A stretch of 52,330 nucleotides of DNA. Source: a virus (lineage: Duplodnaviria; Caudoviricetes). Below are positions 1 to 52,330 of this stretch, piece by piece. Positions within the stretch are counted from its first letter, which is position 1. Every line of letters begins with the position of its first letter. Position numbers and translations under genes: made by a program. Location of the stretch: the IMG/VR virus record IMGVR_UViG_3300020473_000042, positions 1 to 52,330 of that record; one strand, written 5' to 3'. A model generated the notes under the pieces. The model was not told where the DNA came from. It worked only from the letters and a program-made list of their open reading frames with translations, and ran no database searches.

Positions 1-148
1 CTTCGCTAGTTGTAATTTTCATTCGGTATTTTTTAGCTAATGTATCTAGTGAATCTGCACATACAGAATACATCTCTTCATTCTTAAATACAGCCCATTT
101 TTCTCTATGTAGACTTGAATGTGCATATACTATTACCATATCACTCAT
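1..148 (-). CDS. Hypothetical early protein, truncated at window edge
   Basis: Read manually: ATG at 148 overlaps the stop of the upstream gene (ATGA); MSDMVIVYAHSSLHREKWAVF... stays open to base 1. Confidence 0.55.
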   Translation of the reverse strand, partial: MSDMVIVYAHSSLHREKWAVFKNEEMYSVCADSLDTLAKKYRMKITTSE

Positions 149-492
149 GCTCTGTCTCCTTCGTGGTCTGGTACAATTTCAGCTAGAGGCTTTGCTCTTG
201 GATAAAAGCCTTCATACATTTCAATAAATTTTATATCACCTACAGCGTTCCATTCCTCTGGTTCATCATAATGTTCCATGCCAAACTTTGTTGTATAGCT
301 AGTAGGATTTGCGTCCGACTGTTCAACATACTCAACCTCAAATCTGTAGATAAGAACATCACAATACTTGTGGCAGTATCTATCCAAATGTCTATAAACT
401 TGTTCCAACGTAGGTTTAGATTTATTCCAATACGTTGTTCCAGTAGGTTTGGATATAGTCATGGCTTGGTAGCGGTACGTTGCATCAGTCAT
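145..492 (-). CDS. Hypothetical early protein
   Basis: ORF track 145..522; the ATG at 492 is preceded by a GGAGGG RBS and overlaps the upstream gene end. Confidence 0.7.
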   Translation of the reverse strand: MTDATYRYQAMTISKPTGTTYWNKSKPTLEQVYRHLDRYCHKYCDVLIYRFEVEYVEQSDANPTSYTTKFGMEHYDEPEEWNAVGDIKFIEMYEGFYPRAKPLAEIVPDHEGDRA

Positions 493-694
493 CTTGTTCC
501 CTCCTAGATACAGGAAGATCATCAGGCACTACAGTAACATACCATGCGTACTCCCCTTCATCACTCTCAAAATCTTCTATGAATTGTAGTTTAACCCTTA
601 GACCATGTTTTTCTAATTGCTTGTCAATAAGCTTAACACCATCCACAAAACCATCGCTCTTGTGGCTATCATTGAATATCAGTAAATTCTTCAT
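485..694 (-). CDS. Hypothetical early protein
   Basis: ORF track 485..724; likely start MKNLL at 694 after purine-rich AGGAAAGAGG. Confidence 0.65.
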   Translation of the reverse strand: MKNLLIFNDSHKSDGFVDGVKLIDKQLEKHGLRVKLQFIEDFESDEGEYAWYVTVVPDDLPVSRREQDD

Positions 695-845
695 CCTCTT
701 TCCTTTCCTTTGGTAAGTAAACATCTACTATGCAACCACACTCTAAACAACTGAGGTTAGTGACCATCTGGTATTCCTCATCTTCATCACTTATATCATG
801 GTCATTACCCCATGTCAACTCATTATTGCAATGCCAGCATTTCAT
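669..845 (-). CDS. Small Zn-ribbon-like protein (58 aa), not in ORF track
   Basis: Manual translation MKCWHCNNELTWGNDHDISDEDEEYQMVTNLSCLECGCIVDVYLPK...; two CxxC pairs; ATGA-coupled to the upstream ORF. Confidence 0.7.
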   Translation of the reverse strand: MKCWHCNNELTWGNDHDISDEDEEYQMVTNLSCLECGCIVDVYLPKERKEDEEFTDIQ

Positions 846-964
846 CCGTAAACACCAGCAAAAACAAACACTATAAAAAGCACCAACATTGCAACATTAA
901 TCCCTATAAGAACAGGGAAAACATATTTGTCTGCAATATCTTTAATGGAAGGTTCTTTCTTCAT
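842..964 (-). CDS. Small membrane protein (40 aa), not in ORF track
   Basis: MKKEPSIKDIADKYVFPVLIGINVAMLVLFIVFVFAGVYG; one TM segment; ATGA coupling at both ends. Confidence 0.55.
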   Translation of the reverse strand: MKKEPSIKDIADKYVFPVLIGINVAMLVLFIVFVFAGVYG

Positions 965-1057
965 GGTGCGTTATATAGCATAACGTCAAATACTGGCAAC
1001 AACGTAATACTCCACATAATTGCTGTAGCTAAACATATAATCATCTAATATCCTCCA

Positions 1058-1336
1058 TTAATGTTTTGTAAAACTCACATCCATTTGGTTTATATCACCT
1101 TGTAACTCTTCTGTTATTTTTGGAATATCTTTTATCATTTCTTCCATTGCAAAACGTATGTCTTCATCTGGCATAACAGTAGAATACATCTCAATAGCGC
1201 ATTTTATTAAACAAGCTGACATTACAAGCATCTTCTGCGGAGTATGGTCGCTATGTCTTCCTAGAAATTCGTAGAGATTAGATTGAAATTCTCTAACTTC
1301 TTGCAAAGCTTCATCTCTATCAAAGTCATGTGCCAT
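1058..1336 (-). CDS. Hypothetical protein
   Basis: 92-aa ORF with GGGAG RBS; TAATG overlap with the upstream gene. Confidence 0.7.
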   Translation of the reverse strand: MAHDFDRDEALQEVREFQSNLYEFLGRHSDHTPQKMLVMSACLIKCAIEMYSTVMPDEDIRFAMEEMIKDIPKITEELQGDINQMDVSFTKH

Positions 1337-1629
1337 TAGCTTCTCCCTACAGAGGGCAAGGGTGGGGTATTACTGGTAACATTTAAATCAACAACAGCAC
1401 CACGACATTTTACCCACTGTAACGTATCAATGTTAATGTTGCGATATTGCTTTGTAGCAGGTTCCCATCCAACGATATACTGGTCAGGATTAGCCGACTG
1501 AGGATTACCTTTTGAGTACTTAGTGACATCTAATCGACAAGTCATAATTCTATCAGTCCCATCTTTTTTTATGAACTTAACAGTAAAGAATTTATCGCCA
1601 ACTAACTCTCTAAACCTTTGAATAAACAT
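1336..1629 (-). CDS. Small SH3/WYL-like fold phage protein
   Basis: FFTVKFIKKDGTDRIMTCRL...YRNINIDTL pattern typical of phage WYL_2/Sm-like proteins; AAAGGA RBS. Confidence 0.6.
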   Translation of the reverse strand: MFIQRFRELVGDKFFTVKFIKKDGTDRIMTCRLDVTKYSKGNPQSANPDQYIVGWEPATKQYRNINIDTLQWVKCRGAVVDLNVTSNTPPLPSVGRS

Positions 1630-1656
1630 AACTTTTTCCTTTTCTAAAAAAATATG

Positions 1657-1704
1657 TTGACATCATTTTAACCATATGCTAAATCATATAAAAATCATTG
1701 TCAA
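1657..1704. promoter_or_regulatory. Pair of opposed, overlapping sigma70-type promoters
   Basis: Plus: TTGACA 1657-1662 with GCTAAATC 1678-1685. Minus: TTGACA 1704-1699, 17 bp, TAGCAT 1681-1676. Located between divergent gene blocks. Confidence 0.65.
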
Positions 1705-1722
1705 GTAAAAAAGGAAAAAGTT

Positions 1723-2355
1723 ATGTATGAAGTTTTTAACACAGAATTTAGACATTGTTTTGCAATGCCTAATTCTAATACTATGACTATTAAACCAATA
1801 AAAGAGTTTACAGAAAATTGGATTAATTTTGTTACTTGTAAGAATAATCTTCCTTTAGGAAAAGCAGTAATTGTAGATCCTTTTGCTAAAGATTGTAAGT
1901 TAGGAACAATAACTAATGATCTTAATACAGAATGTGATACTGACTATCATATGAGAGCAGAAGATTTTTTAGATAAACTTATAGATGAAGGCATAGAAGC
2001 AGATGTTGTTATCTATGATCCACCTTACAGTCCTAGACAAATATCAGAATGTTACAAAGCTGTAGGTATCCAAACAACACAACAAGATACTCAAGCATCT
2101 TTTTATACTAAGATAAAACAAAGAATAAGAGAGATAGTAAAAGTAGATGGTTACGTTCTATCCTTTGGTTGGAACAGTATGGGTGTTGGAAAGGAAGGTT
2201 TTAGATACGAAGAGATAATGTTAGTAACTCATGGTGGAGCGCACAACGATACAATATGCGTAGCACAAAGAAGGATTCCACAATTATTATCAGATATGGA
2301 TTCAGATGATAAGCTGTTGGAAGATGAGGAATGTCAACTTACACTCTCGATATAG
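1723..2355 (+). CDS. Putative N6-adenine/N4-cytosine DNA methyltransferase-like protein
   Basis: VIVDPFA (motif I-like) and VIYDPPY catalytic motif; AAGGA RBS. Confidence 0.7.
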   Translation: MYEVFNTEFRHCFAMPNSNTMTIKPIKEFTENWINFVTCKNNLPLGKAVIVDPFAKDCKLGTITNDLNTECDTDYHMRAEDFLDKLIDEGIEADVVIYDPPYSPRQISECYKAVGIQTTQQDTQASFYTKIKQRIREIVKVDGYVLSFGWNSMGVGKEGFRYEEIMLVTHGGAHNDTICVAQRRIPQLLSDMDSDDKLLEDEECQLTLSI

Positions 2356-4058
2356 AAACGGACTCTCTTAATCCATCAGTAATATGGTGCGTTGTTATAC
2401 GCAAGCTGAACACTGGTCAAGTTAAAGTCATAACAAGCAAAGAGGATATGCACCAGTTTAATGAAGATGACGTTATAGTAACGCACAATGGCGTGGATTA
2501 CGATATTCCTATTCTTAACAAGTTATGGGGTACTGACATTAAGATTGACCAAGTATGTGATACGCTAATAATGTCAAGGCTCTTTAATCCTAACAGAGAG
2601 AATGGTCATTCATTGGGAGCGTGGGGAAGACGGCTGGCGTTTGACAAAATAGAGTTTGACAATTTTGGTGGGTTGTCTGACAAAATGATTGAGTACTGCC
2701 AAAGAGACGTTGAGCTAACAGAAAAAGTTTATCTGCATCTGCTTCAAGAAGGTCATATGTTTTCTGACAAGTCCATACGCCTAGAACATAACATTGCACA
2801 CATCATTCACCTACAGAGTAAGCATGGTTTTTATCTTGACGCAATCAAAGCTGACAAATTGTATAAAGAGACTTATGAGAAAGCAAAGCAGATAGAGCAA
2901 GAACTACAGCAAGAGTTTCAGCCAGTGCCTAAGTTTCTGCGTGAGGTAACACCAAGAATAAAGAAGGACGGCACGTTGTCTCTCGTAGGACTGAAGGACA
3001 TTGAGGATGCTGACAATACTGTAGCTGGAACATTCTCTCTTTTTAAGTTTGAACCTTTTAACCTAGCAAGCCCAAAACAGATTATTGCAAGACTAGATCG
3101 TTGTGGTTGGAATCCAACAGTGTTTACACCGAAGGGTTCTCCCAAGATATGCGAACAGAACTTGGAGACAATATCTGACAATGCACCAGCATCAGCAAAG
3201 AAGCTGGCAGAGTGGAAGATGCTAGAGTCCAGATGGAAGACAGTAGAGAGTTGGCTAGAGGCTTGTGGTGCTGACAATCGTGTTCATGGCAAGGTGCTGA
3301 CAATGGGTGCTGTGACAGGCAGAATGACGCACACAGAGCCAAACATGGCTAACGTTGTGTCCTCTGACAAGCCCTACGGCAAGGAATGCAGAGAATGTTT
3401 TACGGTTGAAGATGCTGACAATTATAGTATTGTAGGCATGGATGCTAAAGGTCTTGAGCTAAGAATGTTAGCACATTACATGAATGACGAGGATTACATT
3501 AACATTGTGTTGCATGGTGATCCTCACACTGCTAACCAGCAAGCGGCTGGACTAGAAACAAGAGCGCAGAGCAAGACTTTCATCTATGCGTTTCTTTATG
3601 GTGCTGGTGCAGAGAAACTAGGTAGTGTCGTAGGAGGCACTGCAAGAGATGGTTCTAGGTTGAGAAGCGAGTTTCTTCACAATATGCCATCTCTTAATAG
3701 GCTTGTAACAAGAGTAAGAGGTGTAGCTTCTAAGGGTAGCGTCAAAGGTCTTGATGGCAGACGTATTATGATACGCCATGAACACGCTGCTTTAAACACT
3801 CTGTTGCAAGGAGCAGGAGCAATAGCTTGTAAACAATGGAGTATTTGTATGCACGAATACATACAACGTAACAAGCTAGATGCTCGTCTTGTCAATACGA
3901 TACATGATGAGTTACAGTACGAAGTCCATAACGATGATGTGGAAGCCATGTTGATAGGTGCTGACAAAACTATGCAGGAGGCTGGTAAGCTTCTTGGTGT
4001 AAGACTGACATTAAATGCAGATGCAAAGGTAGGTAAAACATGGGCAGATACGCATTAG
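2331..4058 (+). CDS. polA: DNA polymerase family A with 3'-5' exonuclease (T7-like, Tyr762 type)
   Basis: ExoI DIETD, HNGVDYD, YCQRDV; TGRMTH; motif A DAKGLELR; motif B RAQSKTFIYAFLYGAG; motif C IHDELQ. Confidence 0.97.
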   Translation: MSTYTLDIETDSLNPSVIWCVVIRKLNTGQVKVITSKEDMHQFNEDDVIVTHNGVDYDIPILNKLWGTDIKIDQVCDTLIMSRLFNPNRENGHSLGAWGRRLAFDKIEFDNFGGLSDKMIEYCQRDVELTEKVYLHLLQEGHMFSDKSIRLEHNIAHIIHLQSKHGFYLDAIKADKLYKETYEKAKQIEQELQQEFQPVPKFLREVTPRIKKDGTLSLVGLKDIEDADNTVAGTFSLFKFEPFNLASPKQIIARLDRCGWNPTVFTPKGSPKICEQNLETISDNAPASAKKLAEWKMLESRWKTVESWLEACGADNRVHGKVLTMGAVTGRMTHTEPNMANVVSSDKPYGKECRECFTVEDADNYSIVGMDAKGLELRMLAHYMNDEDYINIVLHGDPHTANQQAAGLETRAQSKTFIYAFLYGAGAEKLGSVVGGTARDGSRLRSEFLHNMPSLNRLVTRVRGVASKGSVKGLDGRRIMIRHEHAALNTLLQGAGAIACKQWSICMHEYIQRNKLDARLVNTIHDELQYEVHNDDVEAMLIGADKTMQEAGKLLGVRLTLNADAKVGKTWADTH

Positions 4059-4564
4059 AATTACAACGTGGTAAGCAAGCAGAAATATGTTTCAAGAACA
4101 TTGCTGAAAACAGAGGGTATGATGTTACCTTCTCTTCCAGACAAGTTGACATGAAAGATCATATAGATTTGTTTCTAAAAAAGAATGACAAGACATTTGG
4201 TATTGATGTAAAAGCGAGAAGAAAAGTATCCAGACACAGTGATCATTATGATGATGAGCATACATGGATAGAGTTTAAGAATGTTCGTGGCAATCAAGGA
4301 TGGTTGTATGGCAAAGCTGACAAGATTGCTTTTGAAAGACAGTTTGATTTTCTTATTGTTGACAGAGAGGAGCTATCTAAATATTGCGAGACTAAAGTCT
4401 CTACTGTGTTTGTAGATAAAGCGTCAGATGCTTTGTATAAGTGCTATCAACGAGCAGGTAGGAAAGATGTAATCAGTCGAGTAAATATGGACGATATTCT
4501 TTATTCAAATATTTTTACAAAAAATCCAAAAATATGGAAAAAAGAAGTTGACATTAAAAAATAG
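4040..4564 (+). CDS. PD-(D/E)XK restriction-endonuclease-like protein
   Basis: HIDLFL...GIDVKARRK catalytic pattern; WIEFKNVRGNQGWLYGKAD. Confidence 0.7.
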   Translation: MGRYALELQRGKQAEICFKNIAENRGYDVTFSSRQVDMKDHIDLFLKKNDKTFGIDVKARRKVSRHSDHYDDEHTWIEFKNVRGNQGWLYGKADKIAFERQFDFLIVDREELSKYCETKVSTVFVDKASDALYKCYQRAGRKDVISRVNMDDILYSNIFTKNPKIWKKEVDIKK

Positions 4565-4575
4565 GGATGTATACT
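4548..4575 (+). promoter_or_regulatory. sigma70-type promoter for SSB and downstream replication genes
   Basis: A-rich upstream, TTGACA 4548-4553, 16 bp, TATACT 4570-4575; AAGGAG RBS before 4616. Confidence 0.65.
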
Positions 4576-4615
4576 AGGTTTATTGTGTAACTCTTGACAT
4601 AGAAGGAGTATTATT

Positions 4616-5047
4616 ATGATTGTAAGAGGAACAGCAGAATGGGCTTCAGTTTTTGAGCCTAACGATCTTAGCGGTAAGTATCAGGTTGACATTTGTAAAC
4701 TTGATTCAAAGACTGTTAAGGAACTGGAAGCAGTAGGCATCAACGTCAGAAAAGGCGAAGGTGAGAAGTCTGACAAAGGTTCATACATTACAGCTAAAGC
4801 TGGTAAGTATCCACCTAAAGTATGGGATCGTAAGAAGAACCCAATGGACGGATCGCAGTTGATCGGCAATGGTTCGGAGATCAAAGCGTCTATTCGTCCA
4901 TACGAGTGGAACTTCAAGGGTAAGGCTGGAGTGAGTGCAGGTCTAAACAGCCTCATGGTTCTTTCATTAGTTGCCTATGGTGGGGACGATGAGCTTGAAG
5001 CAGAGGATTTAGATGCTGATGATGGGGAGGACAACGAAGACTTCTAA
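4616..5047 (+). CDS. Single-stranded DNA-binding protein (T7 gp2.5-like)
   Basis: WASVFEPN...IGNGS...GVSAGLNSL; acidic C-terminal tail ending in F. Confidence 0.85.
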   Translation: MIVRGTAEWASVFEPNDLSGKYQVDICKLDSKTVKELEAVGINVRKGEGEKSDKGSYITAKAGKYPPKVWDRKKNPMDGSQLIGNGSEIKASIRPYEWNFKGKAGVSAGLNSLMVLSLVAYGGDDELEAEDLDADDGEDNEDF

Positions 5048-5156
5048 GTAGGTAGAGTCACGTTCAAATGGTAGGTAGGGATAGCTCTTAGGGGGTTATC
5101 GGTATCAGAGCGAGGGGTTGGGGCTACTGGTAATAACATAAGAACGAAAGAACAGC

Positions 5157-5999
5157 ATGGCAAAAGTACATACAGTAATTAACGACATCCATACAATGTT
5201 AGAAGAAGGTAAAGAGGGCGTTAACGAAAAGCACCTTCAAGAGTTCTTTCGAGCTTTGCGTGATGACATTGAAATATTTTTAGCTCCTGATAATAAAGAT
5301 AACAACGGAAGACTAAGGATGTCCTCCATAGGAAAAAGTACAAGGAAGTTATGGTACGAGTTTAGAGACAAACAACCTTCTAAGCTAGATGGTCAGACCA
5401 GACTAAAGTTTTTCTTTGGAAACCTTGTCGAGTCGTTTCTGTTGTTTCTTGTACAGGAAGCAGGGCATAAGGTTACAGACAGGCAGAAGGAAGTTGTAAT
5501 AGAAGGTGTCAAGGGACACATAGATGGTAAAATAGACGGTGTTGTAGTTGACGTAAAATCAGCTTCCGACTTTGGATTTAAAAAATTCAAATACAATAAC
5601 CTACACACTGATGATCCCTTTGGATACATAGGTCAGTTAAGTGGCTACATTCAAGCAGAGGGAGATGATGTAGGTTATTTCTTAGCTTACAATAAGAACA
5701 ATGCTGAGATGGCTCTGGTAGAGATTGATGAGCTAACGATGTTGGACGCAGAGCAACGCATCAAAGAGTTAAAGAAAGTTATGAAACAAGAGGAGGTTCC
5801 AGAAAAATGCTATTCAGATGTAGAGGAGGGCAAGCAAGGAAATAGAATACTTGACAGGAACTGTAACTTCTGCGATTATAAGTATGAGTGCTGGCAGGAT
5901 GCAAACAAAGGTAAAGGTTTAAGAGTTTTCCAATATGCCAGTGGTTTAATGTATTTCACGCACATAGAGAAGGAGCCTAGAGTAGAAGAGGTTTTGTAA
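5157..5999 (+). CDS. PD-(D/E)XK / Cas4-like exonuclease
   Basis: LRMSSIGK..RKLWY; GHIDGKIDGVVVDVKSAS; YIGQLSGY; C-terminal CNFCDYKYEC. Confidence 0.85.
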   Translation: MAKVHTVINDIHTMLEEGKEGVNEKHLQEFFRALRDDIEIFLAPDNKDNNGRLRMSSIGKSTRKLWYEFRDKQPSKLDGQTRLKFFFGNLVESFLLFLVQEAGHKVTDRQKEVVIEGVKGHIDGKIDGVVVDVKSASDFGFKKFKYNNLHTDDPFGYIGQLSGYIQAEGDDVGYFLAYNKNNAEMALVEIDELTMLDAEQRIKELKKVMKQEEVPEKCYSDVEEGKQGNRILDRNCNFCDYKYECWQDANKGKGLRVFQYASGLMYFTHIEKEPRVEEVL

Positions 6000-6241
6000 T
6001 GCAAGCTCGAAAGGAAAAAGATAAAGTATGGTATATCAAGTGGGCATCATCTGTAACGTTGATGCTTGGCATGGTACTCACAGCACAAAACGTATTTCCT
6101 TACAATCTGTATCTTCACGTTCTTGGCACAATAGGCTGGATGTATGTTTCTATTGTGTGGAATGATCGTGCGCTCATTGTAATAAACAGTGTCGCATTGT
6201 CCATATTTTTTAACGGAATAATATCAACAATGGTGAAGTAA
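5999..6241 (+). CDS. Small multi-pass membrane protein
   Basis: Three hydrophobic segments; WYIKW...WNDRALIVIN; translationally coupled to neighbours. Confidence 0.75.
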   Translation: MQARKEKDKVWYIKWASSVTLMLGMVLTAQNVFPYNLYLHVLGTIGWMYVSIVWNDRALIVINSVALSIFFNGIISTMVK

Positions 6242-7863
6242 TGGCTTATAAAAAGACACATCAACCATGTCCAGATTGCGGTAGCAGTGACGCTCTAACT
6301 ATTAACGAGGATGACAGCACCTTTTGTTTTTCTTGCGAAAGCTACAAAAATGCACCAGATGAATTAGTAGAGGAAGATATGAAACATAACGACATAAGTC
6401 CTAAATACCTGTCTTCTGGGAAGACTCTTGCTCTTCCAGACAGAGGAATAACAAGAGATACCTGTCAAGCTTACGGTGTTACAATAGAAGGAACACAACA
6501 ATACTACCCATACTACAACGAGGACGGTGAGTGGATAGCCAACAAGGTAAGGGGTAAGTCCTTTGACGGACACAAAACTTTCCAGACTATTGGAAACTGG
6601 AAAGACGCTACACTGTTTGGTCAGAATAAATTCTCTGCTGGCGGTAAGTATGTAACGTTGTGCGAGGGAGAACTTGACGCTTTAGCTGCTTATCAGATGA
6701 TGGGTTCCAAGTGGCCTTCTCTGTCTATTCGTAATGGTGCAGCGAGTGTCGTTAAAGACATAGAGAAATCTTTTGAGTACCTTATGAAATATGACAACAT
6801 AGTAATATGTTTTGATAATGATAAGGCTGGAAGGAAAGCAGCTAAGAAGGCTGCTGAGTTGTTGTCTCCTAAAGGTAAGATTGTGCATCTGGAAAAGAAG
6901 GATGCTAACGAGTATCTTATTGATGGTAAGATAAAGGAGTTTATGGACGCTTGGTGGAATGCTGACAGCTACACGCCAGACGGCATCGTTGCTGGTACTG
7001 AACTGTGGGACGTTCTACAGGAGGGGCCAGCTAAGACAGCAGTAGACTACCCTTATGACGGCATGAACTTAATGACCTATGGTATCCGTATGGGTGAGTT
7101 AATAACAGTGTGTGCTGGAACTGGCATAGGTAAGAGCAGTTTCTTAAAGGAGATCATAAAGCATATCTTTGACAACACAGAAGACAACATAGGCATGATG
7201 TTCATGGAGGAGAACGTGCGAAGCACAGCAGAGTCCATGATGGGTCTTCAGTTAGGTAAGCAGTTACATCTTCCTACCACTGAGTATACTGAGCAGGAGT
7301 ACAGAAGAGCGTATGATGAGACTGTTGGTTCTGGAAGATACTTCTTCTTTGACCATTTCGGATCAAATACTATAGATAACATACTAGCACGAATAAGGTA
7401 CTTTGTCAAGGCTGTAAAGTGCAGGTACATCATATTAGATCATATCAGTATACTTGTTAGTTCACAACAACACGCTTATGATGAGCGTAGAACAATAGAT
7501 GAGTGCATGACTAAGATAAGAACGCTGATACAGGAGCTTAACGTTTCACTGATACTGGTATCTCATTTGCGTAGACCGATGCAGGGTTCGCATGAAGAAG
7601 GGCTGAATACTTCGTTGTCCGACTTACGTGGATCTGCTAGCATAGGACAACTAAGTGACATTGTTGTTGGCTTGGAACGTAACGGTCAACACGATGATCC
7701 TGTAGAGCGACATACAACTTACGTTAGAATAATAAAAAATAGATTTTCAGGCTTGACAGGTTTGTGTGCGAAGCTATACTATGATTTTACAGATGGTCGT
7801 ATAAGAGAGAAGAGTTTAGACTTTGATGATAAAGATGACCATGATGACGGAGATCTTGATTAA
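6241..7863 (+). CDS. DNA primase-helicase (T7 gp4-like)
   Basis: Zn finger CPDC...CFSC; TOPRIM EGELD and FDNDKAG; Walker A AGTGIGKS; ILDHIS, SHLRRP, DLRGS, KNRFSG. Confidence 0.97.
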   Translation: MAYKKTHQPCPDCGSSDALTINEDDSTFCFSCESYKNAPDELVEEDMKHNDISPKYLSSGKTLALPDRGITRDTCQAYGVTIEGTQQYYPYYNEDGEWIANKVRGKSFDGHKTFQTIGNWKDATLFGQNKFSAGGKYVTLCEGELDALAAYQMMGSKWPSLSIRNGAASVVKDIEKSFEYLMKYDNIVICFDNDKAGRKAAKKAAELLSPKGKIVHLEKKDANEYLIDGKIKEFMDAWWNADSYTPDGIVAGTELWDVLQEGPAKTAVDYPYDGMNLMTYGIRMGELITVCAGTGIGKSSFLKEIIKHIFDNTEDNIGMMFMEENVRSTAESMMGLQLGKQLHLPTTEYTEQEYRRAYDETVGSGRYFFFDHFGSNTIDNILARIRYFVKAVKCRYIILDHISILVSSQQHAYDERRTIDECMTKIRTLIQELNVSLILVSHLRRPMQGSHEEGLNTSLSDLRGSASIGQLSDIVVGLERNGQHDDPVERHTTYVRIIKNRFSGLTGLCAKLYYDFTDGRIREKSLDFDDKDDHDDGDLD

Positions 7864-7865
7864 TA

Positions 7866-8087
7866 ATGAAAACAAGGATACACGTTAATCAGCACGTGCT
7901 AAAAAAAAATAGCAAAACGGGTCAGAGAAATTCTGTTTTCACCGTAAAGACATACAAAAGCAATGAATATTCTAACAAAGTTAGTATTCTCGGCCCAAGC
8001 AAAGTTGTTTATTCACCAGATAAACCTTTAAGTTGCGGTGCTAAAGCTTGGATAGAGACAAACTCTGAAGTAATTTTAGGAGAATAA
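7866..8087 (+). CDS. Small hypothetical phage protein
   Basis: RIHVNQH...YSPDKPLSCGAKAWIET; tightly packed in the operon. Confidence 0.75.
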   Translation: MKTRIHVNQHVLKKNSKTGQRNSVFTVKTYKSNEYSNKVSILGPSKVVYSPDKPLSCGAKAWIETNSEVILGE

Positions 8088-8088
8088 T

Positions 8089-8508
8089 GTGCCATTAGTG
8101 TCTATGTATAAAGTAACAAACAATGATCTAATAGACAACAAAGATTGTATCTTTATTTATCTGGATCATAAGCGCAGAATAGGTGATCCACCTGTCAACG
8201 CAGATTTCCGACACGCTGAGAATGCCTACCCTATAATTGTCAAGAAGTACAGTGGCACTAAGCCAGAGTCCTTTTTTAGCGATGCAGAATTGGGTGTGTT
8301 TCAAGGAGAGTTCGATCCAACCTTTTCCAAGATAGTGTCCATACTGAGGTCTGGCGGTACTGGAATATTATGTAGAGAGTCAATAGAACACGATGACTTT
8401 TCTCCTATCCTTATTCGTGAACACTCAAGGAAAGTACACGACTATATGCACGATGCTATGATTAAATTTTATAGCCAATACAAACCAAGACTGATCAGGA
8501 AAAGATGA
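8089..8508 (+). CDS. Hypothetical protein
   Basis: 139-aa ORF filling the operon gap; AGGAG RBS. Confidence 0.7.
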   Translation: MPLVSMYKVTNNDLIDNKDCIFIYLDHKRRIGDPPVNADFRHAENAYPIIVKKYSGTKPESFFSDAELGVFQGEFDPTFSKIVSILRSGGTGILCRESIEHDDFSPILIREHSRKVHDYMHDAMIKFYSQYKPRLIRKR

Positions 8509-8882
8509 CAACGAGATACAGATCAAGATTTGAATTTGACTTTGCTACTTACCTAGACAACAACAATATAAGGTTTGAGTATGAGCCTAGAAAAATAAAG
8601 TACGTTCCTAAAGAAAAGTCGTACACTCCAGATTTTTATCTCGTAGATTATGATATGTTTATAGAGACTAAAGGAAGATTTATAGAAGCAGACCGCACCA
8701 AACACAAACTCATAGCAAAACAGCATCCAGATATAGACATAAGGTTTATGTTCCAAAACCCTAGAGAGAAGTTGTATAAAAAGTCTAAAGCAACTTATGC
8801 TGATTGGTGTGAGAAAAACGATTTTCTTTATTGTACTAAAGAATTACCATATACGTGGGTGAAAAAAAATGAGCATAAGTAA
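8505..8882 (+). CDS. Endonuclease I / Holliday junction resolvase (T7 gp3-like)
   Basis: YRSRFE...YEP...YTPDF...IETKGRF...DRTKH...HPDIDIRFMF...TYADWC. Confidence 0.93.
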   Translation: MTTRYRSRFEFDFATYLDNNNIRFEYEPRKIKYVPKEKSYTPDFYLVDYDMFIETKGRFIEADRTKHKLIAKQHPDIDIRFMFQNPREKLYKKSKATYADWCEKNDFLYCTKELPYTWVKKNEHK

Positions 8883-9276
8883 AGACATAGCAGGTAAAGA
8901 ACTTCAAAAACTCATAGACAGAGAGAAGAAGGATCTGAAGCAAGGTCGAGTGTATCTCATACTGGAGCAGGGAGAAGACAAAAATGAGTTCTCCATGCTG
9001 TGTTTAGACACAGTAGGTAACAAAGGCGAGGAACCTACTGCTTCTCAGATTATTGCTGCTGGTGTCGTCAACATTGTAGAGAACAGTGCCGAAGCAATAT
9101 TTGAGCTAGGTGAAGAAATTATGTTGGAGAAAAAATATACAGGAAGTAACATAATTTCTCTTGACTCCTACAGAGATAAAGGGCATAATAATATTATTTT
9201 CAGACCAGAAAAAAATGATAAAATGACTGTAACGCTTACATTTGATGATAAGGATGGAGATGACGATGGCAGATGA
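8869..9276 (+). CDS. Hypothetical protein
   Basis: 135-aa ORF overlapping neighbours within the operon. Confidence 0.7.
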   Translation: MSISKDIAGKELQKLIDREKKDLKQGRVYLILEQGEDKNEFSMLCLDTVGNKGEEPTASQIIAAGVVNIVENSAEAIFELGEEIMLEKKYTGSNIISLDSYRDKGHNNIIFRPEKNDKMTVTLTFDDKDGDDDGR

Positions 9277-9592
9277 AGAACCAAAGAAACCAGAAAAGAC
9301 GGAGGAATACAAAGATATAATGGACGCTCTTACTGAGCCAAAGCCTGAACCAAAGCCTGAGCCTGATCCTGTAAACAGCCCAGAACATTATAATAAGCTT
9401 GACGTTGAGGCTATTGATTTGATAGAAATGTCTATGACTAAGGATGAGTTTCTTGGTTACTTGAAAGGTAACGTTCTTAAATATATTATTCGTTATAAAC
9501 ATAAAGGCAAGGATCTAGAAGATCTCGACAAAGGAAAGTGGTACTTACAAAGACTGAGGGACAGAATAAAAGATGCAAAATCTACCAACTGA
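9266..9592 (+). CDS. DUF3310 protein (T7 gp1.7-like putative nucleotide kinase)
   Basis: DPVNSPEHY...EAIDLI...GYLKGNVLKYIIRYKHKG...EDLDKGKWYL; likely ATG at 9266 after GGAGA. Confidence 0.85.
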   Translation: MADEEPKKPEKTEEYKDIMDALTEPKPEPKPEPDPVNSPEHYNKLDVEAIDLIEMSMTKDEFLGYLKGNVLKYIIRYKHKGKDLEDLDKGKWYLQRLRDRIKDAKSTN

Positions 9593-11486
9593 TTATCAAA
9601 CATTTATACATAAGAGCAGGTACGCACGTTGGCTTGAAGAAGAACAGCGCAGAGAGACTTGGGACGAAACAGTAACACGCTTTATTGACTACATGGTTGA
9701 TCATATTAAGCTTGTGTGTGAAATAGACATATCCAAGTCTGACGATATAAAAGCTGTCAAGCAAGCCATACTGGATCTGGAGATTATGCCTTCAATGCGA
9801 TCTCTTATGACAGCAGGGCCAGCACTGAAACGTGAGAACGTTGCAGGATACAACTGTTCTTACATTCCAATAGACAACCCTAGATCTTTTGATGAAGTGT
9901 TATACATTCTTATGAACGGCACTGGTGTAGGCTTCTCTGTGGAGAGAAAATATATAGAGAATCTCCCTACCATCCCAGACGTAGAGTTTGAGAAAACAGA
10001 AGACGTTATTAGTGTAGCGGATTCTAAGGAGGGGTGGGCTAGAAGCTTTAGAGATCTTATAGGGTATCTGTACACAAACAGAATACCAAAGGTTGATATG
10101 TCTAAAATACGTCCTGCTGGTGCTAGGCTAAAGACGTTTGGTGGCAGGGCTTCTGGACCAGAACCACTCAAGGACTTGTTTGATTTTACTATAAGGATGT
10201 TTGAAGATGCAAAAGGAAGAAAGCTATCCTCGATTGAATGCCATGATATTGTTTGTAAAACAGGTGAAGTTGTTGTTGTCGGCGGTGTGCGTAGGTCTGC
10301 TTTGCTTTCTCTTAGTAACCTTACTGATGATAGGATGCGGTCTGCTAAGTCTGGTAATTGGTGGTCTCTTAATCCCCATAGAGCTTTGGCGAATAACTCT
10401 GTTGCTTACACGCAAACTCCTGACCCTTCTGCGTTTATGAGGGAATGGCTGTCACTATATGAGAGCAAATCTGGAGAGCGTGGCATATTTAACAGGACTG
10501 CTGCCAAGAATAAAGCTGCCAGTAATGGTAGGAGGAAAGAAGCTGATTTCGGCACTAACCCTTGCAGTGAAATAATACTGCGTCCTAATCAGTTCTGTAA
10601 TCTGTCTGAAGTTGTATGTAGGCCAAAGGATACTCAAAAGACATTACGTAAGAAAGCAGAGCTAGCTTCCATACTAGGAACGTTACAATCTACGCTTACA
10701 GACTTTAAATATTTACGTACAAGATGGAAAAGCAATACAGAAGAAGAACGTTTACTAGGTGTTTCTTTAACAGGAATACTTGATTGTAGGCATCTTAGTG
10801 AGGTGCTGAACCCAAGAGAACTGCAAGACTTGAAGAACACTGTAGTACAAACTAACATGAAGTGGGCAGGTAAGTTAGGCATACCTCAGTCTACTGCCAC
10901 CACTTGTGTCAAGCCATCTGGTACTGTTAGTCAGTTAACTAACGCTGCCAGTGGTATTCATGCTCGTCATGCTCCGTTCTATGTCAGGACGGTGCGTGGG
11001 GATGTTAAAGATCCGTTAACTCAATTTCTAATGGACAGTAACATTCCAAATGAACCTGACTTTAACAGTCCTAGCAATACGGTGGTTTTTTCCTTTCCTT
11101 TCAAATCACCTAATGCTGCAATATGTAGGACTGATATGAAGGCTCTGGAGCAACTGCACCTTTGGAAGCACTTTAGCGAACACTGGTGCGAACATAAACC
11201 TTCTATAACGGTAAGTGTGAAAGAGCATGAATGGATGGAAGTTGGAAACTGGTGCTACGAAAACTTTGATGAACTGAGTGGCATCAGTTTCCTTCCGTTC
11301 TCTGACCACAGTTATAGACAAGCTCCTTATCAAGATTCTAATCAGATAGAATATAAGAAGCTAATGGCAGAAATGCCTAAGTCAATAGATTGGGAGAAGT
11401 TTAATGATTACGAAAAAGAGGATAACACAAAAGCCTCACAAGAATTAGCTTGTACTGCAGGAGTGTGTGAAGTTGTCGATATATGA
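9573..11486 (+). CDS. nrdJ: Class II (adenosylcobalamin-dependent) ribonucleotide reductase, monomeric RTPR type
   Basis: PSMRSL, YNCS, GGVRRSA, TNPCSE, FCNLSE, TCVKPSGT, C-terminal CTAGVC; no nrdB small subunit in the window. Confidence 0.92.
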   Translation: MQNLPTDYQTFIHKSRYARWLEEEQRRETWDETVTRFIDYMVDHIKLVCEIDISKSDDIKAVKQAILDLEIMPSMRSLMTAGPALKRENVAGYNCSYIPIDNPRSFDEVLYILMNGTGVGFSVERKYIENLPTIPDVEFEKTEDVISVADSKEGWARSFRDLIGYLYTNRIPKVDMSKIRPAGARLKTFGGRASGPEPLKDLFDFTIRMFEDAKGRKLSSIECHDIVCKTGEVVVVGGVRRSALLSLSNLTDDRMRSAKSGNWWSLNPHRALANNSVAYTQTPDPSAFMREWLSLYESKSGERGIFNRTAAKNKAASNGRRKEADFGTNPCSEIILRPNQFCNLSEVVCRPKDTQKTLRKKAELASILGTLQSTLTDFKYLRTRWKSNTEEERLLGVSLTGILDCRHLSEVLNPRELQDLKNTVVQTNMKWAGKLGIPQSTATTCVKPSGTVSQLTNAASGIHARHAPFYVRTVRGDVKDPLTQFLMDSNIPNEPDFNSPSNTVVFSFPFKSPNAAICRTDMKALEQLHLWKHFSEHWCEHKPSITVSVKEHEWMEVGNWCYENFDELSGISFLPFSDHSYRQAPYQDSNQIEYKKLMAEMPKSIDWEKFNDYEKEDNTKASQELACTAGVCEVVDI

Positions 11487-11707
11487 GTACAAACAGAAGT
11501 AAAGCAATGTTATCTAACGTTACCGTGTATTTAAAAAGAGACGGTAACATTGAAGTGACATACAACAACGTTACCGCCGATAAGTTTAGAGAAGTTATGA
11601 ATGATAGTATGCCTAGTTATACAAATACAGAACTTATCTATGGTTATATGAAGCGTCTGGAGAACGTAACAAAAGAATATCTGGATGATCTGGAAAAAAT
11701 ACTGTAA
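11483..11707 (+). CDS. Hypothetical protein
   Basis: 74-aa ORF ATGA-coupled to the RNR; last gene of the plus-strand block. Confidence 0.7.
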   Translation: MSTNRSKAMLSNVTVYLKRDGNIEVTYNNVTADKFREVMNDSMPSYTNTELIYGYMKRLENVTKEYLDDLEKIL

Positions 11708-11785
11708 AATGGGCTATTTGCTTTGTACGGCGTTTTAAGCCTCATACAAGAGAATTGGGTTGTTTCTGGTACTCTAGGTCATTTT

Positions 11786-11830
11786 ACCCCTTAGATACGC
11801 ACACAGCGTCAAATACAGGGGTGTTTTTCT
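11786..11830 (+). terminator. Probable intrinsic terminator at the convergence of replication and structural blocks
   Basis: ACCCCT...AGGGGT outer stem with inner ACGC/GCGT, followed by GTTTTTCT. Confidence 0.45.
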
Positions 11831-11840
11831 CTCAGGTTGA

Positions 11841-12212
11841 CTATTTTGGAACTATTTTAAGAGATTTACTTCTTTTTTTAGAAGCTTGTATCCCTTCCTG
11901 TGAAGATCCATGAAATGACATCTCATTTCTAGGTATATCATCCTTTTGAAACTTATCTATGACTTCATCTTCTGTGTGGAGGTATCCATCATAAATGCTT
12001 GGAGCGTTAAGCCACACTTCTTCCCCTGTAGTTGTGTCGGCTCCGATAGGAATTGTAACTCCTTTTTCGGATACAAGCTCCCCTTTTTCAGTTTTATAAA
12101 CATCTCTATTTGCTGTTGTTTTAAGGTTTGTTCGTTTCCCTACTTTTTTCTTTTTAGGAAGATTAGTATAAGGTTTATTCTTTGATTTTTGATTTGCTAT
12201 AAAATGTCCCAT
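11841..12212 (-). CDS. Hypothetical basic protein
   Basis: 123-aa ORF, last gene of the structural operon. Confidence 0.7.
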   Translation of the reverse strand: MGHFIANQKSKNKPYTNLPKKKKVGKRTNLKTTANRDVYKTEKGELVSEKGVTIPIGADTTTGEEVWLNAPSIYDGYLHTEDEVIDKFQKDDIPRNEMSFHGSSQEGIQASKKRSKSLKIVPK

Positions 12213-12214
12213 GT

Positions 12215-12619
12215 CTATTTTTTCATATTATTGCGTTGTACGCCCTTAGATTTCTCAAAACTACGCATTCCGCCCAATCCTAATAAAGATAGTGTGAGAG
12301 TTAGCAATCCTTCAGTCTGTATCACTGGAAGAACTAAATCTGCACCGCTAAGAGCTATGCCCCAGACCGCTACAGGTTGAAGTACAAACTGCCATGCTAG
12401 GCCAAAGGCGCATATCCACATGATGGATGGTCTTGCTCCTGCTACAAAGATGGAAGGATGCTTCGCCTGTTCCAGATTAGTTTGTGCTTGAGCTAGATCC
12501 AGTGATACAATTTGAGTCCGTAGTTCGTGATCTAATTTCTTTTTAAGGTCTTTGTCCTCAACAAACTTGTCAAGAATCTTACCAGTAACGCCTATTACGC
12601 TTTCAGCTATACCTAACAT
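12215..12619 (-). CDS. Holin (3TM, GTA-type holin family)
   Basis: LDKFVEDKD...EQAKHPSIFVAGARPSIMWIC...LLGLGGMRSFEKSKGV; AAGGAG RBS. Confidence 0.88.
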   Translation of the reverse strand: MLGIAESVIGVTGKILDKFVEDKDLKKKLDHELRTQIVSLDLAQAQTNLEQAKHPSIFVAGARPSIMWICAFGLAWQFVLQPVAVWGIALSGADLVLPVIQTEGLLTLTLSLLGLGGMRSFEKSKGVQRNNMKK

Positions 12620-12631
12620 TAACTTCTCCTT

Positions 12632-12796
12632 CTAGCCATACAAGGTAAATAAGTTTCTTACGTTGTTATTGTATCCTTCAAGAATGCTCATGGAGCCATT
12701 GACATAGGCTTCGTTTACATTCGGTGTTGAAGGATCGTCTGCTACGTATCTGCCCTTCTTTGTTCTTGCACGTTTCTTTTTCTTAACTTGTGTCAT
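12632..12796 (-). CDS. Small basic protein (54 aa) with RAR..G....DDPSTP..NEA motif, not in ORF track
   Basis: MTQVKKKKRARTKKGRYVADDPSTPNVNEAYVNG...; AGGAG RBS; exactly fills the gap between neighbours. Confidence 0.75.
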   Translation of the reverse strand: MTQVKKKKRARTKKGRYVADDPSTPNVNEAYVNGSMSILEGYNNNVRNLFTLYG

Positions 12797-12799
12797 TAT

Positions 12800-15700
12800 T
12801 TATTCTCCTTGTCCTAAGAAATCAAGATTAAGGTCAGGATCTTCATTGTTTAGCGGAGGCACGAAAAGAGAATTATCTCCTTGCACATTGTCACTGGTTA
12901 ATGGCAAATTTTGTTCTGCCTCGCTTTGAAGAGGATTTGCTAATGTTCCTCTAAAACCTGTTCCTTCTTTTACTGCAGTTTCTTCATCTTCTAATAATTG
13001 CACTCTTCCAGGAATAGAGCCTCGATCTAATGCTAAAGCATCTCTTCTTTCTGTTCTTAAAAGTCCAGTAGATTTGTGCATATCAAAACCAAATATTTCA
13101 AATCCAGCTTGATTAAGACTGTTTAAAAGACCAACTAGGAAATTTTCATCAGAGATTTCATCTTCTGGGGGTATATCTCCTTCTTCATTGTATACAATAA
13201 TTCTTCCTCCCATTATGCGTCTTATAGTTTTTCTTAGATATTTTATATCTTCTTTTGGAACATTTTTAGTACCGTATACTCCAGCCTCTAAAGCTGTAAC
13301 AAGAGCTTTCATAAATGTAGGATCTGTATATATAGTGTGCAGCATCATTGCTTTAGATCTTTGATGTTCTCTTATAATTTGTTCTGAAGCAAGGTATCTC
13401 CAACTAACAACACCCCTAAAACCTGCATACAATCTTGACAAGGCTGCTGGCATGGTTATACCTGTAGGGATTCTGCCTAGTAATTCCATAGCTGCTTTAG
13501 ATTCTGGACCTACTGATTTAATAAGCACAGAAGCTTGAAACAGTCTATCAAGATTTTCATTACGAGTAGTATTACCAGTTAAAGAATTTATTCTTTTAAA
13601 CAATGGCATAACATTGTTCATCAATTCACCAAATTTAACTACATCAATATCTGTGCTTAATCCAAAAAATCTATTGCTTGGCAAACCCATTGCTTCCCCA
13701 AACTTAGACTCCCTAAAACCAGAAGTTAAATTAGGTTGAAAAATTGATCTTCTTTCATCCTTTACTGGAACAATACTTCTTTTAATCATTTCATTTTGTA
13801 GAACAATTGCAAGATCCTCTAATCTTTTCTTTTGATCTTTTGTTATAGTAGTAGCATTAGGTTTAATACCAAAAAATGTTTCTAAAAACACATCTTGTCT
13901 TTTTCCTTGTGCATCGTATATAGACTTTGGCTGTATTTCTCGTATCATGCTTTCTAATTGAGATCTTTTCATAAAGGGATTTCCTTTAATAGCTTCAATT
14001 ATATCCATTCCGCTTGATACTTGTTTTTCTAACGCTACAGTTTGTTCTCTAAAAGCTTGCGGAAGTATTGGTTTTTGATCTATTTTTATACCTGTCGCTG
14101 TTAAAAAATCAAATAGATCAGAAACTTCTCCACTAAGAATTTTTTCATTTCCGAGTATACTTTTTCTAGTAGTATTGTCTAAAGCAGTACCTACTGTCTT
14201 TATGAGAGTTTTTAGATTGTTTTCTTTTTGTACTATATCTTTAAAAATTTCAACATTTTTTGCTACATCGTCTATCTCTTCTTTAAATGTTTTTATTACA
14301 TTATAAGTTTGATCAGATAAAAATCCTGCTTTATTTAGTTTTTTTAATTTATTCATGTCTCTTAATATAATGTTTCTTTTTTCTTGATTTATTAACATTA
14401 ATATTGCAGTGTCATCCAAAACATCTCTCATACTGTTTTTAGCTTCGTTAAAACTTATAGTTTGTTTGTTAGCTTTTGTATAAGATTCAAACATTTTTTC
14501 TAAAACAGGAATTGTCTCATCTGCGCTGTTTCTAAATATGTACTCTGGAACTTCCCATTGTTCAGTAATTCTTTTAGATCCAGCATCAAAAGGTTGTTTT
14601 AATAAAATTCCTAAAGGAGATCTAAAACTATTCACATATTTTACCCACTGTTCTGCTGCCTCTTCAGCACCTTCTATTCCCAGTTTGCTAATAATTTTAT
14701 TAGCTTCCTCTATACTTGGTAATAAATTTCGTTCTGCTTCAGTTAAAAATTGTTTTGGCCCTGTTCTGGCAGCTAAAAACTTTCTTACACCTATTATCTC
14801 ATTTGCAGAAAGATGTGCAGGTAGCATTCTTGCTAACTGTTCTTCTGCATCTACAGGAGCCCTATTTGGAATAGTCTTTAAGTTTGCTATAAAACGTTGC
14901 AGATATATTATTTTGGCTGTTTCTAAATCACTGTGCAGCGCAAAAGCAGGATTTGCATCGCCAACATCGTCTAAACTTTTTAAACTTGCCCTAATATCAA
15001 TATTGTCAAAAGTGTCAGTTGACTGTCTTAAAGTAATTTCTCTTCCTGAATCTGATCTAAACACGTTATTATTTAATGTTAGAGGCAAACCTAAGTCATC
15101 TATTTTGTTTGCAAGTGCTATTAATGAAGCACTAGTGTTAAAGTCACCACTATTAAGGTAGTTAAATCTTGCAGTAGCTATTAAATCATCATAAAATGTA
15201 GTAGGAACATCGCTTTTTGCAACCATTCCAAAATTAGAATGTGCTTTTAATAACCTGTTTAGTACATTAACTTCACTACCTATGTCTCTGTTTCTTAAAA
15301 ATTTAAAAGAATTTACAAATTCTTCGGCGTTTGCAGGAGTGTCTGCTATTGTAAAAGATACAGAGTTTGGGCTATTTTTGTAAGTATACAGATTATCTAT
15401 ATCGTTTTTTACTACATTTTCAGCTTTAGATAAAGCATTGACAAAATCTTCACCATGCTTTGTTAAAGCATCTACATCAGCCTCTCCTCCTAATCTTTGT
15501 ATTCCAAATTTTCCTCCTACGCCTGTACCCATTCCCTCACCTTTACTACCAGTGATAATTTCGTTTAAGAGAGATGAAGATCTTAAATCTAACGCATGTT
15601 TTGCATCAAATTCTGCAATGTTGCCAATTTCTGCTTTTAAAGTAGCGTTTCTTTTTTCTAATTTTGAAGCCATGTTTTTCATTTGCCCAAGCAAACCTTC

Positions 15701-18412
15701 AAATTTAAGGACTACTTCAGGTTCTGCACCAGATAGGCGTAGTAAAGCTTTTTGTACAAACGCTAAATTTTCTTCAGCTTCTTTTTGTGCAGCTCTTATA
15801 AAATTATAAGATAATTGTAAACCTTCGTTTCCCCAATTACTTAATGCTCCAAAAAATGCGTTTCTAGATTTTTTATCAGCTAAAGCTTGAGTAGCCATAG
15901 CTACATGATGTTGATTTGTTACTGTTGCCTGTATTTGATTTATAGTTGCATAAAACGTTTCTTCTACGTCTAATCCAGACCCTAATTTTGCTAAATCTTC
16001 ATGCAACTTTGATGCTTGGGACCAAGCTTTTTTATAAGCTTCTACTTGCTCTGGCGTTATCATCCTAGCTACCATTTCAGCGTGTTTGTCTATTTTTTGC
16101 AGTGTAGACATTCTTAAAGCCATAACAGCATCAAGTTCTGTATCCCCGATTACAATTTTTTCTCCTGTTCTTTTATCTATCACTTGTCTAGGATTTATTA
16201 AAGCTCCGTTAGAATCTTTTAATAGTCTTTTTGTGTCGGCTACAAATATGTCAAATGGGCCTAATCCTTGCGACCAAGCCATAACTCTTCTTCCAAAAGT
16301 TGTGTTAAATATAGTTTCACCTGCAAATTCTTGAAACTCCACCGTTCTAACGTCTGGTTCATCTACAATTACTTTTCTTTTTTTACCATCTTTACCTATT
16401 ATAATTTTTTCTACTTCTTTGTATTCAGGAGCAGGTATTTCTACAGTTCTAGTATACTGGCTTGGTTGTTTTTGTTTAAATACTTTATCAAGAACTTTAG
16501 CCACATGATAAAAAGCCATAGGAAAAGAAAGCTCCCCTTGTAAATAGTTGTCTTGTTTCCCTACCATATTGCTTGGCAACTTTAGTCTTGCTCTTCCTGC
16601 AAGCCCACCAGCTCTATTAAGTACACTTTCTACAACTTTATAAGCTGCTGGAGGATTTGCCCACACTCCAAGTAAACCTGCTAGATGTTTATAGGGTTCC
16701 CATTTTGTACCAGCAGTAGCGTCTTCCCACATAGTCATTGCAAAACCTGCTCCAGCAGCAGCATTATAGTACATTATATCTCTATAATGTTTTTGCATTC
16801 CTAATATATCTTTTGGTTTTATGTACTGAAAAGAAGCTGTTTCATACGTAGGCATTCCTGTTGTCTCATCTACTTTACCTCTTACTGTACCTACTACTGT
16901 TTGGGGACGAGCTTTCGCAGTAAGATTTTTTTCTTTAACTTTAGCTTTTACATTTTTCCAAAAACTTGGCTTAATATCTTGTAAAACTTGTTTTGTAACA
17001 TTAGCTTTAGCCTGACCTATTTCGTTGTTAAGTCTACTTATTGCTAATCTTGAAGGAGATACTGCAGCTTCATCAAGATGCCCTTTAGCTTTTGCTTCTG
17101 CTTTAGCTAATGTTGCCAATTTACTCTTAGATAGATTCTTTATTAGCTTGTTTCGTGTTTCTATTTTTGCTTTTATGGCTGGACCTATTAACTCTTCTAC
17201 TTTTGTAATTTGAGGAGCAGCAAAAGGCTCGACTTTAGGAAGATCTCTAAGAACTTTTTGTTCTGAAGATATTCTCAGTATTCTATCTGATGCTTTTCTA
17301 AAAGACCCATGCGCAAATTTTGCTATACCTTTTATTTCTTTCCCACCAAATAAACTTACTGCAAATTCATATGAAGCTATTGCAGTTCTTTCTAATAAAT
17401 TTAAATCTTCTAATTTATATTTTTTAACTAATTCAGATAAACGATCATTTACCCACTCATAGGGTATAGGATTTTTTTTGTCAATATAATAAGTTTTATC
17501 GTAATCAGGAGCCCCTTGACCAGAACCAAACAAACCCATAGTACCTTTGTACGCTTTTTCAACTGTCCCTAATGAATATGCTGATAGAAGATTTAAAGCA
17601 GCTAACGTTGTTTTTGCGCCAGCAGTAAGCCCAAACTCTACAGTTCCTATTCCTCTTTGGATACCTTCTAGCCTTCTTTCTGGAGGAACGTTAGGGTCTA
17701 ACCCAATTATATTTTCCGCTATCCATTCAGTTAAATTTTGATCTTTTGGCTGTGTAGGATCAAAACCGTCATATCTTTGAGCAAGCATATTTAATTTTAA
17801 AATTTTTTGTTGTTCTACAAATTTCTTTTGTATTTCTTCTTGGTCAGGGCTTAACATTCCTCCGCTTATTGCTCCAAGATTGGGTGATAAACCATATAAC
17901 TTTATTCCTAAGTAATCGTCTGGAGAAGGTTCAATATTTAAATAGTCTGGAGTAGGTGACTCTTCATATTGTATTCCTCCTCCTAAAGCTCCAAAATAAT
18001 CTGGATTAAATTGTGCCATTAAACGTGTTTGAGGTTTAGGTACTGCCTCTCCTAGTCCAGTGGGAGGAGGTGTTGTGTAAAAGTCCCCTCCTCTTGTGAA
18101 TTGACCACCTTCGTAGCCCATGAAATCATCTTCTGTAGCTGTTCTAACTAAATGTCGTCCTATGCCTGTTGCACTTAGTTCATCTGTAAATGTGGTCGGA
18201 CCTAAACTTGTAACATCTTGACTTTTATCGTCAGACGTTGTAGGAGAAGCAACAGTGTCAGGCGAGGTTTGTCCTAAAAAATCTAAACTTAAATCAGGTG
18301 TGTTACCAGCTTTAGCTTGCGCTACTGTAGTAGCACCAGTATTGACAGGTGGGGTATTATTAGTTGAAGGCTTGACAGGTTTTTTAAATTTATCTATAAC
18401 CCTTATTGACAT
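12800..18412 (-). CDS. Very large internal virion (ejection) protein
   Basis: 1870 aa, apparently helical, last large gene after tail genes; SRLYAGFRGVVSWRYLASE near the C-terminus; function inferred from synteny. Confidence 0.75.
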   Translation of the reverse strand: MSIRVIDKFKKPVKPSTNNTPPVNTGATTVAQAKAGNTPDLSLDFLGQTSPDTVASPTTSDDKSQDVTSLGPTTFTDELSATGIGRHLVRTATEDDFMGYEGGQFTRGGDFYTTPPPTGLGEAVPKPQTRLMAQFNPDYFGALGGGIQYEESPTPDYLNIEPSPDDYLGIKLYGLSPNLGAISGGMLSPDQEEIQKKFVEQQKILKLNMLAQRYDGFDPTQPKDQNLTEWIAENIIGLDPNVPPERRLEGIQRGIGTVEFGLTAGAKTTLAALNLLSAYSLGTVEKAYKGTMGLFGSGQGAPDYDKTYYIDKKNPIPYEWVNDRLSELVKKYKLEDLNLLERTAIASYEFAVSLFGGKEIKGIAKFAHGSFRKASDRILRISSEQKVLRDLPKVEPFAAPQITKVEELIGPAIKAKIETRNKLIKNLSKSKLATLAKAEAKAKGHLDEAAVSPSRLAISRLNNEIGQAKANVTKQVLQDIKPSFWKNVKAKVKEKNLTAKARPQTVVGTVRGKVDETTGMPTYETASFQYIKPKDILGMQKHYRDIMYYNAAAGAGFAMTMWEDATAGTKWEPYKHLAGLLGVWANPPAAYKVVESVLNRAGGLAGRARLKLPSNMVGKQDNYLQGELSFPMAFYHVAKVLDKVFKQKQPSQYTRTVEIPAPEYKEVEKIIIGKDGKKRKVIVDEPDVRTVEFQEFAGETIFNTTFGRRVMAWSQGLGPFDIFVADTKRLLKDSNGALINPRQVIDKRTGEKIVIGDTELDAVMALRMSTLQKIDKHAEMVARMITPEQVEAYKKAWSQASKLHEDLAKLGSGLDVEETFYATINQIQATVTNQHHVAMATQALADKKSRNAFFGALSNWGNEGLQLSYNFIRAAQKEAEENLAFVQKALLRLSGAEPEVVLKFEGLLGQMKNMASKLEKRNATLKAEIGNIAEFDAKHALDLRSSSLLNEIITGSKGEGMGTGVGGKFGIQRLGGEADVDALTKHGEDFVNALSKAENVVKNDIDNLYTYKNSPNSVSFTIADTPANAEEFVNSFKFLRNRDIGSEVNVLNRLLKAHSNFGMVAKSDVPTTFYDDLIATARFNYLNSGDFNTSASLIALANKIDDLGLPLTLNNNVFRSDSGREITLRQSTDTFDNIDIRASLKSLDDVGDANPAFALHSDLETAKIIYLQRFIANLKTIPNRAPVDAEEQLARMLPAHLSANEIIGVRKFLAARTGPKQFLTEAERNLLPSIEEANKIISKLGIEGAEEAAEQWVKYVNSFRSPLGILLKQPFDAGSKRITEQWEVPEYIFRNSADETIPVLEKMFESYTKANKQTISFNEAKNSMRDVLDDTAILMLINQEKRNIILRDMNKLKKLNKAGFLSDQTYNVIKTFKEEIDDVAKNVEIFKDIVQKENNLKTLIKTVGTALDNTTRKSILGNEKILSGEVSDLFDFLTATGIKIDQKPILPQAFREQTVALEKQVSSGMDIIEAIKGNPFMKRSQLESMIREIQPKSIYDAQGKRQDVFLETFFGIKPNATTITKDQKKRLEDLAIVLQNEMIKRSIVPVKDERRSIFQPNLTSGFRESKFGEAMGLPSNRFFGLSTDIDVVKFGELMNNVMPLFKRINSLTGNTTRNENLDRLFQASVLIKSVGPESKAAMELLGRIPTGITMPAALSRLYAGFRGVVSWRYLASEQIIREHQRSKAMMLHTIYTDPTFMKALVTALEAGVYGTKNVPKEDIKYLRKTIRRIMGGRIIVYNEEGDIPPEDEISDENFLVGLLNSLNQAGFEIFGFDMHKSTGLLRTERRDALALDRGSIPGRVQLLEDEETAVKEGTGFRGTLANPLQSEAEQNLPLTSDNVQGDNSLFVPPLNNEDPDLNLDFLGQGE

Positions 18413-18424
18413 ATTTTCTGTCCT

Positions 18425-21400
18425 CTATTGCTTACTTTCATTATATAAATCTCTAAAAAATTTTATTATGTAGGCTGCTTGTACGGTTCGATCTATACCT
18501 CCTATAAAATTAGGAACAACTTTACCATCTTTTGTTGTTGACTTACTTAGAAAATAATCAAGCATGTCTCCAAAACCGACAGATTTGTTATTGTCTGTTT
18601 TAAGCCTACTGAATAAATTTAATTGCTGTTTAATTAACGGTTTTAAATTTCCTTTTCCTACAACAGTAGAAACATTAGGATCTAAATTTTGTTCCATCAG
18701 AGGAATTAACATTGTATTGATCGCTATATTTTTAGTACGGCCCCCTGCTCTGTCAATATCAGACCACTTTGCAAAACCTCTAAATTGATCACGTTTTTGT
18801 CTTAGGCCGACTAAAGCTGGCCCTATAGCTTGATTAAAAAAGCTGGACTCTTGACTTTGTGGCTCTGCCAATTTTGCTTGTAAAGCTGGTGCTGCTGTTA
18901 AAGAAGTTCTAAATCTTGTATAATTGGCAGGTCTGTATCGTTTTATTGTTTCTTTTAAAGGTCCCTGTTTCATATTTGCAAAACGACCTGTAGCGTCAAT
19001 AAGTCTATCTCCTAACCTGTCAAGTTTTATCATATAGTCTGATAGAGACATATCGCCTTTTGGCCCATATCCTATAAATTTAGAATCATTTTCTGATCTT
19101 CTTATAATGTTATTTATAGTTTTTTGTAATGTGTCAAAACTTCCTTTTGCCCACGGTCCAGCAAGTCCTCCTCCCCACAGAGCATTCCAAATTTTGTCAA
19201 AGTCTTCGTTTGAAATTGCACGACCTCCAGATTCTCCTTGAACAAGGCCAGCGTAAAAATATGTCATAGAAACTTTTAAATTAAAAAGACGACCATGATT
19301 TAACAAAAGCAGTTTTCTTCTTATGTCAGCGTCAGTTTTTTCTTCTTTGCCATCTATTTCATCTATTTCTTTTTTTAAACCGTCTAAATACTTAGAACCT
19401 TCTAGTTGTGTAAGTCTTGATTTAACCATTCTATTGTAGGCATTTACACCGCCTTGAGGAGAACCTGCATATATATCAGCCCTTGATTTTTTTATTCCTA
19501 GTGCGCCCAATCTTTCATTTAAGTGATTCTCTCCCCAACCTTTACTTACTAAATTTGATATATAGTTTGGCAATCCTTTCAGTTCTTCCCAGATACCTAT
19601 AAATTTAGTGGCTGCTGTGTACAGTGGACCAGTGTTTTTAATTCCTTCATCAAAAGCTTCATCTTTTATTGATTTGTATTCATCTAACGTTATTCTTTTT
19701 GTTTTATATGCTTCATCCAGAATTGCATTCCATTCGTCAGGCCGTTTTCTTAATTCTTTGAGTATAGCAGACATAGCTTGTCTGGTTTGACCATCTACAT
19801 TGTCCACACCTACAGCTATTCCTATAGTTCTAACAGCATCTTTAAATTGATTAACATGTCCTTGCAACACTTCTGCCTTGTTTTTAATACTTGTTGCACC
19901 CTTTAAAGCTTGCTTTTCGTGTTCTTCTAATTGATCGCCAGTTCTTCTTGTAATAGGACCAGGTTGTACAAAACTGTTAAAATTATTTGGAAGTGGTTCC
20001 TGCATGTTAGGAACCATCTTCCTCAAAATCATTGCATTATCGACTAACTTTCTTGCCTCCTTAAAAGATATGTCAGGATAACGATTTCGCATTGCAAGTA
20101 TTGCTGCTTTATAGTTTGTCTCATTGTCTACAACATTTGTACTTAGAGTATCTAATTTTTTTAGCGCACTTGTAAGTGGTTTTACTCTGTCAAGTAATAT
20201 TCTGTTTTGTTCATACTTTTTATATTCTGGAAATTTGTCTAGCCACAGATCAGCTATTGCAAAATGAAAATGATTAGGCTTAGTAAAGTCTGCTTCTAAA
20301 GGAGCAGGTAATCTCTTTCCATTTGAATCAACAATTTTTAAAAGCCACGGCTGGTCTTCAAAATTAACAGATCCAGAGTTAGGACGTTTTTGGTTTTTTA
20401 ATATTTCTGTTTTTGAGTTTACTTCATTTCGATTAACGATTGCAGATGTACCTGTCTGAGAATCGTCAGATGCTAATTTTTGATTTGGACCTGTGTATCC
20501 TTGTACTGTTGCTTCTTTTTTAGGACTTGAGTTTCTTGCTTCTTCATCTGTTATTGTTATAAGCCCTTGAGATAAAAATGCATCTGCATGTATTGGATCT
20601 TTTATATCTAATTCTCTAGCTAAAACGTCAGGCTTTGATAATTCTATTGGTGTTATTTTAGTAGCCTTATGTTTATAACCAAAAAGTCTTGATAGATTTG
20701 GAAGGTCTGTTTCATAGTTCACAAAATTATAACTTTCTGAAGCGCTATCCTTTTCTCGTTTTATTGAGACTCTTAAAGCTTTCTTACTGCTTAGTACTAA
20801 GTTTGCGAACTCTGGTTGTTTTTGCTTTAAAATTTTACTGAAAGCTCGTATTTCTTGAACGTTTCTACCGTCTAAAATTTCTTGGTATCTACTCTCTAGT
20901 CTTTTAAAATTTAAATATGGAAGTATTCTTGGTTCTTTTTTAATTGCAGAATTTATTGCTTTTTCGCCAAATAATCCTGTGTATCGTGTTACTTCATTTT
21001 TCAATCCTTGAGTATTCATATCTAGAGCTACATACTTACCTAAAGGAGTGCCTCTTTCACCTATTAATCTTTTAATATTCACCAAGCCTTGAGGATTAGC
21101 AGTTTTAGTTACATACTCATTCTGCCTTGCTAAGTCTGCTGTGTTTAGGTGTGATAATCTTGTTGCGTTAAAAGCTGCTGCATTTTGAGAAAAAGAGCCT
21201 AGTTTAAAAGTTTTGCTTAAGGCCGCTGGTACATCTTCTCGTCTAAGAGATGTAATAGGTACTGAGCCTTCTCTTAAATTTTTATGGGTTGTTTCATCGT
21301 GTTTTTTAGCTTCAGGTATATTATTTGGAAGTATGGTAAGAAAAGGGTATCCTTTCACTTTGGCATCAACTTGATTAAATTTCATACCTGCAGCTATTGC

Positions 21401-21679
21401 TTTACGTATTTCACTTGGTGTAAAAGCAGCAGTAATGTCAAACAAAGGTCCGTAACTTCCTACATTTTTGTAAAATTCACCTGCAGCTTTTCGTATATTA
21501 GCAAGTATTTTTTCATTACTAGCAGCTACTGTTTGTTTAAGCTTTCCTTTAGCAATTTCAAGATTCTGTTCTTGCAAACTAAGTTTTCTTTCTTCGAGCG
21601 CACCTTTTTTTTCACCAGCAATTCTTGCATCTCTGGCATCAAACCAAGCATTTCCCAGTACTCCAATATCTATACCCAT
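18425..21679 (-). CDS. Large internal virion (ejection) protein
   Basis: 1084 aa; N-terminal coiled coil; GGRAISNEDF segment; synteny. Confidence 0.7.
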   Translation of the reverse strand: MGIDIGVLGNAWFDARDARIAGEKKGALEERKLSLQEQNLEIAKGKLKQTVAASNEKILANIRKAAGEFYKNVGSYGPLFDITAAFTPSEIRKAIAAGMKFNQVDAKVKGYPFLTILPNNIPEAKKHDETTHKNLREGSVPITSLRREDVPAALSKTFKLGSFSQNAAAFNATRLSHLNTADLARQNEYVTKTANPQGLVNIKRLIGERGTPLGKYVALDMNTQGLKNEVTRYTGLFGEKAINSAIKKEPRILPYLNFKRLESRYQEILDGRNVQEIRAFSKILKQKQPEFANLVLSSKKALRVSIKREKDSASESYNFVNYETDLPNLSRLFGYKHKATKITPIELSKPDVLARELDIKDPIHADAFLSQGLITITDEEARNSSPKKEATVQGYTGPNQKLASDDSQTGTSAIVNRNEVNSKTEILKNQKRPNSGSVNFEDQPWLLKIVDSNGKRLPAPLEADFTKPNHFHFAIADLWLDKFPEYKKYEQNRILLDRVKPLTSALKKLDTLSTNVVDNETNYKAAILAMRNRYPDISFKEARKLVDNAMILRKMVPNMQEPLPNNFNSFVQPGPITRRTGDQLEEHEKQALKGATSIKNKAEVLQGHVNQFKDAVRTIGIAVGVDNVDGQTRQAMSAILKELRKRPDEWNAILDEAYKTKRITLDEYKSIKDEAFDEGIKNTGPLYTAATKFIGIWEELKGLPNYISNLVSKGWGENHLNERLGALGIKKSRADIYAGSPQGGVNAYNRMVKSRLTQLEGSKYLDGLKKEIDEIDGKEEKTDADIRRKLLLLNHGRLFNLKVSMTYFYAGLVQGESGGRAISNEDFDKIWNALWGGGLAGPWAKGSFDTLQKTINNIIRRSENDSKFIGYGPKGDMSLSDYMIKLDRLGDRLIDATGRFANMKQGPLKETIKRYRPANYTRFRTSLTAAPALQAKLAEPQSQESSFFNQAIGPALVGLRQKRDQFRGFAKWSDIDRAGGRTKNIAINTMLIPLMEQNLDPNVSTVVGKGNLKPLIKQQLNLFSRLKTDNNKSVGFGDMLDYFLSKSTTKDGKVVPNFIGGIDRTVQAAYIIKFFRDLYNESKQ

Positions 21680-22227
21680 TATTCAACCTCCATATCTAAA
21701 AAACTTTCCCTTTGAGGTGGAACGTCTTCTTCAAAATCTATGCTGTGTGCTAATTCTTCCATCTGGCTTTCTTGCTCAAATTGATTTAATTTTCTTTCAA
21801 ATTTCGCAGGATTGAGTTGTTGCATAATTTCCATAGTATCTATACCGTCCATAGGATCTTGTGGAAGTGCGTTTACTACCTCTATATCTTCAATACCTGC
21901 CTGTACCCCTAACTTAGTAATGTATCCTACTAATGGAGGTTTTATAATTTCTGCAACGTCTGGAGTAAAAACACCTTCTGAAAACATTTTTAAAACTAAA
22001 GCAGAAGCGATTGTTTCTGAGGATATTCCTGTATCTAAAAGTGTTAATATTGATTCTTGAGAAGAAGGTTCCTCTAAAGATGTAACTATCTTATCCATAG
22101 CTTCTTCTGGGTCTGATATTAAAGAAGGTTGTTCATAAGGGTTTTTTCCAGGTGTATCTGTAAAAGATTGTCCAGGTATAGGTCTTGTTAAAACGTCAAG
22201 TTCTAAATCTTCTGTCTGTATAGCCAT
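21679..22227 (-). CDS. Hypothetical protein (internal virion block)
   Basis: PIPGQSFTDTPG..PYEQP...GVFTPDVAEII; acidic. Confidence 0.75.
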   Translation of the reverse strand: MAIQTEDLELDVLTRPIPGQSFTDTPGKNPYEQPSLISDPEEAMDKIVTSLEEPSSQESILTLLDTGISSETIASALVLKMFSEGVFTPDVAEIIKPPLVGYITKLGVQAGIEDIEVVNALPQDPMDGIDTMEIMQQLNPAKFERKLNQFEQESQMEELAHSIDFEEDVPPQRESFLDMEVE

Positions 22228-22235
22228 TTGTCAGC

Positions 22236-22616
22236 TTACCCTTTATCAAGTTCTATAGTTTTTTTAGGATCTCGTTGAGTTGGTAATTGAGACATTGCTT
22301 TAAGAATTAAAGCTTCATTACCGCTTCTGAGAAGTTGTTTCGCTAAAGCATCAAAAACTTCTTGCTGTCCTACAAATTTATTCATAGTATTTTTAACGCC
22401 TTCATTAAAATCAATTTCTGCCCTTTTCTTAGGTTTCATTAATCCTTTTTCAGACATGTCTACAGCTTGTTTAAATTTTTCCCACCGTATTCTTTGTTGA
22501 GTGTCATTTTTACTTATGGGTTGAGGTATAAAACTGGCACTTTTTTCTGAATCTCTGCCAGCAAATTCCTCAACAACAGCTTTCCCTACGCTGAAAATAG
22601 TGTCAAATAATGCCAT
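22236..22616 (-). CDS. Hypothetical protein (internal virion block)
   Basis: 126-aa ORF with GAGG RBS. Confidence 0.7.
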   Translation of the reverse strand: MALFDTIFSVGKAVVEEFAGRDSEKSASFIPQPISKNDTQQRIRWEKFKQAVDMSEKGLMKPKKRAEIDFNEGVKNTMNKFVGQQEVFDALAKQLLRSGNEALILKAMSQLPTQRDPKKTIELDKG

Positions 22617-22628
22617 TTTAAATATCCT

Positions 22629-24092
22629 CTAAGCTAGATTTGTTAAACCTTTAGCAACCCCAGTAAAAGCTGTATCAAGAAGTCTTCCTAAGAATGTACT
22701 TAAAGATTTTTCTTTATCTACATCTACTTGAGCTTGGAACATTTGTTCTGCAAATTGATTAGATATGGCTGTTAAGGCTAACTGTTGGTTTCTCTGTAAA
22801 TTATTTTCAGAAGACGTAAAAGCAAAAGACGCTTCATCTCTGTATTCTTGCCACAAAGCATTTTGTGCAGAAGTAGTTATTCCTAATATTGCAGCAGCGT
22901 TTGAACGATTAGCAGAGTTTTGTGCTGCCGTGTTAGCAGTATTTATCTGTCTTCTCCATAACGCATTTGATTGATCAATTTGGACCCTCATGCTAGAATT
23001 AAATTTATCTCTTTCATCTGCTAATTTAGCATTGTATTTTTTGATGGAGTTTGTTTGATCAACATTAAATTGATCCATAGCAGCTTCTCTATTTGCATTA
23101 TTTGTAGCAACAGAAACTCCTAGTTGATCATAAAACTCATTCACTTGGGTTTCTGATTTAGCATTAAACTGTAATTTTGCATTTTCTGCTGCAGAATCTG
23201 TAAACAAAGACTGCACTTTAGTTTGATAGTTTAATAAATTTGTTTGTTGTTGTCTGTCAGAATTGCGTATATCCATTTGTAAAAATGATTGAGCGTTTTG
23301 TTGAGCAGCTTTCATCCTATTGTCTAAATTTTGTTTATCCATAGCAGCAAGCGTAGCTGCATTAGTTAAAGCTGTTTGCTGTTGATTGTTTAAATTTTGT
23401 AGTTGTATGGTTGCAAACTTATTAGCATCTTGTATTGCAATAGGCAATGCACTTTCTGCAATAGCTTGTACCATTGCTGCTGCTGCAACACTAGATGAGC
23501 CAAGCCCTCTTGCATTCATTATGTCCTGAACTTTTTTTACATTTGGAGAAGCCCAAGCTGGTAAAGGTTTACCTTCTTCTAATGACTCATATAGCTTTCC
23601 TATTTGAAACTCTACTGTAGCTTCTTGAGCAAGAGTTTGTGTTTGTGCTTCCGACAAACTCCCTCTTTCAAGCATTTGTTGTTTAGTGCGTTCATCAACA
23701 ACTTGATTTGGATCTACTATAGAGCCTGTACTAATTGTGCCTACAGCAGCTTGAACATCTGTAGGTAAACTCGTAAAAGTTCTTTCTACAGCAGCTACTT
23801 GTCCTAAATTTTGTTCTGCAACAGGAGTAGCGACTTGAGGTGTTGCTTGACCAGTAATAGGATCTACAACTTGTTCTGCAGTAGCTTGTCTTTGGGTAGC
23901 ATCTAATAAAGAAGCATCAGGAGATATTACCTCTTCTTGTTGAACTGCTTGTTGTTCTGGAGTAAATCTTCCTTGTCCAAGATCTACAGCACCTACCGCT
24001 TGTTGACCCATTGTGTCTATGATAGGCTTGTTAGCTTCTTCTAAGGTAAGCTCTCTTGTTGGTTCTTCTTCTGTTACTGGTTCATCTGCCAT
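22629..24092 (-). CDS. Internal virion / DNA-transfer protein, Q/A/N-rich
   Basis: MNARGLGSSS; repeated N..QFNA-type helical units; IDQSNALWRRQINT. Confidence 0.75.
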   Translation of the reverse strand: MADEPVTEEEPTRELTLEEANKPIIDTMGQQAVGAVDLGQGRFTPEQQAVQQEEVISPDASLLDATQRQATAEQVVDPITGQATPQVATPVAEQNLGQVAAVERTFTSLPTDVQAAVGTISTGSIVDPNQVVDERTKQQMLERGSLSEAQTQTLAQEATVEFQIGKLYESLEEGKPLPAWASPNVKKVQDIMNARGLGSSSVAAAAMVQAIAESALPIAIQDANKFATIQLQNLNNQQQTALTNAATLAAMDKQNLDNRMKAAQQNAQSFLQMDIRNSDRQQQTNLLNYQTKVQSLFTDSAAENAKLQFNAKSETQVNEFYDQLGVSVATNNANREAAMDQFNVDQTNSIKKYNAKLADERDKFNSSMRVQIDQSNALWRRQINTANTAAQNSANRSNAAAILGITTSAQNALWQEYRDEASFAFTSSENNLQRNQQLALTAISNQFAEQMFQAQVDVDKEKSLSTFLGRLLDTAFTGVAKGLTNLA

Positions 24093-24096
24093 ATCG

Positions 24097-24549
24097 TTAT
24101 ACCTTAATTTCGTCTATGTTTTTCTTATCAGATTGAGTTTGTTTTTTAATAGCTGTCCAGAAGTATTGTATACTTTCTCCTTCTGGTGGGTCTGCGTCAA
24201 ATATGACTTTCCATATTTCTATGACGCTGTTATCATAGTATGGTCCTGTAAATTCAAGTTTTACCAGTTTGGCTAGTACAGGAAAAGGAAACAGTATACA
24301 CTTTTCTTCAAACAATTTTGTAAAGTATTCTGCAGTTCCTTCTTGCTTATTATTTATGTATGATTTGTACAGTTCTAGCTGTGTATCCAGCTTATCGCAA
24401 ACTTCAAAAAGAGCTACTACCTCTCCGTCTACTTCTTCATATACTACTGTATCTGATACAGTACAAGAAGTTAGTGCAAAAGTCAACAGAATAGTGCATA
24501 TTATTTTACTTATCTGAGCTTTTATTCTGCGTAGGAGGGTGTGATCCAT
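24097..24549 (-). CDS. Putative lipoprotein (possible o-spanin-like)
   Basis: Basic N-region, hydrophobic stretch and lipobox LTSC at residues 26-29; overlaps the upstream gene by 44 bp. Confidence 0.55.
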   Translation of the reverse strand: MDHTLLRRIKAQISKIICTILLTFALTSCTVSDTVVYEEVDGEVVALFEVCDKLDTQLELYKSYINNKQEGTAEYFTKLFEEKCILFPFPVLAKLVKLEFTGPYYDNSVIEIWKVIFDADPPEGESIQYFWTAIKKQTQSDKKNIDEIKV

Positions 24550-24865
24550 TATGCATCCTATGTATATTATCTAATTCTCTTTCTATAGAGTCCAATCTCT
24601 GAGCTACTTTACCGTCACGTTCTGACTGTTGTTTTAGTATCTGCGGAGACAATATGTCTTTACTCATAGTATCTATTGCTGCTATAGCTACAGCTTGTTT
24701 AGCTTCTACCTTATCTAATCTTTGGTTGAGGCTGGCTAGATCTTCACTAATTGCGTCTAATGTTGCAGTGATAGACTTTATTGTAGCCTTTAAAACGCCC
24801 CATGTGGTAGCTATGCCTGTTAGGACTATTCCAAATGTTACTAATTCTTTTGGCCCAAGTTCCAT
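24506..24865 (-). CDS. Membrane-anchored coiled-coil protein (possible i-spanin-like)
   Basis: N-terminal TM segment followed by a heptad pattern; GAGG RBS. Confidence 0.6.
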   Translation of the reverse strand: MELGPKELVTFGIVLTGIATTWGVLKATIKSITATLDAISEDLASLNQRLDKVEAKQAVAIAAIDTMSKDILSPQILKQQSERDGKVAQRLDSIERELDNIHRMHNGSHPPTQNKSSDK

Positions 24866-24868
24866 TGT

Positions 24869-25357
24869 TTACCTCTTCGCATACATTATAAAAAGCCATA
24901 AACCGCCAATGATAACAACTACAGCAATGATACTACATAGAATTTCTGATATTTTGGCCCACCGTTTCTTTGATATTCGTCTTTTTGCTTCAAGGGCTTC
25001 TTCGTATTGTTTCTTTTTTTCATCTCTGGCTATCAGTATGTAAGTCCAAGTATCTTGACCAAACTTTCTATTTAACAAGTATGAAATTCTATCTATGGCC
25101 TTTTGAGCTTCTTTTTCCTGAATTGTTTCTGTGATAGCCATCTGAAGAAAATTATCAGAGGTTACACCTTTTATTAAACCACCCCACTTACTTGCAATAG
25201 GATGAGCTTTTTTCTTTAACTGCTCTTGCCCTTTAAAGACGTTATCAATTAGTCCTGCTATCTCTGACACATCTTCAGTAGTCTTGAGAGCCATTTTTAT
25301 GGCTTTGCAACTCTGCTGAACTAGCTGTAGTCCAAAAAGTGTTTCTGCAACGACCAC
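24869..25357 (-). CDS. Hypothetical protein with C-terminal TM helix
   Basis: 162 aa; GTG start after GAGGA; hydrophobic C-terminus. Confidence 0.7.
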   Translation of the reverse strand: MVVAETLFGLQLVQQSCKAIKMALKTTEDVSEIAGLIDNVFKGQEQLKKKAHPIASKWGGLIKGVTSDNFLQMAITETIQEKEAQKAIDRISYLLNRKFGQDTWTYILIARDEKKKQYEEALEAKRRISKKRWAKISEILCSIIAVVVIIGGLWLFIMYAKR

Positions 25358-25359
25358 AT

Positions 25360-25461
25360 TTATTCCTCTTCATCTCTGCAGTTACAGTCTTCGCAAACGC
25401 AGTTTTCACACTTCTTTTCACAGTGGCAGGGATGTTCACAATGAATACAAGTCATGGTCAT
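25360..25461 (-). CDS. Cys/His-rich metallothionein-like micro-protein, not in ORF track
   Basis: (MT)MTCIHCEHPCHCEKKCENCVCEDCNCRDEEE; 9 Cys and 3 His; ATGA-coupled to the tail fibre gene and fills the gap. Confidence 0.7.
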   Translation of the reverse strand: MTMTCIHCEHPCHCEKKCENCVCEDCNCRDEEE

Positions 25462-28400
25462 ACTGCCCTTGCAGGTGTAACACCTAACCCTGCTACACCG
25501 CCTCTTCCTCCAAAAGGCGATTCAGCCCAAGCGGCATAGAGATATGTACTACTACCAGAATTGATACCAGCATCAGAAGTTCGACACTTAAAACCGTTGC
25601 TTAAAAAATCGATTTCCTCGCTTCCAGTTGTCTCCGCAGTCGAAGATTCAAAAACTAGCTGGTCATCCACCTCATTAAGATGTGATCGAGTGCTGTCATA
25701 GACATGCCAAGAGCCAGCAGAGGTATTGTTTTTGATCAATACAAAAGCAGGCCTAAATCCTGTAAAAACCAGACTTCCGTTCGCGGAGCCATTCCCTTTG
25801 TATGTCCCAAAATCAGAGAATCCCTCGATTGGCGCCCAACATAGAGCCACCATGTTATTGCCACTGCCATTGTTTAGGACATGATCTCCTAAAGTTACAA
25901 CAGTCGAGGATGGGTTTGTATCGTTCCAATGGTAGGTTCCTGTGTAAGAGGTGTTGGTCATATTTAAATACGTCCCTTTTGTTCCCCCAAGATCAACGTG
26001 GTAGACTATCCATCCCTCAGTAGCATCACGAGGTTTAATCCAAATCATCTTAGGCACTTTTCCCAATCCATGTCCGAATGTCGCTCCGCTAGTCGCATTG
26101 CCTTCGTAGGTGCTAATGGAAAAACCATAGGTTTGATCCACAGTCGTTGAAGTAGTATTTATACTTCCTGTAGTATTGCTAGAACCAGCACCGCCACCAG
26201 CCCTCCAGCAGTAAGCCACGTATCGTTCACCAGCCGTGTTAACTTTATCGTCAGCCCCAAGTGAAAATCCAGAAGATGTAAAGGCTGTCAAAGTGTCTGC
26301 GTCAGTGGTCTCCTGTGAGGTACCTGTATTCAAATGTTTCGTAACACCTCTAGGTGCATCGTATACGCTCCACTCGTCAGTCGTGTCCCTATTTTTAATC
26401 ATAACAAAATCAGGCTGAAAGGTGGACACAGCACGATCATTGTCCGTAGGCTTGACTCTAAAATTTACTTGTCTCCATTGTACGGAATTTGCTCCTGATC
26501 CGTCTTCATTTTTAAAGCGGTAATAACTATAGGTATCGTTGGCCCCAATACTGCCAAGTGATAAAACGCTGACTGCTGGATTAGGGTTCAAATCGTTTGC
26601 CCCTGATAAAGTCGTCCAATCACTTCCATTATTACTGCCAAACCAACGCCAATCGTCCCCAACATTTGAGCCTGAGCTTTGCCAGACGATCATAACCTCA
26701 GTTATATTCACTGCTTCTGGAAATTGAAATTGGACATATTGCTCGTCGGCATAACTAGAAATACCTGGCCCATTTGATGTACTGCCATTGACCATTTGGC
26801 TCATTGTTCCAGACCAAGAACCGCCACTCGTTGTCACGGTAATTAAACTTGACCTGTCTCCACTTCCCAACCTGTGACCATAGGAATTGCCTCCCATTGT
26901 AATTGTCTGGTTAGCTCCAGTACCCAAATATGTGATTGCTTGAAATCCAGCAGTAGGGTCTGGAACAGTTGGTGTTGGCAAATTGTCTGAGTTCAATTTT
27001 TTAAAACCAGTAGGTATGGTTATTTGATCGAGCAAAGTTCCTTGCCCAAAATCAACCACCCCATTTCGTCCAGTATAAGTTGCAACCCCCCAATAGTACG
27101 GTGGTGTGTCAAGTGTAAAAGTCGGGTTTGTTCCGTTGGCAGGATCGCCATCGTATGATGTAGATGTCCCAATCCATTGAGTTGTATCGGCACTATCATC
27201 ATACACGCCAAACCATAACTTATTATTGTCGAAGTCCATAGCAACCAGATGCATATCGTCAGAGCCGTAGGTGTGGGAGAGACTCCTAGATCCGCCGTTG
27301 GTCAGAGGTGTCTGTACACTGGCTGTATCAAAAGATATTTCAAATCCGTCTGCGTCAATATATGCGTAGTGGGTTGTTGCATCACTTTCCTGCATATGTT
27401 TCCAACCATCTTGGTTGACGACCCACGGATCAGCGTGTCCAGCCCCACTGGTTGAAGGCTTTGCACACCAGACCCACTTTCCAGAACTAAAGCCACCAAA
27501 ACTTGCACCAGCGTTGTTCCAGACAACTGCTTCAGTGCCAGCGACAGCTAGATTTCCCTCAGATAATGATACAGTCCCACCACCTTCAGACATAGCTGGC
27601 GTAAGAGTACACCAGTTCAGAGTAGGGCTGTCAGTTGTTTGGTCACTGCTGGCAAAATTGTTGGCAGTAAAATCATTACCTTTTCCAGAAACATCTTTAC
27701 CAAGATCGCTGGAATCAGCAAAATCTAGGTAAAAACCGTTATCACCAAAAGTTAACGTAGATACTTTTTTAGGAACCCAAACGCCATTAGAGTTAAATTT
27801 TCCAAAATTATCAGGAGTGTAAGCTTGCCCATCACAAAAAACGCATTGTGCTAAATATCCATCGAAGTAATTTGAGCTTCCTGCCTGTCGGCCAAGATAT
27901 TGCGTAGCTGATCCAGTGTTGATGGCACTGGTAGCTCCAGAACTAGGTATTGTGTCTGTAGCAAAATCAGTGATTTCGACACCGTTTACAAATAATCTAA
28001 ATCGTAAAGCTTCGGTAGCATTATCCGTGTCATAGATATTTACAATATGATACCAAGCATTCGGATCTCGAAATTCGGCGTTAGTTCTTAGTATTGCTGA
28101 AGTTCCACTTACACCTTCGTCATTTAGGTAGATAGTATCAAATGACCCTGAACCTGCATTATGAAATTGCATATATGAAGCTGTTGAAGAAGTAAATACT
28201 GACAGCCCCCAAGTTTGGCGAGTCCCAAGAGTTCCTCTTTTTACCCAAGTGGAATAAGTCCATTTGTTTAAATCAGTTGGAGTGGCATTTGTTCGTGAGA
28301 AGTTTGCAGAGTCTCCGTCATTCAAAATGACAGCGTTTCCTACTGTAAGATCAGCCTCTACACCTCCTCCTGCACCAAAACCTATATAACTACCATAGAA

Positions 28401-28466
28401 GTAATCACACAGTCTGTTTTGTTCTTGAGGAACGAGTAATGAATTTTTGTTATATTTAAGCGTCAT
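25458..28466 (-). CDS. Tail fibre / receptor-binding protein with LamG/ConA-like, SPRY-like and discoidin-like modules
   Basis: WTYSTWVKR..FRDPNAWYHIV..YFDGYLAQ; FGDNGFYLDF; LSEGNL..SSGKW; repeated P.FV.IK.R units. Confidence 0.8.
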   Translation of the reverse strand: MTLKYNKNSLLVPQEQNRLCDYFYGSYIGFGAGGGVEADLTVGNAVILNDGDSANFSRTNATPTDLNKWTYSTWVKRGTLGTRQTWGLSVFTSSTASYMQFHNAGSGSFDTIYLNDEGVSGTSAILRTNAEFRDPNAWYHIVNIYDTDNATEALRFRLFVNGVEITDFATDTIPSSGATSAINTGSATQYLGRQAGSSNYFDGYLAQCVFCDGQAYTPDNFGKFNSNGVWVPKKVSTLTFGDNGFYLDFADSSDLGKDVSGKGNDFTANNFASSDQTTDSPTLNWCTLTPAMSEGGGTVSLSEGNLAVAGTEAVVWNNAGASFGGFSSGKWVWCAKPSTSGAGHADPWVVNQDGWKHMQESDATTHYAYIDADGFEISFDTASVQTPLTNGGSRSLSHTYGSDDMHLVAMDFDNNKLWFGVYDDSADTTQWIGTSTSYDGDPANGTNPTFTLDTPPYYWGVATYTGRNGVVDFGQGTLLDQITIPTGFKKLNSDNLPTPTVPDPTAGFQAITYLGTGANQTITMGGNSYGHRLGSGDRSSLITVTTSGGSWSGTMSQMVNGSTSNGPGISSYADEQYVQFQFPEAVNITEVMIVWQSSGSNVGDDWRWFGSNNGSDWTTLSGANDLNPNPAVSVLSLGSIGANDTYSYYRFKNEDGSGANSVQWRQVNFRVKPTDNDRAVSTFQPDFVMIKNRDTTDEWSVYDAPRGVTKHLNTGTSQETTDADTLTAFTSSGFSLGADDKVNTAGERYVAYCWRAGGGAGSSNTTGSINTTSTTVDQTYGFSISTYEGNATSGATFGHGLGKVPKMIWIKPRDATEGWIVYHVDLGGTKGTYLNMTNTSYTGTYHWNDTNPSSTVVTLGDHVLNNGSGNNMVALCWAPIEGFSDFGTYKGNGSANGSLVFTGFRPAFVLIKNNTSAGSWHVYDSTRSHLNEVDDQLVFESSTAETTGSEEIDFLSNGFKCRTSDAGINSGSSTYLYAAWAESPFGGRGGVAGLGVTPARAV

Positions 28467-31296
28467 TGATTCCGTCTGTTGTAAAGAATAGTTTAACCCC
28501 TATGAGTCTGGCATCTTCTGTCATATCATCGTTACCATCACTTACGTCTCTAAATATTCTAAAGAAACATAAATCACCCACAGCAGGGGTTCCTGCTATT
28601 GTAATTGCACTGCTTTCTGCAGTAACCATTAAATCTTCTGCAGCACCTAATGCATCGTCTGTTACGACTATTGCAGTACCGTATGCTACATCTATTGTAT
28701 CGTTATCACTTACTGCAACGCCCTGTAAGCCCCAAGCAACGCCATCCGTATCTGTGGCTGTTGTTGTCCAGTAAGCTTGAAAAGTTACAGTCCCTTCATT
28801 CCATGATTTAGGAAAAGAGACTTGAAATTGTGCATGTTCATCTGCAGTAGCGTCAAAGTCTAAAACTTGCATATCTGGTCGTCCAGCAGTAGATTCTACA
28901 TCTGTAATAGTGGCACACCCATTGCTTGATGTAGGTCGCATAGCAGCAGCAGGAACCCATATTGTCTGTTTACCTACAGCAGCTAATGTGTTTCCTGCAG
29001 CAGTAATAGATCCAGCAAACGCCATAGTAGAACTAGCAACTGTAGAGTTAGGAGTAATAGTAAGATGCGTTACGTGTGTTCCAGCACTTGCAATATCATT
29101 TGCTAGTGTTAGGGTTCCACCATCAGCAATGTTTAGTTTCCACTCATCTCCAGCATCATCACCTTCGTCAGCCATCAAGGTAATACCTAGACCAGCACCC
29201 TCAGTAGCTGCAATTCTTAATGTGTCTGTTGTAGTTTCATCGTAACCTATTAAAACATTCTGATCGTTACCAAACTGTATGTATTTATCATCTGCTACAT
29301 ATACATCGCCCCACTCTGCTGTAGCTGATCCAATATCAGCACCGCCTGAAGCGTCAGGAAGTAGAGAGGTTGAAGCAGTTATAGTAGTACCGCTTACAGT
29401 ACCACCTTCAAAATTAGCACTTATTGTTCCTACTGAACCGCTAACTACTTCACTGGATAAACTTGCATCTGGAATAAACTTTAACTTGTAAGAGTCATCA
29501 TCGTCAATACCAAGAAACGCTGTTTTTGCAGCAGTTCCTGTATGATATTGCATTGCTATACCAACATCTTTGTTAGTGTCTGATCCTAATGCTGTGCCAT
29601 CTGAGGCAGTTTGTAAATGTATAATAGGGTCTACAACAGCTAAGGTTGCAACGTCTAGAGTTGTTGACGTTCCGTTGACTACTAAGTTTCCTGTAACTGT
29701 TAGATTTTGTGATGCTGTCACGTTTCCGCTTGAATCTATAGTTATAGAATCTGCATCTGAAGCAACCCCTATTGTTCCTCCGTCTTTTATCTTTATGTCA
29801 TCCTTAAAGGTAACTATACCGCCTGAAGATATTTGTATTGCATCTGTTGCGCTTGCAGATCCAATGTCTCCATCATCAGGTACAACTACTCCTCCAGAAC
29901 TTAGTGTAAGGACACCTGCACCAGACAGTTGCATCTTGGAAGCAGCAGCGTCTGTTCCATTAGCTTTTGTCTTAAAGTCTATCTTAGATGTGCCTGTTCC
30001 GTCACCGCCACCTGAAGACAATGTAAGATCACCACCATTAATGTTAGCTGATCCTGTTGCAGAAGAACCAGCAGAGACTGTTAGACCCTTACCTGCTGTT
30101 GTTCCGCTTGTTGCAGCTACACCTAATTCCCAGTTAGCACCGTTGGTAAAGGTTATACCGCCATCGTCTATTTCTACAACATCTGTGCCATCTACATCAA
30201 AACGTATCTTACCAGCATCTGTACCGCCGTCTGCTGTGGCTGTAGATATTTCTAGGTAGTTTAGGGTTTGTGCGCCACTGTCAAAGACTGCCTGTATCAT
30301 TCCTTTTTCAGCGTCTGCTCCACCAACAGATATAGATGGGCTTCCATCATTTACATCTTCTAGCAGTTTTAGATCTGAACCGTCAAAGGTTAAATGAGCT
30401 TCACCAGCTAATGCATTTGCACCTGTAACTGTAGCTATTGTGTTGTCTGTGCTTCCGCTAAGAGATACAGAACTGACTGTTCCTGTAAAACCATCTAAGG
30501 CATTTAGCTCTGAAGCTGTTGCTGTTACAAGTGTTCCACCTAGTTTAAGACCACCAGCAGTACCATCGTGAGTACTGATATCAACAGTAATATCTCCATC
30601 ACTACTCGCACCCTGAATCGACATACCCTTAGTAAGCGTACCATCATTTTCTGCAACATAAAAATCTATTCCTCCTTGTTCACCGCCAGCAGTAACATCA
30701 ACTATGGTAGATTGTATTCGTCCATATGTTGTTGCTGCTGCACCAGCGTCTTCACTGAGAAAGTCTATATTTCCTATAACATCGCTTGTAGCTGCACTTG
30801 TTCCGTCTTTCTTAAATTTAAACGTAGCTCCGCTTGAATCTGCATTGCTGTTAAATAATGTCATAACAGGTTTAGCAGATGTCGAACTTTCTACAGAAAT
30901 GTCAGATCCTGTTAATACAAGATCGTCATCTCCGCTTTCGTCATATTTTATTGTCCAATCTGAGTCTGATCCGAATATGAGTGTTTCATTATCAACAATC
31001 ATAATATCATCAGAATATTTGAACATGTCTTCGTCTTCCATCCATAGGAAAACGCCGTCATTTGTTTCACCGTCAAATGTTACTGTTATATCTGTACCTG
31101 CTGTTGCTGCACCTATTGTTATGGAGTTGCTTCCAGTTAACTTGGATAATGCTCCACCGTTACCTGCTGTTCCATCGTGCGTGTGTCCACTCGTACCAAA
31201 AGCTGTTACAATAGCGTCAAACTCATCATTGGAGTCTGAAGCATCTATTGTATCACCAGTTGTGTACGAACTTTGTCTTGATGCGTATCCTGCCAT
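28456..31296 (-). CDS. Major tail fibre protein
   Basis: N-terminal anchor with GHTHDGT; G/T/D/A-rich beta repeats; follows the nozzle gene. Confidence 0.85.
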   Translation of the reverse strand: MAGYASRQSSYTTGDTIDASDSNDEFDAIVTAFGTSGHTHDGTAGNGGALSKLTGSNSITIGAATAGTDITVTFDGETNDGVFLWMEDEDMFKYSDDIMIVDNETLIFGSDSDWTIKYDESGDDDLVLTGSDISVESSTSAKPVMTLFNSNADSSGATFKFKKDGTSAATSDVIGNIDFLSEDAGAAATTYGRIQSTIVDVTAGGEQGGIDFYVAENDGTLTKGMSIQGASSDGDITVDISTHDGTAGGLKLGGTLVTATASELNALDGFTGTVSSVSLSGSTDNTIATVTGANALAGEAHLTFDGSDLKLLEDVNDGSPSISVGGADAEKGMIQAVFDSGAQTLNYLEISTATADGGTDAGKIRFDVDGTDVVEIDDGGITFTNGANWELGVAATSGTTAGKGLTVSAGSSATGSANINGGDLTLSSGGGDGTGTSKIDFKTKANGTDAAASKMQLSGAGVLTLSSGGVVVPDDGDIGSASATDAIQISSGGIVTFKDDIKIKDGGTIGVASDADSITIDSSGNVTASQNLTVTGNLVVNGTSTTLDVATLAVVDPIIHLQTASDGTALGSDTNKDVGIAMQYHTGTAAKTAFLGIDDDDSYKLKFIPDASLSSEVVSGSVGTISANFEGGTVSGTTITASTSLLPDASGGADIGSATAEWGDVYVADDKYIQFGNDQNVLIGYDETTTDTLRIAATEGAGLGITLMADEGDDAGDEWKLNIADGGTLTLANDIASAGTHVTHLTITPNSTVASSTMAFAGSITAAGNTLAAVGKQTIWVPAAAMRPTSSNGCATITDVESTAGRPDMQVLDFDATADEHAQFQVSFPKSWNEGTVTFQAYWTTTATDTDGVAWGLQGVAVSDNDTIDVAYGTAIVVTDDALGAAEDLMVTAESSAITIAGTPAVGDLCFFRIFRDVSDGNDDMTEDARLIGVKLFFTTDGINDA

Positions 31297-32807
31297 TACA
31301 TTCTAGCTCCTGGAGTAAATTCTAGTTCAAATCCTTTCAATGTTATAGGAGGATTGCCTGACTCGTCTTCAACCCTTATAACCACTGTAAATCCGCTTCC
31401 TTCTACACTTTGTCTTACTATAGGTATTCCTGTTGCGCCATACACTGAAGTACCGTAAGTTCCTGTTCCGTATACTGCTGCAGTGCTTTGTGTTGAAAGC
31501 GTGTACGCTGCAGGTTGCGGAACACTTGCATCTTCAAAATCAAATTTAACAAATAATGATGCGTCTACTGTTCCCTCTGTATCAAAGTTAAGATTGATAC
31601 GTTGCATGTTTTTTCTTATACCTGCATCACCCATTGTAAGATCTGGAGATCTGTATACTGCTTTTATGTTTGTACCTGAAAAGTCGTTACCTGATTCCTG
31701 CTGGTACACAAAACCGTCAAAACCTCCATGCACTACAGTCTCATTAGCTCCTACAAAATCTGAATCACAAGATGCAGCTTTTATTCCTTTTAAGTCTGAG
31801 TATTCCCAACCTATCTGTCCTTGTGGGTTAGATTTTATAACGCCTATAATACCGTATGACCCTGCTTCTACTCCACCAGTAGTAGGATAAAATAACCTGT
31901 ACTGGCTTTTTTGTCTTATTACTGTAGAGCAAATATTATCGAACCCTATAGAGTTAATACGTTCCTGTATCTGCTTTGATACTGTTCCTAATTCTACGTC
32001 ACCAATTCTTGCAGTACCAGCTACAGTTCTTAGACCATCAGGAGCAAGAAAGATTAAATCACCGCCTATTTCCTGTACGCTGTTTCCATCACTGCACCCT
32101 ATGTTTCTTGACACTGGTGCAACAGCGAAATCTGAGCTTGAGCTTCCAGTAAGTTTATATATTCTGTCTTTACCGAATATGATTAAGGATTCACGAAAAG
32201 ACTTTAGAGCAACAACCTCCGTATCCACCTTAACATTGCCAGAGCCAGTGCCTGTATAATCTGTATCATCAAATGGAACAGTAAATTGTACTTGTTGTTT
32301 TGCAGCAGATGCTCCTGCGTAAAATAAATGATTTTTAAAAGCTGCTACTGCTGTTGCGTTTGCTGGTGCGCCTGTACCGCTTAACGCTGTTCCTGTACCT
32401 GTTCCTGTCCACTTTGTTGGAGTATTAGCACCGTCTACCCATACGATTGTGTCTGTTCCTCCGAAGTTGTACTTTTCAAATCTAGGTCGTACAGGAGTGC
32501 TTGATTGTGTTGCAACAGAAGACCAAGTGCTTCCTGTGCTGAACTTAACTGCTGTGCCTGATATGGCTACAACACCATTATTAAATACTGCGACACCGCT
32601 TACCTTGTTAGATCCGTTTACCTGAGTAGCAGAATACTTTGTTGTTCCGTCTATTCTTCTGTAACCGCCCTTTACAGATGGTTCAAAGTTCTGAAGTATG
32701 GATGCAGCACCAACAGGCATTGTGTAAACATCCCTGTCAAGAACCAAGCCACCAGACGTAGTAACAACGTAAGGCGAGATATATTCTGGTTCTGTTACTT
32801 GCGCCAT
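31296..32807 (-). CDS. Tail nozzle / DNA stabilisation protein (P22 gp10- or T7 gp12-like)
   Basis: LQNFEPSVKGGYRRIDG; beta-propeller-like repeats; IGC...QEIGGDLIFLAPDGLR; synteny. Confidence 0.8.
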   Translation of the reverse strand: MAQVTEPEYISPYVVTTSGGLVLDRDVYTMPVGAASILQNFEPSVKGGYRRIDGTTKYSATQVNGSNKVSGVAVFNNGVVAISGTAVKFSTGSTWSSVATQSSTPVRPRFEKYNFGGTDTIVWVDGANTPTKWTGTGTGTALSGTGAPANATAVAAFKNHLFYAGASAAKQQVQFTVPFDDTDYTGTGSGNVKVDTEVVALKSFRESLIIFGKDRIYKLTGSSSSDFAVAPVSRNIGCSDGNSVQEIGGDLIFLAPDGLRTVAGTARIGDVELGTVSKQIQERINSIGFDNICSTVIRQKSQYRLFYPTTGGVEAGSYGIIGVIKSNPQGQIGWEYSDLKGIKAASCDSDFVGANETVVHGGFDGFVYQQESGNDFSGTNIKAVYRSPDLTMGDAGIRKNMQRINLNFDTEGTVDASLFVKFDFEDASVPQPAAYTLSTQSTAAVYGTGTYGTSVYGATGIPIVRQSVEGSGFTVVIRVEDESGNPPITLKGFELEFTPGARM

Positions 32808-32808
32808 A

Positions 32809-32919
32809 CTACTTCTTCTTTTCCTGTTTTGCTCTCCAGAGCTTTACTAACTCTGGATCTCTAGGCTGTTTAGTGGCAGAATGTGAGTATTTACCTCTGC
32901 TGTTTTGTACTTTTGCCAT
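32809..32919 (-). CDS. Small basic protein (36 aa), not in ORF track
   Basis: MAKVQNSRGKYSHSATKQPRDPELVKLWRAKQEKKK; TAATG coupling; fills the gap. Confidence 0.6.
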   Translation of the reverse strand: MAKVQNSRGKYSHSATKQPRDPELVKLWRAKQEKKK

Positions 32920-34010
32920 TAAGTATTAACTCTTATAAATCTTCCTGCAGTTCTCAAACCTCTTGGGTACATATAGTTTTTTCTGTTAAGAAGCTCTACT
33001 CGCATTCTTTTTATGCCTTCCATAAAGTCCTTTTCGGCTAACTGTGTACCTGCAACGTTAGCTCTCATCATATATGCGTAGTATTTAGCCCTGTTTACTA
33101 TTATATCGTGAAATCTAACAGGCAACGTTGGAATGTCTGTATGTTCAGATAAATCACTATGTGTTTTGTAGTATTGATACGACACACTTAGTACCCTGTC
33201 GGGTATAGGAGACAGACCATATTTATCATCGTTTGTTTCATAAATATACATTGGAAGAGAAAATTGGTTTGCAGAAGTCTGGTCTAGATCCGTTTCTGAA
33301 AAACTTTCAAACCACTCATCGTGAGATATGTATTGCAACTTATGTGGCTGTTCATTCTCTACAACCTCTATGGTATCTATTTCTGCTGTGCTACCGCTTC
33401 CCTCCGCTAAACCAATGTACGTTGTAGTAGCTGAAGCTGTAAATCGGTTTGTTTGCCATTCCCCATCGCCAGCATTAGTAACACTCAACGTAGCACTTAG
33501 ATCCTGTGTTCCACCTGAAGATGTCCCTACTTTTAACGATACATCATTAGAGAAAGTACGTGTACGAACTATATATTCTTTGTTTATTATAGTTTGTATT
33601 GTTTGCGTTACTTCAGCACTGGATAATTGTAATGCACCTGTTACTGAAGCTCCTGAGTTCGTAGTTTCTACTTTAAATGGTGATCCAGATACTACTGTCC
33701 AATATAATATGTTAGAATCAAATGTTCCGTTTCTCACAAGATTTTTAGGACGAAGTATAAACGAATCCCAATCTACTTTTCTAAAATCAGAAGGTAAGCT
33801 GTATTCTTGAGTGCCAGCAGAAACACTTTCTGTTTTATTTTCTATGAGGAAAGGCCACTCTATCTCTGAATTGTATATATCGTTTACAGCTTTGTTTACA
33901 ACATTCTTGACCATAGTCTGTACGCCTCTGGATGTACTAAATGTGGTAGATGTTAACTCTACTTCATTTAATTCATTCAGGACGCTATTTACAAGAGTAA
34001 GATAATTCAT
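32919..34010 (-). CDS. Head-tail adaptor (tail tubular A-like) with inserted carbohydrate-binding-like domain
   Basis: MNYLTLVNSVL..LNEVEL..VNKAVNDI..EWPF..GTQEYSLP..LSPIPD; central NLVRNGTFD..W insert. Confidence 0.8.
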   Translation of the reverse strand: MNYLTLVNSVLNELNEVELTSTTFSTSRGVQTMVKNVVNKAVNDIYNSEIEWPFLIENKTESVSAGTQEYSLPSDFRKVDWDSFILRPKNLVRNGTFDSNILYWTVVSGSPFKVETTNSGASVTGALQLSSAEVTQTIQTIINKEYIVRTRTFSNDVSLKVGTSSGGTQDLSATLSVTNAGDGEWQTNRFTASATTTYIGLAEGSGSTAEIDTIEVVENEQPHKLQYISHDEWFESFSETDLDQTSANQFSLPMYIYETNDDKYGLSPIPDRVLSVSYQYYKTHSDLSEHTDIPTLPVRFHDIIVNRAKYYAYMMRANVAGTQLAEKDFMEGIKRMRVELLNRKNYMYPRGLRTAGRFIRVNT

Positions 34011-34168
34011 TATTCCTCACAGTCATCACAACGGCAATTTTTGCATACCTCTACTTTTTGATTAGCTGTAGAATCAGCATGAGTTCTAAAAGATCTTGCT
34101 ACAGATAAATCTTTACTTAGCTTGTTGCCACAATGAGCATCATATCCGCAATTATTACACTTAGCCAT
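34010..34168 (-). CDS. Cys-rich micro-protein (52 aa), not in ORF track
   Basis: MAKCNNCGYDAHC...VCKNCRCDDCEE; TAATG overlaps at both ends. Confidence 0.75.
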   Translation of the reverse strand: MAKCNNCGYDAHCGNKLSKDLSVARSFRTHADSTANQKVEVCKNCRCDDCEE

Positions 34169-34659
34169 TATGTTGCAGCAAATACACGCACGTTAGCGGT
34201 ACTTCCAGATGAGTTGTAACATTCTATTCTATCTATGGTGTCTGCTGTCCAGTTACTTTCCCATGTATCATTCTCTGATAAATAGTTGGCTTCACTAAAT
34301 GAACCAGTAACGTCACCTCTGTTTCGGCTAAGATCGTCAGCAAGAAGAAAAGGTACGCCAGCTTGCAGTTTAACAACCCATGCGTTTTCAAGATTGCTTC
34401 CTGCTACTGTGCCTCCTTCATTACACATAAGTTGTATCTCTACAATCTGATCTGACTCTATCCAAAGAAAATCAAAGTCGTCCAGCATTGTATCGTTCCA
34501 TATCTCTTTAAGCGTAGAGTTAGTAATTGCGTAACGCTTGTCAAAATAGTGTGTTATTGTAATAGAGTCTGTTGATGTAGTACTTCCACCAGTGATGGTG
34601 TGCGAGTCATCATCTGGTATGTCTACAGTAAAATGTGTCGTTAGACTTAGCGTTGCCAT
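34168..34659 (-). CDS. Hypothetical protein, probably structural
   Basis: 163 aa, T/S/D-rich with beta character; GGAGG RBS. Confidence 0.7.
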   Translation of the reverse strand: MATLSLTTHFTVDIPDDDSHTITGGSTTSTDSITITHYFDKRYAITNSTLKEIWNDTMLDDFDFLWIESDQIVEIQLMCNEGGTVAGSNLENAWVVKLQAGVPFLLADDLSRNRGDVTGSFSEANYLSENDTWESNWTADTIDRIECYNSSGSTANVRVFAAT

Positions 34660-35309
34660 TATCCTTCCTCCATTTTAACGCTTACGTTCATACTGAAAGA
34701 ACGTCTTTCCCCTTTTGTACGAAACGGATACACTGTATGCATTAGGTATCTAGGGAATATGTAAAAATCTCCAATTTGAGGTTGTATTGTTAAAGTATGA
34801 CTATTAAAATCTTGAGGAACTCCGTATACAAATTCTATGTGTCCTCTTACTGCTCTTCTTGATTTAGCTTCTTTAGCAAACTCTTTTTCTATGTCCTTTG
34901 GCAAACTTAAATACCCTACGGATGAAAGAGAGCAGTATGTGTGTATGTGTATAGGGTTAAACTGACCTGCAAACTGTCTTACAAACCACGCAGTTCCTAA
35001 TTTAAACGGCAAACTTTTCTCAGAGTCATGTACTTTTTTTATGTAAGCATCTACTACAGCTTCAAAATAACCGTCATACTTTTGTCTTAAATAGTCTGGT
35101 ACTCTTAGTTCTTGTTCTACTTTTCCTACAAGGTACTGTGACCAATCGTGTTCTTTGACTTTCTTTTTATCTTTTGCCATGTCCTCAAGACCTTGATTGT
35201 AATCGTCTATCAATTCTTGAGGTAAAACAGATTTAGCTATAAAAGGTCCAAAAGGACGGATCATTAAAAAAGGTATTTCTGACTTTTCGTTACTAGCCTT
35301 TTCTGTCAT
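34659..35309 (-). CDS. 2OG-Fe(II) oxygenase (TIGR02466-like)
   Basis: WFVRQ..GQFNPIHIH..LSSVGYL..GDFYIFPRYLMHTVYPF..ERRSFSMN. Confidence 0.85.
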   Translation of the reverse strand: MTEKASNEKSEIPFLMIRPFGPFIAKSVLPQELIDDYNQGLEDMAKDKKKVKEHDWSQYLVGKVEQELRVPDYLRQKYDGYFEAVVDAYIKKVHDSEKSLPFKLGTAWFVRQFAGQFNPIHIHTYCSLSSVGYLSLPKDIEKEFAKEAKSRRAVRGHIEFVYGVPQDFNSHTLTIQPQIGDFYIFPRYLMHTVYPFRTKGERRSFSMNVSVKMEEG

Positions 35310-35310
35310 T

Positions 35311-35946
35311 TTATTTACCCCATTCTTTCTTGAGGTAATTTTGTACGAGTACAGATTTCACGAATGCGCCGTTGGTAATATCTTGTGATAAATGCTGATT
35401 TACCTCGTATAAATTCTTTAGCATGAAAGACTGTTCGTAAGAAACATTTGAGGAAAACCATCCAAGCACGTTTGTTCTCAAACCTTTTGTTACTTCCTGC
35501 ACCCCATGCGGATAGATAATTGGAAATATAGCAGCTTCACCAGCTTTTAACTTTCGTCCTATAGTTCCTACTTCAGTACTAAAGTATATCTCTCCTCCTT
35601 CATATTCATCGCTTAGATTTATTGAAAAGCCATAATCAAAATGTACGTTGTTAGATTTTGGATAGGCTTTAAAATTATCTACATGGAGGTTATAGTAGTT
35701 TCCTTTTTTATACTGATTGTAATAATTAACAGAAACTCTAGTTGGGCAATACACACAATCTATATAATGAGCGTCATATATTTTGTTAATTATTAGTTTA
35801 CGTACTTCTTCTGGTACGCCTACAGATTCTTTATTATTTTTTACGTCTTCTAATGGCTGTGACTTGTTGCCATCTTTAAAAGTATCTTTACCAATACCGT
35901 CTAAACAGGATTTAATTTCGTCTTCATTGAGTAATTTAATAAACAT
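35311..35946 (-). CDS. PKHD-type (PiuC/YbiX-like) Fe(II)/2OG hydroxylase
   Basis: YNLHVDN (HxD); SINLSDEYEGGE; AIFP..YPHGVQEVTKGLR..VLGWFSS; start at 35946 after AAAGGGGA. Confidence 0.85.
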   Translation of the reverse strand: MFIKLLNEDEIKSCLDGIGKDTFKDGNKSQPLEDVKNNKESVGVPEEVRKLIINKIYDAHYIDCVYCPTRVSVNYYNQYKKGNYYNLHVDNFKAYPKSNNVHFDYGFSINLSDEYEGGEIYFSTEVGTIGRKLKAGEAAIFPIIYPHGVQEVTKGLRTNVLGWFSSNVSYEQSFMLKNLYEVNQHLSQDITNGAFVKSVLVQNYLKKEWGK

Positions 35947-35990
35947 TCTATATCCCCTTTCAACAGGACAAGTGAACAAAGCAAGAAAGG

Positions 35991-36015
35991 TGTGGGATTT
36001 TTGCAGAACCCCACA
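35991..36015 (-). terminator. Stem-loop after the capsid/decoration genes (probable leaky terminator)
   Basis: UGUGGGGUU...AAUCCCACA stem followed by CCUUUCUUGCUUU on the minus strand. Confidence 0.55.
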
Positions 36016-36031
36016 AAACTGTTAGGCGTGA

Positions 36032-36508
36032 TTACGTGCCAGTAGACACTGTAGCTGATTCTACAGGGTTTCTAGAAACGTCTGCCAATACTACGTGTAT
36101 GCGGAAACGCAGTGCGGATTCACCAGTTGAACCGCCATCAAGGATGAGGGCATCAATAGTGTCAGCACTTGTCAGCATACGAGCATTAGAACCAGAGGCT
36201 CCTACGGCAGCTTCTAGGAATGGTGTAAAACCAGCAGCGCAAGCAGAACCGTCAACAAAACAGTCTACGTCACCGCCAGTAAAACCAATATCCATAGTAA
36301 TCTGGCCGTTACCTCTAGCTTCTAGGACTTCTAAAACACCTGATACGATCATGGTATCTTCAGGAACGTCAATCAGTTGAATGACATCTCCTCCAGTACC
36401 ACCATCAGCGGTGTCCCATACAGGAGAAGTAACCACGTAAGGCACTGAAGCGTTAGCAGGATGACCTGCTGTTCCACCACCAGTAGCCGTTCTATTATAA
36501 GTAGCCAT
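36032..36508 (-). CDS. Capsid decoration / minor capsid protein
   Basis: Immediately downstream of the MCP; G/A/T-rich; GDVIQLIDVP...ADTIDA. Confidence 0.7.
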   Translation of the reverse strand: MATYNRTATGGGTAGHPANASVPYVVTSPVWDTADGGTGGDVIQLIDVPEDTMIVSGVLEVLEARGNGQITMDIGFTGGDVDCFVDGSACAAGFTPFLEAAVGASGSNARMLTSADTIDALILDGGSTGESALRFRIHVVLADVSRNPVESATVSTGT

Positions 36509-36522
36509 GATTTATTTCCCCC

Positions 36523-37494
36523 TTACGAGCCAAGATCAACAACACCAGAAAACACACCCTTGTAGCCTGTGCCACTGCCTCGTAGAACTTTACGTCCGAA
36601 AACGTGAAGACCACGAACAATGTCAGCAAAACTATCAGGGTCACGAATAACTTCCGTTTTAGCAATATGGGAAGCTGTAGCAACAGCACTCATATGACCG
36701 TATAGGAAGATATGCTCACCAGCATTAGTTGATGAAAATGTATGACTTGCAGCAGCACCATCGCCACCGTTAACGATAGCGTTTGTTTGATACAGCTTGA
36801 AGCCATGTATGATTCGATCCGTTACCAAACCATTCATTAGTGCAGATCCTGCTTCTCCAGTAACACTGGAATCCATTAGTTTAGCGTCAGCTTGACGTAA
36901 AACTTCATAGAACTCAGGGTCGGCAACTAGCCAACGGTTTTCGTAAGGGACATCGTTTTCGTCCATAACTTTAGCAGCAGCACTCACAGCATTTGCAAGT
37001 TCGTTACCAGTACAAGCAGAACCTGTACCAGTACCAGTAATCGGAGATGCGTCCGTACCAGTGTCACCTGCGCTTGTTGCAGCATTGCTGTAGATGTTGT
37101 TAAGAACGTTGTAGTCAAATGCTTTCTTCAAAGTGTAAGCACCAGAAGAAGTTGCCAGTGACTCAAAGTTAAGGTGGGAATGACGCTCTTCAATGTCGTC
37201 TACCTTAAAAGCAAAGTAATTGCCTTGATCCACAACAAGCTGAATTTGGTCATCAGCCAAATCTTGCGTGTTTACTGTGGAACCCCTAGTATAAGAAGAA
37301 ACCGAAATGGTTGGTTCCTTAATTATATTAACGGTGTCACCGAAGTTTTCAATCTCTCCAGAATAATCGGTGTTGGTAATAGCTTCCGCTACCGAAGACC
37401 TGCGAAAGTACTTGAGAACCTTTTGACTGTAGATAACAGGTACAAAATTACCAGAAGGTAAGTTTGCATATCCTGCAGCGGTTGCGTAAGCCAT
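36523..37494 (-). CDS. Major capsid protein (HK97 fold, P22/HMO-2011-like)
   Basis: GNFVPVIYSQKV...ITNTDYSGEI..GDTVNII..P; FAFKVDDIE; RDPDSFADIVRGLHVFGRKVLR; AAAGGAG RBS. Confidence 0.93.
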   Translation of the reverse strand: MAYATAAGYANLPSGNFVPVIYSQKVLKYFRRSSVAEAITNTDYSGEIENFGDTVNIIKEPTISVSSYTRGSTVNTQDLADDQIQLVVDQGNYFAFKVDDIEERHSHLNFESLATSSGAYTLKKAFDYNVLNNIYSNAATSAGDTGTDASPITGTGTGSACTGNELANAVSAAAKVMDENDVPYENRWLVADPEFYEVLRQADAKLMDSSVTGEAGSALMNGLVTDRIIHGFKLYQTNAIVNGGDGAAASHTFSSTNAGEHIFLYGHMSAVATASHIAKTEVIRDPDSFADIVRGLHVFGRKVLRGSGTGYKGVFSGVVDLGS

Positions 37495-37531
37495 AGCTTA
37501 TGCTCCTTTCTACAAAAGGTTTAAGTAGTAA

Positions 37532-38440
37532 TTATAGAGAGTCTACTATTCGCCCCTCTTTTGCTGCCTTGTCAATATCCTTTTCTAAAGCAGCGTACTC
37601 GTGAGGTTTTAACTTGGAAATCTCCTCAACAGTCCACATTCTAGTGTCGTCCTGAAGCTCTTCAATGTAACGTCTTTGTTTAGTTTTCGTTACGGCTTCA
37701 GCAGCACTTTGGCGTGGTGCTTTAGATCTTTCTTTTGTAGCAGACCTCTTTCTTGACCTCGTTTTAGAGGACGTTCCTTTATCCGCTTTGTACAAATCAA
37801 TAACTCTTGCTGCCCATTTAGCATCAGTATTATTTTTGTAGATACCATCAGATAAGGTAGCTGGCTGTTCATCGAGCCATGAAAGAAATTCGTCACTTTC
37901 TTTTAGATCAACAAAGTCAGGGTGCATACTTATAAGTTCTTGTTCAGCAGTTTGAACAACAGCTTCCTGCTCCTTTACTTTTAGCTCTTCAAGTCTTGAC
38001 TCAATGTCTTTAACTCGATCACTTGCCTTCAAAGCTGAGATAGTTTCGACTACATCGTAAACGTCTGGATACTTTTCACGGAACTCTGTCAACTCTTCCT
38101 CTGTCTTAGGCAGCTCTGGTATTTGCGAAGATTTTTCTGCCATCGAGAGCTTTGCTTCCAGAAGCTCTTGTTGCTGTTTCCATTCGTTTAACTTTGTGTC
38201 ATAATGCTTCTTCAAGTCTCCATAACGTTTTTTGTAGTCATGGGTAGTGTCTGCATTACCGTCTTTTCTATCAACCAGACCTTGCTTTTTAGGTTTAGGA
38301 GTTGCCATATCTATGGGGTCTTCAACCTCGTCATCGTCTGGTTCGTTTAAGCTTTGCCTATACTGATTCTCGTATGGGGTAGGCTCCTGTTCTTCTTCGT
38401 ACTCGTCTTCTAAATTTACATCTTCATTACGTACAGTCAT
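37532..38440 (-). CDS. Capsid scaffolding protein
   Basis: Acidic and coiled-coil; YKKRYGDLKKH, HPDF, IDKAAKEGRI; directly upstream of the MCP. Confidence 0.85.
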   Translation of the reverse strand: MTVRNEDVNLEDEYEEEQEPTPYENQYRQSLNEPDDDEVEDPIDMATPKPKKQGLVDRKDGNADTTHDYKKRYGDLKKHYDTKLNEWKQQQELLEAKLSMAEKSSQIPELPKTEEELTEFREKYPDVYDVVETISALKASDRVKDIESRLEELKVKEQEAVVQTAEQELISMHPDFVDLKESDEFLSWLDEQPATLSDGIYKNNTDAKWAARVIDLYKADKGTSSKTRSRKRSATKERSKAPRQSAAEAVTKTKQRRYIEELQDDTRMWTVEEISKLKPHEYAALEKDIDKAAKEGRIVDSL

Positions 38441-38456
38441 CTTTACCTCTCTTTCT

Positions 38457-38582
38457 TGGGGCCATATTTTTCCAGAATATGTTATCGAAGAACATTGTCC
38501 AACACATTACTGGCAACATATGGGTAGCCATCGGTAGGTTAGCAATGGGGCCAAACAACACCATGTTACTTGGGTAGCCATT
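38457..38582 (-). promoter_or_regulatory. Tandem RNA hairpins with an identical GG-CUAC-CC / GG-CC-CC internal loop in the scaffold 5' leader
   Basis: TGGGTAGCCA at 38521 and 38571, TGGGGCCA at 38457 and 38546; distal stems differ in sequence but each pairs. Confidence 0.75.
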
Positions 38583-38585
38583 GGT

Positions 38586-39068
38586 TTAGAGGAACATCTT
38601 AGAAAATTCTAAGTTACGATGTTCCAATTCTCTTAATTCGCCACTACCTGTACGATAGTAACGCTTATATTCTTGTTGCATTACGTCCTTTTCATCGTCT
38701 AGCGTTGCATTCACAAACTTAGGAAATTTACGCAAACCGTTAGGACCAATATTAAATACAAAATCTGTAAATATTTCTTTGCAGTTCTGGGAAAGACTGT
38801 CAAAGTCGTCACTGCCAAATTCTGATATAACTCTGCTTGCTCCTTCTGCAGCTTTTGATATGTCGCCTATAAGAAGTCTTTCCACTTCATCGTTGTCCAA
38901 GCCAGACTGCATCCACTCTTGATCGTTCTGTAGCTTGTGGCCGTAGCCTATTGTATCGTTGCCTCCTTCTGGAGAAGGGTGCGGATACCAAACGCCGTCT
39001 TTAAAGCCTATCTTGCTTCCGTTCTCTACACGTTTCATGTAGTCTATAAATTCACCACGTATGTCCAT
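38586..39068 (-). CDS. Lysozyme (GH24 / T4-type endolysin-like)
   Basis: RVENG...DTIGYGHKL...DFVFNIG..GLRKFPKF...RN. Confidence 0.85.
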   Translation of the reverse strand: MDIRGEFIDYMKRVENGSKIGFKDGVWYPHPSPEGGNDTIGYGHKLQNDQEWMQSGLDNDEVERLLIGDISKAAEGASRVISEFGSDDFDSLSQNCKEIFTDFVFNIGPNGLRKFPKFVNATLDDEKDVMQQEYKRYYRTGSGELRELEHRNLEFSKMFL

Positions 39069-42000
39069 TTAAGCTGCTTTATCTACCACTCGTTTTACAA
39101 AACCACCTTTATTTTTGTTTTCGCCACCTGTGGTAAAAAATAAATGATTTTTTGACCTATATACTGGTTCTTTATCTTTTGCAAATTTAGGCGTTTGTTT
39201 AACCCCTTTTGGATTGTAAAAGAATGTAGCTCCTTTTGTAAGGTCTGGTTCTGTAGGATCATTATTAAATATTTTTTCTGCTATAGATTTATATTTTAGA
39301 TACATTTCATTATCATCCATAGTGTTTACCATTACATTGAAGTTATTTAACCTTTTTTCAAAATCATCACTATGTTCTTTTGTACCAAAATCAGGTATTG
39401 TTGAAAACGCTCTTGGTTGCAAAATAACTTCCTTTAAACTATTTGGAAAACCTTTTTCACTAACTCTGTTTTTCATTACATGAAGTACAGCTCTCATACC
39501 ATCTTCACTAGGTAATTCACTTTCTTCTGATCTAGCTTCACCCATAGCCATTAAAACAGCCATGTCTATGTCTGGTATGTTAGAATAGGCGTTAAAATTT
39601 TCTAAAGCTTCTTTAAAATAAGGTCTTTCTTGAAGCGGTTGTTTTCTTCCAGGTATGGGAGGTGTTTGTGCCTGTTTTGCTCCATCAACAGGGCCAGCAT
39701 CTGCATACCCTTGCGGTGCTGAAAAACCTTGTTGTACTATCTTTCCAGTTGGGTCAACCATAGGAGGTTGCTGTGCTTGTTTTCTTGTGCGCTCCAATGC
39801 TTGCATTTGATTGTAAGAAGACTCTTGTGCCTGTGTTGTATCTGATTCCAACATAGCTTCTACTGTAGGTTGTTTTTGTTCGTTAGGGTTCATAACAAAG
39901 CCACCTTTTTGCATCATAGGTGCTTGAGGTGCTTGAGGTGCTTGAGCCATTTGTTGAGGTTGTTCTTCAGGCATAGGTTGCTGTTCTTGCATAGAAGGTT
40001 GTTTTTCTTCTTCTAGTCTTTTGCGTAATGCAAGACCTTCATCCCTTATCTTGTCTAGATACTTCTTACCGCCTCCAAAAAACGGCACTAGCACTTTAGG
40101 AATATGGTACTCGTAGTTGCTCACTTTTATTGGAACGTCATCTGTTGGATCTATGTCTGTTCCAGTTAATTCAATATTATTTTCCATAGCAAGTTTTATA
40201 GCTTCTCTGGCGTATCTGTTTAGTTGGTTTAAGCCTGTAAGAAGAACAGTCTCGTAAGGAAGAATGTAATCACCCTCATCTGCTTCTCTTGGTATGTCGT
40301 CCTGTACAGATTTTTGACCGCCTTGCTGTGGTTCTGCTGCTGGCGCATTTATTATACCCAGATTAGCCATGTCTGCTGGTGCGCCTTGCTGTGGCATAGG
40401 TGCTTGAGGTACTTCGCCTCCCTCTTGAAATGATATATCTGAAAAACCAGACCAATCTTCTGAAGGTGCGCCATCACTTGCAGCAGATGCATTATCTCCA
40501 GCAGATGCATCGTCATCGGACTGCCATTGTCCACCAGCTTCTTCACTTCCTTCTACTAATCCATAGTCAAAAGCTTTTGACATATCTTGAGTGCCTTCAG
40601 TGTAATCTCCGTAATAATCAAAAGCTTCTGCCATGTCTTGTTCAGGATCGTCTTGCCAACCTGCCCATCCTGCCATTGACCCCTGAGATGTTGCGAAAGG
40701 GTTGTATCGCTCAACTCCTTTTAAAGTAACCTTGTCGTCTAGTTGACCATCTGTAAAATCATAGTCATAAGTCCACGTTGGTAGTATTCCTATGCTTTGT
40801 TCATACCCTTTTTGGCTCATCATGCTTCTGGAACTATACTGTCCTCCAAGATCTGGATGTATAGAAATGCCCCCCTGAAGCATATCGTAATATTCACCAA
40901 CTCCTAAAAGATTTACTCCTTGATAATCAAAATCTTTTTCACTAAGAACATAATCCCGATCAAACAAGTTAGGATTTGGCTGCCATCCAAAATGTAGACT
41001 TTCACCATTGTCGCTGTTAGACGCACCGCCATATGCTTCTACAGCTTGATCAAATAACGGTTTTAAATTAGGATCGAACTGCCTGAAACTTGCTCTTCCA
41101 AACCCACCTCTTGCATCTATAGCTTGTTGTAAATTATTAAATCCTTCTTTTGTTGTCAGTGCTTGTTTAAAAGTGTCTTCATCACCAAACAACATTTCCC
41201 TGCCAAACTCATCTCTGTAGTTTCCGTTTGGTAAATATCCAGCAGGACCAATAGGCGTAGGATCATCAAAACCCAAACCATCTAAAATAGGAGACAAATA
41301 CTTTTTAAAAAAAGAATCTTCTCTTGCAGCTTCTCCAAATTCCCTATCTTCAAGATCTAAAGGATGGTAAGGTTTTCCAGTAAAAGGGTTAGCTTCCAGA
41401 CCGTCAAATGTTATTGCTTCTGTTCCTTCTCTCCAAAGTTCTAAAACTTTATCTGCAATTTCTTTTCCTTCTTTAGTTGAAATATCTCCAAACTCGCCTC
41501 TGTTGTACCATTCTTCCATTTGATCTGCAGAAGCTCCTGAAACATTGTAATACAAATCTTTTTTACCTGATTGTACATCTTTTATATTGCCGAACATATT
41601 TGAAGCTAGGCTTCCTACACTTGCTGGAGATCCTGATACAATTCCTGCTATGGCTCCAAGAATACCTCCAAAACCTATTTCTCCAGGAAAAGATATGGCT
41701 CCTGCTGAACCAGATAGATCATCTGCGTCTGCGCTAGTTTCAAGTTGTTCTGTAGTTATAGGTCTTCGTTGTTGAACAGCAAGAGAAGTTTCAGTAGCAG
41801 GAGCATCTACTGAGGCGGTAGCAGCAGCTTGTGTTTGCCCTTGTGCTGCAGCAGTTCTTCCTGCAAATCCGCTAAAAGGAGCTTGAGCAAAAGTTTTAGC
41901 ACCGCTTGGCAACAATCCAGATGTTATCCCTGCTCTGTAAAATGAAGGGGCTGTAACACCAGCAGGTATGTCTGGGAGCAACTCAGAAGATGTTAGACCT

Positions 42001-42170
42001 GCGCCTTCCTGTAATCTTCTAACTATTTCAGGCCAAGATAATTTTCTTTTGCCTCCTAAAGTTGTAACACCAACAGGAGCTATAGTTCCAGGAGTTATGG
42101 TAGTTCCTGTTTCTACACCTAATGCGCTTTCTAATTGTGTAGCTAAATTTTCAAGTGTTGTGTCTGCCAT
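39069..42170 (-). CDS. Large putative virion protein with C-terminal SleB/Hydrolase_2 cell-wall hydrolase domain
   Basis: MGEARSE..GMRAVLHVMKNRV..FPNSLKEVILQPRAFS..DLTKGATFFYNP..NHLFF; also DDIP...EGDYILP and repeated xxGGxV. Confidence 0.8.
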   Translation of the reverse strand: MADTTLENLATQLESALGVETGTTITPGTIAPVGVTTLGGKRKLSWPEIVRRLQEGAGLTSSELLPDIPAGVTAPSFYRAGITSGLLPSGAKTFAQAPFSGFAGRTAAAQGQTQAAATASVDAPATETSLAVQQRRPITTEQLETSADADDLSGSAGAISFPGEIGFGGILGAIAGIVSGSPASVGSLASNMFGNIKDVQSGKKDLYYNVSGASADQMEEWYNRGEFGDISTKEGKEIADKVLELWREGTEAITFDGLEANPFTGKPYHPLDLEDREFGEAAREDSFFKKYLSPILDGLGFDDPTPIGPAGYLPNGNYRDEFGREMLFGDEDTFKQALTTKEGFNNLQQAIDARGGFGRASFRQFDPNLKPLFDQAVEAYGGASNSDNGESLHFGWQPNPNLFDRDYVLSEKDFDYQGVNLLGVGEYYDMLQGGISIHPDLGGQYSSRSMMSQKGYEQSIGILPTWTYDYDFTDGQLDDKVTLKGVERYNPFATSQGSMAGWAGWQDDPEQDMAEAFDYYGDYTEGTQDMSKAFDYGLVEGSEEAGGQWQSDDDASAGDNASAASDGAPSEDWSGFSDISFQEGGEVPQAPMPQQGAPADMANLGIINAPAAEPQQGGQKSVQDDIPREADEGDYILPYETVLLTGLNQLNRYAREAIKLAMENNIELTGTDIDPTDDVPIKVSNYEYHIPKVLVPFFGGGKKYLDKIRDEGLALRKRLEEEKQPSMQEQQPMPEEQPQQMAQAPQAPQAPMMQKGGFVMNPNEQKQPTVEAMLESDTTQAQESSYNQMQALERTRKQAQQPPMVDPTGKIVQQGFSAPQGYADAGPVDGAKQAQTPPIPGRKQPLQERPYFKEALENFNAYSNIPDIDMAVLMAMGEARSEESELPSEDGMRAVLHVMKNRVSEKGFPNSLKEVILQPRAFSTIPDFGTKEHSDDFEKRLNNFNVMVNTMDDNEMYLKYKSIAEKIFNNDPTEPDLTKGATFFYNPKGVKQTPKFAKDKEPVYRSKNHLFFTTGGENKNKGGFVKRVVDKAA

Positions 42171-42396
42171 CCTTATGTGCCTTTATTGTAGCTTGCGTTG
42201 CATCTTTTAAATTAATTAAGATTTCCAGTAAAGCCAGCTTCCCCTGCAGTCGGCGCACTTCCAATTCCGATACCTCCACCACCAACTGCTGTCTCATCAT
42301 TTGGGCCAGTTCCTTCAGGTAACTCTCCAGTCCCTCCCATTCCAGTTGGCTGTTGGCTAGTGGCAGCAGCTTCTGCGCCTGTTCCTTGTTGATCAT
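42151..42396 (-). CDS. Small helical protein overprinted on the portal 3' end
   Basis: 81 aa, RRLQGKLALLE; AAAGGGG RBS; bridges portal to the next gene. Confidence 0.7.
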   Translation of the reverse strand: MINKEQAQKLLPLANSQLEWEGLESYLKELAQMMRQQLVVEVSELEVRRLQGKLALLEILINLKDATQATIKAHKDGRHNT

Positions 42397-44338
42397 TTGG
42401 CATTAACCCCTTTAACATTTCAGCAAAAATTGCTGCATCGCTCATATCGTTTACTAACTCATCAGGGTCCATATCTTGACTTATGGCAAGCTCCCTGATT
42501 AGGTTTGGTATCTTAATGAACGGTGCTAGCATCGGATTCGCAACTGTCTGGAGTAAAGCTGTTAATCGTTGTGTGCGTACTTCTTTTTGTATTACTGCGC
42601 TGGTTCCTTTAGGTTTAATCTCAAGATCACCTATCTTTTCTGGTGTTCTCTCGTTAAACTGCATGTTCCACTGAAAGAAAGACTCTCCTAGTGGCTTCAG
42701 TAAAAAGTCATCTATGTTCTTTATTACTGTCTTTACACTCAATCCTGCGCTGGACATTAACATGCTTAGTCCAGCAGCAGTACGTCCTGTTCCTGTAACG
42801 CCTGTCTGTCCGTGTACAATAGAGGGTATTCCTGTCTGTTCGTCTGCAAGCTGCCTTGCTTTGTCGAACATCTGTACATTTTCACCAGCAGTGCTAGGAA
42901 ACTTTATGCCGTTAACTGCAGTACCTGTAACACCAGACTGCCTCCTGAATATTTTTCCAGGATATACGTCCATTGTCTGTCCAGGTACAAGCTGAGTTTC
43001 GTCTATATCGAATACAAGATTACCAGCTAATGCTAGGTTATCTATTGCCATACGAATGTGACCATTCATCAGCATCTGGCTATCCTCCATGTTCTCAGCA
43101 ACACCTACACCAAATAGCTGGTAGGGGTTGAGTTCGTATGGAAAAGCCTGATAAGGTATTCTTGCAGGTATAAAAGGGTTAGCTACGAATCTGAGGATTT
43201 CGTTTCCTGAGATCCAGATGTTGACTTGGATTGCGTCACCTTGCTTAACTTCTCTTGGAGCTTCAATACCGATTTCTTCAGCAAACTTCGCATCCATTGT
43301 ACCCCAATACTCAAATATTTCAAAACGCCGTCCTTGATAATTCGGATCATCGTCATTAGCATAGAGAGTAGTTTCATAATACTTTTCTTCGTAATTTGGA
43401 CCACTTTGTAAAACATTTTCTATTGCCTCTTGGTTAAAGAATGGACGATTAGTAAGATCACGTACCTGCTCTCTGTTCATTCTGTGTCGCTGTATCACGT
43501 AATCTGCATCTTCCAGACTTGTAGCACTGGGGTCTGGATAAAAATCCCAACAGCTAACAGCTTCTACTCTAGGTACTGTTCTGTCGATAGGGCTGTATTG
43601 ACCGCCCTCCCAGTTGTGTATTGTTTTGTTATAATTAAACGGACCTTTTACTATTCCAGTTCCAAGCAAAGCACACTCGAATATAGAGTGTCTCAAAACA
43701 GTCACTGCATTAGTGTCTAGTAGCTGATCGTGTATGCAAGTTTCCATGTTTCTTGCTGCTTCTGCTGCTGGACTTATCTGTGGTTCGCCCATACGTGCAG
43801 GGCCAGAAGCCAGATTAGCACCTTCGTACTTGTCTTCTAGTCCTCCAAGTTCTGCTGCTTGCGGTCCTTGCTGCTGTTGCTGCATAGGTGTTGCTTGCAT
43901 AGCTCCTGGAAGTAGCTCCATGCCATCACCTTCAAACCCAACATCATCAGGAGAACCTTCTTGAACTGGAAATGGAGACAGGTGAGCATACTTGTCAATG
44001 CCTTCTGGCATAGGAGTCGCCTGAACAGATATAGGAAACTTATTGTTAGCAAAGAGTATATCTATAATTTGACCGTAAGCTGCTAGAACTTTAGTCTTGG
44101 TTATCTTGACAAAGACTTGACTGCGCTCGTTATCTCTGTACTGAGTTGTCGAGTCGTAGATACCACGATAATTCTTGTACGCTTTAAGCCAGCGTTCTTC
44201 ATCGCTTCTCCTTCCTGTCTCTGCATCAGAAAACCTAGCCTTAACAGATCCTATGACACTGTTATAGTCTTCACGCTTATCGTCTAAATTAATTAGCCCT
44301 TCTGTCTCTTCATCGTCTAGAAAAGATTGATCAGCCAT
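42212..44338 (-). CDS. Portal protein
   Basis: WLKAYKNYRG..RSQVFVKITKTKVLAAY..LGTGIVKGP..VSCWDFYPDP..RMAIDNLAL..RTAAGLSMLM; downstream of TerL. Confidence 0.92.
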   Translation of the reverse strand: MADQSFLDDEETEGLINLDDKREDYNSVIGSVKARFSDAETGRRSDEERWLKAYKNYRGIYDSTTQYRDNERSQVFVKITKTKVLAAYGQIIDILFANNKFPISVQATPMPEGIDKYAHLSPFPVQEGSPDDVGFEGDGMELLPGAMQATPMQQQQQGPQAAELGGLEDKYEGANLASGPARMGEPQISPAAEAARNMETCIHDQLLDTNAVTVLRHSIFECALLGTGIVKGPFNYNKTIHNWEGGQYSPIDRTVPRVEAVSCWDFYPDPSATSLEDADYVIQRHRMNREQVRDLTNRPFFNQEAIENVLQSGPNYEEKYYETTLYANDDDPNYQGRRFEIFEYWGTMDAKFAEEIGIEAPREVKQGDAIQVNIWISGNEILRFVANPFIPARIPYQAFPYELNPYQLFGVGVAENMEDSQMLMNGHIRMAIDNLALAGNLVFDIDETQLVPGQTMDVYPGKIFRRQSGVTGTAVNGIKFPSTAGENVQMFDKARQLADEQTGIPSIVHGQTGVTGTGRTAAGLSMLMSSAGLSVKTVIKNIDDFLLKPLGESFFQWNMQFNERTPEKIGDLEIKPKGTSAVIQKEVRTQRLTALLQTVANPMLAPFIKIPNLIRELAISQDMDPDELVNDMSDAAIFAEMLKGLMPNDQQGTGAEAAATSQQPTGMGGTGELPEGTGPNDETAVGGGGIGIGSAPTAGEAGFTGNLN

Positions 44339-44354
44339 GTTTTACTCTCTTTAG

Positions 44355-44591
44355 TTAGCCGTTGATCCCTTGTTGTTTATCAGCAGCCATAATCATAGCA
44401 GCTTGGCCCATATGCTTGTTACCTGATTCTGCAGGAGCATCTTCAGTCAACTTGCCTATGTCTATTTTAGTGCCGAACTCAAGTTTTTCCCTATACAGTG
44501 CAGACTCATTGCAATCGCTAAGTTCGCCTTGTTTTTTCATCTGGCCCATGATGTAACCAGATTTGTATGCTTGTGGATTACCGTATGGCAT
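44355..44591 (-). CDS. Small hypothetical protein upstream of portal
   Basis: 78 aa; AGGAGG RBS. Confidence 0.75.
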   Translation of the reverse strand: MPYGNPQAYKSGYIMGQMKKQGELSDCNESALYREKLEFGTKIDIGKLTEDAPAESGNKHMGQAAMIMAADKQQGING

Positions 44592-44626
44592 TGTAATACC
44601 CTCCTTTTGGGTTGTAGTGGTTAAAC

Positions 44627-46990
44627 TTATCTTGTTGTTGGAAATTCTTCAGAAGATTCACCTGTTCTTTCAAAGTAATCTTCGTATTCTTTTATAAAAC
44701 CTGTTCTTTTAGGTTGAAATTTGTCTTCTGTAAGCCCCATAGACACAGCTTCTCTTTCAGCAGTGTCTTGTCTTTTTAAAAAACCTTTCATTTCATCTGC
44801 ATATCGACTTGAAGCTTCTTTTTCTAAAAGCATTAATTCATCTTCTCTTGTTCTTGGTCTGGTAGTGTATTCTTCTTCTGTTGGAAATTCTTCTGCAGTT
44901 GGATCTGCTTTCGCCATGTTTGGGAAATATACTCCTCTGGGTACAGCATATTCAGTGTCTTCTTCAAATTTATCTGGTATTCCTCTTTCTGCTTCCATTC
45001 TTTGTTGCATAGCGTCAAACAGTTCAGGATCTTCTAAATCTTCAATAGGTCTTTCTCCTGCAGGTCCAGCTTCAGCAGCTTGAAAAGCTAACTCAATACC
45101 TGCTTCTCCTAACATTGCTTGAGGGGCAACTGCTGCTAGGGCCAAACCGCCTATTATTCTTTTACCAGCTTTAGATTTTAAAGCTTCTAGAGCCTCTTCA
45201 GATCCATCTTTTGCCAGATCTATTAATTTTCGTAATTTTTTATCAGCATCTTTATTTTTTGCATCTGCTTCGTTTAATATAGCTTGTTTTAGTTCGTCTT
45301 TATCTCCAGTTGCTCTTGCTTCATTTATTTGTCGTGTATTGTCAGCAGGAGGAGTATCTGATTCTATGTCCTCTCCTACAATAGACTGTCCTTTTCTCAG
45401 CCTATCTTTAATTCCTCCTCTGCCTCCCCCTGTCCTTGCACTGGATATAGCACCTCTTCTGACTAACTCATCAAACATGCCTTGAAATTTAGTAGCTAAA
45501 TCAGTTAACTGTCCCTTAAAATTAGCCATTCCCTCTTGAACAGTAGATGCTAAGTTGACAGCCATCCTACTAAAAGCATCGTAGTTAGGCATCTCTGTAA
45601 CGTCAGGTATCTTTCCTTCTGGGTGCGTAAGTCTGTTAGGATGATTTTCGTATCCAGGTTTTATTCCATCTTGTGAAAAAGTGTCTTCCTCAAAACCCAT
45701 ATTTGGAATAAGGCTTAGTGCATCTTGAGTTACTCTGCTTAATGAAGCTAATATTCTTCCAGAAGATAATCCTCTGCTGTCTATTGCTTCTGATACTTCT
45801 CCTACATAGTCTTCTTCGTTAATTCCAAATGCGCTTAAAAAAGCTCTTGGACTGATAAAGTCCGAATACCCTACTAATCTACTTTCTAAAGTTCTTAATG
45901 CTTGTTTTCCAAACTCTATTCTTTCACCAGAATTGATATACTTAGTTGCTTCATCTGTTCTTGCTCTTCCAGTTACCATCTTTCTTTCAATTAAAGTAAA
46001 ATCTCCTACCATAGACTCCATGTTGTTTCTTAAATATTTCATTAAAAAACCAGTTTCTTTAGGTTTAGTTCCTGCTAAATCTTTTTCAACTGTAATTCTG
46101 TGTTCATTTCCTAAATTTCTAGCTATGTCGTCTGCTATGTTATCAGTTATATTTGAACCATACGTACCATGACCTTTTGGAAAAAGTTTTCCATCTTTTT
46201 TTCTTTTAGTGTTAGGAGACTTTTCTCTTTCTTTAATAATCTGATTTAGAATTTCTCTTGAAACGTCACCAAAAATAACTGTAGTTTTGTACCCACCTTT
46301 TGTTTCAGGAATAGATAAAGTACCATTATTTAAGTCTATATCCTCTAAAGCTATTCTTCCCATTTCTTCAAGACGAAGACCTGTTGTATACTTTAATAAA
46401 CCAAACAATTTAGACATTCTGTCTACTTTAGTGTTTTCACTTAAAGATTTTATAAAAGCTTTTTGAAAGTTAGGAGGTAGATTTACAATATCTCTAGATC
46501 TTTTTTCTTGAAGATGAAAATAACTTTCTTTCAACTTACCTAAAGTATTTTGAAGTTTTTGTATTCCGTCTAAACCTGCATAATTACTTATTGACTTAAT
46601 ATAAGAAGCCATATCAGCTTTAGAGTAATTACTAAGACCTTGCTTTTCTAATAGTCCATCAGGCTTAAACAGTGCTTTTATAACACCTGCACTGTTTAGC
46701 TCTTTTAATGTTAAGTCTGAAGCTTGTACCAGCTTACCATCCCCAAGATCTATAGTAGTTTCTCTCAGTTTTGTAAGAACGCCCTTTAAAGCACTTGCTG
46801 CACCTCTTGAATAAGCACCACTTCGATTAGCAGTAGGATAAATCTCATTTCCATCTGCATCAAAAAGATCCTTGACCCCTCTTTCTTTCATACTCTGAAG
46901 AATAGCTTGCTCAAAGTTGCTATCAGGAGATATAGCTGCTTCTTGTGAAATATCTATTTCTGTAAGTAATTCTGTTACTTCGTCTGCCAT
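44627..46990 (-). CDS. 787-aa protein with a tyrosine-recombinase (integrase-family) catalytic domain and a long acidic C-terminal region
   Basis: TTGLR206LEEM..I..EDIDL..GTLSIPETKGG..LFP..K318YLR321..TGR342..TKY351; TAATG-coupled to TerL. Confidence 0.75.
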   Translation of the reverse strand: MADEVTELLTEIDISQEAAISPDSNFEQAILQSMKERGVKDLFDADGNEIYPTANRSGAYSRGAASALKGVLTKLRETTIDLGDGKLVQASDLTLKELNSAGVIKALFKPDGLLEKQGLSNYSKADMASYIKSISNYAGLDGIQKLQNTLGKLKESYFHLQEKRSRDIVNLPPNFQKAFIKSLSENTKVDRMSKLFGLLKYTTGLRLEEMGRIALEDIDLNNGTLSIPETKGGYKTTVIFGDVSREILNQIIKEREKSPNTKRKKDGKLFPKGHGTYGSNITDNIADDIARNLGNEHRITVEKDLAGTKPKETGFLMKYLRNNMESMVGDFTLIERKMVTGRARTDEATKYINSGERIEFGKQALRTLESRLVGYSDFISPRAFLSAFGINEEDYVGEVSEAIDSRGLSSGRILASLSRVTQDALSLIPNMGFEEDTFSQDGIKPGYENHPNRLTHPEGKIPDVTEMPNYDAFSRMAVNLASTVQEGMANFKGQLTDLATKFQGMFDELVRRGAISSARTGGGRGGIKDRLRKGQSIVGEDIESDTPPADNTRQINEARATGDKDELKQAILNEADAKNKDADKKLRKLIDLAKDGSEEALEALKSKAGKRIIGGLALAAVAPQAMLGEAGIELAFQAAEAGPAGERPIEDLEDPELFDAMQQRMEAERGIPDKFEEDTEYAVPRGVYFPNMAKADPTAEEFPTEEEYTTRPRTREDELMLLEKEASSRYADEMKGFLKRQDTAEREAVSMGLTEDKFQPKRTGFIKEYEDYFERTGESSEEFPTTR

Positions 46991-48633
46991 TAGTATCCAA
47001 ATACGCTATCTGCTGGTTGAAATGTATCTTTCTTTATCTGGTTAAATATGCTGTTCTGTGGTAAACCTGTTGGTCTAGTCATGCACATATATCTTAAAGC
47101 ATCGTAGGCGTGATCATCAGACTTGGTGTCTACATCCTCACTGTTAGTCTTAGACAAGGGTATCGTAGGTAGAGTCCTTATTAGGTTTGTACAGGTAGAG
47201 AATATCTTTAGTTTTGGTTCGTCTGTACGCTCGTCTATGGCTAATCTTCTGTGTAGCTCTATTTTTCCAGGTATTCTGTTTTTATCTGCTGGTATCCAAC
47301 GTACACCGTTGCGTATCATTGACTCAGCTATGCTCGGCCCTGTACCGTGTTTAGACCAACAAGCCCCATCCAGAACAGAAATCTGCATCAGGGGATCATT
47401 TTCCTCTAATGCGTTGATTATTCTTGCCAGAGTTTCGCCTGTGTATCCCTTGTCGTATAGTTCCCTGTATATAAAGATGTTTCCATCCCAATCTACAGCA
47501 CCCCAAAGTACGCAACTAGGACTACTATAGCCATAATCGGCTGCTCGTAGTCTAGGCCAGTTATATGGTACTTCAAACGGTTCAACGACATGTACAGACC
47601 TGTCAAACTCTGAGAATGCTGCACCATCTGCAACATCCCAATCCCCTTCTAGAAGTCTCCTGCGTTCTACTTCTGGCAGGGAAAGCAACATGGCTTCGTA
47701 TTCGCCACTTTCCATCAAAAACGGATTATCTGTTAACCTTGCAGGTATAAACCGCCTTTGGTACAGTGGTTCATCAGCGTGTTCTGGGTGATTAGGCCCA
47801 TAACGTAATACTTTACCACTGTCAATGTCTGTAGCCCAGAATGGTTCGTTAGGAATTGCAGGGTCTACAAACATTTTCTTTAACCACCAACCCCCTACGC
47901 CTCCAGGATTGGCAGAAGCTCTCATATACGTCTGGATCTCTGGATCAGTAGTACGTAGACGAGATCTAAGGTAGTTCCAGACATACGGCGTTGGGTATTG
48001 ACCTAACTCATCTACACCGATCCAAGTAAAACTCTGTCCTTGATACCTTGTAACGTCATTATCCTTGTCAACATAACTGAATAACGCTGTAGCACCGCTA
48101 GGAAACGACCAAGTATTCTTGGATTCTCGAAATACTGCACCTGGAAATGCCTTTGGATACAGCTTTCTTGACTGATCTACTAATTCTGTCAGTTCTGCCA
48201 GCGTCCTTCTCAGTAGTAACGCCCTGTGATTACCGTTAGAGGCGTAGCGTAGAAGGTCTACCAGCATTGCAAATGACTTACCGCCACCTGCTGCACCACC
48301 ATATAATACTTCTTTTTCTGGTGCTGCCAAGAAGTCAACCTGTGGACCCTTATTGGGTCTGAATACGACTTCTGTGTTCTCTTCTATTGATTCTCTTATA
48401 TCTTTAGGCAGTGAATCAATAAATTCTTTTGTTGTTGCTCCACCAGAACCAGCTAATTTCTGCCCATTCTTCTGTCTGGCGTGTGTTTCTTGTATGGTAT
48501 TGAGCTTTTTCTCTATAGAACGCTGCTTGTCTTTAGCTGCTTTTAGCTCTTTTCTTACTTCTCTCTTTCTCTTTTCTGTCCTTGAAAGATTATAACGCCC
48601 CTTTTCTCCAGGCTTCAGCTTTGGTCTTGCCAT
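46990..48633 (-). CDS. terL: Terminase large subunit
   Basis: Walker A YGGAAGGGKS; Walker B WIGVDE; ASANPGG; nuclease ADYGY and DHAYDALRY. Confidence 0.97.
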   Translation of the reverse strand: MARPKLKPGEKGRYNLSRTEKRKREVRKELKAAKDKQRSIEKKLNTIQETHARQKNGQKLAGSGGATTKEFIDSLPKDIRESIEENTEVVFRPNKGPQVDFLAAPEKEVLYGGAAGGGKSFAMLVDLLRYASNGNHRALLLRRTLAELTELVDQSRKLYPKAFPGAVFRESKNTWSFPSGATALFSYVDKDNDVTRYQGQSFTWIGVDELGQYPTPYVWNYLRSRLRTTDPEIQTYMRASANPGGVGGWWLKKMFVDPAIPNEPFWATDIDSGKVLRYGPNHPEHADEPLYQRRFIPARLTDNPFLMESGEYEAMLLSLPEVERRRLLEGDWDVADGAAFSEFDRSVHVVEPFEVPYNWPRLRAADYGYSSPSCVLWGAVDWDGNIFIYRELYDKGYTGETLARIINALEENDPLMQISVLDGACWSKHGTGPSIAESMIRNGVRWIPADKNRIPGKIELHRRLAIDERTDEPKLKIFSTCTNLIRTLPTIPLSKTNSEDVDTKSDDHAYDALRYMCMTRPTGLPQNSIFNQIKKDTFQPADSVFGY

Positions 48634-48634
48634 A

Positions 48635-48814
48635 CTATCCTAAATTACCTTTAGGCTTTCTTATAGCGTTAGCGTAGTTTTTCTTTCCCTGAAACTTAAT
48701 CTTGTTTTTGTTACGTTCTATTTTCTTCTCCAACTCACGATTAAAAAGACGCTCTATTATCTTTTTTTCATTCTGTCTTTGATGAAATTCTAAACTTCTA
48801 TTAAAATCAACCAT
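48635..48814 (-). CDS. Small basic protein (59 aa), not in ORF track
   Basis: MVDFNRSLEF...KKNYANAIRKPKGNLG; fills the gap between 48817 and TerL. Confidence 0.65.
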   Translation of the reverse strand: MVDFNRSLEFHQRQNEKKIIERLFNRELEKKIERNKNKIKFQGKKNYANAIRKPKGNLG

Positions 48815-48816
48815 AT

Positions 48817-49119
48817 CTATGAATCCACAAACTTTGCCTTACGAACACCACCGCCATATGCGTATTTCTTGACGTAACCACCGCCAGCTTTGCTAATTTG
48901 TAGCTGCTGCCTACGTGCTTCATCTAGAATTTTTTGTAATGAATCTGCACTCATTTCATTTACACTTCTAGGTACAGGAATATTTAATTGGTTCATCCTA
49001 GAGACTATATCTGCTTTTCTTGCTGTCTCGTGATTATATATTCCTTTTCCTTGTGACATTCTTTCCAGTATTTCTGCTTCAGTATCTGGATCTATAACTT
49101 CACTAGCTTTGTCTGCCAT
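48817..49119 (-). CDS. Hypothetical protein with C-terminal GG motifs
   Basis: 100 aa ending KAGGGYVKKYAYGGGVRKAK; coupled to TerS. Confidence 0.75.
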   Translation of the reverse strand: MADKASEVIDPDTEAEILERMSQGKGIYNHETARKADIVSRMNQLNIPVPRSVNEMSADSLQKILDEARRQQLQISKAGGGYVKKYAYGGGVRKAKFVDS

Positions 49120-49538
49120 TACTCTGTCTCCTGATCTATAACGATCTCTTTTGGTTTATCTTTGGAGGGTAACATTACAATGCCATGCATTATCTGTCCC
49201 TCTACTTCTACTTGCTGTTTCTTTCCAAGACCAACCCTGTCAAGAACAGACTCTGCTGTTTTGATACGCATATCCATCTGGTTCAATGGCGTTGTACCGT
49301 CAGCATCTAAACCTTCTAATATTCTGTTAGCAGCCTTAACAGAGTTTGTTGCAAGCATACTTCTAGTGCGATCTATAATCTCGTCACGTAAAGAACGTGT
49401 TAACCAAGATCTAGATTGTTCTTTGTATCCTGCAGCAACAACGGCTTTCTTGACATGTCCCCCATTCGAGATGAGTTCTTCAAGAAAGCGTTCTTGTTTT
49501 TCTGTTAATTTTCGTTTCTGTGTGGCTGGCAAGCTCAT
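49119..49538 (-). CDS. terS: Terminase small subunit
   Basis: LTEKQERFL..AVVAAGY HTH; AESVLDRVGL; GIVMLPSK; upstream of TerL. Confidence 0.85.
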   Translation of the reverse strand: MSLPATQKRKLTEKQERFLEELISNGGHVKKAVVAAGYKEQSRSWLTRSLRDEIIDRTRSMLATNSVKAANRILEGLDADGTTPLNQMDMRIKTAESVLDRVGLGKKQQVEVEGQIMHGIVMLPSKDKPKEIVIDQETE

Positions 49539-49632
49539 TCTTTAGTTTCTTTATTTTTTCATTTACTACTATTTGGTATTTTAATCTTGGAAAATGTATA
49601 TGTTCTGTCAGTTTGTTTAACACTTGCTCCAT
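49480..49632 (-). CDS. Possible 50-aa leader ORF overlapping the terS start
   Basis: GGGAG RBS then MEQVLNKLTEHIHFPRLKY...; terS itself lacks an obvious RBS. Confidence 0.3.
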   Translation of the reverse strand: MEQVLNKLTEHIHFPRLKYQIVVNEKIKKLKNELASHTETKINRKTRTLS

Positions 49633-49689
49633 TTTCTCCCACAAACAGAAGCGTACCCTCCCTGTTCGCTGTATATTGTACTCACTTTG

Positions 49690-49913
49690 TTAAAGTTAAG
49701 TTTGCGTAGGCAATGCGCTCGTTCCCTCTAGCGTGTAACGGAGTTACGTCTTACGAACTGCGTACTCTAACGTTTAATGATAAAAAGGAAGTCCCTGCGT
49801 CTGTTGCCTACGCAAAACACTCTAAAACCATGAAGTGTGGATTATAAGTTCGTCCTTCAATATAATAATATTGTACTTGGTTGAATCTGAACTATAATTT
49901 TATCCACTGTTAA
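49690..49913 (-). ncRNA. Candidate structured RNA / long leader upstream of terS
   Basis: Perfect 13-bp inverted repeat 49701-49713/49804-49816 with extension and internal stems; second stem domain 49837-49907; starts just after a consensus promoter. Confidence 0.55.
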
Positions 49914-49919
49914 TATTAC

Positions 49920-49995
49920 ATTATAGTGCTGTAGAACGTTTTGTCAAGTAAAAAATTAAAATAATGCTTGACAGATTGCTCAGAAGTATTATAAT
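49920..49995. promoter_or_regulatory. Back-to-back consensus sigma70 promoters
   Basis: Minus: TTGACA 49947-49942, 16 bp, TATAAT 49925-49920. Plus: TTGACA 49968-49973, 16 bp, TATAAT 49990-49995. A/T tract between them. Confidence 0.8.
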
Positions 49996-50336
49996 GGTGT
50001 ATAACACCTACGGGCGGTATAGTATGTATATGTACTATATTGTTTATTGTCAAGAAATAGCCCATTATAACCTAAAAAACCCAAAAAAAATAAAAAATAT
50101 GGCAGCAGTGTATATAGAGTTATACCTACCCCCTAGTGGCCCATGCGTGGGGTTGCTCTTTTGTTCCGCACATCTTCTCGCAGAGGAATTGTATTGGTCT
50201 AAATAGTTGTGTAAGGGTTAAATATACGCCCTTGTGATAAAGTTCTCTCGTCACACGTACACACACGTGTTGAATACTATCTGACAATTTTATTTGCTGT
50301 GTTGAGCGCAGGGTGGCGTGTCCATTTAGACAAAGA

Positions 50337-50373
50337 AATAACCCAGACTATCCAGTGGACAGAATGGGTTATT
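50337..50373 (-). terminator. Intrinsic terminator-like hairpin
   Basis: AATAACCCA...TGGGTTATT with an inner stem; followed by UCUUU on the minus strand. Confidence 0.55.
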
Positions 50374-50389
50374 GTGTTATCAGCCTAGT

Positions 50390-50479
50390 TTATGCGAATT
50401 GAGTTAGGACTGTGAAAGATTCGTTAGTTATAACTGCGATAGTGTAGATTGTTATAATAGCTATTATTGCTTTAAGCAT
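50390..50479 (-). CDS. Small hydrophobic peptide (29 aa), not in ORF track
   Basis: MLKAIIAIITIYTIAVITNESFTVLTQFA; GAGG RBS; followed by a terminator-like hairpin. Confidence 0.45.
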   Translation of the reverse strand: MLKAIIAIITIYTIAVITNESFTVLTQFA

Positions 50480-50534
50480 GATATTAACCTCATTGTTTAC
50501 ATACTAAACGTAAATAAATGAGATATTATTGGAT

Positions 50535-50567
50535 AAAAAAGAACCCCGAACTATAAAGAACGGGGCT
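50535..50567 (-). terminator. Intrinsic terminator of the early minus-strand genes
   Basis: GCCCCG...CGGGGU stem followed by UCUUUUUU. Confidence 0.7.
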
Positions 50568-50656
50568 AAGTTTTAGGGAGGTATGCAGAATATTAGAGCG
50601 AATAAGCTATAAAAAACCCGCTTGCCATTACACTCATTGCGATCAATACGAACTCT

Positions 50657-50944
50657 TCAGGCTTTATCATGTTGTACCTTCACTTTCATACGAGATCCTT
50701 GCTGAATTGAACGTGGCGGTTGGTCTGTGAACTCACAAGACTTATTCTTAACAGTGCTAATATCATAGTGGCAACGAATAACTGTTATAGTCACCTTGTC
50801 GTCAACTATAGCGTCTGGATCGTCAGGGATGCCCAACTTGTCAAGAAAGTCTGCCCAATCATTGCACATAATATGAGAGTTCTCGAAGTCATCCTTGGAC
50901 AGTGTGATTAGACGGCCAGAGATTGGTGTTGATTGTTTCGCCAT
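50657..50944 (-). CDS. Hypothetical early protein
   Basis: 95 aa; GAGGAG RBS. Confidence 0.65.
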   Translation of the reverse strand: MAKQSTPISGRLITLSKDDFENSHIMCNDWADFLDKLGIPDDPDAIVDDKVTITVIRCHYDISTVKNKSCEFTDQPPRSIQQGSRMKVKVQHDKA

Positions 50945-50946
50945 GA

Positions 50947-51129
50947 TTATATCTCCTCTACAAATACTTTATCTTGGCAAGACTGGCACAAGCCCGAAAT
51001 ACCATATTCACGATGCGATAACTCATCCTTGAAAAAGACTGCATCCTTTTTACATGAGACACAGCGATCAATTGGTAAGTTATGCTTATCAGCAATCACT
51101 TGCATTAGTTCTAATAAATCAGTCGCCAT
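50947..51129 (-). CDS. Small Zn-binding early protein
   Basis: CVSC...FKDELSHREYGISGLCQSCQDKVF; GAGG RBS. Confidence 0.75.
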   Translation of the reverse strand: MATDLLELMQVIADKHNLPIDRCVSCKKDAVFFKDELSHREYGISGLCQSCQDKVFVEEI

Positions 51130-51141
51130 TGTTTTATACCT

Positions 51142-51336
51142 CTATTTTGTTGTTGATGGTGTAAGGTTATAATTCCTTTTGGTTTGAATTGCAAGACAAA
51201 ACCTGTCCCAGTCGAAGCTTGCGTTATCTTCTTGGAAATATGAACATAAATCAGAGACAAGCGAGCTGTCCCAGTTTACGTTATTTTTCGCCAGTATATG
51301 AGCGAACCTGATATAATTAGCACGTGACATTGACAT
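51142..51336 (-). CDS. Small early protein
   Basis: MSRANYIRFAHIL...FQEDNASFDWDRF; AGGAGG RBS. Confidence 0.75.
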   Translation of the reverse strand: MSMSRANYIRFAHILAKNNVNWDSSLVSDLCSYFQEDNASFDWDRFCLAIQTKRNYNLTPSTTK

Positions 51337-51338
51337 GA

Positions 51339-51575
51339 TTAAACCTCCTTTTTCTTTAAACGGCTGATTGGTTTACCATCAACAGTGTCAACTAATTGAC
51401 CGTTGTGGTTGTAAAACGTGATTGTGTCCAATGTGCCATTATCATTAGTGATGTCAATTTTCAGAATGTAGATCAGATCGTCACCAACAGAACTAGACGG
51501 ATACTCATTGGACTCAAACTCGATACTTTCAACGTGGTGGAAATGATGCGAACTTCCCATAATGTTATACCTCAT
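51339..51575 (-). CDS. Hypothetical early protein
   Basis: 78-aa ORF; the true start may be the internal ATG after GAGG. Confidence 0.6.
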   Translation of the reverse strand: MRYNIMGSSHHFHHVESIEFESNEYPSSSVGDDLIYILKIDITNDNGTLDTITFYNHNGQLVDTVDGKPISRLKKKEV

Positions 51576-51589
51576 AATTGTTAAAGTTT

Positions 51590-51619
51590 AGGGCGGTATC
51601 TCTACCGCCCTTTATTGTT
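51590..51619. terminator. GC-rich stem-loop with its U-tract on the plus strand
   Basis: AGGGCGGTA-TCTC-TACCGCCCT followed by TTATTGTT. Confidence 0.55.
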
Positions 51620-51697
51620 AACCGAAAAATACCATTAAAGCAACAATTATTGCAATAATAACGCCAAGCTTATATAAGCCGATTATTGCTTCATACA

Positions 51698-52330
51698 TTA
51701 TGCGCTTAAAAGCTCTTTAGATTTTGCCAACGCAATAGCTTTAGTATCTCGACCAACGTCACCATAGAATGCTTTGTTTAGTCGATTGTCAGCACCATGA
51801 TCTCGCACTGGTTTATGATCGGCCATGTAGGTGACAGTATTGAAAGCACCCCAGAGCGTACCTTTAGCACTTGACATGTCCCAACCATGATTGATTGACA
51901 AGTTAGGCTCTGACAACAATTCCTTGTCAGCGTCTATCTCTTCTATTGTCTTACCTGACACTAGAGCCTCGACTTGCTCTTTAAGCTTGGCAATCTCAGC
52001 GTCTTTTGTTTCCTTGCGCTTGCTATTCTCAGGATTGAACTCTTGACCTCTAAAATATGCCATTGCTTTTCTTACTGCTTCTGATCTGACAATAACATTG
52101 TTATCAGTTACTCGTTCTTTACCGCCGAACACTGATTGAAAAAACTCTATTTCTTCTTCACCAGTAAGAACCTTTTTTGCCATTGCTTTAGCTAGCTCTT
52201 CAAACTCGCCGAAGTTTTTGCTGGATATTCCCAACGCCACTTTTAAGGCTTCACGATCAAATACGGCTCGATGGTTATGGGTAACAATGTCGTCAGCACT
52301 CTCCATAGCCAGACGCATAGTATTGGCGCA
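51698..52330 (-). CDS. DUF932/DUF945-like protein, N-terminus beyond window edge
   Basis: SAKGTLWGAFNTVTYMADH...RLNKAFYG...KAIAL signature; frame open to the window end. Confidence 0.8.
   Translation of the reverse strand, partial: CANTMRLAMESADDIVTHNHRAVFDREALKVALGISSKNFGEFEELAKAMAKKVLTGEEEIEFFQSVFGGKERVTDNNVIVRSEAVRKAMAYFRGQEFNPENSKRKETKDAEIAKLKEQVEALVSGKTIEEIDADKELLSEPNLSINHGWDMSSAKGTLWGAFNTVTYMADHKPVRDHGADNRLNKAFYGDVGRDTKAIALAKSKELLSA

Follow-up and report, generated by a model that had tools for sequence, protein, structure and literature searches.

The mRNA of the putative scaffolding protein gene of this phage carries an RNA element assembled from repeated helix modules, each with an asymmetric 4x2 internal loop. 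One module abuts the Shine-Dalgarno sequence of the gene, both stems of the module covary among related phages, and whole-genome scans revealed no significant copy anywhere other than on scaffold mRNA. We propose, and would give the proposal about even credence, that the element is a translational operator with several protein-binding sites, possibly an autogenous one; the binding of a protein, its identity and the direction of its effect are what we infer.

Results

Two modules in the leader of the putative scaffold gene

The window analyzed here is the whole 52,330-nt stretch of DNA. On its minus strand, the putative scaffolding protein gene (37532..38440; 302 aa; phrog_13678, of unknown function in PHROGs) is followed by the gene for a Gp10A-like/P22-coat-like major capsid protein (36523..37494) and preceded by a gene for a lysozyme-like protein of 160 aa (38586..39068), whose stop codon lies 2 nt before the first module. 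The stretch that separates the lysozyme-like gene from the scaffold and capsid genes is the largest gap of the structural operon, and it holds the element. The assignment as a scaffold is putative, and comes from the position and size of the gene and from a structural model of the protein with long helices, a helical pair at the C-terminus and two disordered stretches, an acidic one at the N-terminus and a basic linker. A search of PDB sequences with the protein gave no match, and a Foldseek comparison of its fold with the PDB returned only generic coiled-coil rows at E > 3. In the Atlas, a cluster named 'Scaffolding protein family' (score 0.92; 124 features shared; the family on 13% of members) is a weak lead. 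A Pfam search over 58 ORFs of the window detected no recognizable RNA-binding domain.

The scaffold gene starts at 38440 (minus strand) and has a leader of 145 nt, which contains two copies of the module. The distal copy, hairpin A (38543..38583, minus), reads CAAUGG-CUAC-CCAAGUAACA-ugg-UGUUGUUUGG-CC-CCAUUG, with the pairing and the loop that the original prediction had described. The proximal copy, hairpin B (38457..38530, minus), reads UGG-CUAC-CCAUAU-(50-nt insert)-AUAUGG-CC-CCA, and its outer stem is only 3 bp long in the window. Its predicted structure and loop held up, but the Shine-Dalgarno sequence GAGAGG (38446..38451, minus, read from the sequence) begins 5 nt past the 3′ end of the hairpin rather than the ~7 nt first given. 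As had also been claimed, the 4x2 internal loop is identical in the two hairpins while their stems differ and still pair. A covariance model matched hairpin A at 38582-38544 with 31.9 bits (E = 4.4e-7; this copy belonged to the seed alignment) and hairpin B, which was outside the seed, with 23.0 bits (E = 2.4e-4). The exact 11-mer ATGGCTACCCA occurs twice in the 52,330 bases, both times in these hairpins, and two of the three occurrences of TGGCCCCA in the window are located there as well. A strict structural descriptor, applied to both strands of the window, had exactly two matches, namely hairpins A and B; in Markov simulations, it had a mean of 1.39 matches per window.

Thermodynamics alone give the leader region no distinction: a 171-nt leader fold has an energy of -38.5 kcal/mol and a z-score of -0.73, so that its stability is not unusual. 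Since both hairpins have the same outer-stem sequence, the 3′ half of the first module could alternatively pair with the 5′ half of the second (38521..38553, minus; UGG-CC-CCAUUG-cuaaccuac-CGAUGG-CUAC-CCA), which would form an inverted module. This pairing is not kept in relatives whose outer stems differ. In the minimum-energy fold, CCUCU (38592-38588) pairs long-range with the Shine-Dalgarno sequence, an arrangement that is probably not general, given that the upstream gene differs between clades. The region from -15 to +3, comprising the Shine-Dalgarno sequence and the start codon, is predicted to be mostly unpaired (P = 0.73 in the window; a mean of 0.62 for 70 leaders), so that the hairpins do not by themselves mask the ribosome-binding site.

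Consensus, covariation and occurrence in relatives

The module consensus consists of an outer stem ending in G, the long loop strand NNAC, a hairpin closed by C and G, the short loop strand CN, and the returning outer stem beginning with C. Its long strand, G-NNAC-C, usually contains CUAC and its short strand, G-CN-C, usually CC. Both closing pairs, the AC of the long strand and the C of the short strand are invariant across the aligned instances. The hairpin loops and inserts, on the other hand, are free in sequence and in length (3 to >50 nt), and the helices total about 10–20 bp, with outer stems of 3–8 bp. When 68 distinct instances were aligned to the model, 90.6% of paired cells could pair, compared with 62.6% in shuffled controls, and seven of the nine modeled pairs had changes on both sides. 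The covariation score was 0.733, against 0.204 after shuffling and at most 0.167 with the partners slid. Both stems of the module thus covary, and the covariation in relatives is strong, which bears out the original prediction on this point.

As an unbiased set, we used 80 loci that had been fetched by capsid similarity alone, with a model threshold of E <= 0.1. There were 107 matches in 73 of these loci; all were on the coding strand, all were in the scaffold leader, and they sit 861–1071 nt upstream of the capsid start. The seven loci with no match have at most 950 nt of upstream sequence, and the leader is missing from them. The model also detects the module in the cultured phages HTVC033P, HTVC103P (two copies) and CRP-2, all at E <= 0.023, as well as in the leader of HMO-2011, at E = 0.084. 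Matches to the model were weak in CRP-1 (E = 0.76), Rhizobium phage RHph_N3_13 (E = 1.5) and Aeromonas phage 1233 (E = 4.4), and Vibrio phage CHOED had no match near its leader; in these four phages, we identified the leader module by eye. The phage of the window is an HMO-2011-type marine podophage, of an abundant marine group with SAR11, SAR116 and Roseobacter hosts.

Among 18 contigs of a genome collection with a gene for a scaffold relative, ten also matched the model at E < 0.01, and the loop letters are unchanged in phages whose scaffold proteins are down to 29–74% identical. A search of viral contigs with the exact pattern gave 100 matches, 70 of which lie 11–58 nt (mostly 11–18 nt) before an ORF matching the scaffold protein of the window at E < 1e-3. 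A further four precede truncated N-terminal ORF pieces of 94–95 aa, seven are distal copies, and about 19 look like chance. In the relatives, proximal copies end 10–21 nt before the start codon and 0–8 nt before the Shine-Dalgarno sequence.

A further module within the coding sequence

A third, inverted copy is located in the scaffold coding sequence at 38299..38320 (minus; +121 to +142), where GA-CC-CCAU-agau-AUGG-CAAC-UC encodes DPIDMATP. An outer extension helix, AGGUU/AACCU, which is also drawn in the minimum-energy fold, widens this module to 38328-38291. An inverted descriptor of the same stringency had 13 matches in the window, compared with 19.1 expected, and module 3 by itself is not above chance. 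What upholds the prediction of a third copy is its retention: across clades, a coding-sequence module reappears between +95 and +220 nt, with differing encoded peptides and with stem changes that compensate one another.

Of 118 distinct scaffold 5′ regions, 32 have an inverted module nested inside a leader hairpin, as classified by an explicit mid-stem test, and none of these 32 has the coding-sequence module. The latter is present in 70 of the 86 non-nested regions. As controls, the descriptor was matched in 11 of 118 regions at coding-sequence nt 331–660 and in two of 118 on the antisense strand. The mutual exclusion of the two forms across the 118 regions has a Fisher p of 3e-17, a value that overstates independence because the complementary distribution may reflect one or a few clades. 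The 16 non-nested regions without a descriptor-detected coding-sequence module include those of HTVC103P, CRP-2, CHOED and Aeromonas phage 1233. Two loci, L009 and L010, have a variant with a 5-nt loop that the descriptor misses. At least two loci, L198 and L201, have their coding-sequence copy in the canonical instead of the inverted form, and orientation is therefore not a rule. In all, a scaffold mRNA has two to four copies, with one to three in the leader plus one in the coding sequence.

Specificity and comparison with described RNA motifs

With filters off, a scan of the window with the model returned nothing below E = 1.6 beyond the leader modules. Nine other phage genomes were searched in full, and every match below E = 0.1 was in the scaffold leader. 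A permissive scan of 37500-39500 against Rfam 15 (E <= 10) gave just two irrelevant weak matches, a scan of the loci of 12 relatives (E <= 5) gave nothing in the leaders, and the NNAC/CN loop has no counterpart in 4227 Rfam families. The leader module is a new RNA family, a previously undescribed element of a known general kind.

Several more specific identities were considered and rejected. A kink-turn has a 3-nt bulge followed by tandem sheared G.A/A.G pairs; the loop strands NNAC and CN lack the required G or A opposite. In riboswitches of the guanidine-II type, conserved terminal loops pair with each other, whereas here the terminal loops vary freely and the internal loop alone is conserved, which rules out such a tandem mini-hairpin riboswitch. 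There is no terminator-like site on the minus strand of 36300-39300, and the sequences next to the hairpins on their 3′ side are GCUAACC and AGAAAG, which disposes of an intrinsic terminator. Ribosomal RNA mimicry was checked with the rrnB operon of E. coli, in which the model had no match below E = 1.8; this is a weak test because rRNA internal loops join distant strands. A small ORF of 45 aa that overlaps the leader (38427-38564) was rejected because the hairpin inserts of relatives vary by non-multiples of three. A sigma-70-like site lies in the insert of hairpin B (38501-38474), and the regional count of such sites equals the shuffle expectation. The marine motifs Ocean-V and Ocean-VI are AU-rich, ~160 nt and ~75 nt in length, and have other conserved letters (alignment in the supplement of Weinberg 2010), and were ruled out as well; Ocean-VI is absent from Rfam. 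The portions of Weinberg 2017, Weinberg 2010 and Meyer 2009 that were covered contain no matching motif under scaffold, capsid or phage terms, and none of the best-ranked literature matches combined HMO-2011 with an RNA-structure term.

Discussion

We read the element as an operator because its loop is constant, its stems differ and yet pair, its position is fixed, it is confined to one mRNA, and it is present in several copies. Of the multi-site protein-binding motif that was first predicted, what stands is a repeated, sequence-specific RNA structure that covaries in relatives, is fixed beside the Shine-Dalgarno sequence and occurs on scaffold mRNA only; its binding of a protein we retain as a proposal. 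The modules would then make up a cis-regulatory RNA whose 4x2 loops serve as binding sites for a phage-encoded protein acting as a dimer or oligomer. With the sites on either side of the ribosome-binding site occupied, translation of the scaffold would be shut off or tuned, and the scaffold-to-capsid ratio might be set in this way. The binder that we favor is unassembled scaffold itself, in which case the feedback would be autogenous.

Autogenous operators are known for phage and ribosomal proteins, such as those of T4 gene 32, gene 43, MS2 coat and replicase, and the r-protein leaders. Like them, the scaffold element is a small structured RNA site abutting the ribosome-binding site of one mRNA, with constant recognition letters in a variable helix, and the gene product is consumed by assembly. 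Unlike them, it is repeated two to four times, with one copy 100–220 nt into the coding sequence. In the thrS operator, two similar RNA domains around the ribosome-binding site are bound by the threonyl-tRNA synthetase homodimer. The scaffold mRNA likewise has two like modules flanking the ribosome-binding site, and the nested form of the leader has a pseudo-twofold layout that would suit a dimer. It differs in having no tRNA mimicry and variable hairpin loops, such that recognition would be at the internal loop. To our knowledge, P22 is the only phage with known scaffold autoregulation. There, too, the scaffold gene is upstream of a P22-like coat gene, and we propose the same logic. Casjens and Adams in 1985, and Wyckoff and Casjens in the same year, reportedly described how the scaffolding protein gene of P22 is autoregulated post-transcriptionally. 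In contrast to the present phage, gene 8 of P22 lies just 13 nt downstream of the portal gene and has no such leader, bases 1-9000 of P22 gave no match to our model, and no RNA operator for the P22 scaffold is described in the portions of the literature that were examined.

A structural parallel is the C-loop, which is described as a protein-binding, asymmetric internal loop within the stem of a hairpin; two bases of its long strand form base triples with the flanking pairs, the first base of that strand is often C, and the loop of the example described is typically 3x1 (PMC9516175, PMC2952876). The thrS operator is cited as one of the bacterial mRNAs that contain a C-loop and take part in translational regulation (PMC9516175). 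The scaffold module resembles a C-loop in that a hairpin stem is interrupted by an asymmetric internal loop, with conserved cytosines and, as we propose, a bound protein. Its long strand also begins with C in CUAC, CAAC and CCAC, though A and U occur there too. The scaffold module differs in being 4x2 and in the AC that invariably ends its long strand on the 3′ side.

A different view of the element, which we think unlikely, is that it governs the processing or stability of the RNA, either as recognition or cleavage sites for an endoribonuclease or by protecting 5′ structures, so that the level or lifetime of the scaffold-capsid message is uncoupled from that of weakly expressed upstream genes. 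Its location in the largest gap of the operon, before the scaffold and capsid genes, would suit this function, and T7-type RNase III sites, too, are hairpins that lie between phage genes and contain an asymmetric internal loop. An RNase III site has about two helix turns and is cleaved in or beside the internal loop. The scaffold helices appear much shorter, with outer stems down to 3 bp and helices of about 10–14 bp, which would be short for RNase III. Moreover, a purely protective hairpin needs no invariant loop letters, and a copy 100–220 nt into the coding sequence suits a stabilizer poorly. One RNA-library contig (X1 record 1, 36500-38625) runs unbroken through the two hairpins and the genes for scaffold and capsid; uncleaved RNA, or DNA carried over in the library, therefore exists, which speaks neither for nor against partial processing. 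Metatranscriptome contigs end at 38625 (X1), 38619 (X4), 38570 (X5) and about 38727 (X9), and 38722-39125 has little or no cover. The ends of X1 and X4, contigs from two separate studies, are 6 nt apart, and neither has a loose end. As contigs cannot show true ends, we take this as no more than a weak hint that an RNA boundary lies about 40 nt upstream of hairpin A.

It is also conceivable, at what we judge to be a low probability, that the modules recruit portal or scaffold protein to the scaffold mRNA, thereby coupling the initiation of procapsids to scaffold synthesis. The presence of several sites on one mRNA only, flanking the region where nascent scaffold emerges, is consistent with such nucleation, though translational control is the simpler explanation of a position that abuts the Shine-Dalgarno sequence. 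In an equally speculative extension, the scaffold mRNA would be a platform for head assembly that gathers portal and/or scaffold, with the same contacts feeding back on translation. An older idea, put forward for P22 (1990), is that of an obligate portal-mRNA interaction, and the platform, if real, would give that idea a physical form.

Comparably improbable, in our estimation, is an element that works with no dedicated phage protein, be it a ligand or ion switch, a ribosome standby site or insulator, or an antitermination signal that acts on RNA polymerase. Some tandem mini-riboswitches share the tandem layout directly upstream of the Shine-Dalgarno sequence, and the ribosome-binding site is predicted to be open, as it would be next to an insulator. 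Against these possibilities, the hairpin loops and inserts vary from 3 to >50 nt, the only conserved part, a 4x2 internal loop, would make a very small ligand pocket, invariant letters are not needed in an insulator, and an antitermination signal would be expected once, at the start of the operon, and not within a coding sequence too. We give almost no credence to a chance resemblance or to a site that acts as double-stranded DNA, for example as a repeat bound by a protein: the folding energy of the leader is ordinary and a minority of the exact-pattern matches look accidental, but 68 distinct instances have covarying stems and invariant loops, all 107 model matches are on one strand and in one place, and a DNA site has no need of compensatory changes.

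Returning to the operator, its module is short, has freely swappable stems and may bind a protein, and could therefore serve as part of an orthogonal RNA-protein pair. For the phages themselves, how unassembled scaffold is sensed and how the scaffold-to-coat ratio is set are questions of long standing, and the element provides a concrete RNA target for them that can be mutated. The element is small and sharply defined, lies outside Rfam, is restricted to scaffold mRNA and was kept as the protein fell to about 30% identity. Its retention in the face of this divergence points to a dedicated and previously undescribed control step in head assembly.

Genomic context of the putative scaffold gene

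On capsid and scaffold similarity, the window (a 52,330-base viral record with an estimated completeness of 94%) can be grouped with the HMO-2011-type marine podophages. Its closest named relatives are Pelagibacter phages HTVC033P, 103P, 104P, and 115P, Puniceispirillum phage HMO-2011, and the Roseobacter CRP phages, whilst remoter relatives have Vibrio, Aeromonas, and Rhizobium as hosts. The structural genes lie on the minus strand in the order small terminase, large terminase, a 787-aa integrase-domain protein, portal, a 1033-aa cell-wall hydrolase, and a 160-aa lysozyme-like protein. A gap of 145 nt (38441–38585) then precedes the gene for a 302-aa acidic protein (37532–38440, minus strand) and the major capsid protein gene (36523–37494, minus strand). 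Three grounds make the 302-aa protein the presumed scaffold: its size, its location 5′ of a P22/Gp10A-like coat gene, and its predicted model, which runs from an acidic, disordered N-terminus through two long helices and a basic, disordered linker to a helical pair at the C-terminus. Its PHROGs entry is of unknown function, and neither sequence nor fold searches found a relative in the PDB.

The integrase-domain ORF (44627–46990, minus strand; Pfam E = 1.5e-9; PHROG integrase) is unusual in both its size and its place between large terminase and portal. Two neighbouring 2OG-Fe(II) oxygenase genes (34659–35979, minus strand) also lie in the structural module, 3′ of the capsid gene. Pfam identified neither an RNA-binding domain nor a phage RNA polymerase among the 58 ORFs of the window; the sole hint of a small nucleic-acid-binding fold is a 97-aa ORF (1336–1629, minus strand) with a match to WYL_2, an Sm-like SH3 barrel, that falls under the Pfam cut-off (E = 6e-4).

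Two hairpins in the scaffold leader

The original prediction described two hairpins with an identical asymmetric internal loop in the RNA 5′ of the scaffold start, and direct reading of the minus strand reproduced both exactly. Hairpin A, the distal copy (38543–38583), and hairpin B, the proximal copy (38457–38530), have in common UGG-CUAC-CCA … UGG-CC-CCA, and their distal stems are different. The 11-mer common to them is absent from the rest of the window, and a strict structural descriptor applied to both strands found these two sites alone, compared with 1.39 expected per window. Folding energy at the leader is not unusual (z = −0.73), and the region is not flagged by energy alone.

In the minimum-energy fold, the Shine-Dalgarno AGAGG (38446–38450, minus strand) pairs with CCUCU in the final codons of the preceding gene (38588–38592), and both hairpins then sit within a three-way junction; since clades differ in which gene lies upstream, this pairing is probably not general. 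The 50-nt insert of hairpin B contains a sigma-70-like site (TGGACA, 16 nt, TATTCT; 38474–38501, minus strand), and the regional count of such sites equals the shuffle expectation.

Seventeen public runs recorded as RNA hold part of the window, and one RNA-library contig spans both hairpins and the scaffold and capsid genes. For 36500–39500, this evidence consists of assembled contigs. Contigs over the scaffold and capsid genes end at 38625, 38619, 38570, and ~38727 in four RNA runs (X1, X4, X5, and X9, respectively), the ends near 38619–38625, from two studies, being at most a weak hint of an RNA boundary. Depth in the X1 contigs is 56.5 across scaffold and capsid, compared with ~4 at 39148–39415.

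The module is conserved in related scaffold leaders

Capsid similarity alone (62–97% identity) was used to choose 80 loci, so the motif played no part in the sampling. The module recurs in their scaffold leaders, where its stems differ and its loop letters vary in some cases. The consensus is an outer stem of 3–8 bp ending in G, the long strand NNAC, a hairpin of any length closed by C and G, the short strand CN, and the returning outer stem beginning with C. Long strands among relatives are CUAC, CAAC, CCAC, AUAC, UUAC, and ACAC; short strands are CC, CA, and CU, with AC in Vibrio phage CHOED.

A covariance model was seeded with 53 instances selected by a pairing descriptor. It recovered hairpin B (E = 2.4e-4) although this was outside the seed and, with filters off, gave no other match in the window below E = 1.6. 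Over the 80 loci (469 kb, both strands), there were 107 matches at E ≤ 0.1, in 73 loci, every one on the coding strand and 861–1071 nt upstream of the capsid start. The seven loci without a match have at most 950 nt upstream, and lack a complete scaffold ORF or have less than 50 nt of leader. The alignment of 68 distinct instances has 90.6% of its cells paired, compared with 62.6% after shuffling; both sides change in seven of the nine modelled pairs, and the covariation score is 0.733, versus 0.204 shuffled and at most 0.167 slid. Because the model shaped the alignment and pairing guided the choice of seed, it is the position of the matches that constitutes the independent evidence.

Viral contigs scanned for the exact pattern yielded at least 100 stretches. 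Among the 100 matches listed, 70 place the motif 11–58 nt (mostly 11–18 nt) before an ORF similar to the window's scaffold at E < 1e-3; seven are distal copies resembling hairpin A, ~19 are chance-like, and four precede truncated N-terminal ORF pieces (94–95 aa) that are not scorable as scaffold, three of which have full-length scaffold siblings among the matches listed. The model also matches cultured phages, with E at most 0.023 for HTVC033P, CRP-2, and HTVC103P (which has two copies) and 0.084 for HMO-2011. Weak matches were obtained for CRP-1 (E = 0.76), Rhizobium phage RHph_N3_13 (E = 1.5), and Aeromonas phage 1233 (E = 4.4), and none near the scaffold leader of CHOED; in these four, the leader module was identified by eye. 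Ten of 18 genome-collection contigs encoding scaffold relatives match at E < 0.01, all upstream and on the coding strand. When nine other phage genomes were scanned whole, matches below E = 0.1 lay in the scaffold leader only, in a scan whose first filter misses some known copies.

The most canonical leader modules seen in a row is three, before the scaffold start of one genome-collection contig (L206:1176–1301). In the HTVC033P-like clade (the L026–L079 group of loci), a distal module, GUG-CCAC-CUAGUCA … UGACUAG-CC-CAC, lies ~55–65 nt before the scaffold start; its hairpin encloses the last codons and stop of the upstream gene, with inserts of 8 to ~70 nt.

Inverted copies in the leader and in the coding sequence

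Many relatives, including HMO-2011, CRP-1, and the Rhizobium phage, have a single leader hairpin with two loops, in the order outer stem, CUAC, middle stem (5–6 bp), CC, apical hairpin, CUAC, middle stem, CC, outer stem. The inner loop of this nested leader is the same module turned over, and the middle stem covaries (CCAUC/GGUGG versus CCAUG/CGUGG).

A third, inverted copy had been proposed within the scaffold coding sequence (38291–38328, with the module itself at 38299–38320, minus strand). Taken alone it is not above chance in the window, where an inverted descriptor of fitting stringency gave 13 matches against 19 expected; the proposal is supported by recurrence of the inverted module in the scaffold coding sequence of several clades, between +95 and +220 nt, with differing peptides and compensating stems. 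The form in the window's clade, GA-CC-CCAU-agau-AUGG-C(U/A)AC-UC, encodes DPIDMATP, GGA-CC-CCGCU-(8 nt)-AGCGG-CUAC-UCC encodes DPAVEEAATP, and GA-CC-CC-guaga-GG-CUAC-UC encodes DPVEAT, this last type having CU/AG instead at one locus via two synonymous changes. Further forms are GA-CC-CUGCA-gaua-UGCAG-ACUAC-UC; GGA-CA-CU … AG-CCAC-UCC, in a clade with CCAC and CA in its leader copies too; GGA-CA-CC-(about 40 nt)-GG-CUAC-UCC, in the HTVC033P clade; GUUGG-CA-CC-guaga-GG-CUAC-CCAAC; and AAACGGA-CC-CUUC-(7 nt)-GAAG-CUAC-UUCGUUU. The inverted module occupies the variable acidic N-terminal part of scaffold, directly before the conserved core.

Nested leaders occur in 32 of 118 distinct, phylogenetically non-independent scaffold 5′ regions; the coding-sequence module is in none of these 32 and in 70 of the 86 others. 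Control rates for its descriptor were 11/118 in coding nt 331–660 and 2/118 on the antisense strand. Two loci are exceptions with a canonical copy in the coding sequence (L201:1443–1472 and L198:1446–1472; CAGG-CUAC-CC..GG-CC-CCUG, peptide QATPDEEAPE), and among the 5′ regions examined, the module was not found in several named phages.

Comparison with known RNAs

No Rfam family matches, and no description of the element was found in Rfam or the literature searched; the family is new, although its general kind is already known. Ocean-V and Ocean-VI were rejected as different RNAs, and kink-turn, terminator, and tandem-loop riboswitch were each rejected on the features of their class. The element may be likened in function to autogenous operators, and in layout to the two-domain thrS operator.

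C-loops (PMC9516175, PMC2952876) are asymmetric, cytosine-rich internal loops in hairpins that bind protein. The module resembles them in its asymmetry, its cytosines, and its hairpin setting, and as a putative protein-binding site; its size is 4x2 rather than the 3x1 of the described example. P22 scaffold is reported to be autoregulated post-transcriptionally (two 1985 papers). P22 has no comparable leader before its scaffold gene and no covariance-model match in bases 1–9000.

A candidate translational operator

The loop letters are invariant within freely changing helices, each message carries two to four copies on both sides of a ribosome-binding site that is predicted to be open by itself, the copy nearest the start codon abuts the Shine-Dalgarno sequence, and the element is confined to scaffold mRNA. 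Taken together, these features are the hallmark of a site recognised by a trans-acting factor. The simplest candidate would be a protein whose binding, as a dimer or oligomer, blocks initiation. We give about an even chance to the module array being a translational operator.

A role in processing or stability of the message is possible and rather improbable. Nucleation of assembly on the scaffold message is doubtful; for P22, a paper mentions that an obligate portal-mRNA interaction has been proposed and states that the evidence for it is slight. Equally doubtful is a protein-independent switch, an insulator, or an RNA acting on polymerase. Chance or a site at the DNA level is very improbable indeed.

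The loop copies noted in the original prediction are thereby confirmed and traced well beyond the window, and its putative operator is consistent with all of the comparative evidence. The hosts belong to both the Alpha- and Gammaproteobacteria, which favours a phage-encoded or universal host binder over a lineage-specific host factor. As the cis-element is dedicated to one gene, feedback by the product of that gene or an assembly partner is suggested, and the scaffold protein would be the favoured putative binder.

What the first reader, a model, noticed from the sequence alone, without database searches (positions are those of the whole stretch)
44627..46990. Tyrosine-recombinase domain in a large late protein between terminase and portal
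Seen: box I (TTGLR206), the catalytic-Lys region (ETKGG), LFP, K318-x-x-R321 in place of HxxR, G-R342 in place of GH, and Tyr351 at the canonical +9 position. About 430 aa of charged, low-complexity sequence follows, resembling internal virion proteins. The gene is translationally coupled to terL in the late operon, and no repressor or excisionase is recognisable. Known: KxxR variants occur in protelomerases and type IB topoisomerases. Inference: not an ordinary integrase, but possibly a packaged/ejected or packaging-associated enzyme that circularises the genome, resolves concatemers or termini, or relaxes DNA. It could also be a catalytically dead DNA-binding derivative.
Basis: partly seen in the sequence, partly recalled or inferred. 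Interest (0 to 1): 0.85.

Follow-up and report, generated by a model that had tools for sequence, protein, structure and literature searches.

The report
Hypervariable tyrosine recombinase beside phage terminase
A marine phage carries, between its DNA-packaging and portal genes, a real but very unusual tyrosine recombinase with a long tail, and related phages hold wildly different versions of it at the same spot.

Summary
ORF 44627-46990 (-), 787 aa, overlaps the terL stop by one base (TAATG). It passes Pfam Phage_integrase, and its first 470 residues model as a two-domain tyrosine recombinase closest to Xer, lambda Int, Tn1549 Int and Cre. Arg206, Lys231, Arg321, Arg342 and Tyr351 are invariant in 7 of 7 relatives that are only about 20% identical. 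Lys318 is not conserved.

The window is an HMO-2011-type marine podovirus. The new result is about context. In close relatives (TerL 80-99% identical), every contig that continues past terL has a large ORF at this position, followed by a 77-85 aa ORF and then portal. These proteins are exchangeable cassettes: TerL can be 99-100% identical while they are about 20% identical. DNA similarity stops at the gene's first codons and resumes at its stop codon. dN/dS is 0.5-0.6, against 0.05-0.09 for TerL.

The slot is empty in 11 of 44 more distant relatives and in cultured isolates, so the gene is accessory. No attP, tRNA fragment, palindrome, prophage copy or second integrase was found.

Best reading: an active, fast-evolving site-specific recombinase made from the packaging operon, possibly delivered in the virion. 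Packaging, substrate and activity are untested. A protelomerase, topoisomerase IB or essential packaging role is disfavoured.

The parts
44627..46990 (-). Slot gene: 787-aa tyrosine-recombinase-domain protein with a long C-terminal tail (P0001)
   Evidence: ORF list and translation; PF00589 38.3 bits; it is the only PF00589 match in the six-frame search of the whole record
46496..46813 (-). Residues ~60-165: helical N-terminal domain that aligns with the core-binding domains of Xer/Int/Cre
   Evidence: The model ranges aligned to two-domain recombinases start at residue ~60; pLDDT 58-77 over 61-130; hhalign of group A against group B covers residues 69-334
45701..46495 (-). Residues ~166-430: catalytic domain. 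Codons: R206 46373-46375, K231 46298-46300, R321 46028-46030, R342 45965-45967, Y351 45938-45940
   Evidence: Pfam and PDB profile alignments cover box I and the Lys hairpin; catalytic-core matches include lambda Int 1ae9 at Z 10.8, rmsd 3.1 over 150 residues; the five residues are 7 of 7 conserved
44630..45700 (-). Residues 431-787: fast-evolving, charged, mostly helical tail
   Evidence: Composition; AlphaFold2 mean pLDDT 44.6, long helices; dN/dS of the tail is 0.49-1.06 in three close pairs of relatives
45041..45160 (-). Residues 611-650: G/A-rich hydrophobic segment; comparable segments occur in slot proteins of other groups
   Evidence: It holds the hydropathy maximum of the protein, 1.45 at 612-630. 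It aligns with the LAIGAATTAIG-type segments of L017, L029 and L030. Similar segments are seen in L099, L106, L110 and L117
44663..44836 (-). Residues 719-776: conserved terminal module (long helix plus the F-x-K-E-Y-E-D-Y-F helix)
   Evidence: It is the best-modelled part of the tail, pLDDT about 70. It is conserved in P0003, L021, L017, P0011 and P0005 whatever the N-terminal type
46990..48633 (-). terL; its stop overlaps the slot gene's ATG
   Evidence: PF03237 and phrog_979 at 3.3e-59; 50% identity to TerL of HTVC033P, CRP-345 and HMO-2011; junction sequence
44355..44591 (-). 78-aa ORF between the slot gene and portal. It has a strong AAGGAGG ribosome-binding site and is conserved in all relatives, including those with an empty slot
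   Evidence: A 77-85 aa ORF is found in the close relatives and a 67-79 aa ORF in the empty-slot loci
42212..44338 (-). Portal protein (SU10-type)
   Evidence: PF23899 at 7.6e-31; phrog_332 and phrog_1216
49119..49538 (-). Small terminase-like gene, first gene of the operon
   Evidence: phrog_51 at 6.2e-8
49920..49947 (-). Perfect sigma-70 consensus promoter (12 of 12) facing terS-terL-slot-portal. No terminator-like site lies between it and the slot gene
   Evidence: This is a consensus match only, not shown to function

Best explanation
The ORF encodes a genuine two-domain tyrosine recombinase (residues ~60-430). It keeps the nucleophile Tyr351 and Arg206, Lys231 and Arg321, and it has Arg342 in place of the second histidine. 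This domain is fused to a ~360-residue fast-evolving helical tail that ends in a G/A-rich hydrophobic segment and a conserved acidic-aromatic helix. The gene is one allele of a hypervariable, exchangeable cassette at a fixed slot (terL | X | small ORF | portal) in most HMO-2011-type marine podoviruses. Most likely it is a catalytically competent site-specific DNA breaking-and-rejoining enzyme, translated together with terminase from the packaging operon, with an accessory rather than essential job. My favoured mechanism is an integrase- or cyclase-type recombinase whose tail docks it to the procapsid or portal, so that it enters the next cell together with the genome. Shown: the fold, the conserved residues, the synteny, the cassette behaviour, the accessory status and relaxed but real purifying selection. 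Inferred: activity (about 0.7), action on phage DNA by integration or circularisation (about 0.4), and virion delivery (about 0.3).
For: Fold and family. Catalytic residues are 7 of 7 in group A. R, K, R, GH and Y are also kept in groups B, C and D of slot proteins. The 900-1078 aa slot proteins L096, L099, L105 and L106 have a fully canonical catalytic domain, PF00589 at 6e-21 to 2e-30.

Synteny: of 30 contigs with TerL 80-99% identical, 24 continue past terL, and all 24 have an ORF starting within 9 nt of the last TerL codon. Fifteen of these ORFs are complete (650-856 aa). The other 6 contigs end at terL. Of 44 more distant loci where both terL and portal were found, 33 have a gap of at least 1.3 kb holding a large ORF. 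PF00589 is the only Pfam family hit by more than 2 of 47 such proteins: 17 of 47 at E<=0.05.

Cassette behaviour: nucleotide identity to relatives ends at 46966-46990 and resumes at 44592-44635. Pairs with TerL 99-100% identical have slot proteins about 20% identical. The Spearman correlation between TerL identity and N-domain identity is 0.06 over 105 pairs.

Selection: dN/dS is 0.36-0.48 for the recombinase domain, against 0.05-0.09 for TerL and 0.06 for portal.

Operon: the TAATG overlap with terL; a consensus promoter upstream of terS with no terminator in between.

Modular tail: tail modules are shared between proteins with different N-terminal domains. L005 and P0010 are 92% identical over 218 aa, L029 and L030 are 83% over 122 aa, and L021 and P0003 are 39% over 310 aa.

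No other integrase-family gene is present in the window or in three 99-100% complete relatives.

Weak: contigs from an RNA library, without mismatches, cover parts of the gene and bridge the terL/slot junction at 46857-47073. DNA carry-over in that library cannot be excluded.
Against: No recombination site was found. There is no tRNA and no tRNA-like Rfam match at E<=1. In 16 cassettes no lox-like inverted repeat exceeds shuffled controls: best 10-11 of 13, shuffled maxima 11-12. The conserved flanks cannot hold an allele-specific site, because they are shared by unrelated alleles.

No integrated copy was found in the species-representative bacterial genomes with four pattern-based scans. These scans reach close relatives only.

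The slot is empty in 11 of 44 relatives, in a complete genome (G006) and in the isolates HMO-2011, CRP-1 and CRP-345. Whatever the protein does is therefore dispensable.

Nothing measured here shows the protein in virions. The tail model is of low confidence (pLDDT 44.6) and its hydrophobic segment falls below a usual transmembrane threshold. The first His of HxxR is absent and variable, and the second is Arg. Activity of such a set has not been tested.
Confidence: 0.4

Rival explanations
1. It is an ordinary cytoplasmic integrase of a temperate or pseudolysogenic phage. The slot is simply where this lineage keeps its int gene, the alleles differ because they target different attB sites, and the tail has nothing to do with the virion.
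For: Integrase family and fold. The gene is accessory, present or absent among relatives. Its module-like exchange and extreme divergence resemble int cassettes. It is the only integrase-family gene in the window and in three complete relatives. Some HMO-2011-type phages are temperate and carry a tyrosine integrase (PMC9038755, section 17 read).
Against: In the described temperate HMO-2011-type phages, int lies upstream of the replication module, not in the packaging operon (PMC9038755). The gene is coupled to terL. The 360-750 aa tails are conserved as an architecture. No attP, tRNA match or prophage copy was found. No repressor or excisionase was hit among the 33 window ORFs scanned against PHROGs; not every small ORF was scanned. 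dN/dS is about 0.4-0.6.
Confidence: 0.25
2. It is a conflict effector. On this reading, a fast-evolving DNA-cleaving or DNA-trapping enzyme, or a decoy, acts on host or rival-phage DNA in anti-defence or superinfection competition. It could be anchored by its hydrophobic segment or injected.
For: It is one of a few hypervariable islands in genomes that are otherwise 83-97% identical. In G001 against G003 the other islands lie in the post-portal protein and in the tail-fibre or giant-ORF region (gene content). dN/dS is 6-10 times that of TerL. It is dispensable. No cognate site was found in the phage itself.
Against: Wherever a domain is recognisable it is always a tyrosine recombinase, never a varied payload: 17 of 47 proteins, with no other family above 2. 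I know of no precedent for a tyrosine recombinase acting as an anti-defence or exclusion effector (from recall). No PADLOC or defence-library scan was run.
Confidence: 0.15
3. It is a catalytically dead DNA-binding derivative with a structural or regulatory role, like the recombinase-fold repressors of SPbeta-type phages.
For: Recombinase-fold regulators YopR, MrpR and SroF appear among the fold matches at Z 7.4-8.2. The HxxR histidine is missing and the second histidine is replaced.
Against: R206, K231, R321, R342 and Y351 are invariant across relatives at about 20% identity. The equivalent set is kept in the other slot groups. Active recombinases score higher, Z 10-12.5.
Confidence: 0.08
4. 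It is a protelomerase- or topoisomerase-IB-type enzyme, or an essential packaging-linked resolvase of concatemers or termini.
For: Its size (600-1000 aa) and long C-terminal extension recall telomere resolvases (from recall). P0001 itself has KxxR. It lies next to the terminase.
Against: K318 is not conserved. The window has no large palindrome: the longest close inverted repeat has 21-nt arms 59 nt apart, at 1626-1726, far from the gene. No protelomerase appears in the 50 rows shown, and topo IB scores only Z 7.2-7.5. Empty-slot genomes, one of them complete, package DNA without it.
Confidence: 0.05

Closest known systems
Xer / lambda-Int / Tn1549-Int / Cre-type tyrosine recombinases (Pfam PF00589)
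   Same: A two-domain fold of core-binding plus catalytic domain, with Z 9-12.5 to XerA, Tn1549 Int, XerH, lambda Int and Cre. The box I Arg, the hairpin Lys, the box II Arg and a Tyr nine residues after the G-(H/R) position are present.
   Different: The first His is absent and variable, and the second His is Arg. A 360-aa tail follows where these enzymes end. The gene lies inside the terS-terL-portal operon. No att, dif or lox-like site was found.
Tyrosine integrases of temperate HMO-2011-type phages such as CRP-3
   Same: Same phage group and same enzyme superfamily, and likewise accessory (PMC9038755, section 17 read).
   Different: Those int genes lie upstream of the replication module and were recognised by standard annotation. 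The paper reports no lysogeny genes in subgroups IV-X. Its supplementary tables could not be read, so whether slot genes were listed there as orthogroups is unknown.
P1 Cre (cyclisation recombinase)
   Same: A phage tyrosine recombinase whose role is to circularise an incoming terminally redundant genome and to resolve multimers; this role is recalled, not tested here. Cre is among the fold matches at Z about 9.
   Different: Cre is 343 aa without a tail, has a defined loxP site, and is not in a late packaging operon (from recall). No lox-like site was found here.
Poxvirus type IB topoisomerase
   Same: An enzyme with a tyrosine-recombinase-type catalytic domain that is carried inside virions (from recall). 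Smallpox topoisomerase 3igc matches at Z 7.5.
   Different: The fold match is weaker than to the recombinases. It has no core-binding-like N-domain of this type, it comes from a eukaryotic virus, and packaging is not shown here.
Recombinase-fold repressors YopR / MrpR (SPbeta) and SroF (phi3T)
   Same: Phage proteins with the tyrosine-recombinase fold used for something other than integration (PDB titles, Z 7.4-8.2).
   Different: This family keeps the catalytic Arg/Lys/Arg/Arg/Tyr set, lies in a packaging operon, and has a long tail.
Portal-adjacent minor head proteins with variable domains (SPP1 gp7 / MuF family)
   Same: Large proteins encoded next to the portal gene, with a conserved virion-association part and variable other parts (from recall).
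   Different: There is no sequence or Pfam relation. Here the enzymatic domain is always a tyrosine recombinase and sits at the N-terminus. Virion association is not shown.

Membership tests
Tyrosine recombinase superfamily (PF00589) | Significant match to the family profile | tested here: met
   38.3 bits against a cut-off of 27.1, covering profile positions 20-113 of 172 only; 41.2 bits in the six-frame search
Tyrosine recombinase superfamily (PF00589) | Catalytic-domain fold, with an N-terminal core-binding domain in Xer/Int/Cre types | tested here: met
   AlphaFold2 model with pLDDT 80-93 over most of 170-260 and 360-410. XerA Z 12.5 over 232 residues; lambda Int core Z 10.8 at rmsd 3.1
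Tyrosine recombinase superfamily (PF00589) | Catalytic set R-K-H-R-(H/W)-Y | tested here: inconclusive
   R206, K231, R321 and Y351 are present and 7 of 7 conserved. The first His position is K/R/S/Q. The second is an invariant Arg. Whether this set is active was not tested
Tyrosine recombinase superfamily (PF00589) | Covalent 3'-phosphotyrosyl intermediate and strand exchange | not testable with these tools
   Needs biochemistry
Phage integrase (functional class) | attP next to int that matches a host attB, often a tRNA gene | tested here: inconclusive
   No tRNA, no tRNA-like match, no inverted-repeat core above chance. The host genome is unknown
Phage integrase (functional class) | Integrated prophage copies in host genomes | tested here: inconclusive
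   Four pattern-based scans of species-representative genomes found no slot-bearing prophage. These scans have low reach
Phage integrase (functional class) | Accompanying repressor or excisionase, and early or independent expression | tested here: inconclusive
   No such PHROG hit among the 33 ORFs scanned; small ORFs were not all scanned. The gene overlaps the terL stop
Protelomerase (TelN/TelK/ResT) | Large palindromic telomere-resolution site in the genome | tested here: not met
   No large palindrome in 52 kb. The best close inverted repeat has 21-nt arms 59 nt apart, at 1626-1726
Protelomerase (TelN/TelK/ResT) | Fold closest to TelK/TelA | tested here: inconclusive
   None among the 50 rows shown. 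The list does not exclude them
Type IB topoisomerase | Fold and R-K-R-H-Y set, with Lys at the position of the HxxR histidine | tested here: inconclusive
   Topo IB chains score Z 7.2-7.5, below the recombinases. Lys318 is not conserved
Catalytically inactive recombinase-fold regulators (YopR/MrpR/SroF) | Loss of catalytic residues | tested here: not met
   The five key residues are invariant in 7 of 7. That loss of these residues defines this class is recalled
Internal virion / ejection proteins | Presence in purified virions | not testable with these tools
   No proteomics are available for a slot-bearing phage. The cultured isolates lack the gene

The most novel reading that the evidence does not exclude
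HMO-2011-type marine podoviruses load a catalytically active tyrosine recombinase into the capsid through its C-terminal tail and inject it with the genome. On this reading, integration, circularisation or an attack on foreign DNA needs no early gene expression, and the enzyme is swapped among near-identical phages as a hypervariable cassette under arms-race-like selection.
Probability: 0.25. Interest if true: 0.85.

Novelty: new variant of a known kind. Interest (0 to 1): 0.66.

Why it matters
HMO-2011-type phages are described as one of the dominant marine phage groups (PMC9038755, abstract and section 17 read). Most subgroups are reported there to have no lysogeny genes.

This work shows that most metagenomic members carry a tyrosine-recombinase-domain protein in the packaging operon. 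Many versions are too divergent for routine annotation: only 1 of 18 close-relative slot proteins passes the Pfam cut-off.

If the protein is an integrase, the life-style calls for a large share of marine phages need revisiting. If it is virion-delivered, I know of no phage precedent for a packaged recombinase (from recall). Either way, the slot is a sharply bounded diversity hot spot beside two of the most conserved phage genes. That makes it easy to amplify from conserved flanks and to study as a marker of phage-host or phage-phage conflict.

Four full-text searches found no paper describing a tyrosine recombinase between terL and portal. That is not proof that none exists.

Tried and rejected
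Complex prediction of the tail (residues 611-787, alignment A5) with the portal (A6): no answer, score 0.00. This is neither for nor against binding.

Protein Atlas search with residues 400-787: best feature score 0.82 and structure TM <=0.25, so nothing usable.

Fold of the tail (residues 400-787): pLDDT 44.6. It was not taken to a fold search because the model is too poor.

tblastn of P0001, of P0010 and of the L005 slot protein against 50,697 phage records: no match.

Word-based homologue searches with P0001, with alignment A2 and with the tail region found only P0002 and P0003.

The search for related loci:
- With A2 it failed because no stretch was conserved enough, so single proteins were used instead.
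- P0001 in viral contigs gave nothing.
- A1 in metagenome contigs gave one 95%-identical C-terminal fragment, L130.

Scans for lox-like inverted repeats inside 16 cassettes: not above shuffled controls.

Rfam at E<=1: only two sub-threshold matches, neither in the gene.

Laying contigs of four runs:
- There were no places where many molecules begin or end.
- One X2 joint (41150 to 47016) rests on 21 letters and was disregarded.
- Loose ends near 47040 and 44592 fit variant cassettes but were not followed.
- The RNA run has no cover over 49476-52330 and 40000-42059, which proves nothing.

Complementary distribution of the slot gene and a canonical int: rejected. The complete empty-slot genome G006 has no PF00589 gene either.

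Supplementary files of papers were not available.
Full report
**What the window is.** The window is a 52,330-bp IMG/VR virus record, 94% complete and linear. Its large terminase is about 50% identical to those of Pelagibacter phage HTVC033P, Roseobacter phages CRP-345 and CRP-1, and Puniceispirillum phage HMO-2011. The rest of the genome fits that group. It has a DNA polymerase, a primase/helicase, a Gp2.5-like ssDNA-binding protein, a Cas4-type exonuclease and a ribonucleotide reductase on the + strand. On the - strand it has terS, terL, an SU10-type portal, the major head protein, tail and tail-fibre genes and a holin. It is therefore an HMO-2011-type marine podovirus.

**The observation.** ORF 44627-46990 (-) gives 787 aa.
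- Its ATG shares one base with the terL stop codon, TAATG.
- Thirty-five bases after its stop, a strong AAGGAGG site precedes a 78-aa ORF, and the portal gene follows.
- Pfam Phage_integrase is passed: E 1.5e-9, 38.3 bits against 27.1. The match covers only the first half of the domain, residues 189-289.
- PHROG integrase families agree.
- It is the only PF00589 match in the record in six frames.

**Fold.** An AlphaFold2 model of residues 1-470, built on a 7-row alignment, has mean pLDDT 63.4. Residues 1-62 are disordered. Confidence is good, with most 10-residue blocks at 80-93, over 170-260 and 360-410.
- Foldseek's best matches are all tyrosine recombinases: XerA 4a8e and 5hxy, lambda Int, and the Brujita integrase.
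- The VIA second look gives XerA Z 12.5 (232 residues), Tn1549 integrase Z 11.9-12.3, XerH Z 11.3, lambda Int catalytic core Z 10.8 (rmsd 3.1 over 150 residues) and Cre about 9.
- Many of these alignments start near residue 60, so an N-terminal core-binding-like domain is included.
- Topoisomerase IB chains (3igc, 2b9s) score Z 7.2-7.5. The recombinase-fold repressors YopR, MrpR and SroF score Z 7.4-8.2.
- No protelomerase is among the 50 rows shown. This does not exclude one.
- A sequence profile of seven family members finds five PDB sequences at E<=0.01, all tyrosine recombinases, with IntI4 best at 4.2e-8. It aligns the box I Arg and the hairpin Lys to theirs.

**Conservation of the active site.** Sequence relatives are few.
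- The 5.8-billion-protein index gave one 99% copy (P0002) and one protein at 36% identity with 98% coverage (P0003).
- The exhaustive search of 1.84 billion representatives gave 11 proteins at E<=0.001. Three of these (P0007, P0008, P0010) align through the whole catalytic domain.
- Two further relatives, L110 and L117, came from phage contigs.
- Across these seven sequences, which fall to about 20% identity, R206, K231, R321, R342 and Y351 are 7 of 7. G341 is 6 of 7. Position 318 reads K,R,K,S,K,K,Q.

**The gene position is conserved but the gene is not.** A scan of viral contigs with the window's TerL returned 30 loci with TerL 80-99% identical.
- Twenty-four of them continue beyond terL. 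In all 24 an ORF starts within 9 nt of the last TerL codon.
- Fifteen of these ORFs are complete, at 650-856 aa, and nine run off the contig.
- The remaining six contigs end in terL or within 96 nt after it.
- Where sequence continues, a 77-85 aa ORF and then the portal follow. This holds for 12 loci, plus L005.
- Yet P0001 has detectable BLAST similarity to only one of these 24 proteins, the truncated L019.

All-against-all BLASTP sorts the slot proteins into at least six groups. Profile comparison links them:
- Group A (the window's) to group B at 92.6% probability over residues 69-334.
- B to C at 98.8%.
- B to D at 99.4% and C to D at 98.9%.
- A to the L005 protein at 99.7%, through the tail only.
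- L009's truncated protein is linked to none of them.

Pfam sees PF00589 at E<=0.1 in 6 of 18 of these proteins, and above the cut-off in only one, L013. Alignments of groups B, C and D nevertheless show a conserved box I Arg, a hairpin Lys, a box II Arg, a G-H and a downstream Tyr.

**A sharply bounded cassette.** Nucleotide similarity between the window and its relatives ends at 46966-46990, the first codons of the gene. It resumes at 44592-44635, the stop codon region.
- Contig L009 is 98.3-98.4% identical to the window from 50213 to 46983 and then carries an unrelated slot protein.
- Among 15 loci (105 pairs), the last 450 residues of TerL are on average 87.7% identical. The first 400 and last 150 residues of the slot protein average about 25% in a global alignment.
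- Pairs with TerL 99-100% identical have slot proteins about 20% identical.
- TerL identity does not predict N-domain identity (Spearman 0.06, p 0.53). It predicts tail identity weakly (0.48). The pairs are not independent.
- Two complete relatives, G001 and G003, are 83-97% identical over most of their length. They have a handful of unalignable islands, and the slot is one of them.
- The other islands lie inside the large post-portal protein and in the distal structural region. In the window that region holds a tail-fibre-like protein and two giant unannotated ORFs. This assignment rests on gene order only.

**Selection.** In three close pairs the slot gene has dN/dS of 0.49-0.64. The recombinase domain gives 0.36-0.48 and the tail 0.49-1.06. 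TerL gives 0.05-0.09 and the portal 0.06. The gene is constrained, but far less than its neighbours.

**Wider distribution.** A TerL profile returned 80 loci, of which some are re-fetches.
- Of 44 new loci with TerL 59-77% identical in which the portal was also found, 33 have a gap of at least 1.3 kb occupied by a large open frame of 338-1078 aa.
- The other 11 have a gap under 500 bp that holds only the small ORF.
- Pfam on 47 of these slot proteins finds PF00589 in 17 at E<=0.05 (best 2e-30). No other family is found in more than two.
- The 900-1078 aa proteins L096, L099, L105 and L106 have a full, canonical catalytic domain near the N-terminus (6e-21 to 2e-30; L101 1.1e-7). About 700 residues of unknown sequence follow.
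- L106 shows textbook motifs: G-L-R, H-x-x-R-H, and G-H with Tyr at +9.
- Ten shorter slot proteins (319-537 aa) have no PF00589 hit.
- Local HMMs of groups A-D detect 23 of 54 slot proteins. Four of the 23 are re-fetches of the training contigs.
- Cultured relatives lack the gene. In HMO-2011, CRP-1 and CRP-345 the portal starts 11 nt after terL. HTVC033P has four small ORFs there. phiM6 has phoH and other genes.
- A MAG contig with TerL 69% identical (L039) has 313 bp between terL and portal.

**The tail.** Residues 431-787 are 35% charged. The protein's hydropathy maximum lies in a G/A-rich segment at 612-630. Its value, 1.45, is below a usual transmembrane threshold.
- The AlphaFold2 model is poor (pLDDT 44.6), with long helices. 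The best part, about 70, is residues ~719-776.
- Alignment shows the G/A-rich segment, a following E-D...E-L-L motif, an E-x-E-A-x-x-R-Y motif and the terminal F-x-x-E-Y-x-x-Y-F helix. These recur in proteins whose N-terminal domains belong to different groups.
- Tails are swapped. L005 and P0010 share 92% over the last 218 residues with unrelated N-termini. L029 and L030 share 83% over 122 residues. L021 and P0003 share 39% over 310 residues.
- Comparable G/A-rich segments sit about 100-250 residues before the C-terminus in L099, L106, L110 and L117.
- The architecture, a recombinase domain followed by a long variable linker, a hydrophobic segment and a charged end, is thus the family's hallmark.

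**What the gene is not linked to.**
- There is no tRNA gene and no tRNA-like Rfam match at E<=1.
- There is no large palindrome.
- In 16 cassettes no 13-nt inverted repeat with a 5-9 nt spacer exceeds shuffled sequence.
- The window, three 99-100% complete relatives (G001-G003) and a complete empty-slot genome (G006) have no other PF00589 gene. There is therefore neither a second integrase nor a compensating one.
- Four pattern-based scans of species-representative bacterial genomes found no slot-bearing prophage. The six TerL relatives found there lack the gene. These scans reach only close relatives, so absence is weak evidence.

**Expression.**
- A perfect sigma-70 consensus promoter at 49947-49920 (-) faces terS. 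No terminator-like site lies between it and the slot gene.
- The stretch is held by marine metagenome runs from 10 studies.
- In an independent DNA run of 2020 (X11), three contigs cover 44709-47024 without a single difference.
- In an RNA library (X17), contigs without differences cover 44991-45454, bridge the terL/slot junction at 46857-47073, and cover parts of terL, the small ORF and the portal. The tool warns that DNA can be present in such libraries, so this is only a hint of transcription.

**Interpretation.** Several points are shown:
- The protein has a real tyrosine-recombinase fold.
- Its catalytic residues are conserved despite extreme divergence.
- It occupies a fixed position in the packaging operon.
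- It is exchanged as a cassette.
- It is under relaxed but real constraint.
- It is dispensable.

These facts argue against a dead derivative and against an essential packaging or telomere function. They fit an accessory, catalytically competent site-specific recombinase. Two features separate it from a routine integrase: its translation with terminase, and a conserved tail architecture with modules that move independently of the enzyme domain.

The reading I favour is that the tail ties the enzyme to the assembling capsid and the enzyme travels with the DNA, where it could integrate or circularise the genome. I put this at about 0.3 for delivery and 0.4 for action on phage DNA. It is inference only. 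An ordinary integrase (0.25) and a conflict effector (0.15) remain serious rivals.

The 49.9-50.3 kb region is unlikely to be the substrate, because L009 keeps it while carrying an unrelated allele. If there is an allele-specific site, it should lie inside the cassette. This recalls integrases whose attP lies within their own gene, which is a recalled precedent, not tested here.

**Literature.** The ISME J 2022 survey of HMO-2011-type phages (PMC9038755; passages and section 17 read) places tyrosine integrases upstream of the replication module in subgroups I-III. It reports no lysogeny genes in subgroups IV-X and does not mention a gene between terL and portal in the text read. Its supplementary tables could not be consulted. 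The phiCbK paper (PMC3556154, one passage read) shows that lytic phages can carry small tyrosine recombinases presumed to resolve multimers. A pelagiphage preprint (10.1101/2019.12.14.876532, passages read) describes finding integrases and tRNA-matching att sites in environmental relatives of another phage group. Four searches found nothing on a recombinase in this position.

Noticed in passing
window 49539-50656: This is a 1.1-kb non-coding region upstream of terS. It holds two perfect (12 of 12) divergent sigma-70 consensus promoters at 49920-49947 (-) and 49968-49995 (+), and a terminator-like hairpin at 50135-50157 (+). That is compatible with a ~170-nt + strand RNA. A sub-threshold Rfam suhB/mmgR match lies at 50528-50600 (-), E 0.24.
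   Followed up: partly
window 39069-42170 (-): A 1033-aa protein sits just after the portal, with a Q/P/E-rich middle and a C-terminal cell-wall hydrolase domain (PF07486, 4.7e-14). It looks like an internal or ejection protein carrying a lysin. Its middle part is another unalignable island between the close relatives G001 and G003.
   Followed up: partly
window 12800-21679 (-): Two giant ORFs (1870 aa and 1084 aa) have no PHROG match. They lie in the part of the genome that does not align between the near-identical relatives G001 and G003, so they are probably host-recognition genes.
   Followed up: no
window 44355-44591 (-): The 78-aa ORF between the slot gene and the portal is conserved in every relative, including the 11 loci with an empty slot (67-79 aa there). 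It has no Pfam or PHROG match.
   Followed up: partly
L079, L080, L086, L088, L095, L102, L103, L104, L072, L112 (slot ORFs): Ten shorter slot proteins (319-537 aa) in more distant relatives show no PF00589 or other convincing Pfam domain. One of them (L102) matches the tail HMM weakly. They may be tail-only or unrelated occupants of the slot.
   Followed up: partly
window 1-148 and 51698-52330: ORFs run off both ends of the record, and the completeness estimate is 94%. About 3 kb of early-region sequence may therefore be missing, just where described HMO-2011-type integrases lie (PMC9038755).
   Followed up: partly
window 1626-1726: A 21-nt inverted repeat (95% complementary, 59 nt apart) sits at the divergence point between the - strand small early ORFs and the + strand replication module.
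   Followed up: no
window 1723-2355 (+): The first gene of the replication arm matches a DNA methyltransferase PHROG (phrog_11619, 1.7e-36).
   Followed up: no
L040 5539-6081; L008 2980-6829: In other TerL relatives the terL-portal junction holds other cargo. A MAG contig has a 180-aa Cys-rich ORF there. Sinorhizobium phage phiM6 has phoH, five small ORFs and an SGNH hydrolase. The junction is thus a general insertion hot spot.
   Followed up: no

Follow-up and report, generated by a model that had tools for sequence, protein, structure and literature searches.

Evidence for a conserved, promoter-coupled leader RNA ahead of the terminase genes of uncultured marine phages

Introduction

What purpose might a long, strongly folded RNA serve between a perfect host-type promoter and the first packaging gene of a phage? 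Relatives of the HMO-2011-type phages are among the commonest viruses of seawater and, to our knowledge, it is not known how they order the expression of their genes without a polymerase of their own. The DNA studied here is an IMG/VR record of 52,330 bases with an estimated completeness of 94%; it was analysed as a whole and is called the window below. Its large terminase is about 50% identical to terminases of Pelagibacter, Roseobacter and Puniceispirillum phages of the HMO-2011 type. A preliminary description of the window had pointed out a structured RNA upstream of the gene for the small terminase subunit (terS), and this locus is followed up here.

Results

Genome context

The plus-strand genes at 1723–11486 encode a DNA methyltransferase, a family A DNA polymerase, a gp2.5-like single-strand binding protein, a Cas4-domain exonuclease, a primase/helicase, an endonuclease and a ribonucleotide reductase. 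A run of minus-strand genes extends over about 37.7 kb (49538 to 11841) from terS, the first recognisable packaging gene 3' of the leader, through terL, a 787-aa protein, a portal/adaptor, the major head protein, two 2OG-Fe(II) oxygenases and a tail protein to a holin near its end. It is reasonable to regard this run as a late operon of packaging, structural and lysis genes, and the earlier placement of the RNA at the head of an operon of about 38 kb stands. The 787-aa protein (44627–46990, minus strand), situated between terL and the portal/adaptor, shows a weak match to integrase families (phrog_1, E 1e-8, residues 115–284). A terminator-like hairpin occurs at 36015–35991 (minus strand), in the gap that follows the major head gene and a 158-aa gene and precedes the two oxygenase genes; it may act as a partial stop or as a stabiliser within the operon. 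Terminator-like sites are not enriched in the operon over shuffled sequences (11 vs 12.5 ± 3.9 and 15 vs 11.1 ± 3.1).

No phage RNA polymerase was found among 20 early-region and 10 late-operon proteins compared with PHROGs, nor among 8 proteins around the leader compared with Pfam. A Q-like gene was likewise not recognised among the scanned proteins (Pfam around the leader, PHROGs for the early region), and ARAGORN reported neither tRNA nor tmRNA. The 1.1-kb intergenic region holding the leader had no DNA match when searched by blastn against 50,697 phage records, and HMO-2011 has no such intergenic region in front of its terminase genes.

Table 1. Features of the window at and around the leader (MFE, minimum free energy structure).
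Feature	Position	Strand	Remarks
terL	48633-46990	-	downstream of terS
terS (small terminase subunit)	49119..49538	-	Pfam Terminase_2, E 2e-4, under the curated cut-off
Small conserved ORF, 54 aa from TTG start	49480..49644	-	tblastn: 12 loci; out of frame with terS, whose start it overlaps
Second conserved block, GCGAACAGGGAG.G..CG.UUCUGU.UGUGG	49613..49670	-	blastn 79.7–81.3% identity (L013, L019, L023, L055)
Domain 2, long rod	49701..49816	-	MFE; perfect closing stem of 13 bp
Apical hairpin of domain 2	49746..49763	-	3-bp stem ACG/CGU, 12-nt loop
Linker between domains, single-stranded	49826..49836	-	contains UGGUU, complementary to AACCA of domain 1
Domain 1, irregular hairpin	49837..49907	-	MFE; helices P1, P2 and two inner helices
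Sigma-70 promoter TTGACA-N16-TATAAT	49947-49920	-	12/12 match
Divergent partner promoter	49968..49995	+	12/12 match
Hairpin and U-run of about 25 nt, putative insulating terminator	50074..50133	-	fold −14.2 kcal/mol, then AUAUUUUUUAUUUUUUUU; z only −1.68

Promoters

The 52-kb genome contains only two perfect promoters, which stand back to back (Table 1). The one directed towards terS places the predicted start near 49914/49913, 375 nt ahead of the terS ATG (49538), in agreement with the consensus promoter and the start near 49913 proposed beforehand. A further candidate within the conserved motif of domain 1 (TTCAGA-N18-TATTAT, 9/12 in the window) was considered as a second promoter or a sigma-dependent pause element and rejected; read by eye, its hexamers are not kept across the close groups. 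The distant terS group described below carries TTCACA-N17-TATAAT-like sequences.

On the same strand and about 130–190 nt upstream of the leader promoter lies a hairpin with a U-run, in a block conserved in relatives, which the consensus terminator scan had missed. It probably stops transcription coming from the small minus-strand genes upstream, and an operon so insulated would rely on its own promoter. A 60-aa, zinc-ribbon-like protein with two CxxC pairs (50947–51129, minus strand) is encoded two genes ahead of the leader promoter. Since it was found in only 2 related loci, no linkage to the leader RNA is apparent. No regulator was seen to co-occur with the promoter and leader, p95 being present in 6 and the 60-aa protein in 2 of 56 loci.

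The divergent consensus promoter was present in all 28 sequences examined, one of them with TATACT. In the window it faces away from terS, into non-coding DNA (49968–50330). The plus-strand transcript would open with a hairpin that covaries in relatives (GGTGTATAACACC, AGGAGTTACTCC, AGAGGGTATACCC) and would then cross conserved blocks, namely TTGTCAAGAAATAG, an A-rich tract and GTAGTGGCCCATGCG.GGG ... CCCGC.CA; a weak terminator-like site lies on its path at 50135–50157. The fold of 50002–50140 is unremarkable (z −0.83). This stretch could give a second non-coding RNA, or it could be a promoter with an A/T-rich origin, comparable to the primary origin of T7, in which a promoter is followed by A/T-rich origin DNA. 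Duplex prediction between leader and divergent transcript (duplexfold) was discarded, as only meaningless full-length duplexes were returned.

Structure of the leader RNA

The minus-strand RNA 49915–49680 folds with −59.6 kcal/mol as compared to −43.6 ± 4.1 kcal/mol for 200 shuffled sequences, none of which was as good (z −3.95). This bears out the highly structured RNA of about 225 nt that had been proposed for 49913–49690 of the minus strand. The fold of the plus strand is almost equally stable (−57.9 kcal/mol, z −3.24), so that the folding energy alone cannot pick the strand.

Two domains are formed, joined by a single-stranded linker. Most of the helices named in the preliminary description recur in the MFE structure, that is GUGGAU/AUCCAC (P1) and UAUAGUUC/GAAC-UAUA (P2) in domain 1 and, in domain 2, the 13-bp stem, CGC/GCG, UUCCUUUU/AGAGGGAA and UUAGAGU/ACUUUAA. 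The inner CAAUAU/AUAUUG of domain 1 does not; UUCAA/UUGAA and AGUA/UAUU are formed in its place, and L002 has a U-U mismatch within it. Read by eye, the sequences of the L007 group have nothing that corresponds to the outer UUAGAGU/ACUUUAA. Within domain 1 lies a conserved block, AGUUCAGAUUCAACC (49893–49879), which occurs once in the window and reads AGUUCAnAyUCAACC across relatives. The closing stem of domain 2 (UUUGCGUAGGCAA/UUGCCUACGCAAA, 49816–49804 with 49713–49701) is followed by CGC/GCG, UUCCUUUU/AGAGGGAA (with two G-U pairs), AACG/CGUU and GAGU/ACUC and then by the apical hairpin, the loop of which (CAGUUCGUAAGA, 49760–49749) is also the single occurrence of its motif in the window.

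The UGGUU of the linker possibly pairs with the AACCA of domain 1, with no compensatory change found. In two subgroups the domains could plausibly touch through AACC/GGUU, again with no compensatory change, and this contact was not adopted. By eye, the arms of P1 (49899–49911 and 49837–49847) are inverted near-matches to a DnaA box, agreeing at 8/9 positions with the consensus, which we take to be TTATCCACA; since L004 has no such box-like arms, the likeness is probably due to chance.

Conservation and covariation

Relatives were collected by a TerS search of viral contigs, giving 56 loci. All 27 loci of the close groups with enough upstream sequence, which are contigs of uncultured marine phages, share one layout, a perfect TTGACA-N16-TATAAT located 250–792 nt upstream of terS and followed at once by the two-domain element (L021, L022 and L025, with upstream sequences too short, are outside this count), and the RNA begins 0–17 nt past the predicted transcription start in all relatives.

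Covariation was assessed with 20 distinct domain 2 sequences over the 13-bp closing stem and the 3-bp apical stem, i.e. 16 pairs and 320 cells. Pairing was retained in 98.8% of the cells and 11 of the 16 pairs were compensatory, values not reached by any of 500 column shuffles; when, as a control, the partner was slid by 1–3 columns, pairing dropped to 25.6–46.4%. The closing stem taken by itself has 9 compensatory pairs out of 13. The outer pair of the apical stem is GC in 8, AU in 6 and UA in 6 sequences, with an almost invariant loop above it. G-U or U-G pairs occupy 22 of the 320 cells and would be A-C mismatches on the complementary strand, hence the selected molecule is the RNA of the terS strand. 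The preference for the minus strand, voiced earlier because of G-U pairs, is thereby upheld, and covariation across the regions upstream of terS, one of the checks suggested at that time, came out positive.

P1 of domain 1 differs on both sides between groups (GTGGAT/ATCCAC, GTCCTA/TAGGAC, TGGTGGA/TCCACCA, TGTAGAA/TTCTACA, TTTGTGGAA/TTCCACAAA). This comparison covers 16 of 24 unique sequences, and the top helix was not P1 in 5 of the 16 rows; as exceptions, the window, L006, L013 and L015 have an unrelated helix, and L017 and L020 an extra outer helix. Conserved at the level of sequence are the 12-nt loop, the AGUUCAnAyUCAACC block and UUUGCG/CGCAAA at the base of the closing stem. The closing stem is a perfect duplex of 13–20 bp across relatives, domain 2 ranges in length from about 95 to 177 nt, and in L024 and L026 the apical hairpin is doubled in tandem within a longer domain 2.

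A covariance model built from domain 2 of the window (R1) detected the element in 25 of 26 close-group sources and in none of 15 sources of the distant terS group. Its alignment includes reverse-strand rows, since the long stem is palindromic, and was kept out of the counts. A domain 1 model (R2, from the window and L002) reached, even with filters off, only L019 (25 bits) and L004 elsewhere, both weakly, which indicates that the fine structure of domain 1 is poorly conserved. With all relatives aligned by MAFFT, RNAalifold yields the closing stem alone, the inner parts being misaligned. In the distant terS group, a perfect promoter is followed by a shorter leader devoid of the apical part of domain 2; it comprises a hairpin with GUUCACACUUUGCC and a small hairpin, UCUUUGCGCC-ACAA-CGGGCAAAGA, and may be a reduced relative.

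Genes following the leader

The first gene behind the leader differs from locus to locus. The window and the L007 group have a small ORF in this place, L004, L005, L019, L023, L024, L026 and L055 an ORF with a CxxCxxCC motif, L006 and L015 a tiny peptide, and L011, L016–20 and L027–30 terS itself. The spacing between leader and first start codon ranges from about 25 nt to over 50 nt; about ten loci have the terS ATG only 25–30 nt past the closing stem. The promoter and leader stay constant while the first gene varies, which suggests that the leader works for the transcript or for the polymerase making it and not for terS in particular.

The small ORF, noted also in L004, L005, L019 and L055, reads ..EQVLN..IH.PRLK.. 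in the window and ..EYKFER.SRL.AEQLRRDL in other groups; in L055 its ATG shares bases with the stop codon of the gene before it (ATGA). The CxxCxxCC protein, named by eye, stands between leader and terS in the seven loci listed. In relatives, the second conserved block codes for its C-terminus (frames read by eye), whereas in the window the same block (49670–49613) is a non-coding remnant of the last 13 or so codons that runs into the start of the small ORF; its fold is unremarkable (z −0.78). The loci L037–L054 of the distant group have a gene for an IbpA-like small heat-shock protein inserted there (MPNFSLDELLGSRYFNQAIGFDPF.., named by eye).

A scan of the minus strand between 49913 and 49538 gave no intrinsic terminator. 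Among distinct relatives no consistent U-run follows the closing stem, and their sequences show no conserved sequestering of, or platform for, a ribosome-binding site behind the leader. A classical attenuator is therefore unlikely. Attenuation had been one of the roles considered at the outset; the missing U-run and the subgroup with terS some 25–30 nt behind the stem both speak against it.

RNA libraries

Five contigs from 4 runs of 4 studies of marine RNA libraries match 49406–49891, all of them downstream of the predicted start; such contigs show no ends, strand or level, and the libraries may contain DNA. Contigs of run X1 span the border between the two domains and also connect domain 2 with the terS start. 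Run X2 contributed a 154-nt contig of depth 21.2 which equals 49694–49839 without mismatch, i.e. domain 2 with short flanks; it is the sole contig of that run on the 1.1-kb stretch and ends in the A/U-rich single strands flanking domain 2. These contigs hint weakly at an expressed leader that runs on into terS and at a possible persistence of domain 2 as a fragment; as a side observation, the strong structure of domain 2 would make such a fragment long-lived. The stretch 49892–50400 had no contig in the four runs, which is no evidence for absence of the plus-strand transcript.

Database and motif searches

The Rfam 15 covariance models, among them 6S RNA, phi29 pRNA, C4 antisense RNA, riboswitches and self-cleaving ribozymes as far as the release has them, gave no match to the window at gathering scores. 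With E ≤ 10 on 49450–50150, three matches were far under threshold (28.5 vs 90.8, 18.8 vs 83 and 16.2 vs 70 bits). The suggestion of a 6S-like decoy or a packaging RNA is not sustained by these meaningless matches, and the phage has an ordinary TerS and TerL; moreover, the two separate rods lack the large central bubble with which a 6S-type decoy mimics an open promoter, and this candidate was dropped.

Exact-motif scans of viral contigs returned 34 stretches, of which 13 were true, all in contigs already found via terS. In metagenome contigs 3 were true among the 80 matches listed (at least 117 reported), and 0 of 48 from genome contigs passed model R1. These three scans thus yielded the same phage clade together with chance matches, and neither a host nor further diversity. 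The element is not described in the literature consulted on HMO-2011-type phages, phage structured RNAs and put antitermination, and an earlier catalogue may list it; one from 2023, which comprises over 10,000 candidate RNAs of phages, refers in its accessible text to some that lie upstream of terminase genes (PMC10690425).

Discussion

The data argue strongly for a real, conserved, cis-encoded leader RNA, and of this we have little doubt. The best reading is that the mRNA of the packaging, structural and lysis operon begins with it as a 5' leader, and that it represents a new family of promoter-coupled, cis-acting leader RNAs outside Rfam. For its mode of action, processive antitermination of the put or canT kind is our tentative proposal and the one that we rank first, although it is short of an even chance. 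Host sigma-70 RNA polymerase would transcribe the leader from the consensus promoter, and the RNA would fold during synthesis into two rods, the domain 1 hairpin presenting AGUUCAnAyUCAACC and the domain 2 rod presenting CAGUUCGUAAGA on its stem of 13–20 bp. Promoter and leader would travel as one cassette behind which other genes are inserted. By itself, or with a factor of host or phage origin on its conserved loops, the nascent RNA would remain on the elongating polymerase, which would thereby resist pausing and termination, including that by Rho, and could traverse the operon of about 37.7 kb. A precedent is the put RNA, which suppresses termination and pausing in cis via the zinc-binding domain of the beta' subunit.

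This ranking follows from the position at the very start of the transcript, the two-rod form, single-stranded conserved motifs able to contact polymerase or a Nus-type factor, and the length of the operon, together with the internal hairpin at 36015–35991, the upstream insulator and the lack of a phage polymerase. There are arguments against it. In size the RNA exceeds put about threefold, and no likeness of its sequence to any known antiterminator was noticed; the terminator-like sites of the operon do not exceed shuffle frequency. The apical part of domain 2 is lost in the distant group and domain 2 varies in length, which is not expected of a surface that fits a conserved polymerase. Finally, a near-invariant loop duplicated in tandem would suit a protein-binding hairpin equally well.

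The leader might indeed be regulatory through a bound protein, with the apical loop and perhaps the domain 1 motif forming an operator that sets translation, decay or timing in the manner of boxB-N or the coat-protein operators. The covarying stem below that loop, its duplication in L024 and L026 and the freedom in length of the remainder of domain 2 would all be in keeping with this, but no partner was found, upstream genes being not conserved with the RNA (p95 in 6/56 and the zinc-ribbon protein in 2/56 loci), the loop is at least 60 nt from any ribosome-binding site, and the variable first gene speaks against autoregulation by TerS; an operator is possible, though on balance rather unlikely. 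With a lower probability still, domain 2 (about 150 nt) might be excised from the leader as a stable small RNA that either has a host or phage target in trans or serves as a decoy. The P1 c4 and P4 CI RNAs are small structured RNAs processed out of the leader of the operon that they control, and the lone X2 contig with its ends in single strands beside domain 2 would fit an excised product. It is, on the other hand, one contig from one run, contigs give neither true ends nor levels, and those of run X1 span both borders of domain 2. As to a target, the loop core GTTCGTAAGA recurs on the plus strand at 35431–35443, where the minus-strand mRNA of a 2OG-Fe(II) oxygenase gene carries the complement within coding sequence. 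This 10-nt loop complement, the only one in the genome, is found in G003 and absent from the relative G001, for which reason it was judged a chance match and rejected; the window holds no further copy of the motif. We consider it just as improbable that the leader is a passive 5' module, the rods of which shield a long untranslated 5' end from 5'-end-dependent decay and Rho loading or offer an RNase III site (T7 early mRNA has RNase III processing sites) with no specific partner. Great stability 0–17 nt from the start, the perfect duplex at the base of domain 2 and the recovery of this domain as a fragment in an RNA library would be accounted for, whereas the sequence conservation of the 12-nt loop, the domain 1 block and UUUGCG/CGCAAA, and the retention of about 200 untranslated nucleotides, would be left unexplained.

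Two further explanations carry little weight. That the leader is a riboswitch or attenuator which senses a metabolite or the state of the host and halts transcription or translation is very improbable: although it is a conserved structured 5' UTR in which AACC of domain 1 might reach a GGUU of domain 2 or the linker over a long range, neither a terminator nor a conserved sequestered ribosome-binding site follows, the rods lack a conserved multi-helix junction, Rfam gave no match, and both the distance to the start codon and the gene behind it vary. A signal at the level of DNA (a pac site, a cruciform for terminase, an operator or DnaA boxes) is scarcely credible. Long inverted repeats adjoining terS, arms of P1 resembling DnaA boxes (8/9, by eye, against the presumed consensus) and a plus strand that folds almost equally well may suggest it, and yet the covarying helices contain 22 G-U cells that the opposite strand would show as A-C mismatches, helix sequences shift with pairing kept, the RNA libraries contain the stretch only downstream of the promoter, and L004 does without the box-like arms.

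Taken to its furthest, antitermination would imply a new large class of antiterminator RNA, either factor-independent or recruiting Nus factors, which is made at the start of the late transcript of abundant marine phages and carries host RNA polymerase over about 37.7 kb. With the divergent promoter driving a second conserved non-coding transcript, the two would form an RNA-based control centre in a phage without its own polymerase. We regard this extended picture as speculative and doubtful. With its defined helices and invariant loops open to mutation, the cassette offers a handle on the control of the operon. Should it modify polymerase, it would join just two other kinds of cis-acting antiterminator RNA known from mobile elements, with no predecessor in marine phages; as the binding site of a protein or the source of a stable small RNA, it would still mark a control point of late expression. 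The perfect promoter with its stabilising leader may also serve as an expression part.

Several known systems invite comparison. In lambda, the strong constitutive host-type promoter PR' with an untranslated leader of about 200 nt (6S RNA, tR') heads the late operon that includes the terminase genes. The marine leader resembles it in combining a host-type promoter with some 200 untranslated nucleotides ahead of a terminase operon. Lambda differs in closing its leader with an intrinsic terminator and in loading Q at the promoter; no terminator follows the marine leader, and no Q-like gene was recognised among the scanned proteins. P1 c4 and P4 CI are likewise small structured RNAs embedded in an operon leader; excision rests in our case on one contig, and the marine RNA has no Rfam match and no conserved target complementary to its loop.

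According to the accessible text of its source, canT of Tn916 is an element-encoded, orientation-specific and processive antiterminator, probably a cis-acting RNA, which is paired with an insulating terminator (PMC11658703). Cis-acting antiterminator RNAs thus occur in other mobile elements as well. The resemblance, set by description and not by sequence and drawn across to a Gram-positive conjugative element, lies in the insulating terminator, to which the hairpin and U-run upstream of the leader promoter would correspond.

The put RNA of HK022, as far as the accessible text of the source goes, measures about 70 nt, consists of two stem-loops and lies just behind PL, one of a divergent promoter pair; it acts over at least 10 kb, in cis and on host polymerase, with no need of a phage polymerase (PMC9378689). 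putL and putR head early operons of a temperate lambdoid phage, whereas the leader described here heads the packaging, structural and lysis operon of an uncultured relative of marine podophages, is about 200–225 nt long (up to about 340 nt in L024 and L026) and, as far as noticed, shares no likeness with put in sequence. Its predicted two-domain layout just behind a strong promoter and the divergent arrangement of promoters recall those of put. Location immediately downstream of a promoter for host polymerase, which characterises put, was found in all relatives, with the leader 0–17 nt past the predicted start of a 12/12 promoter.
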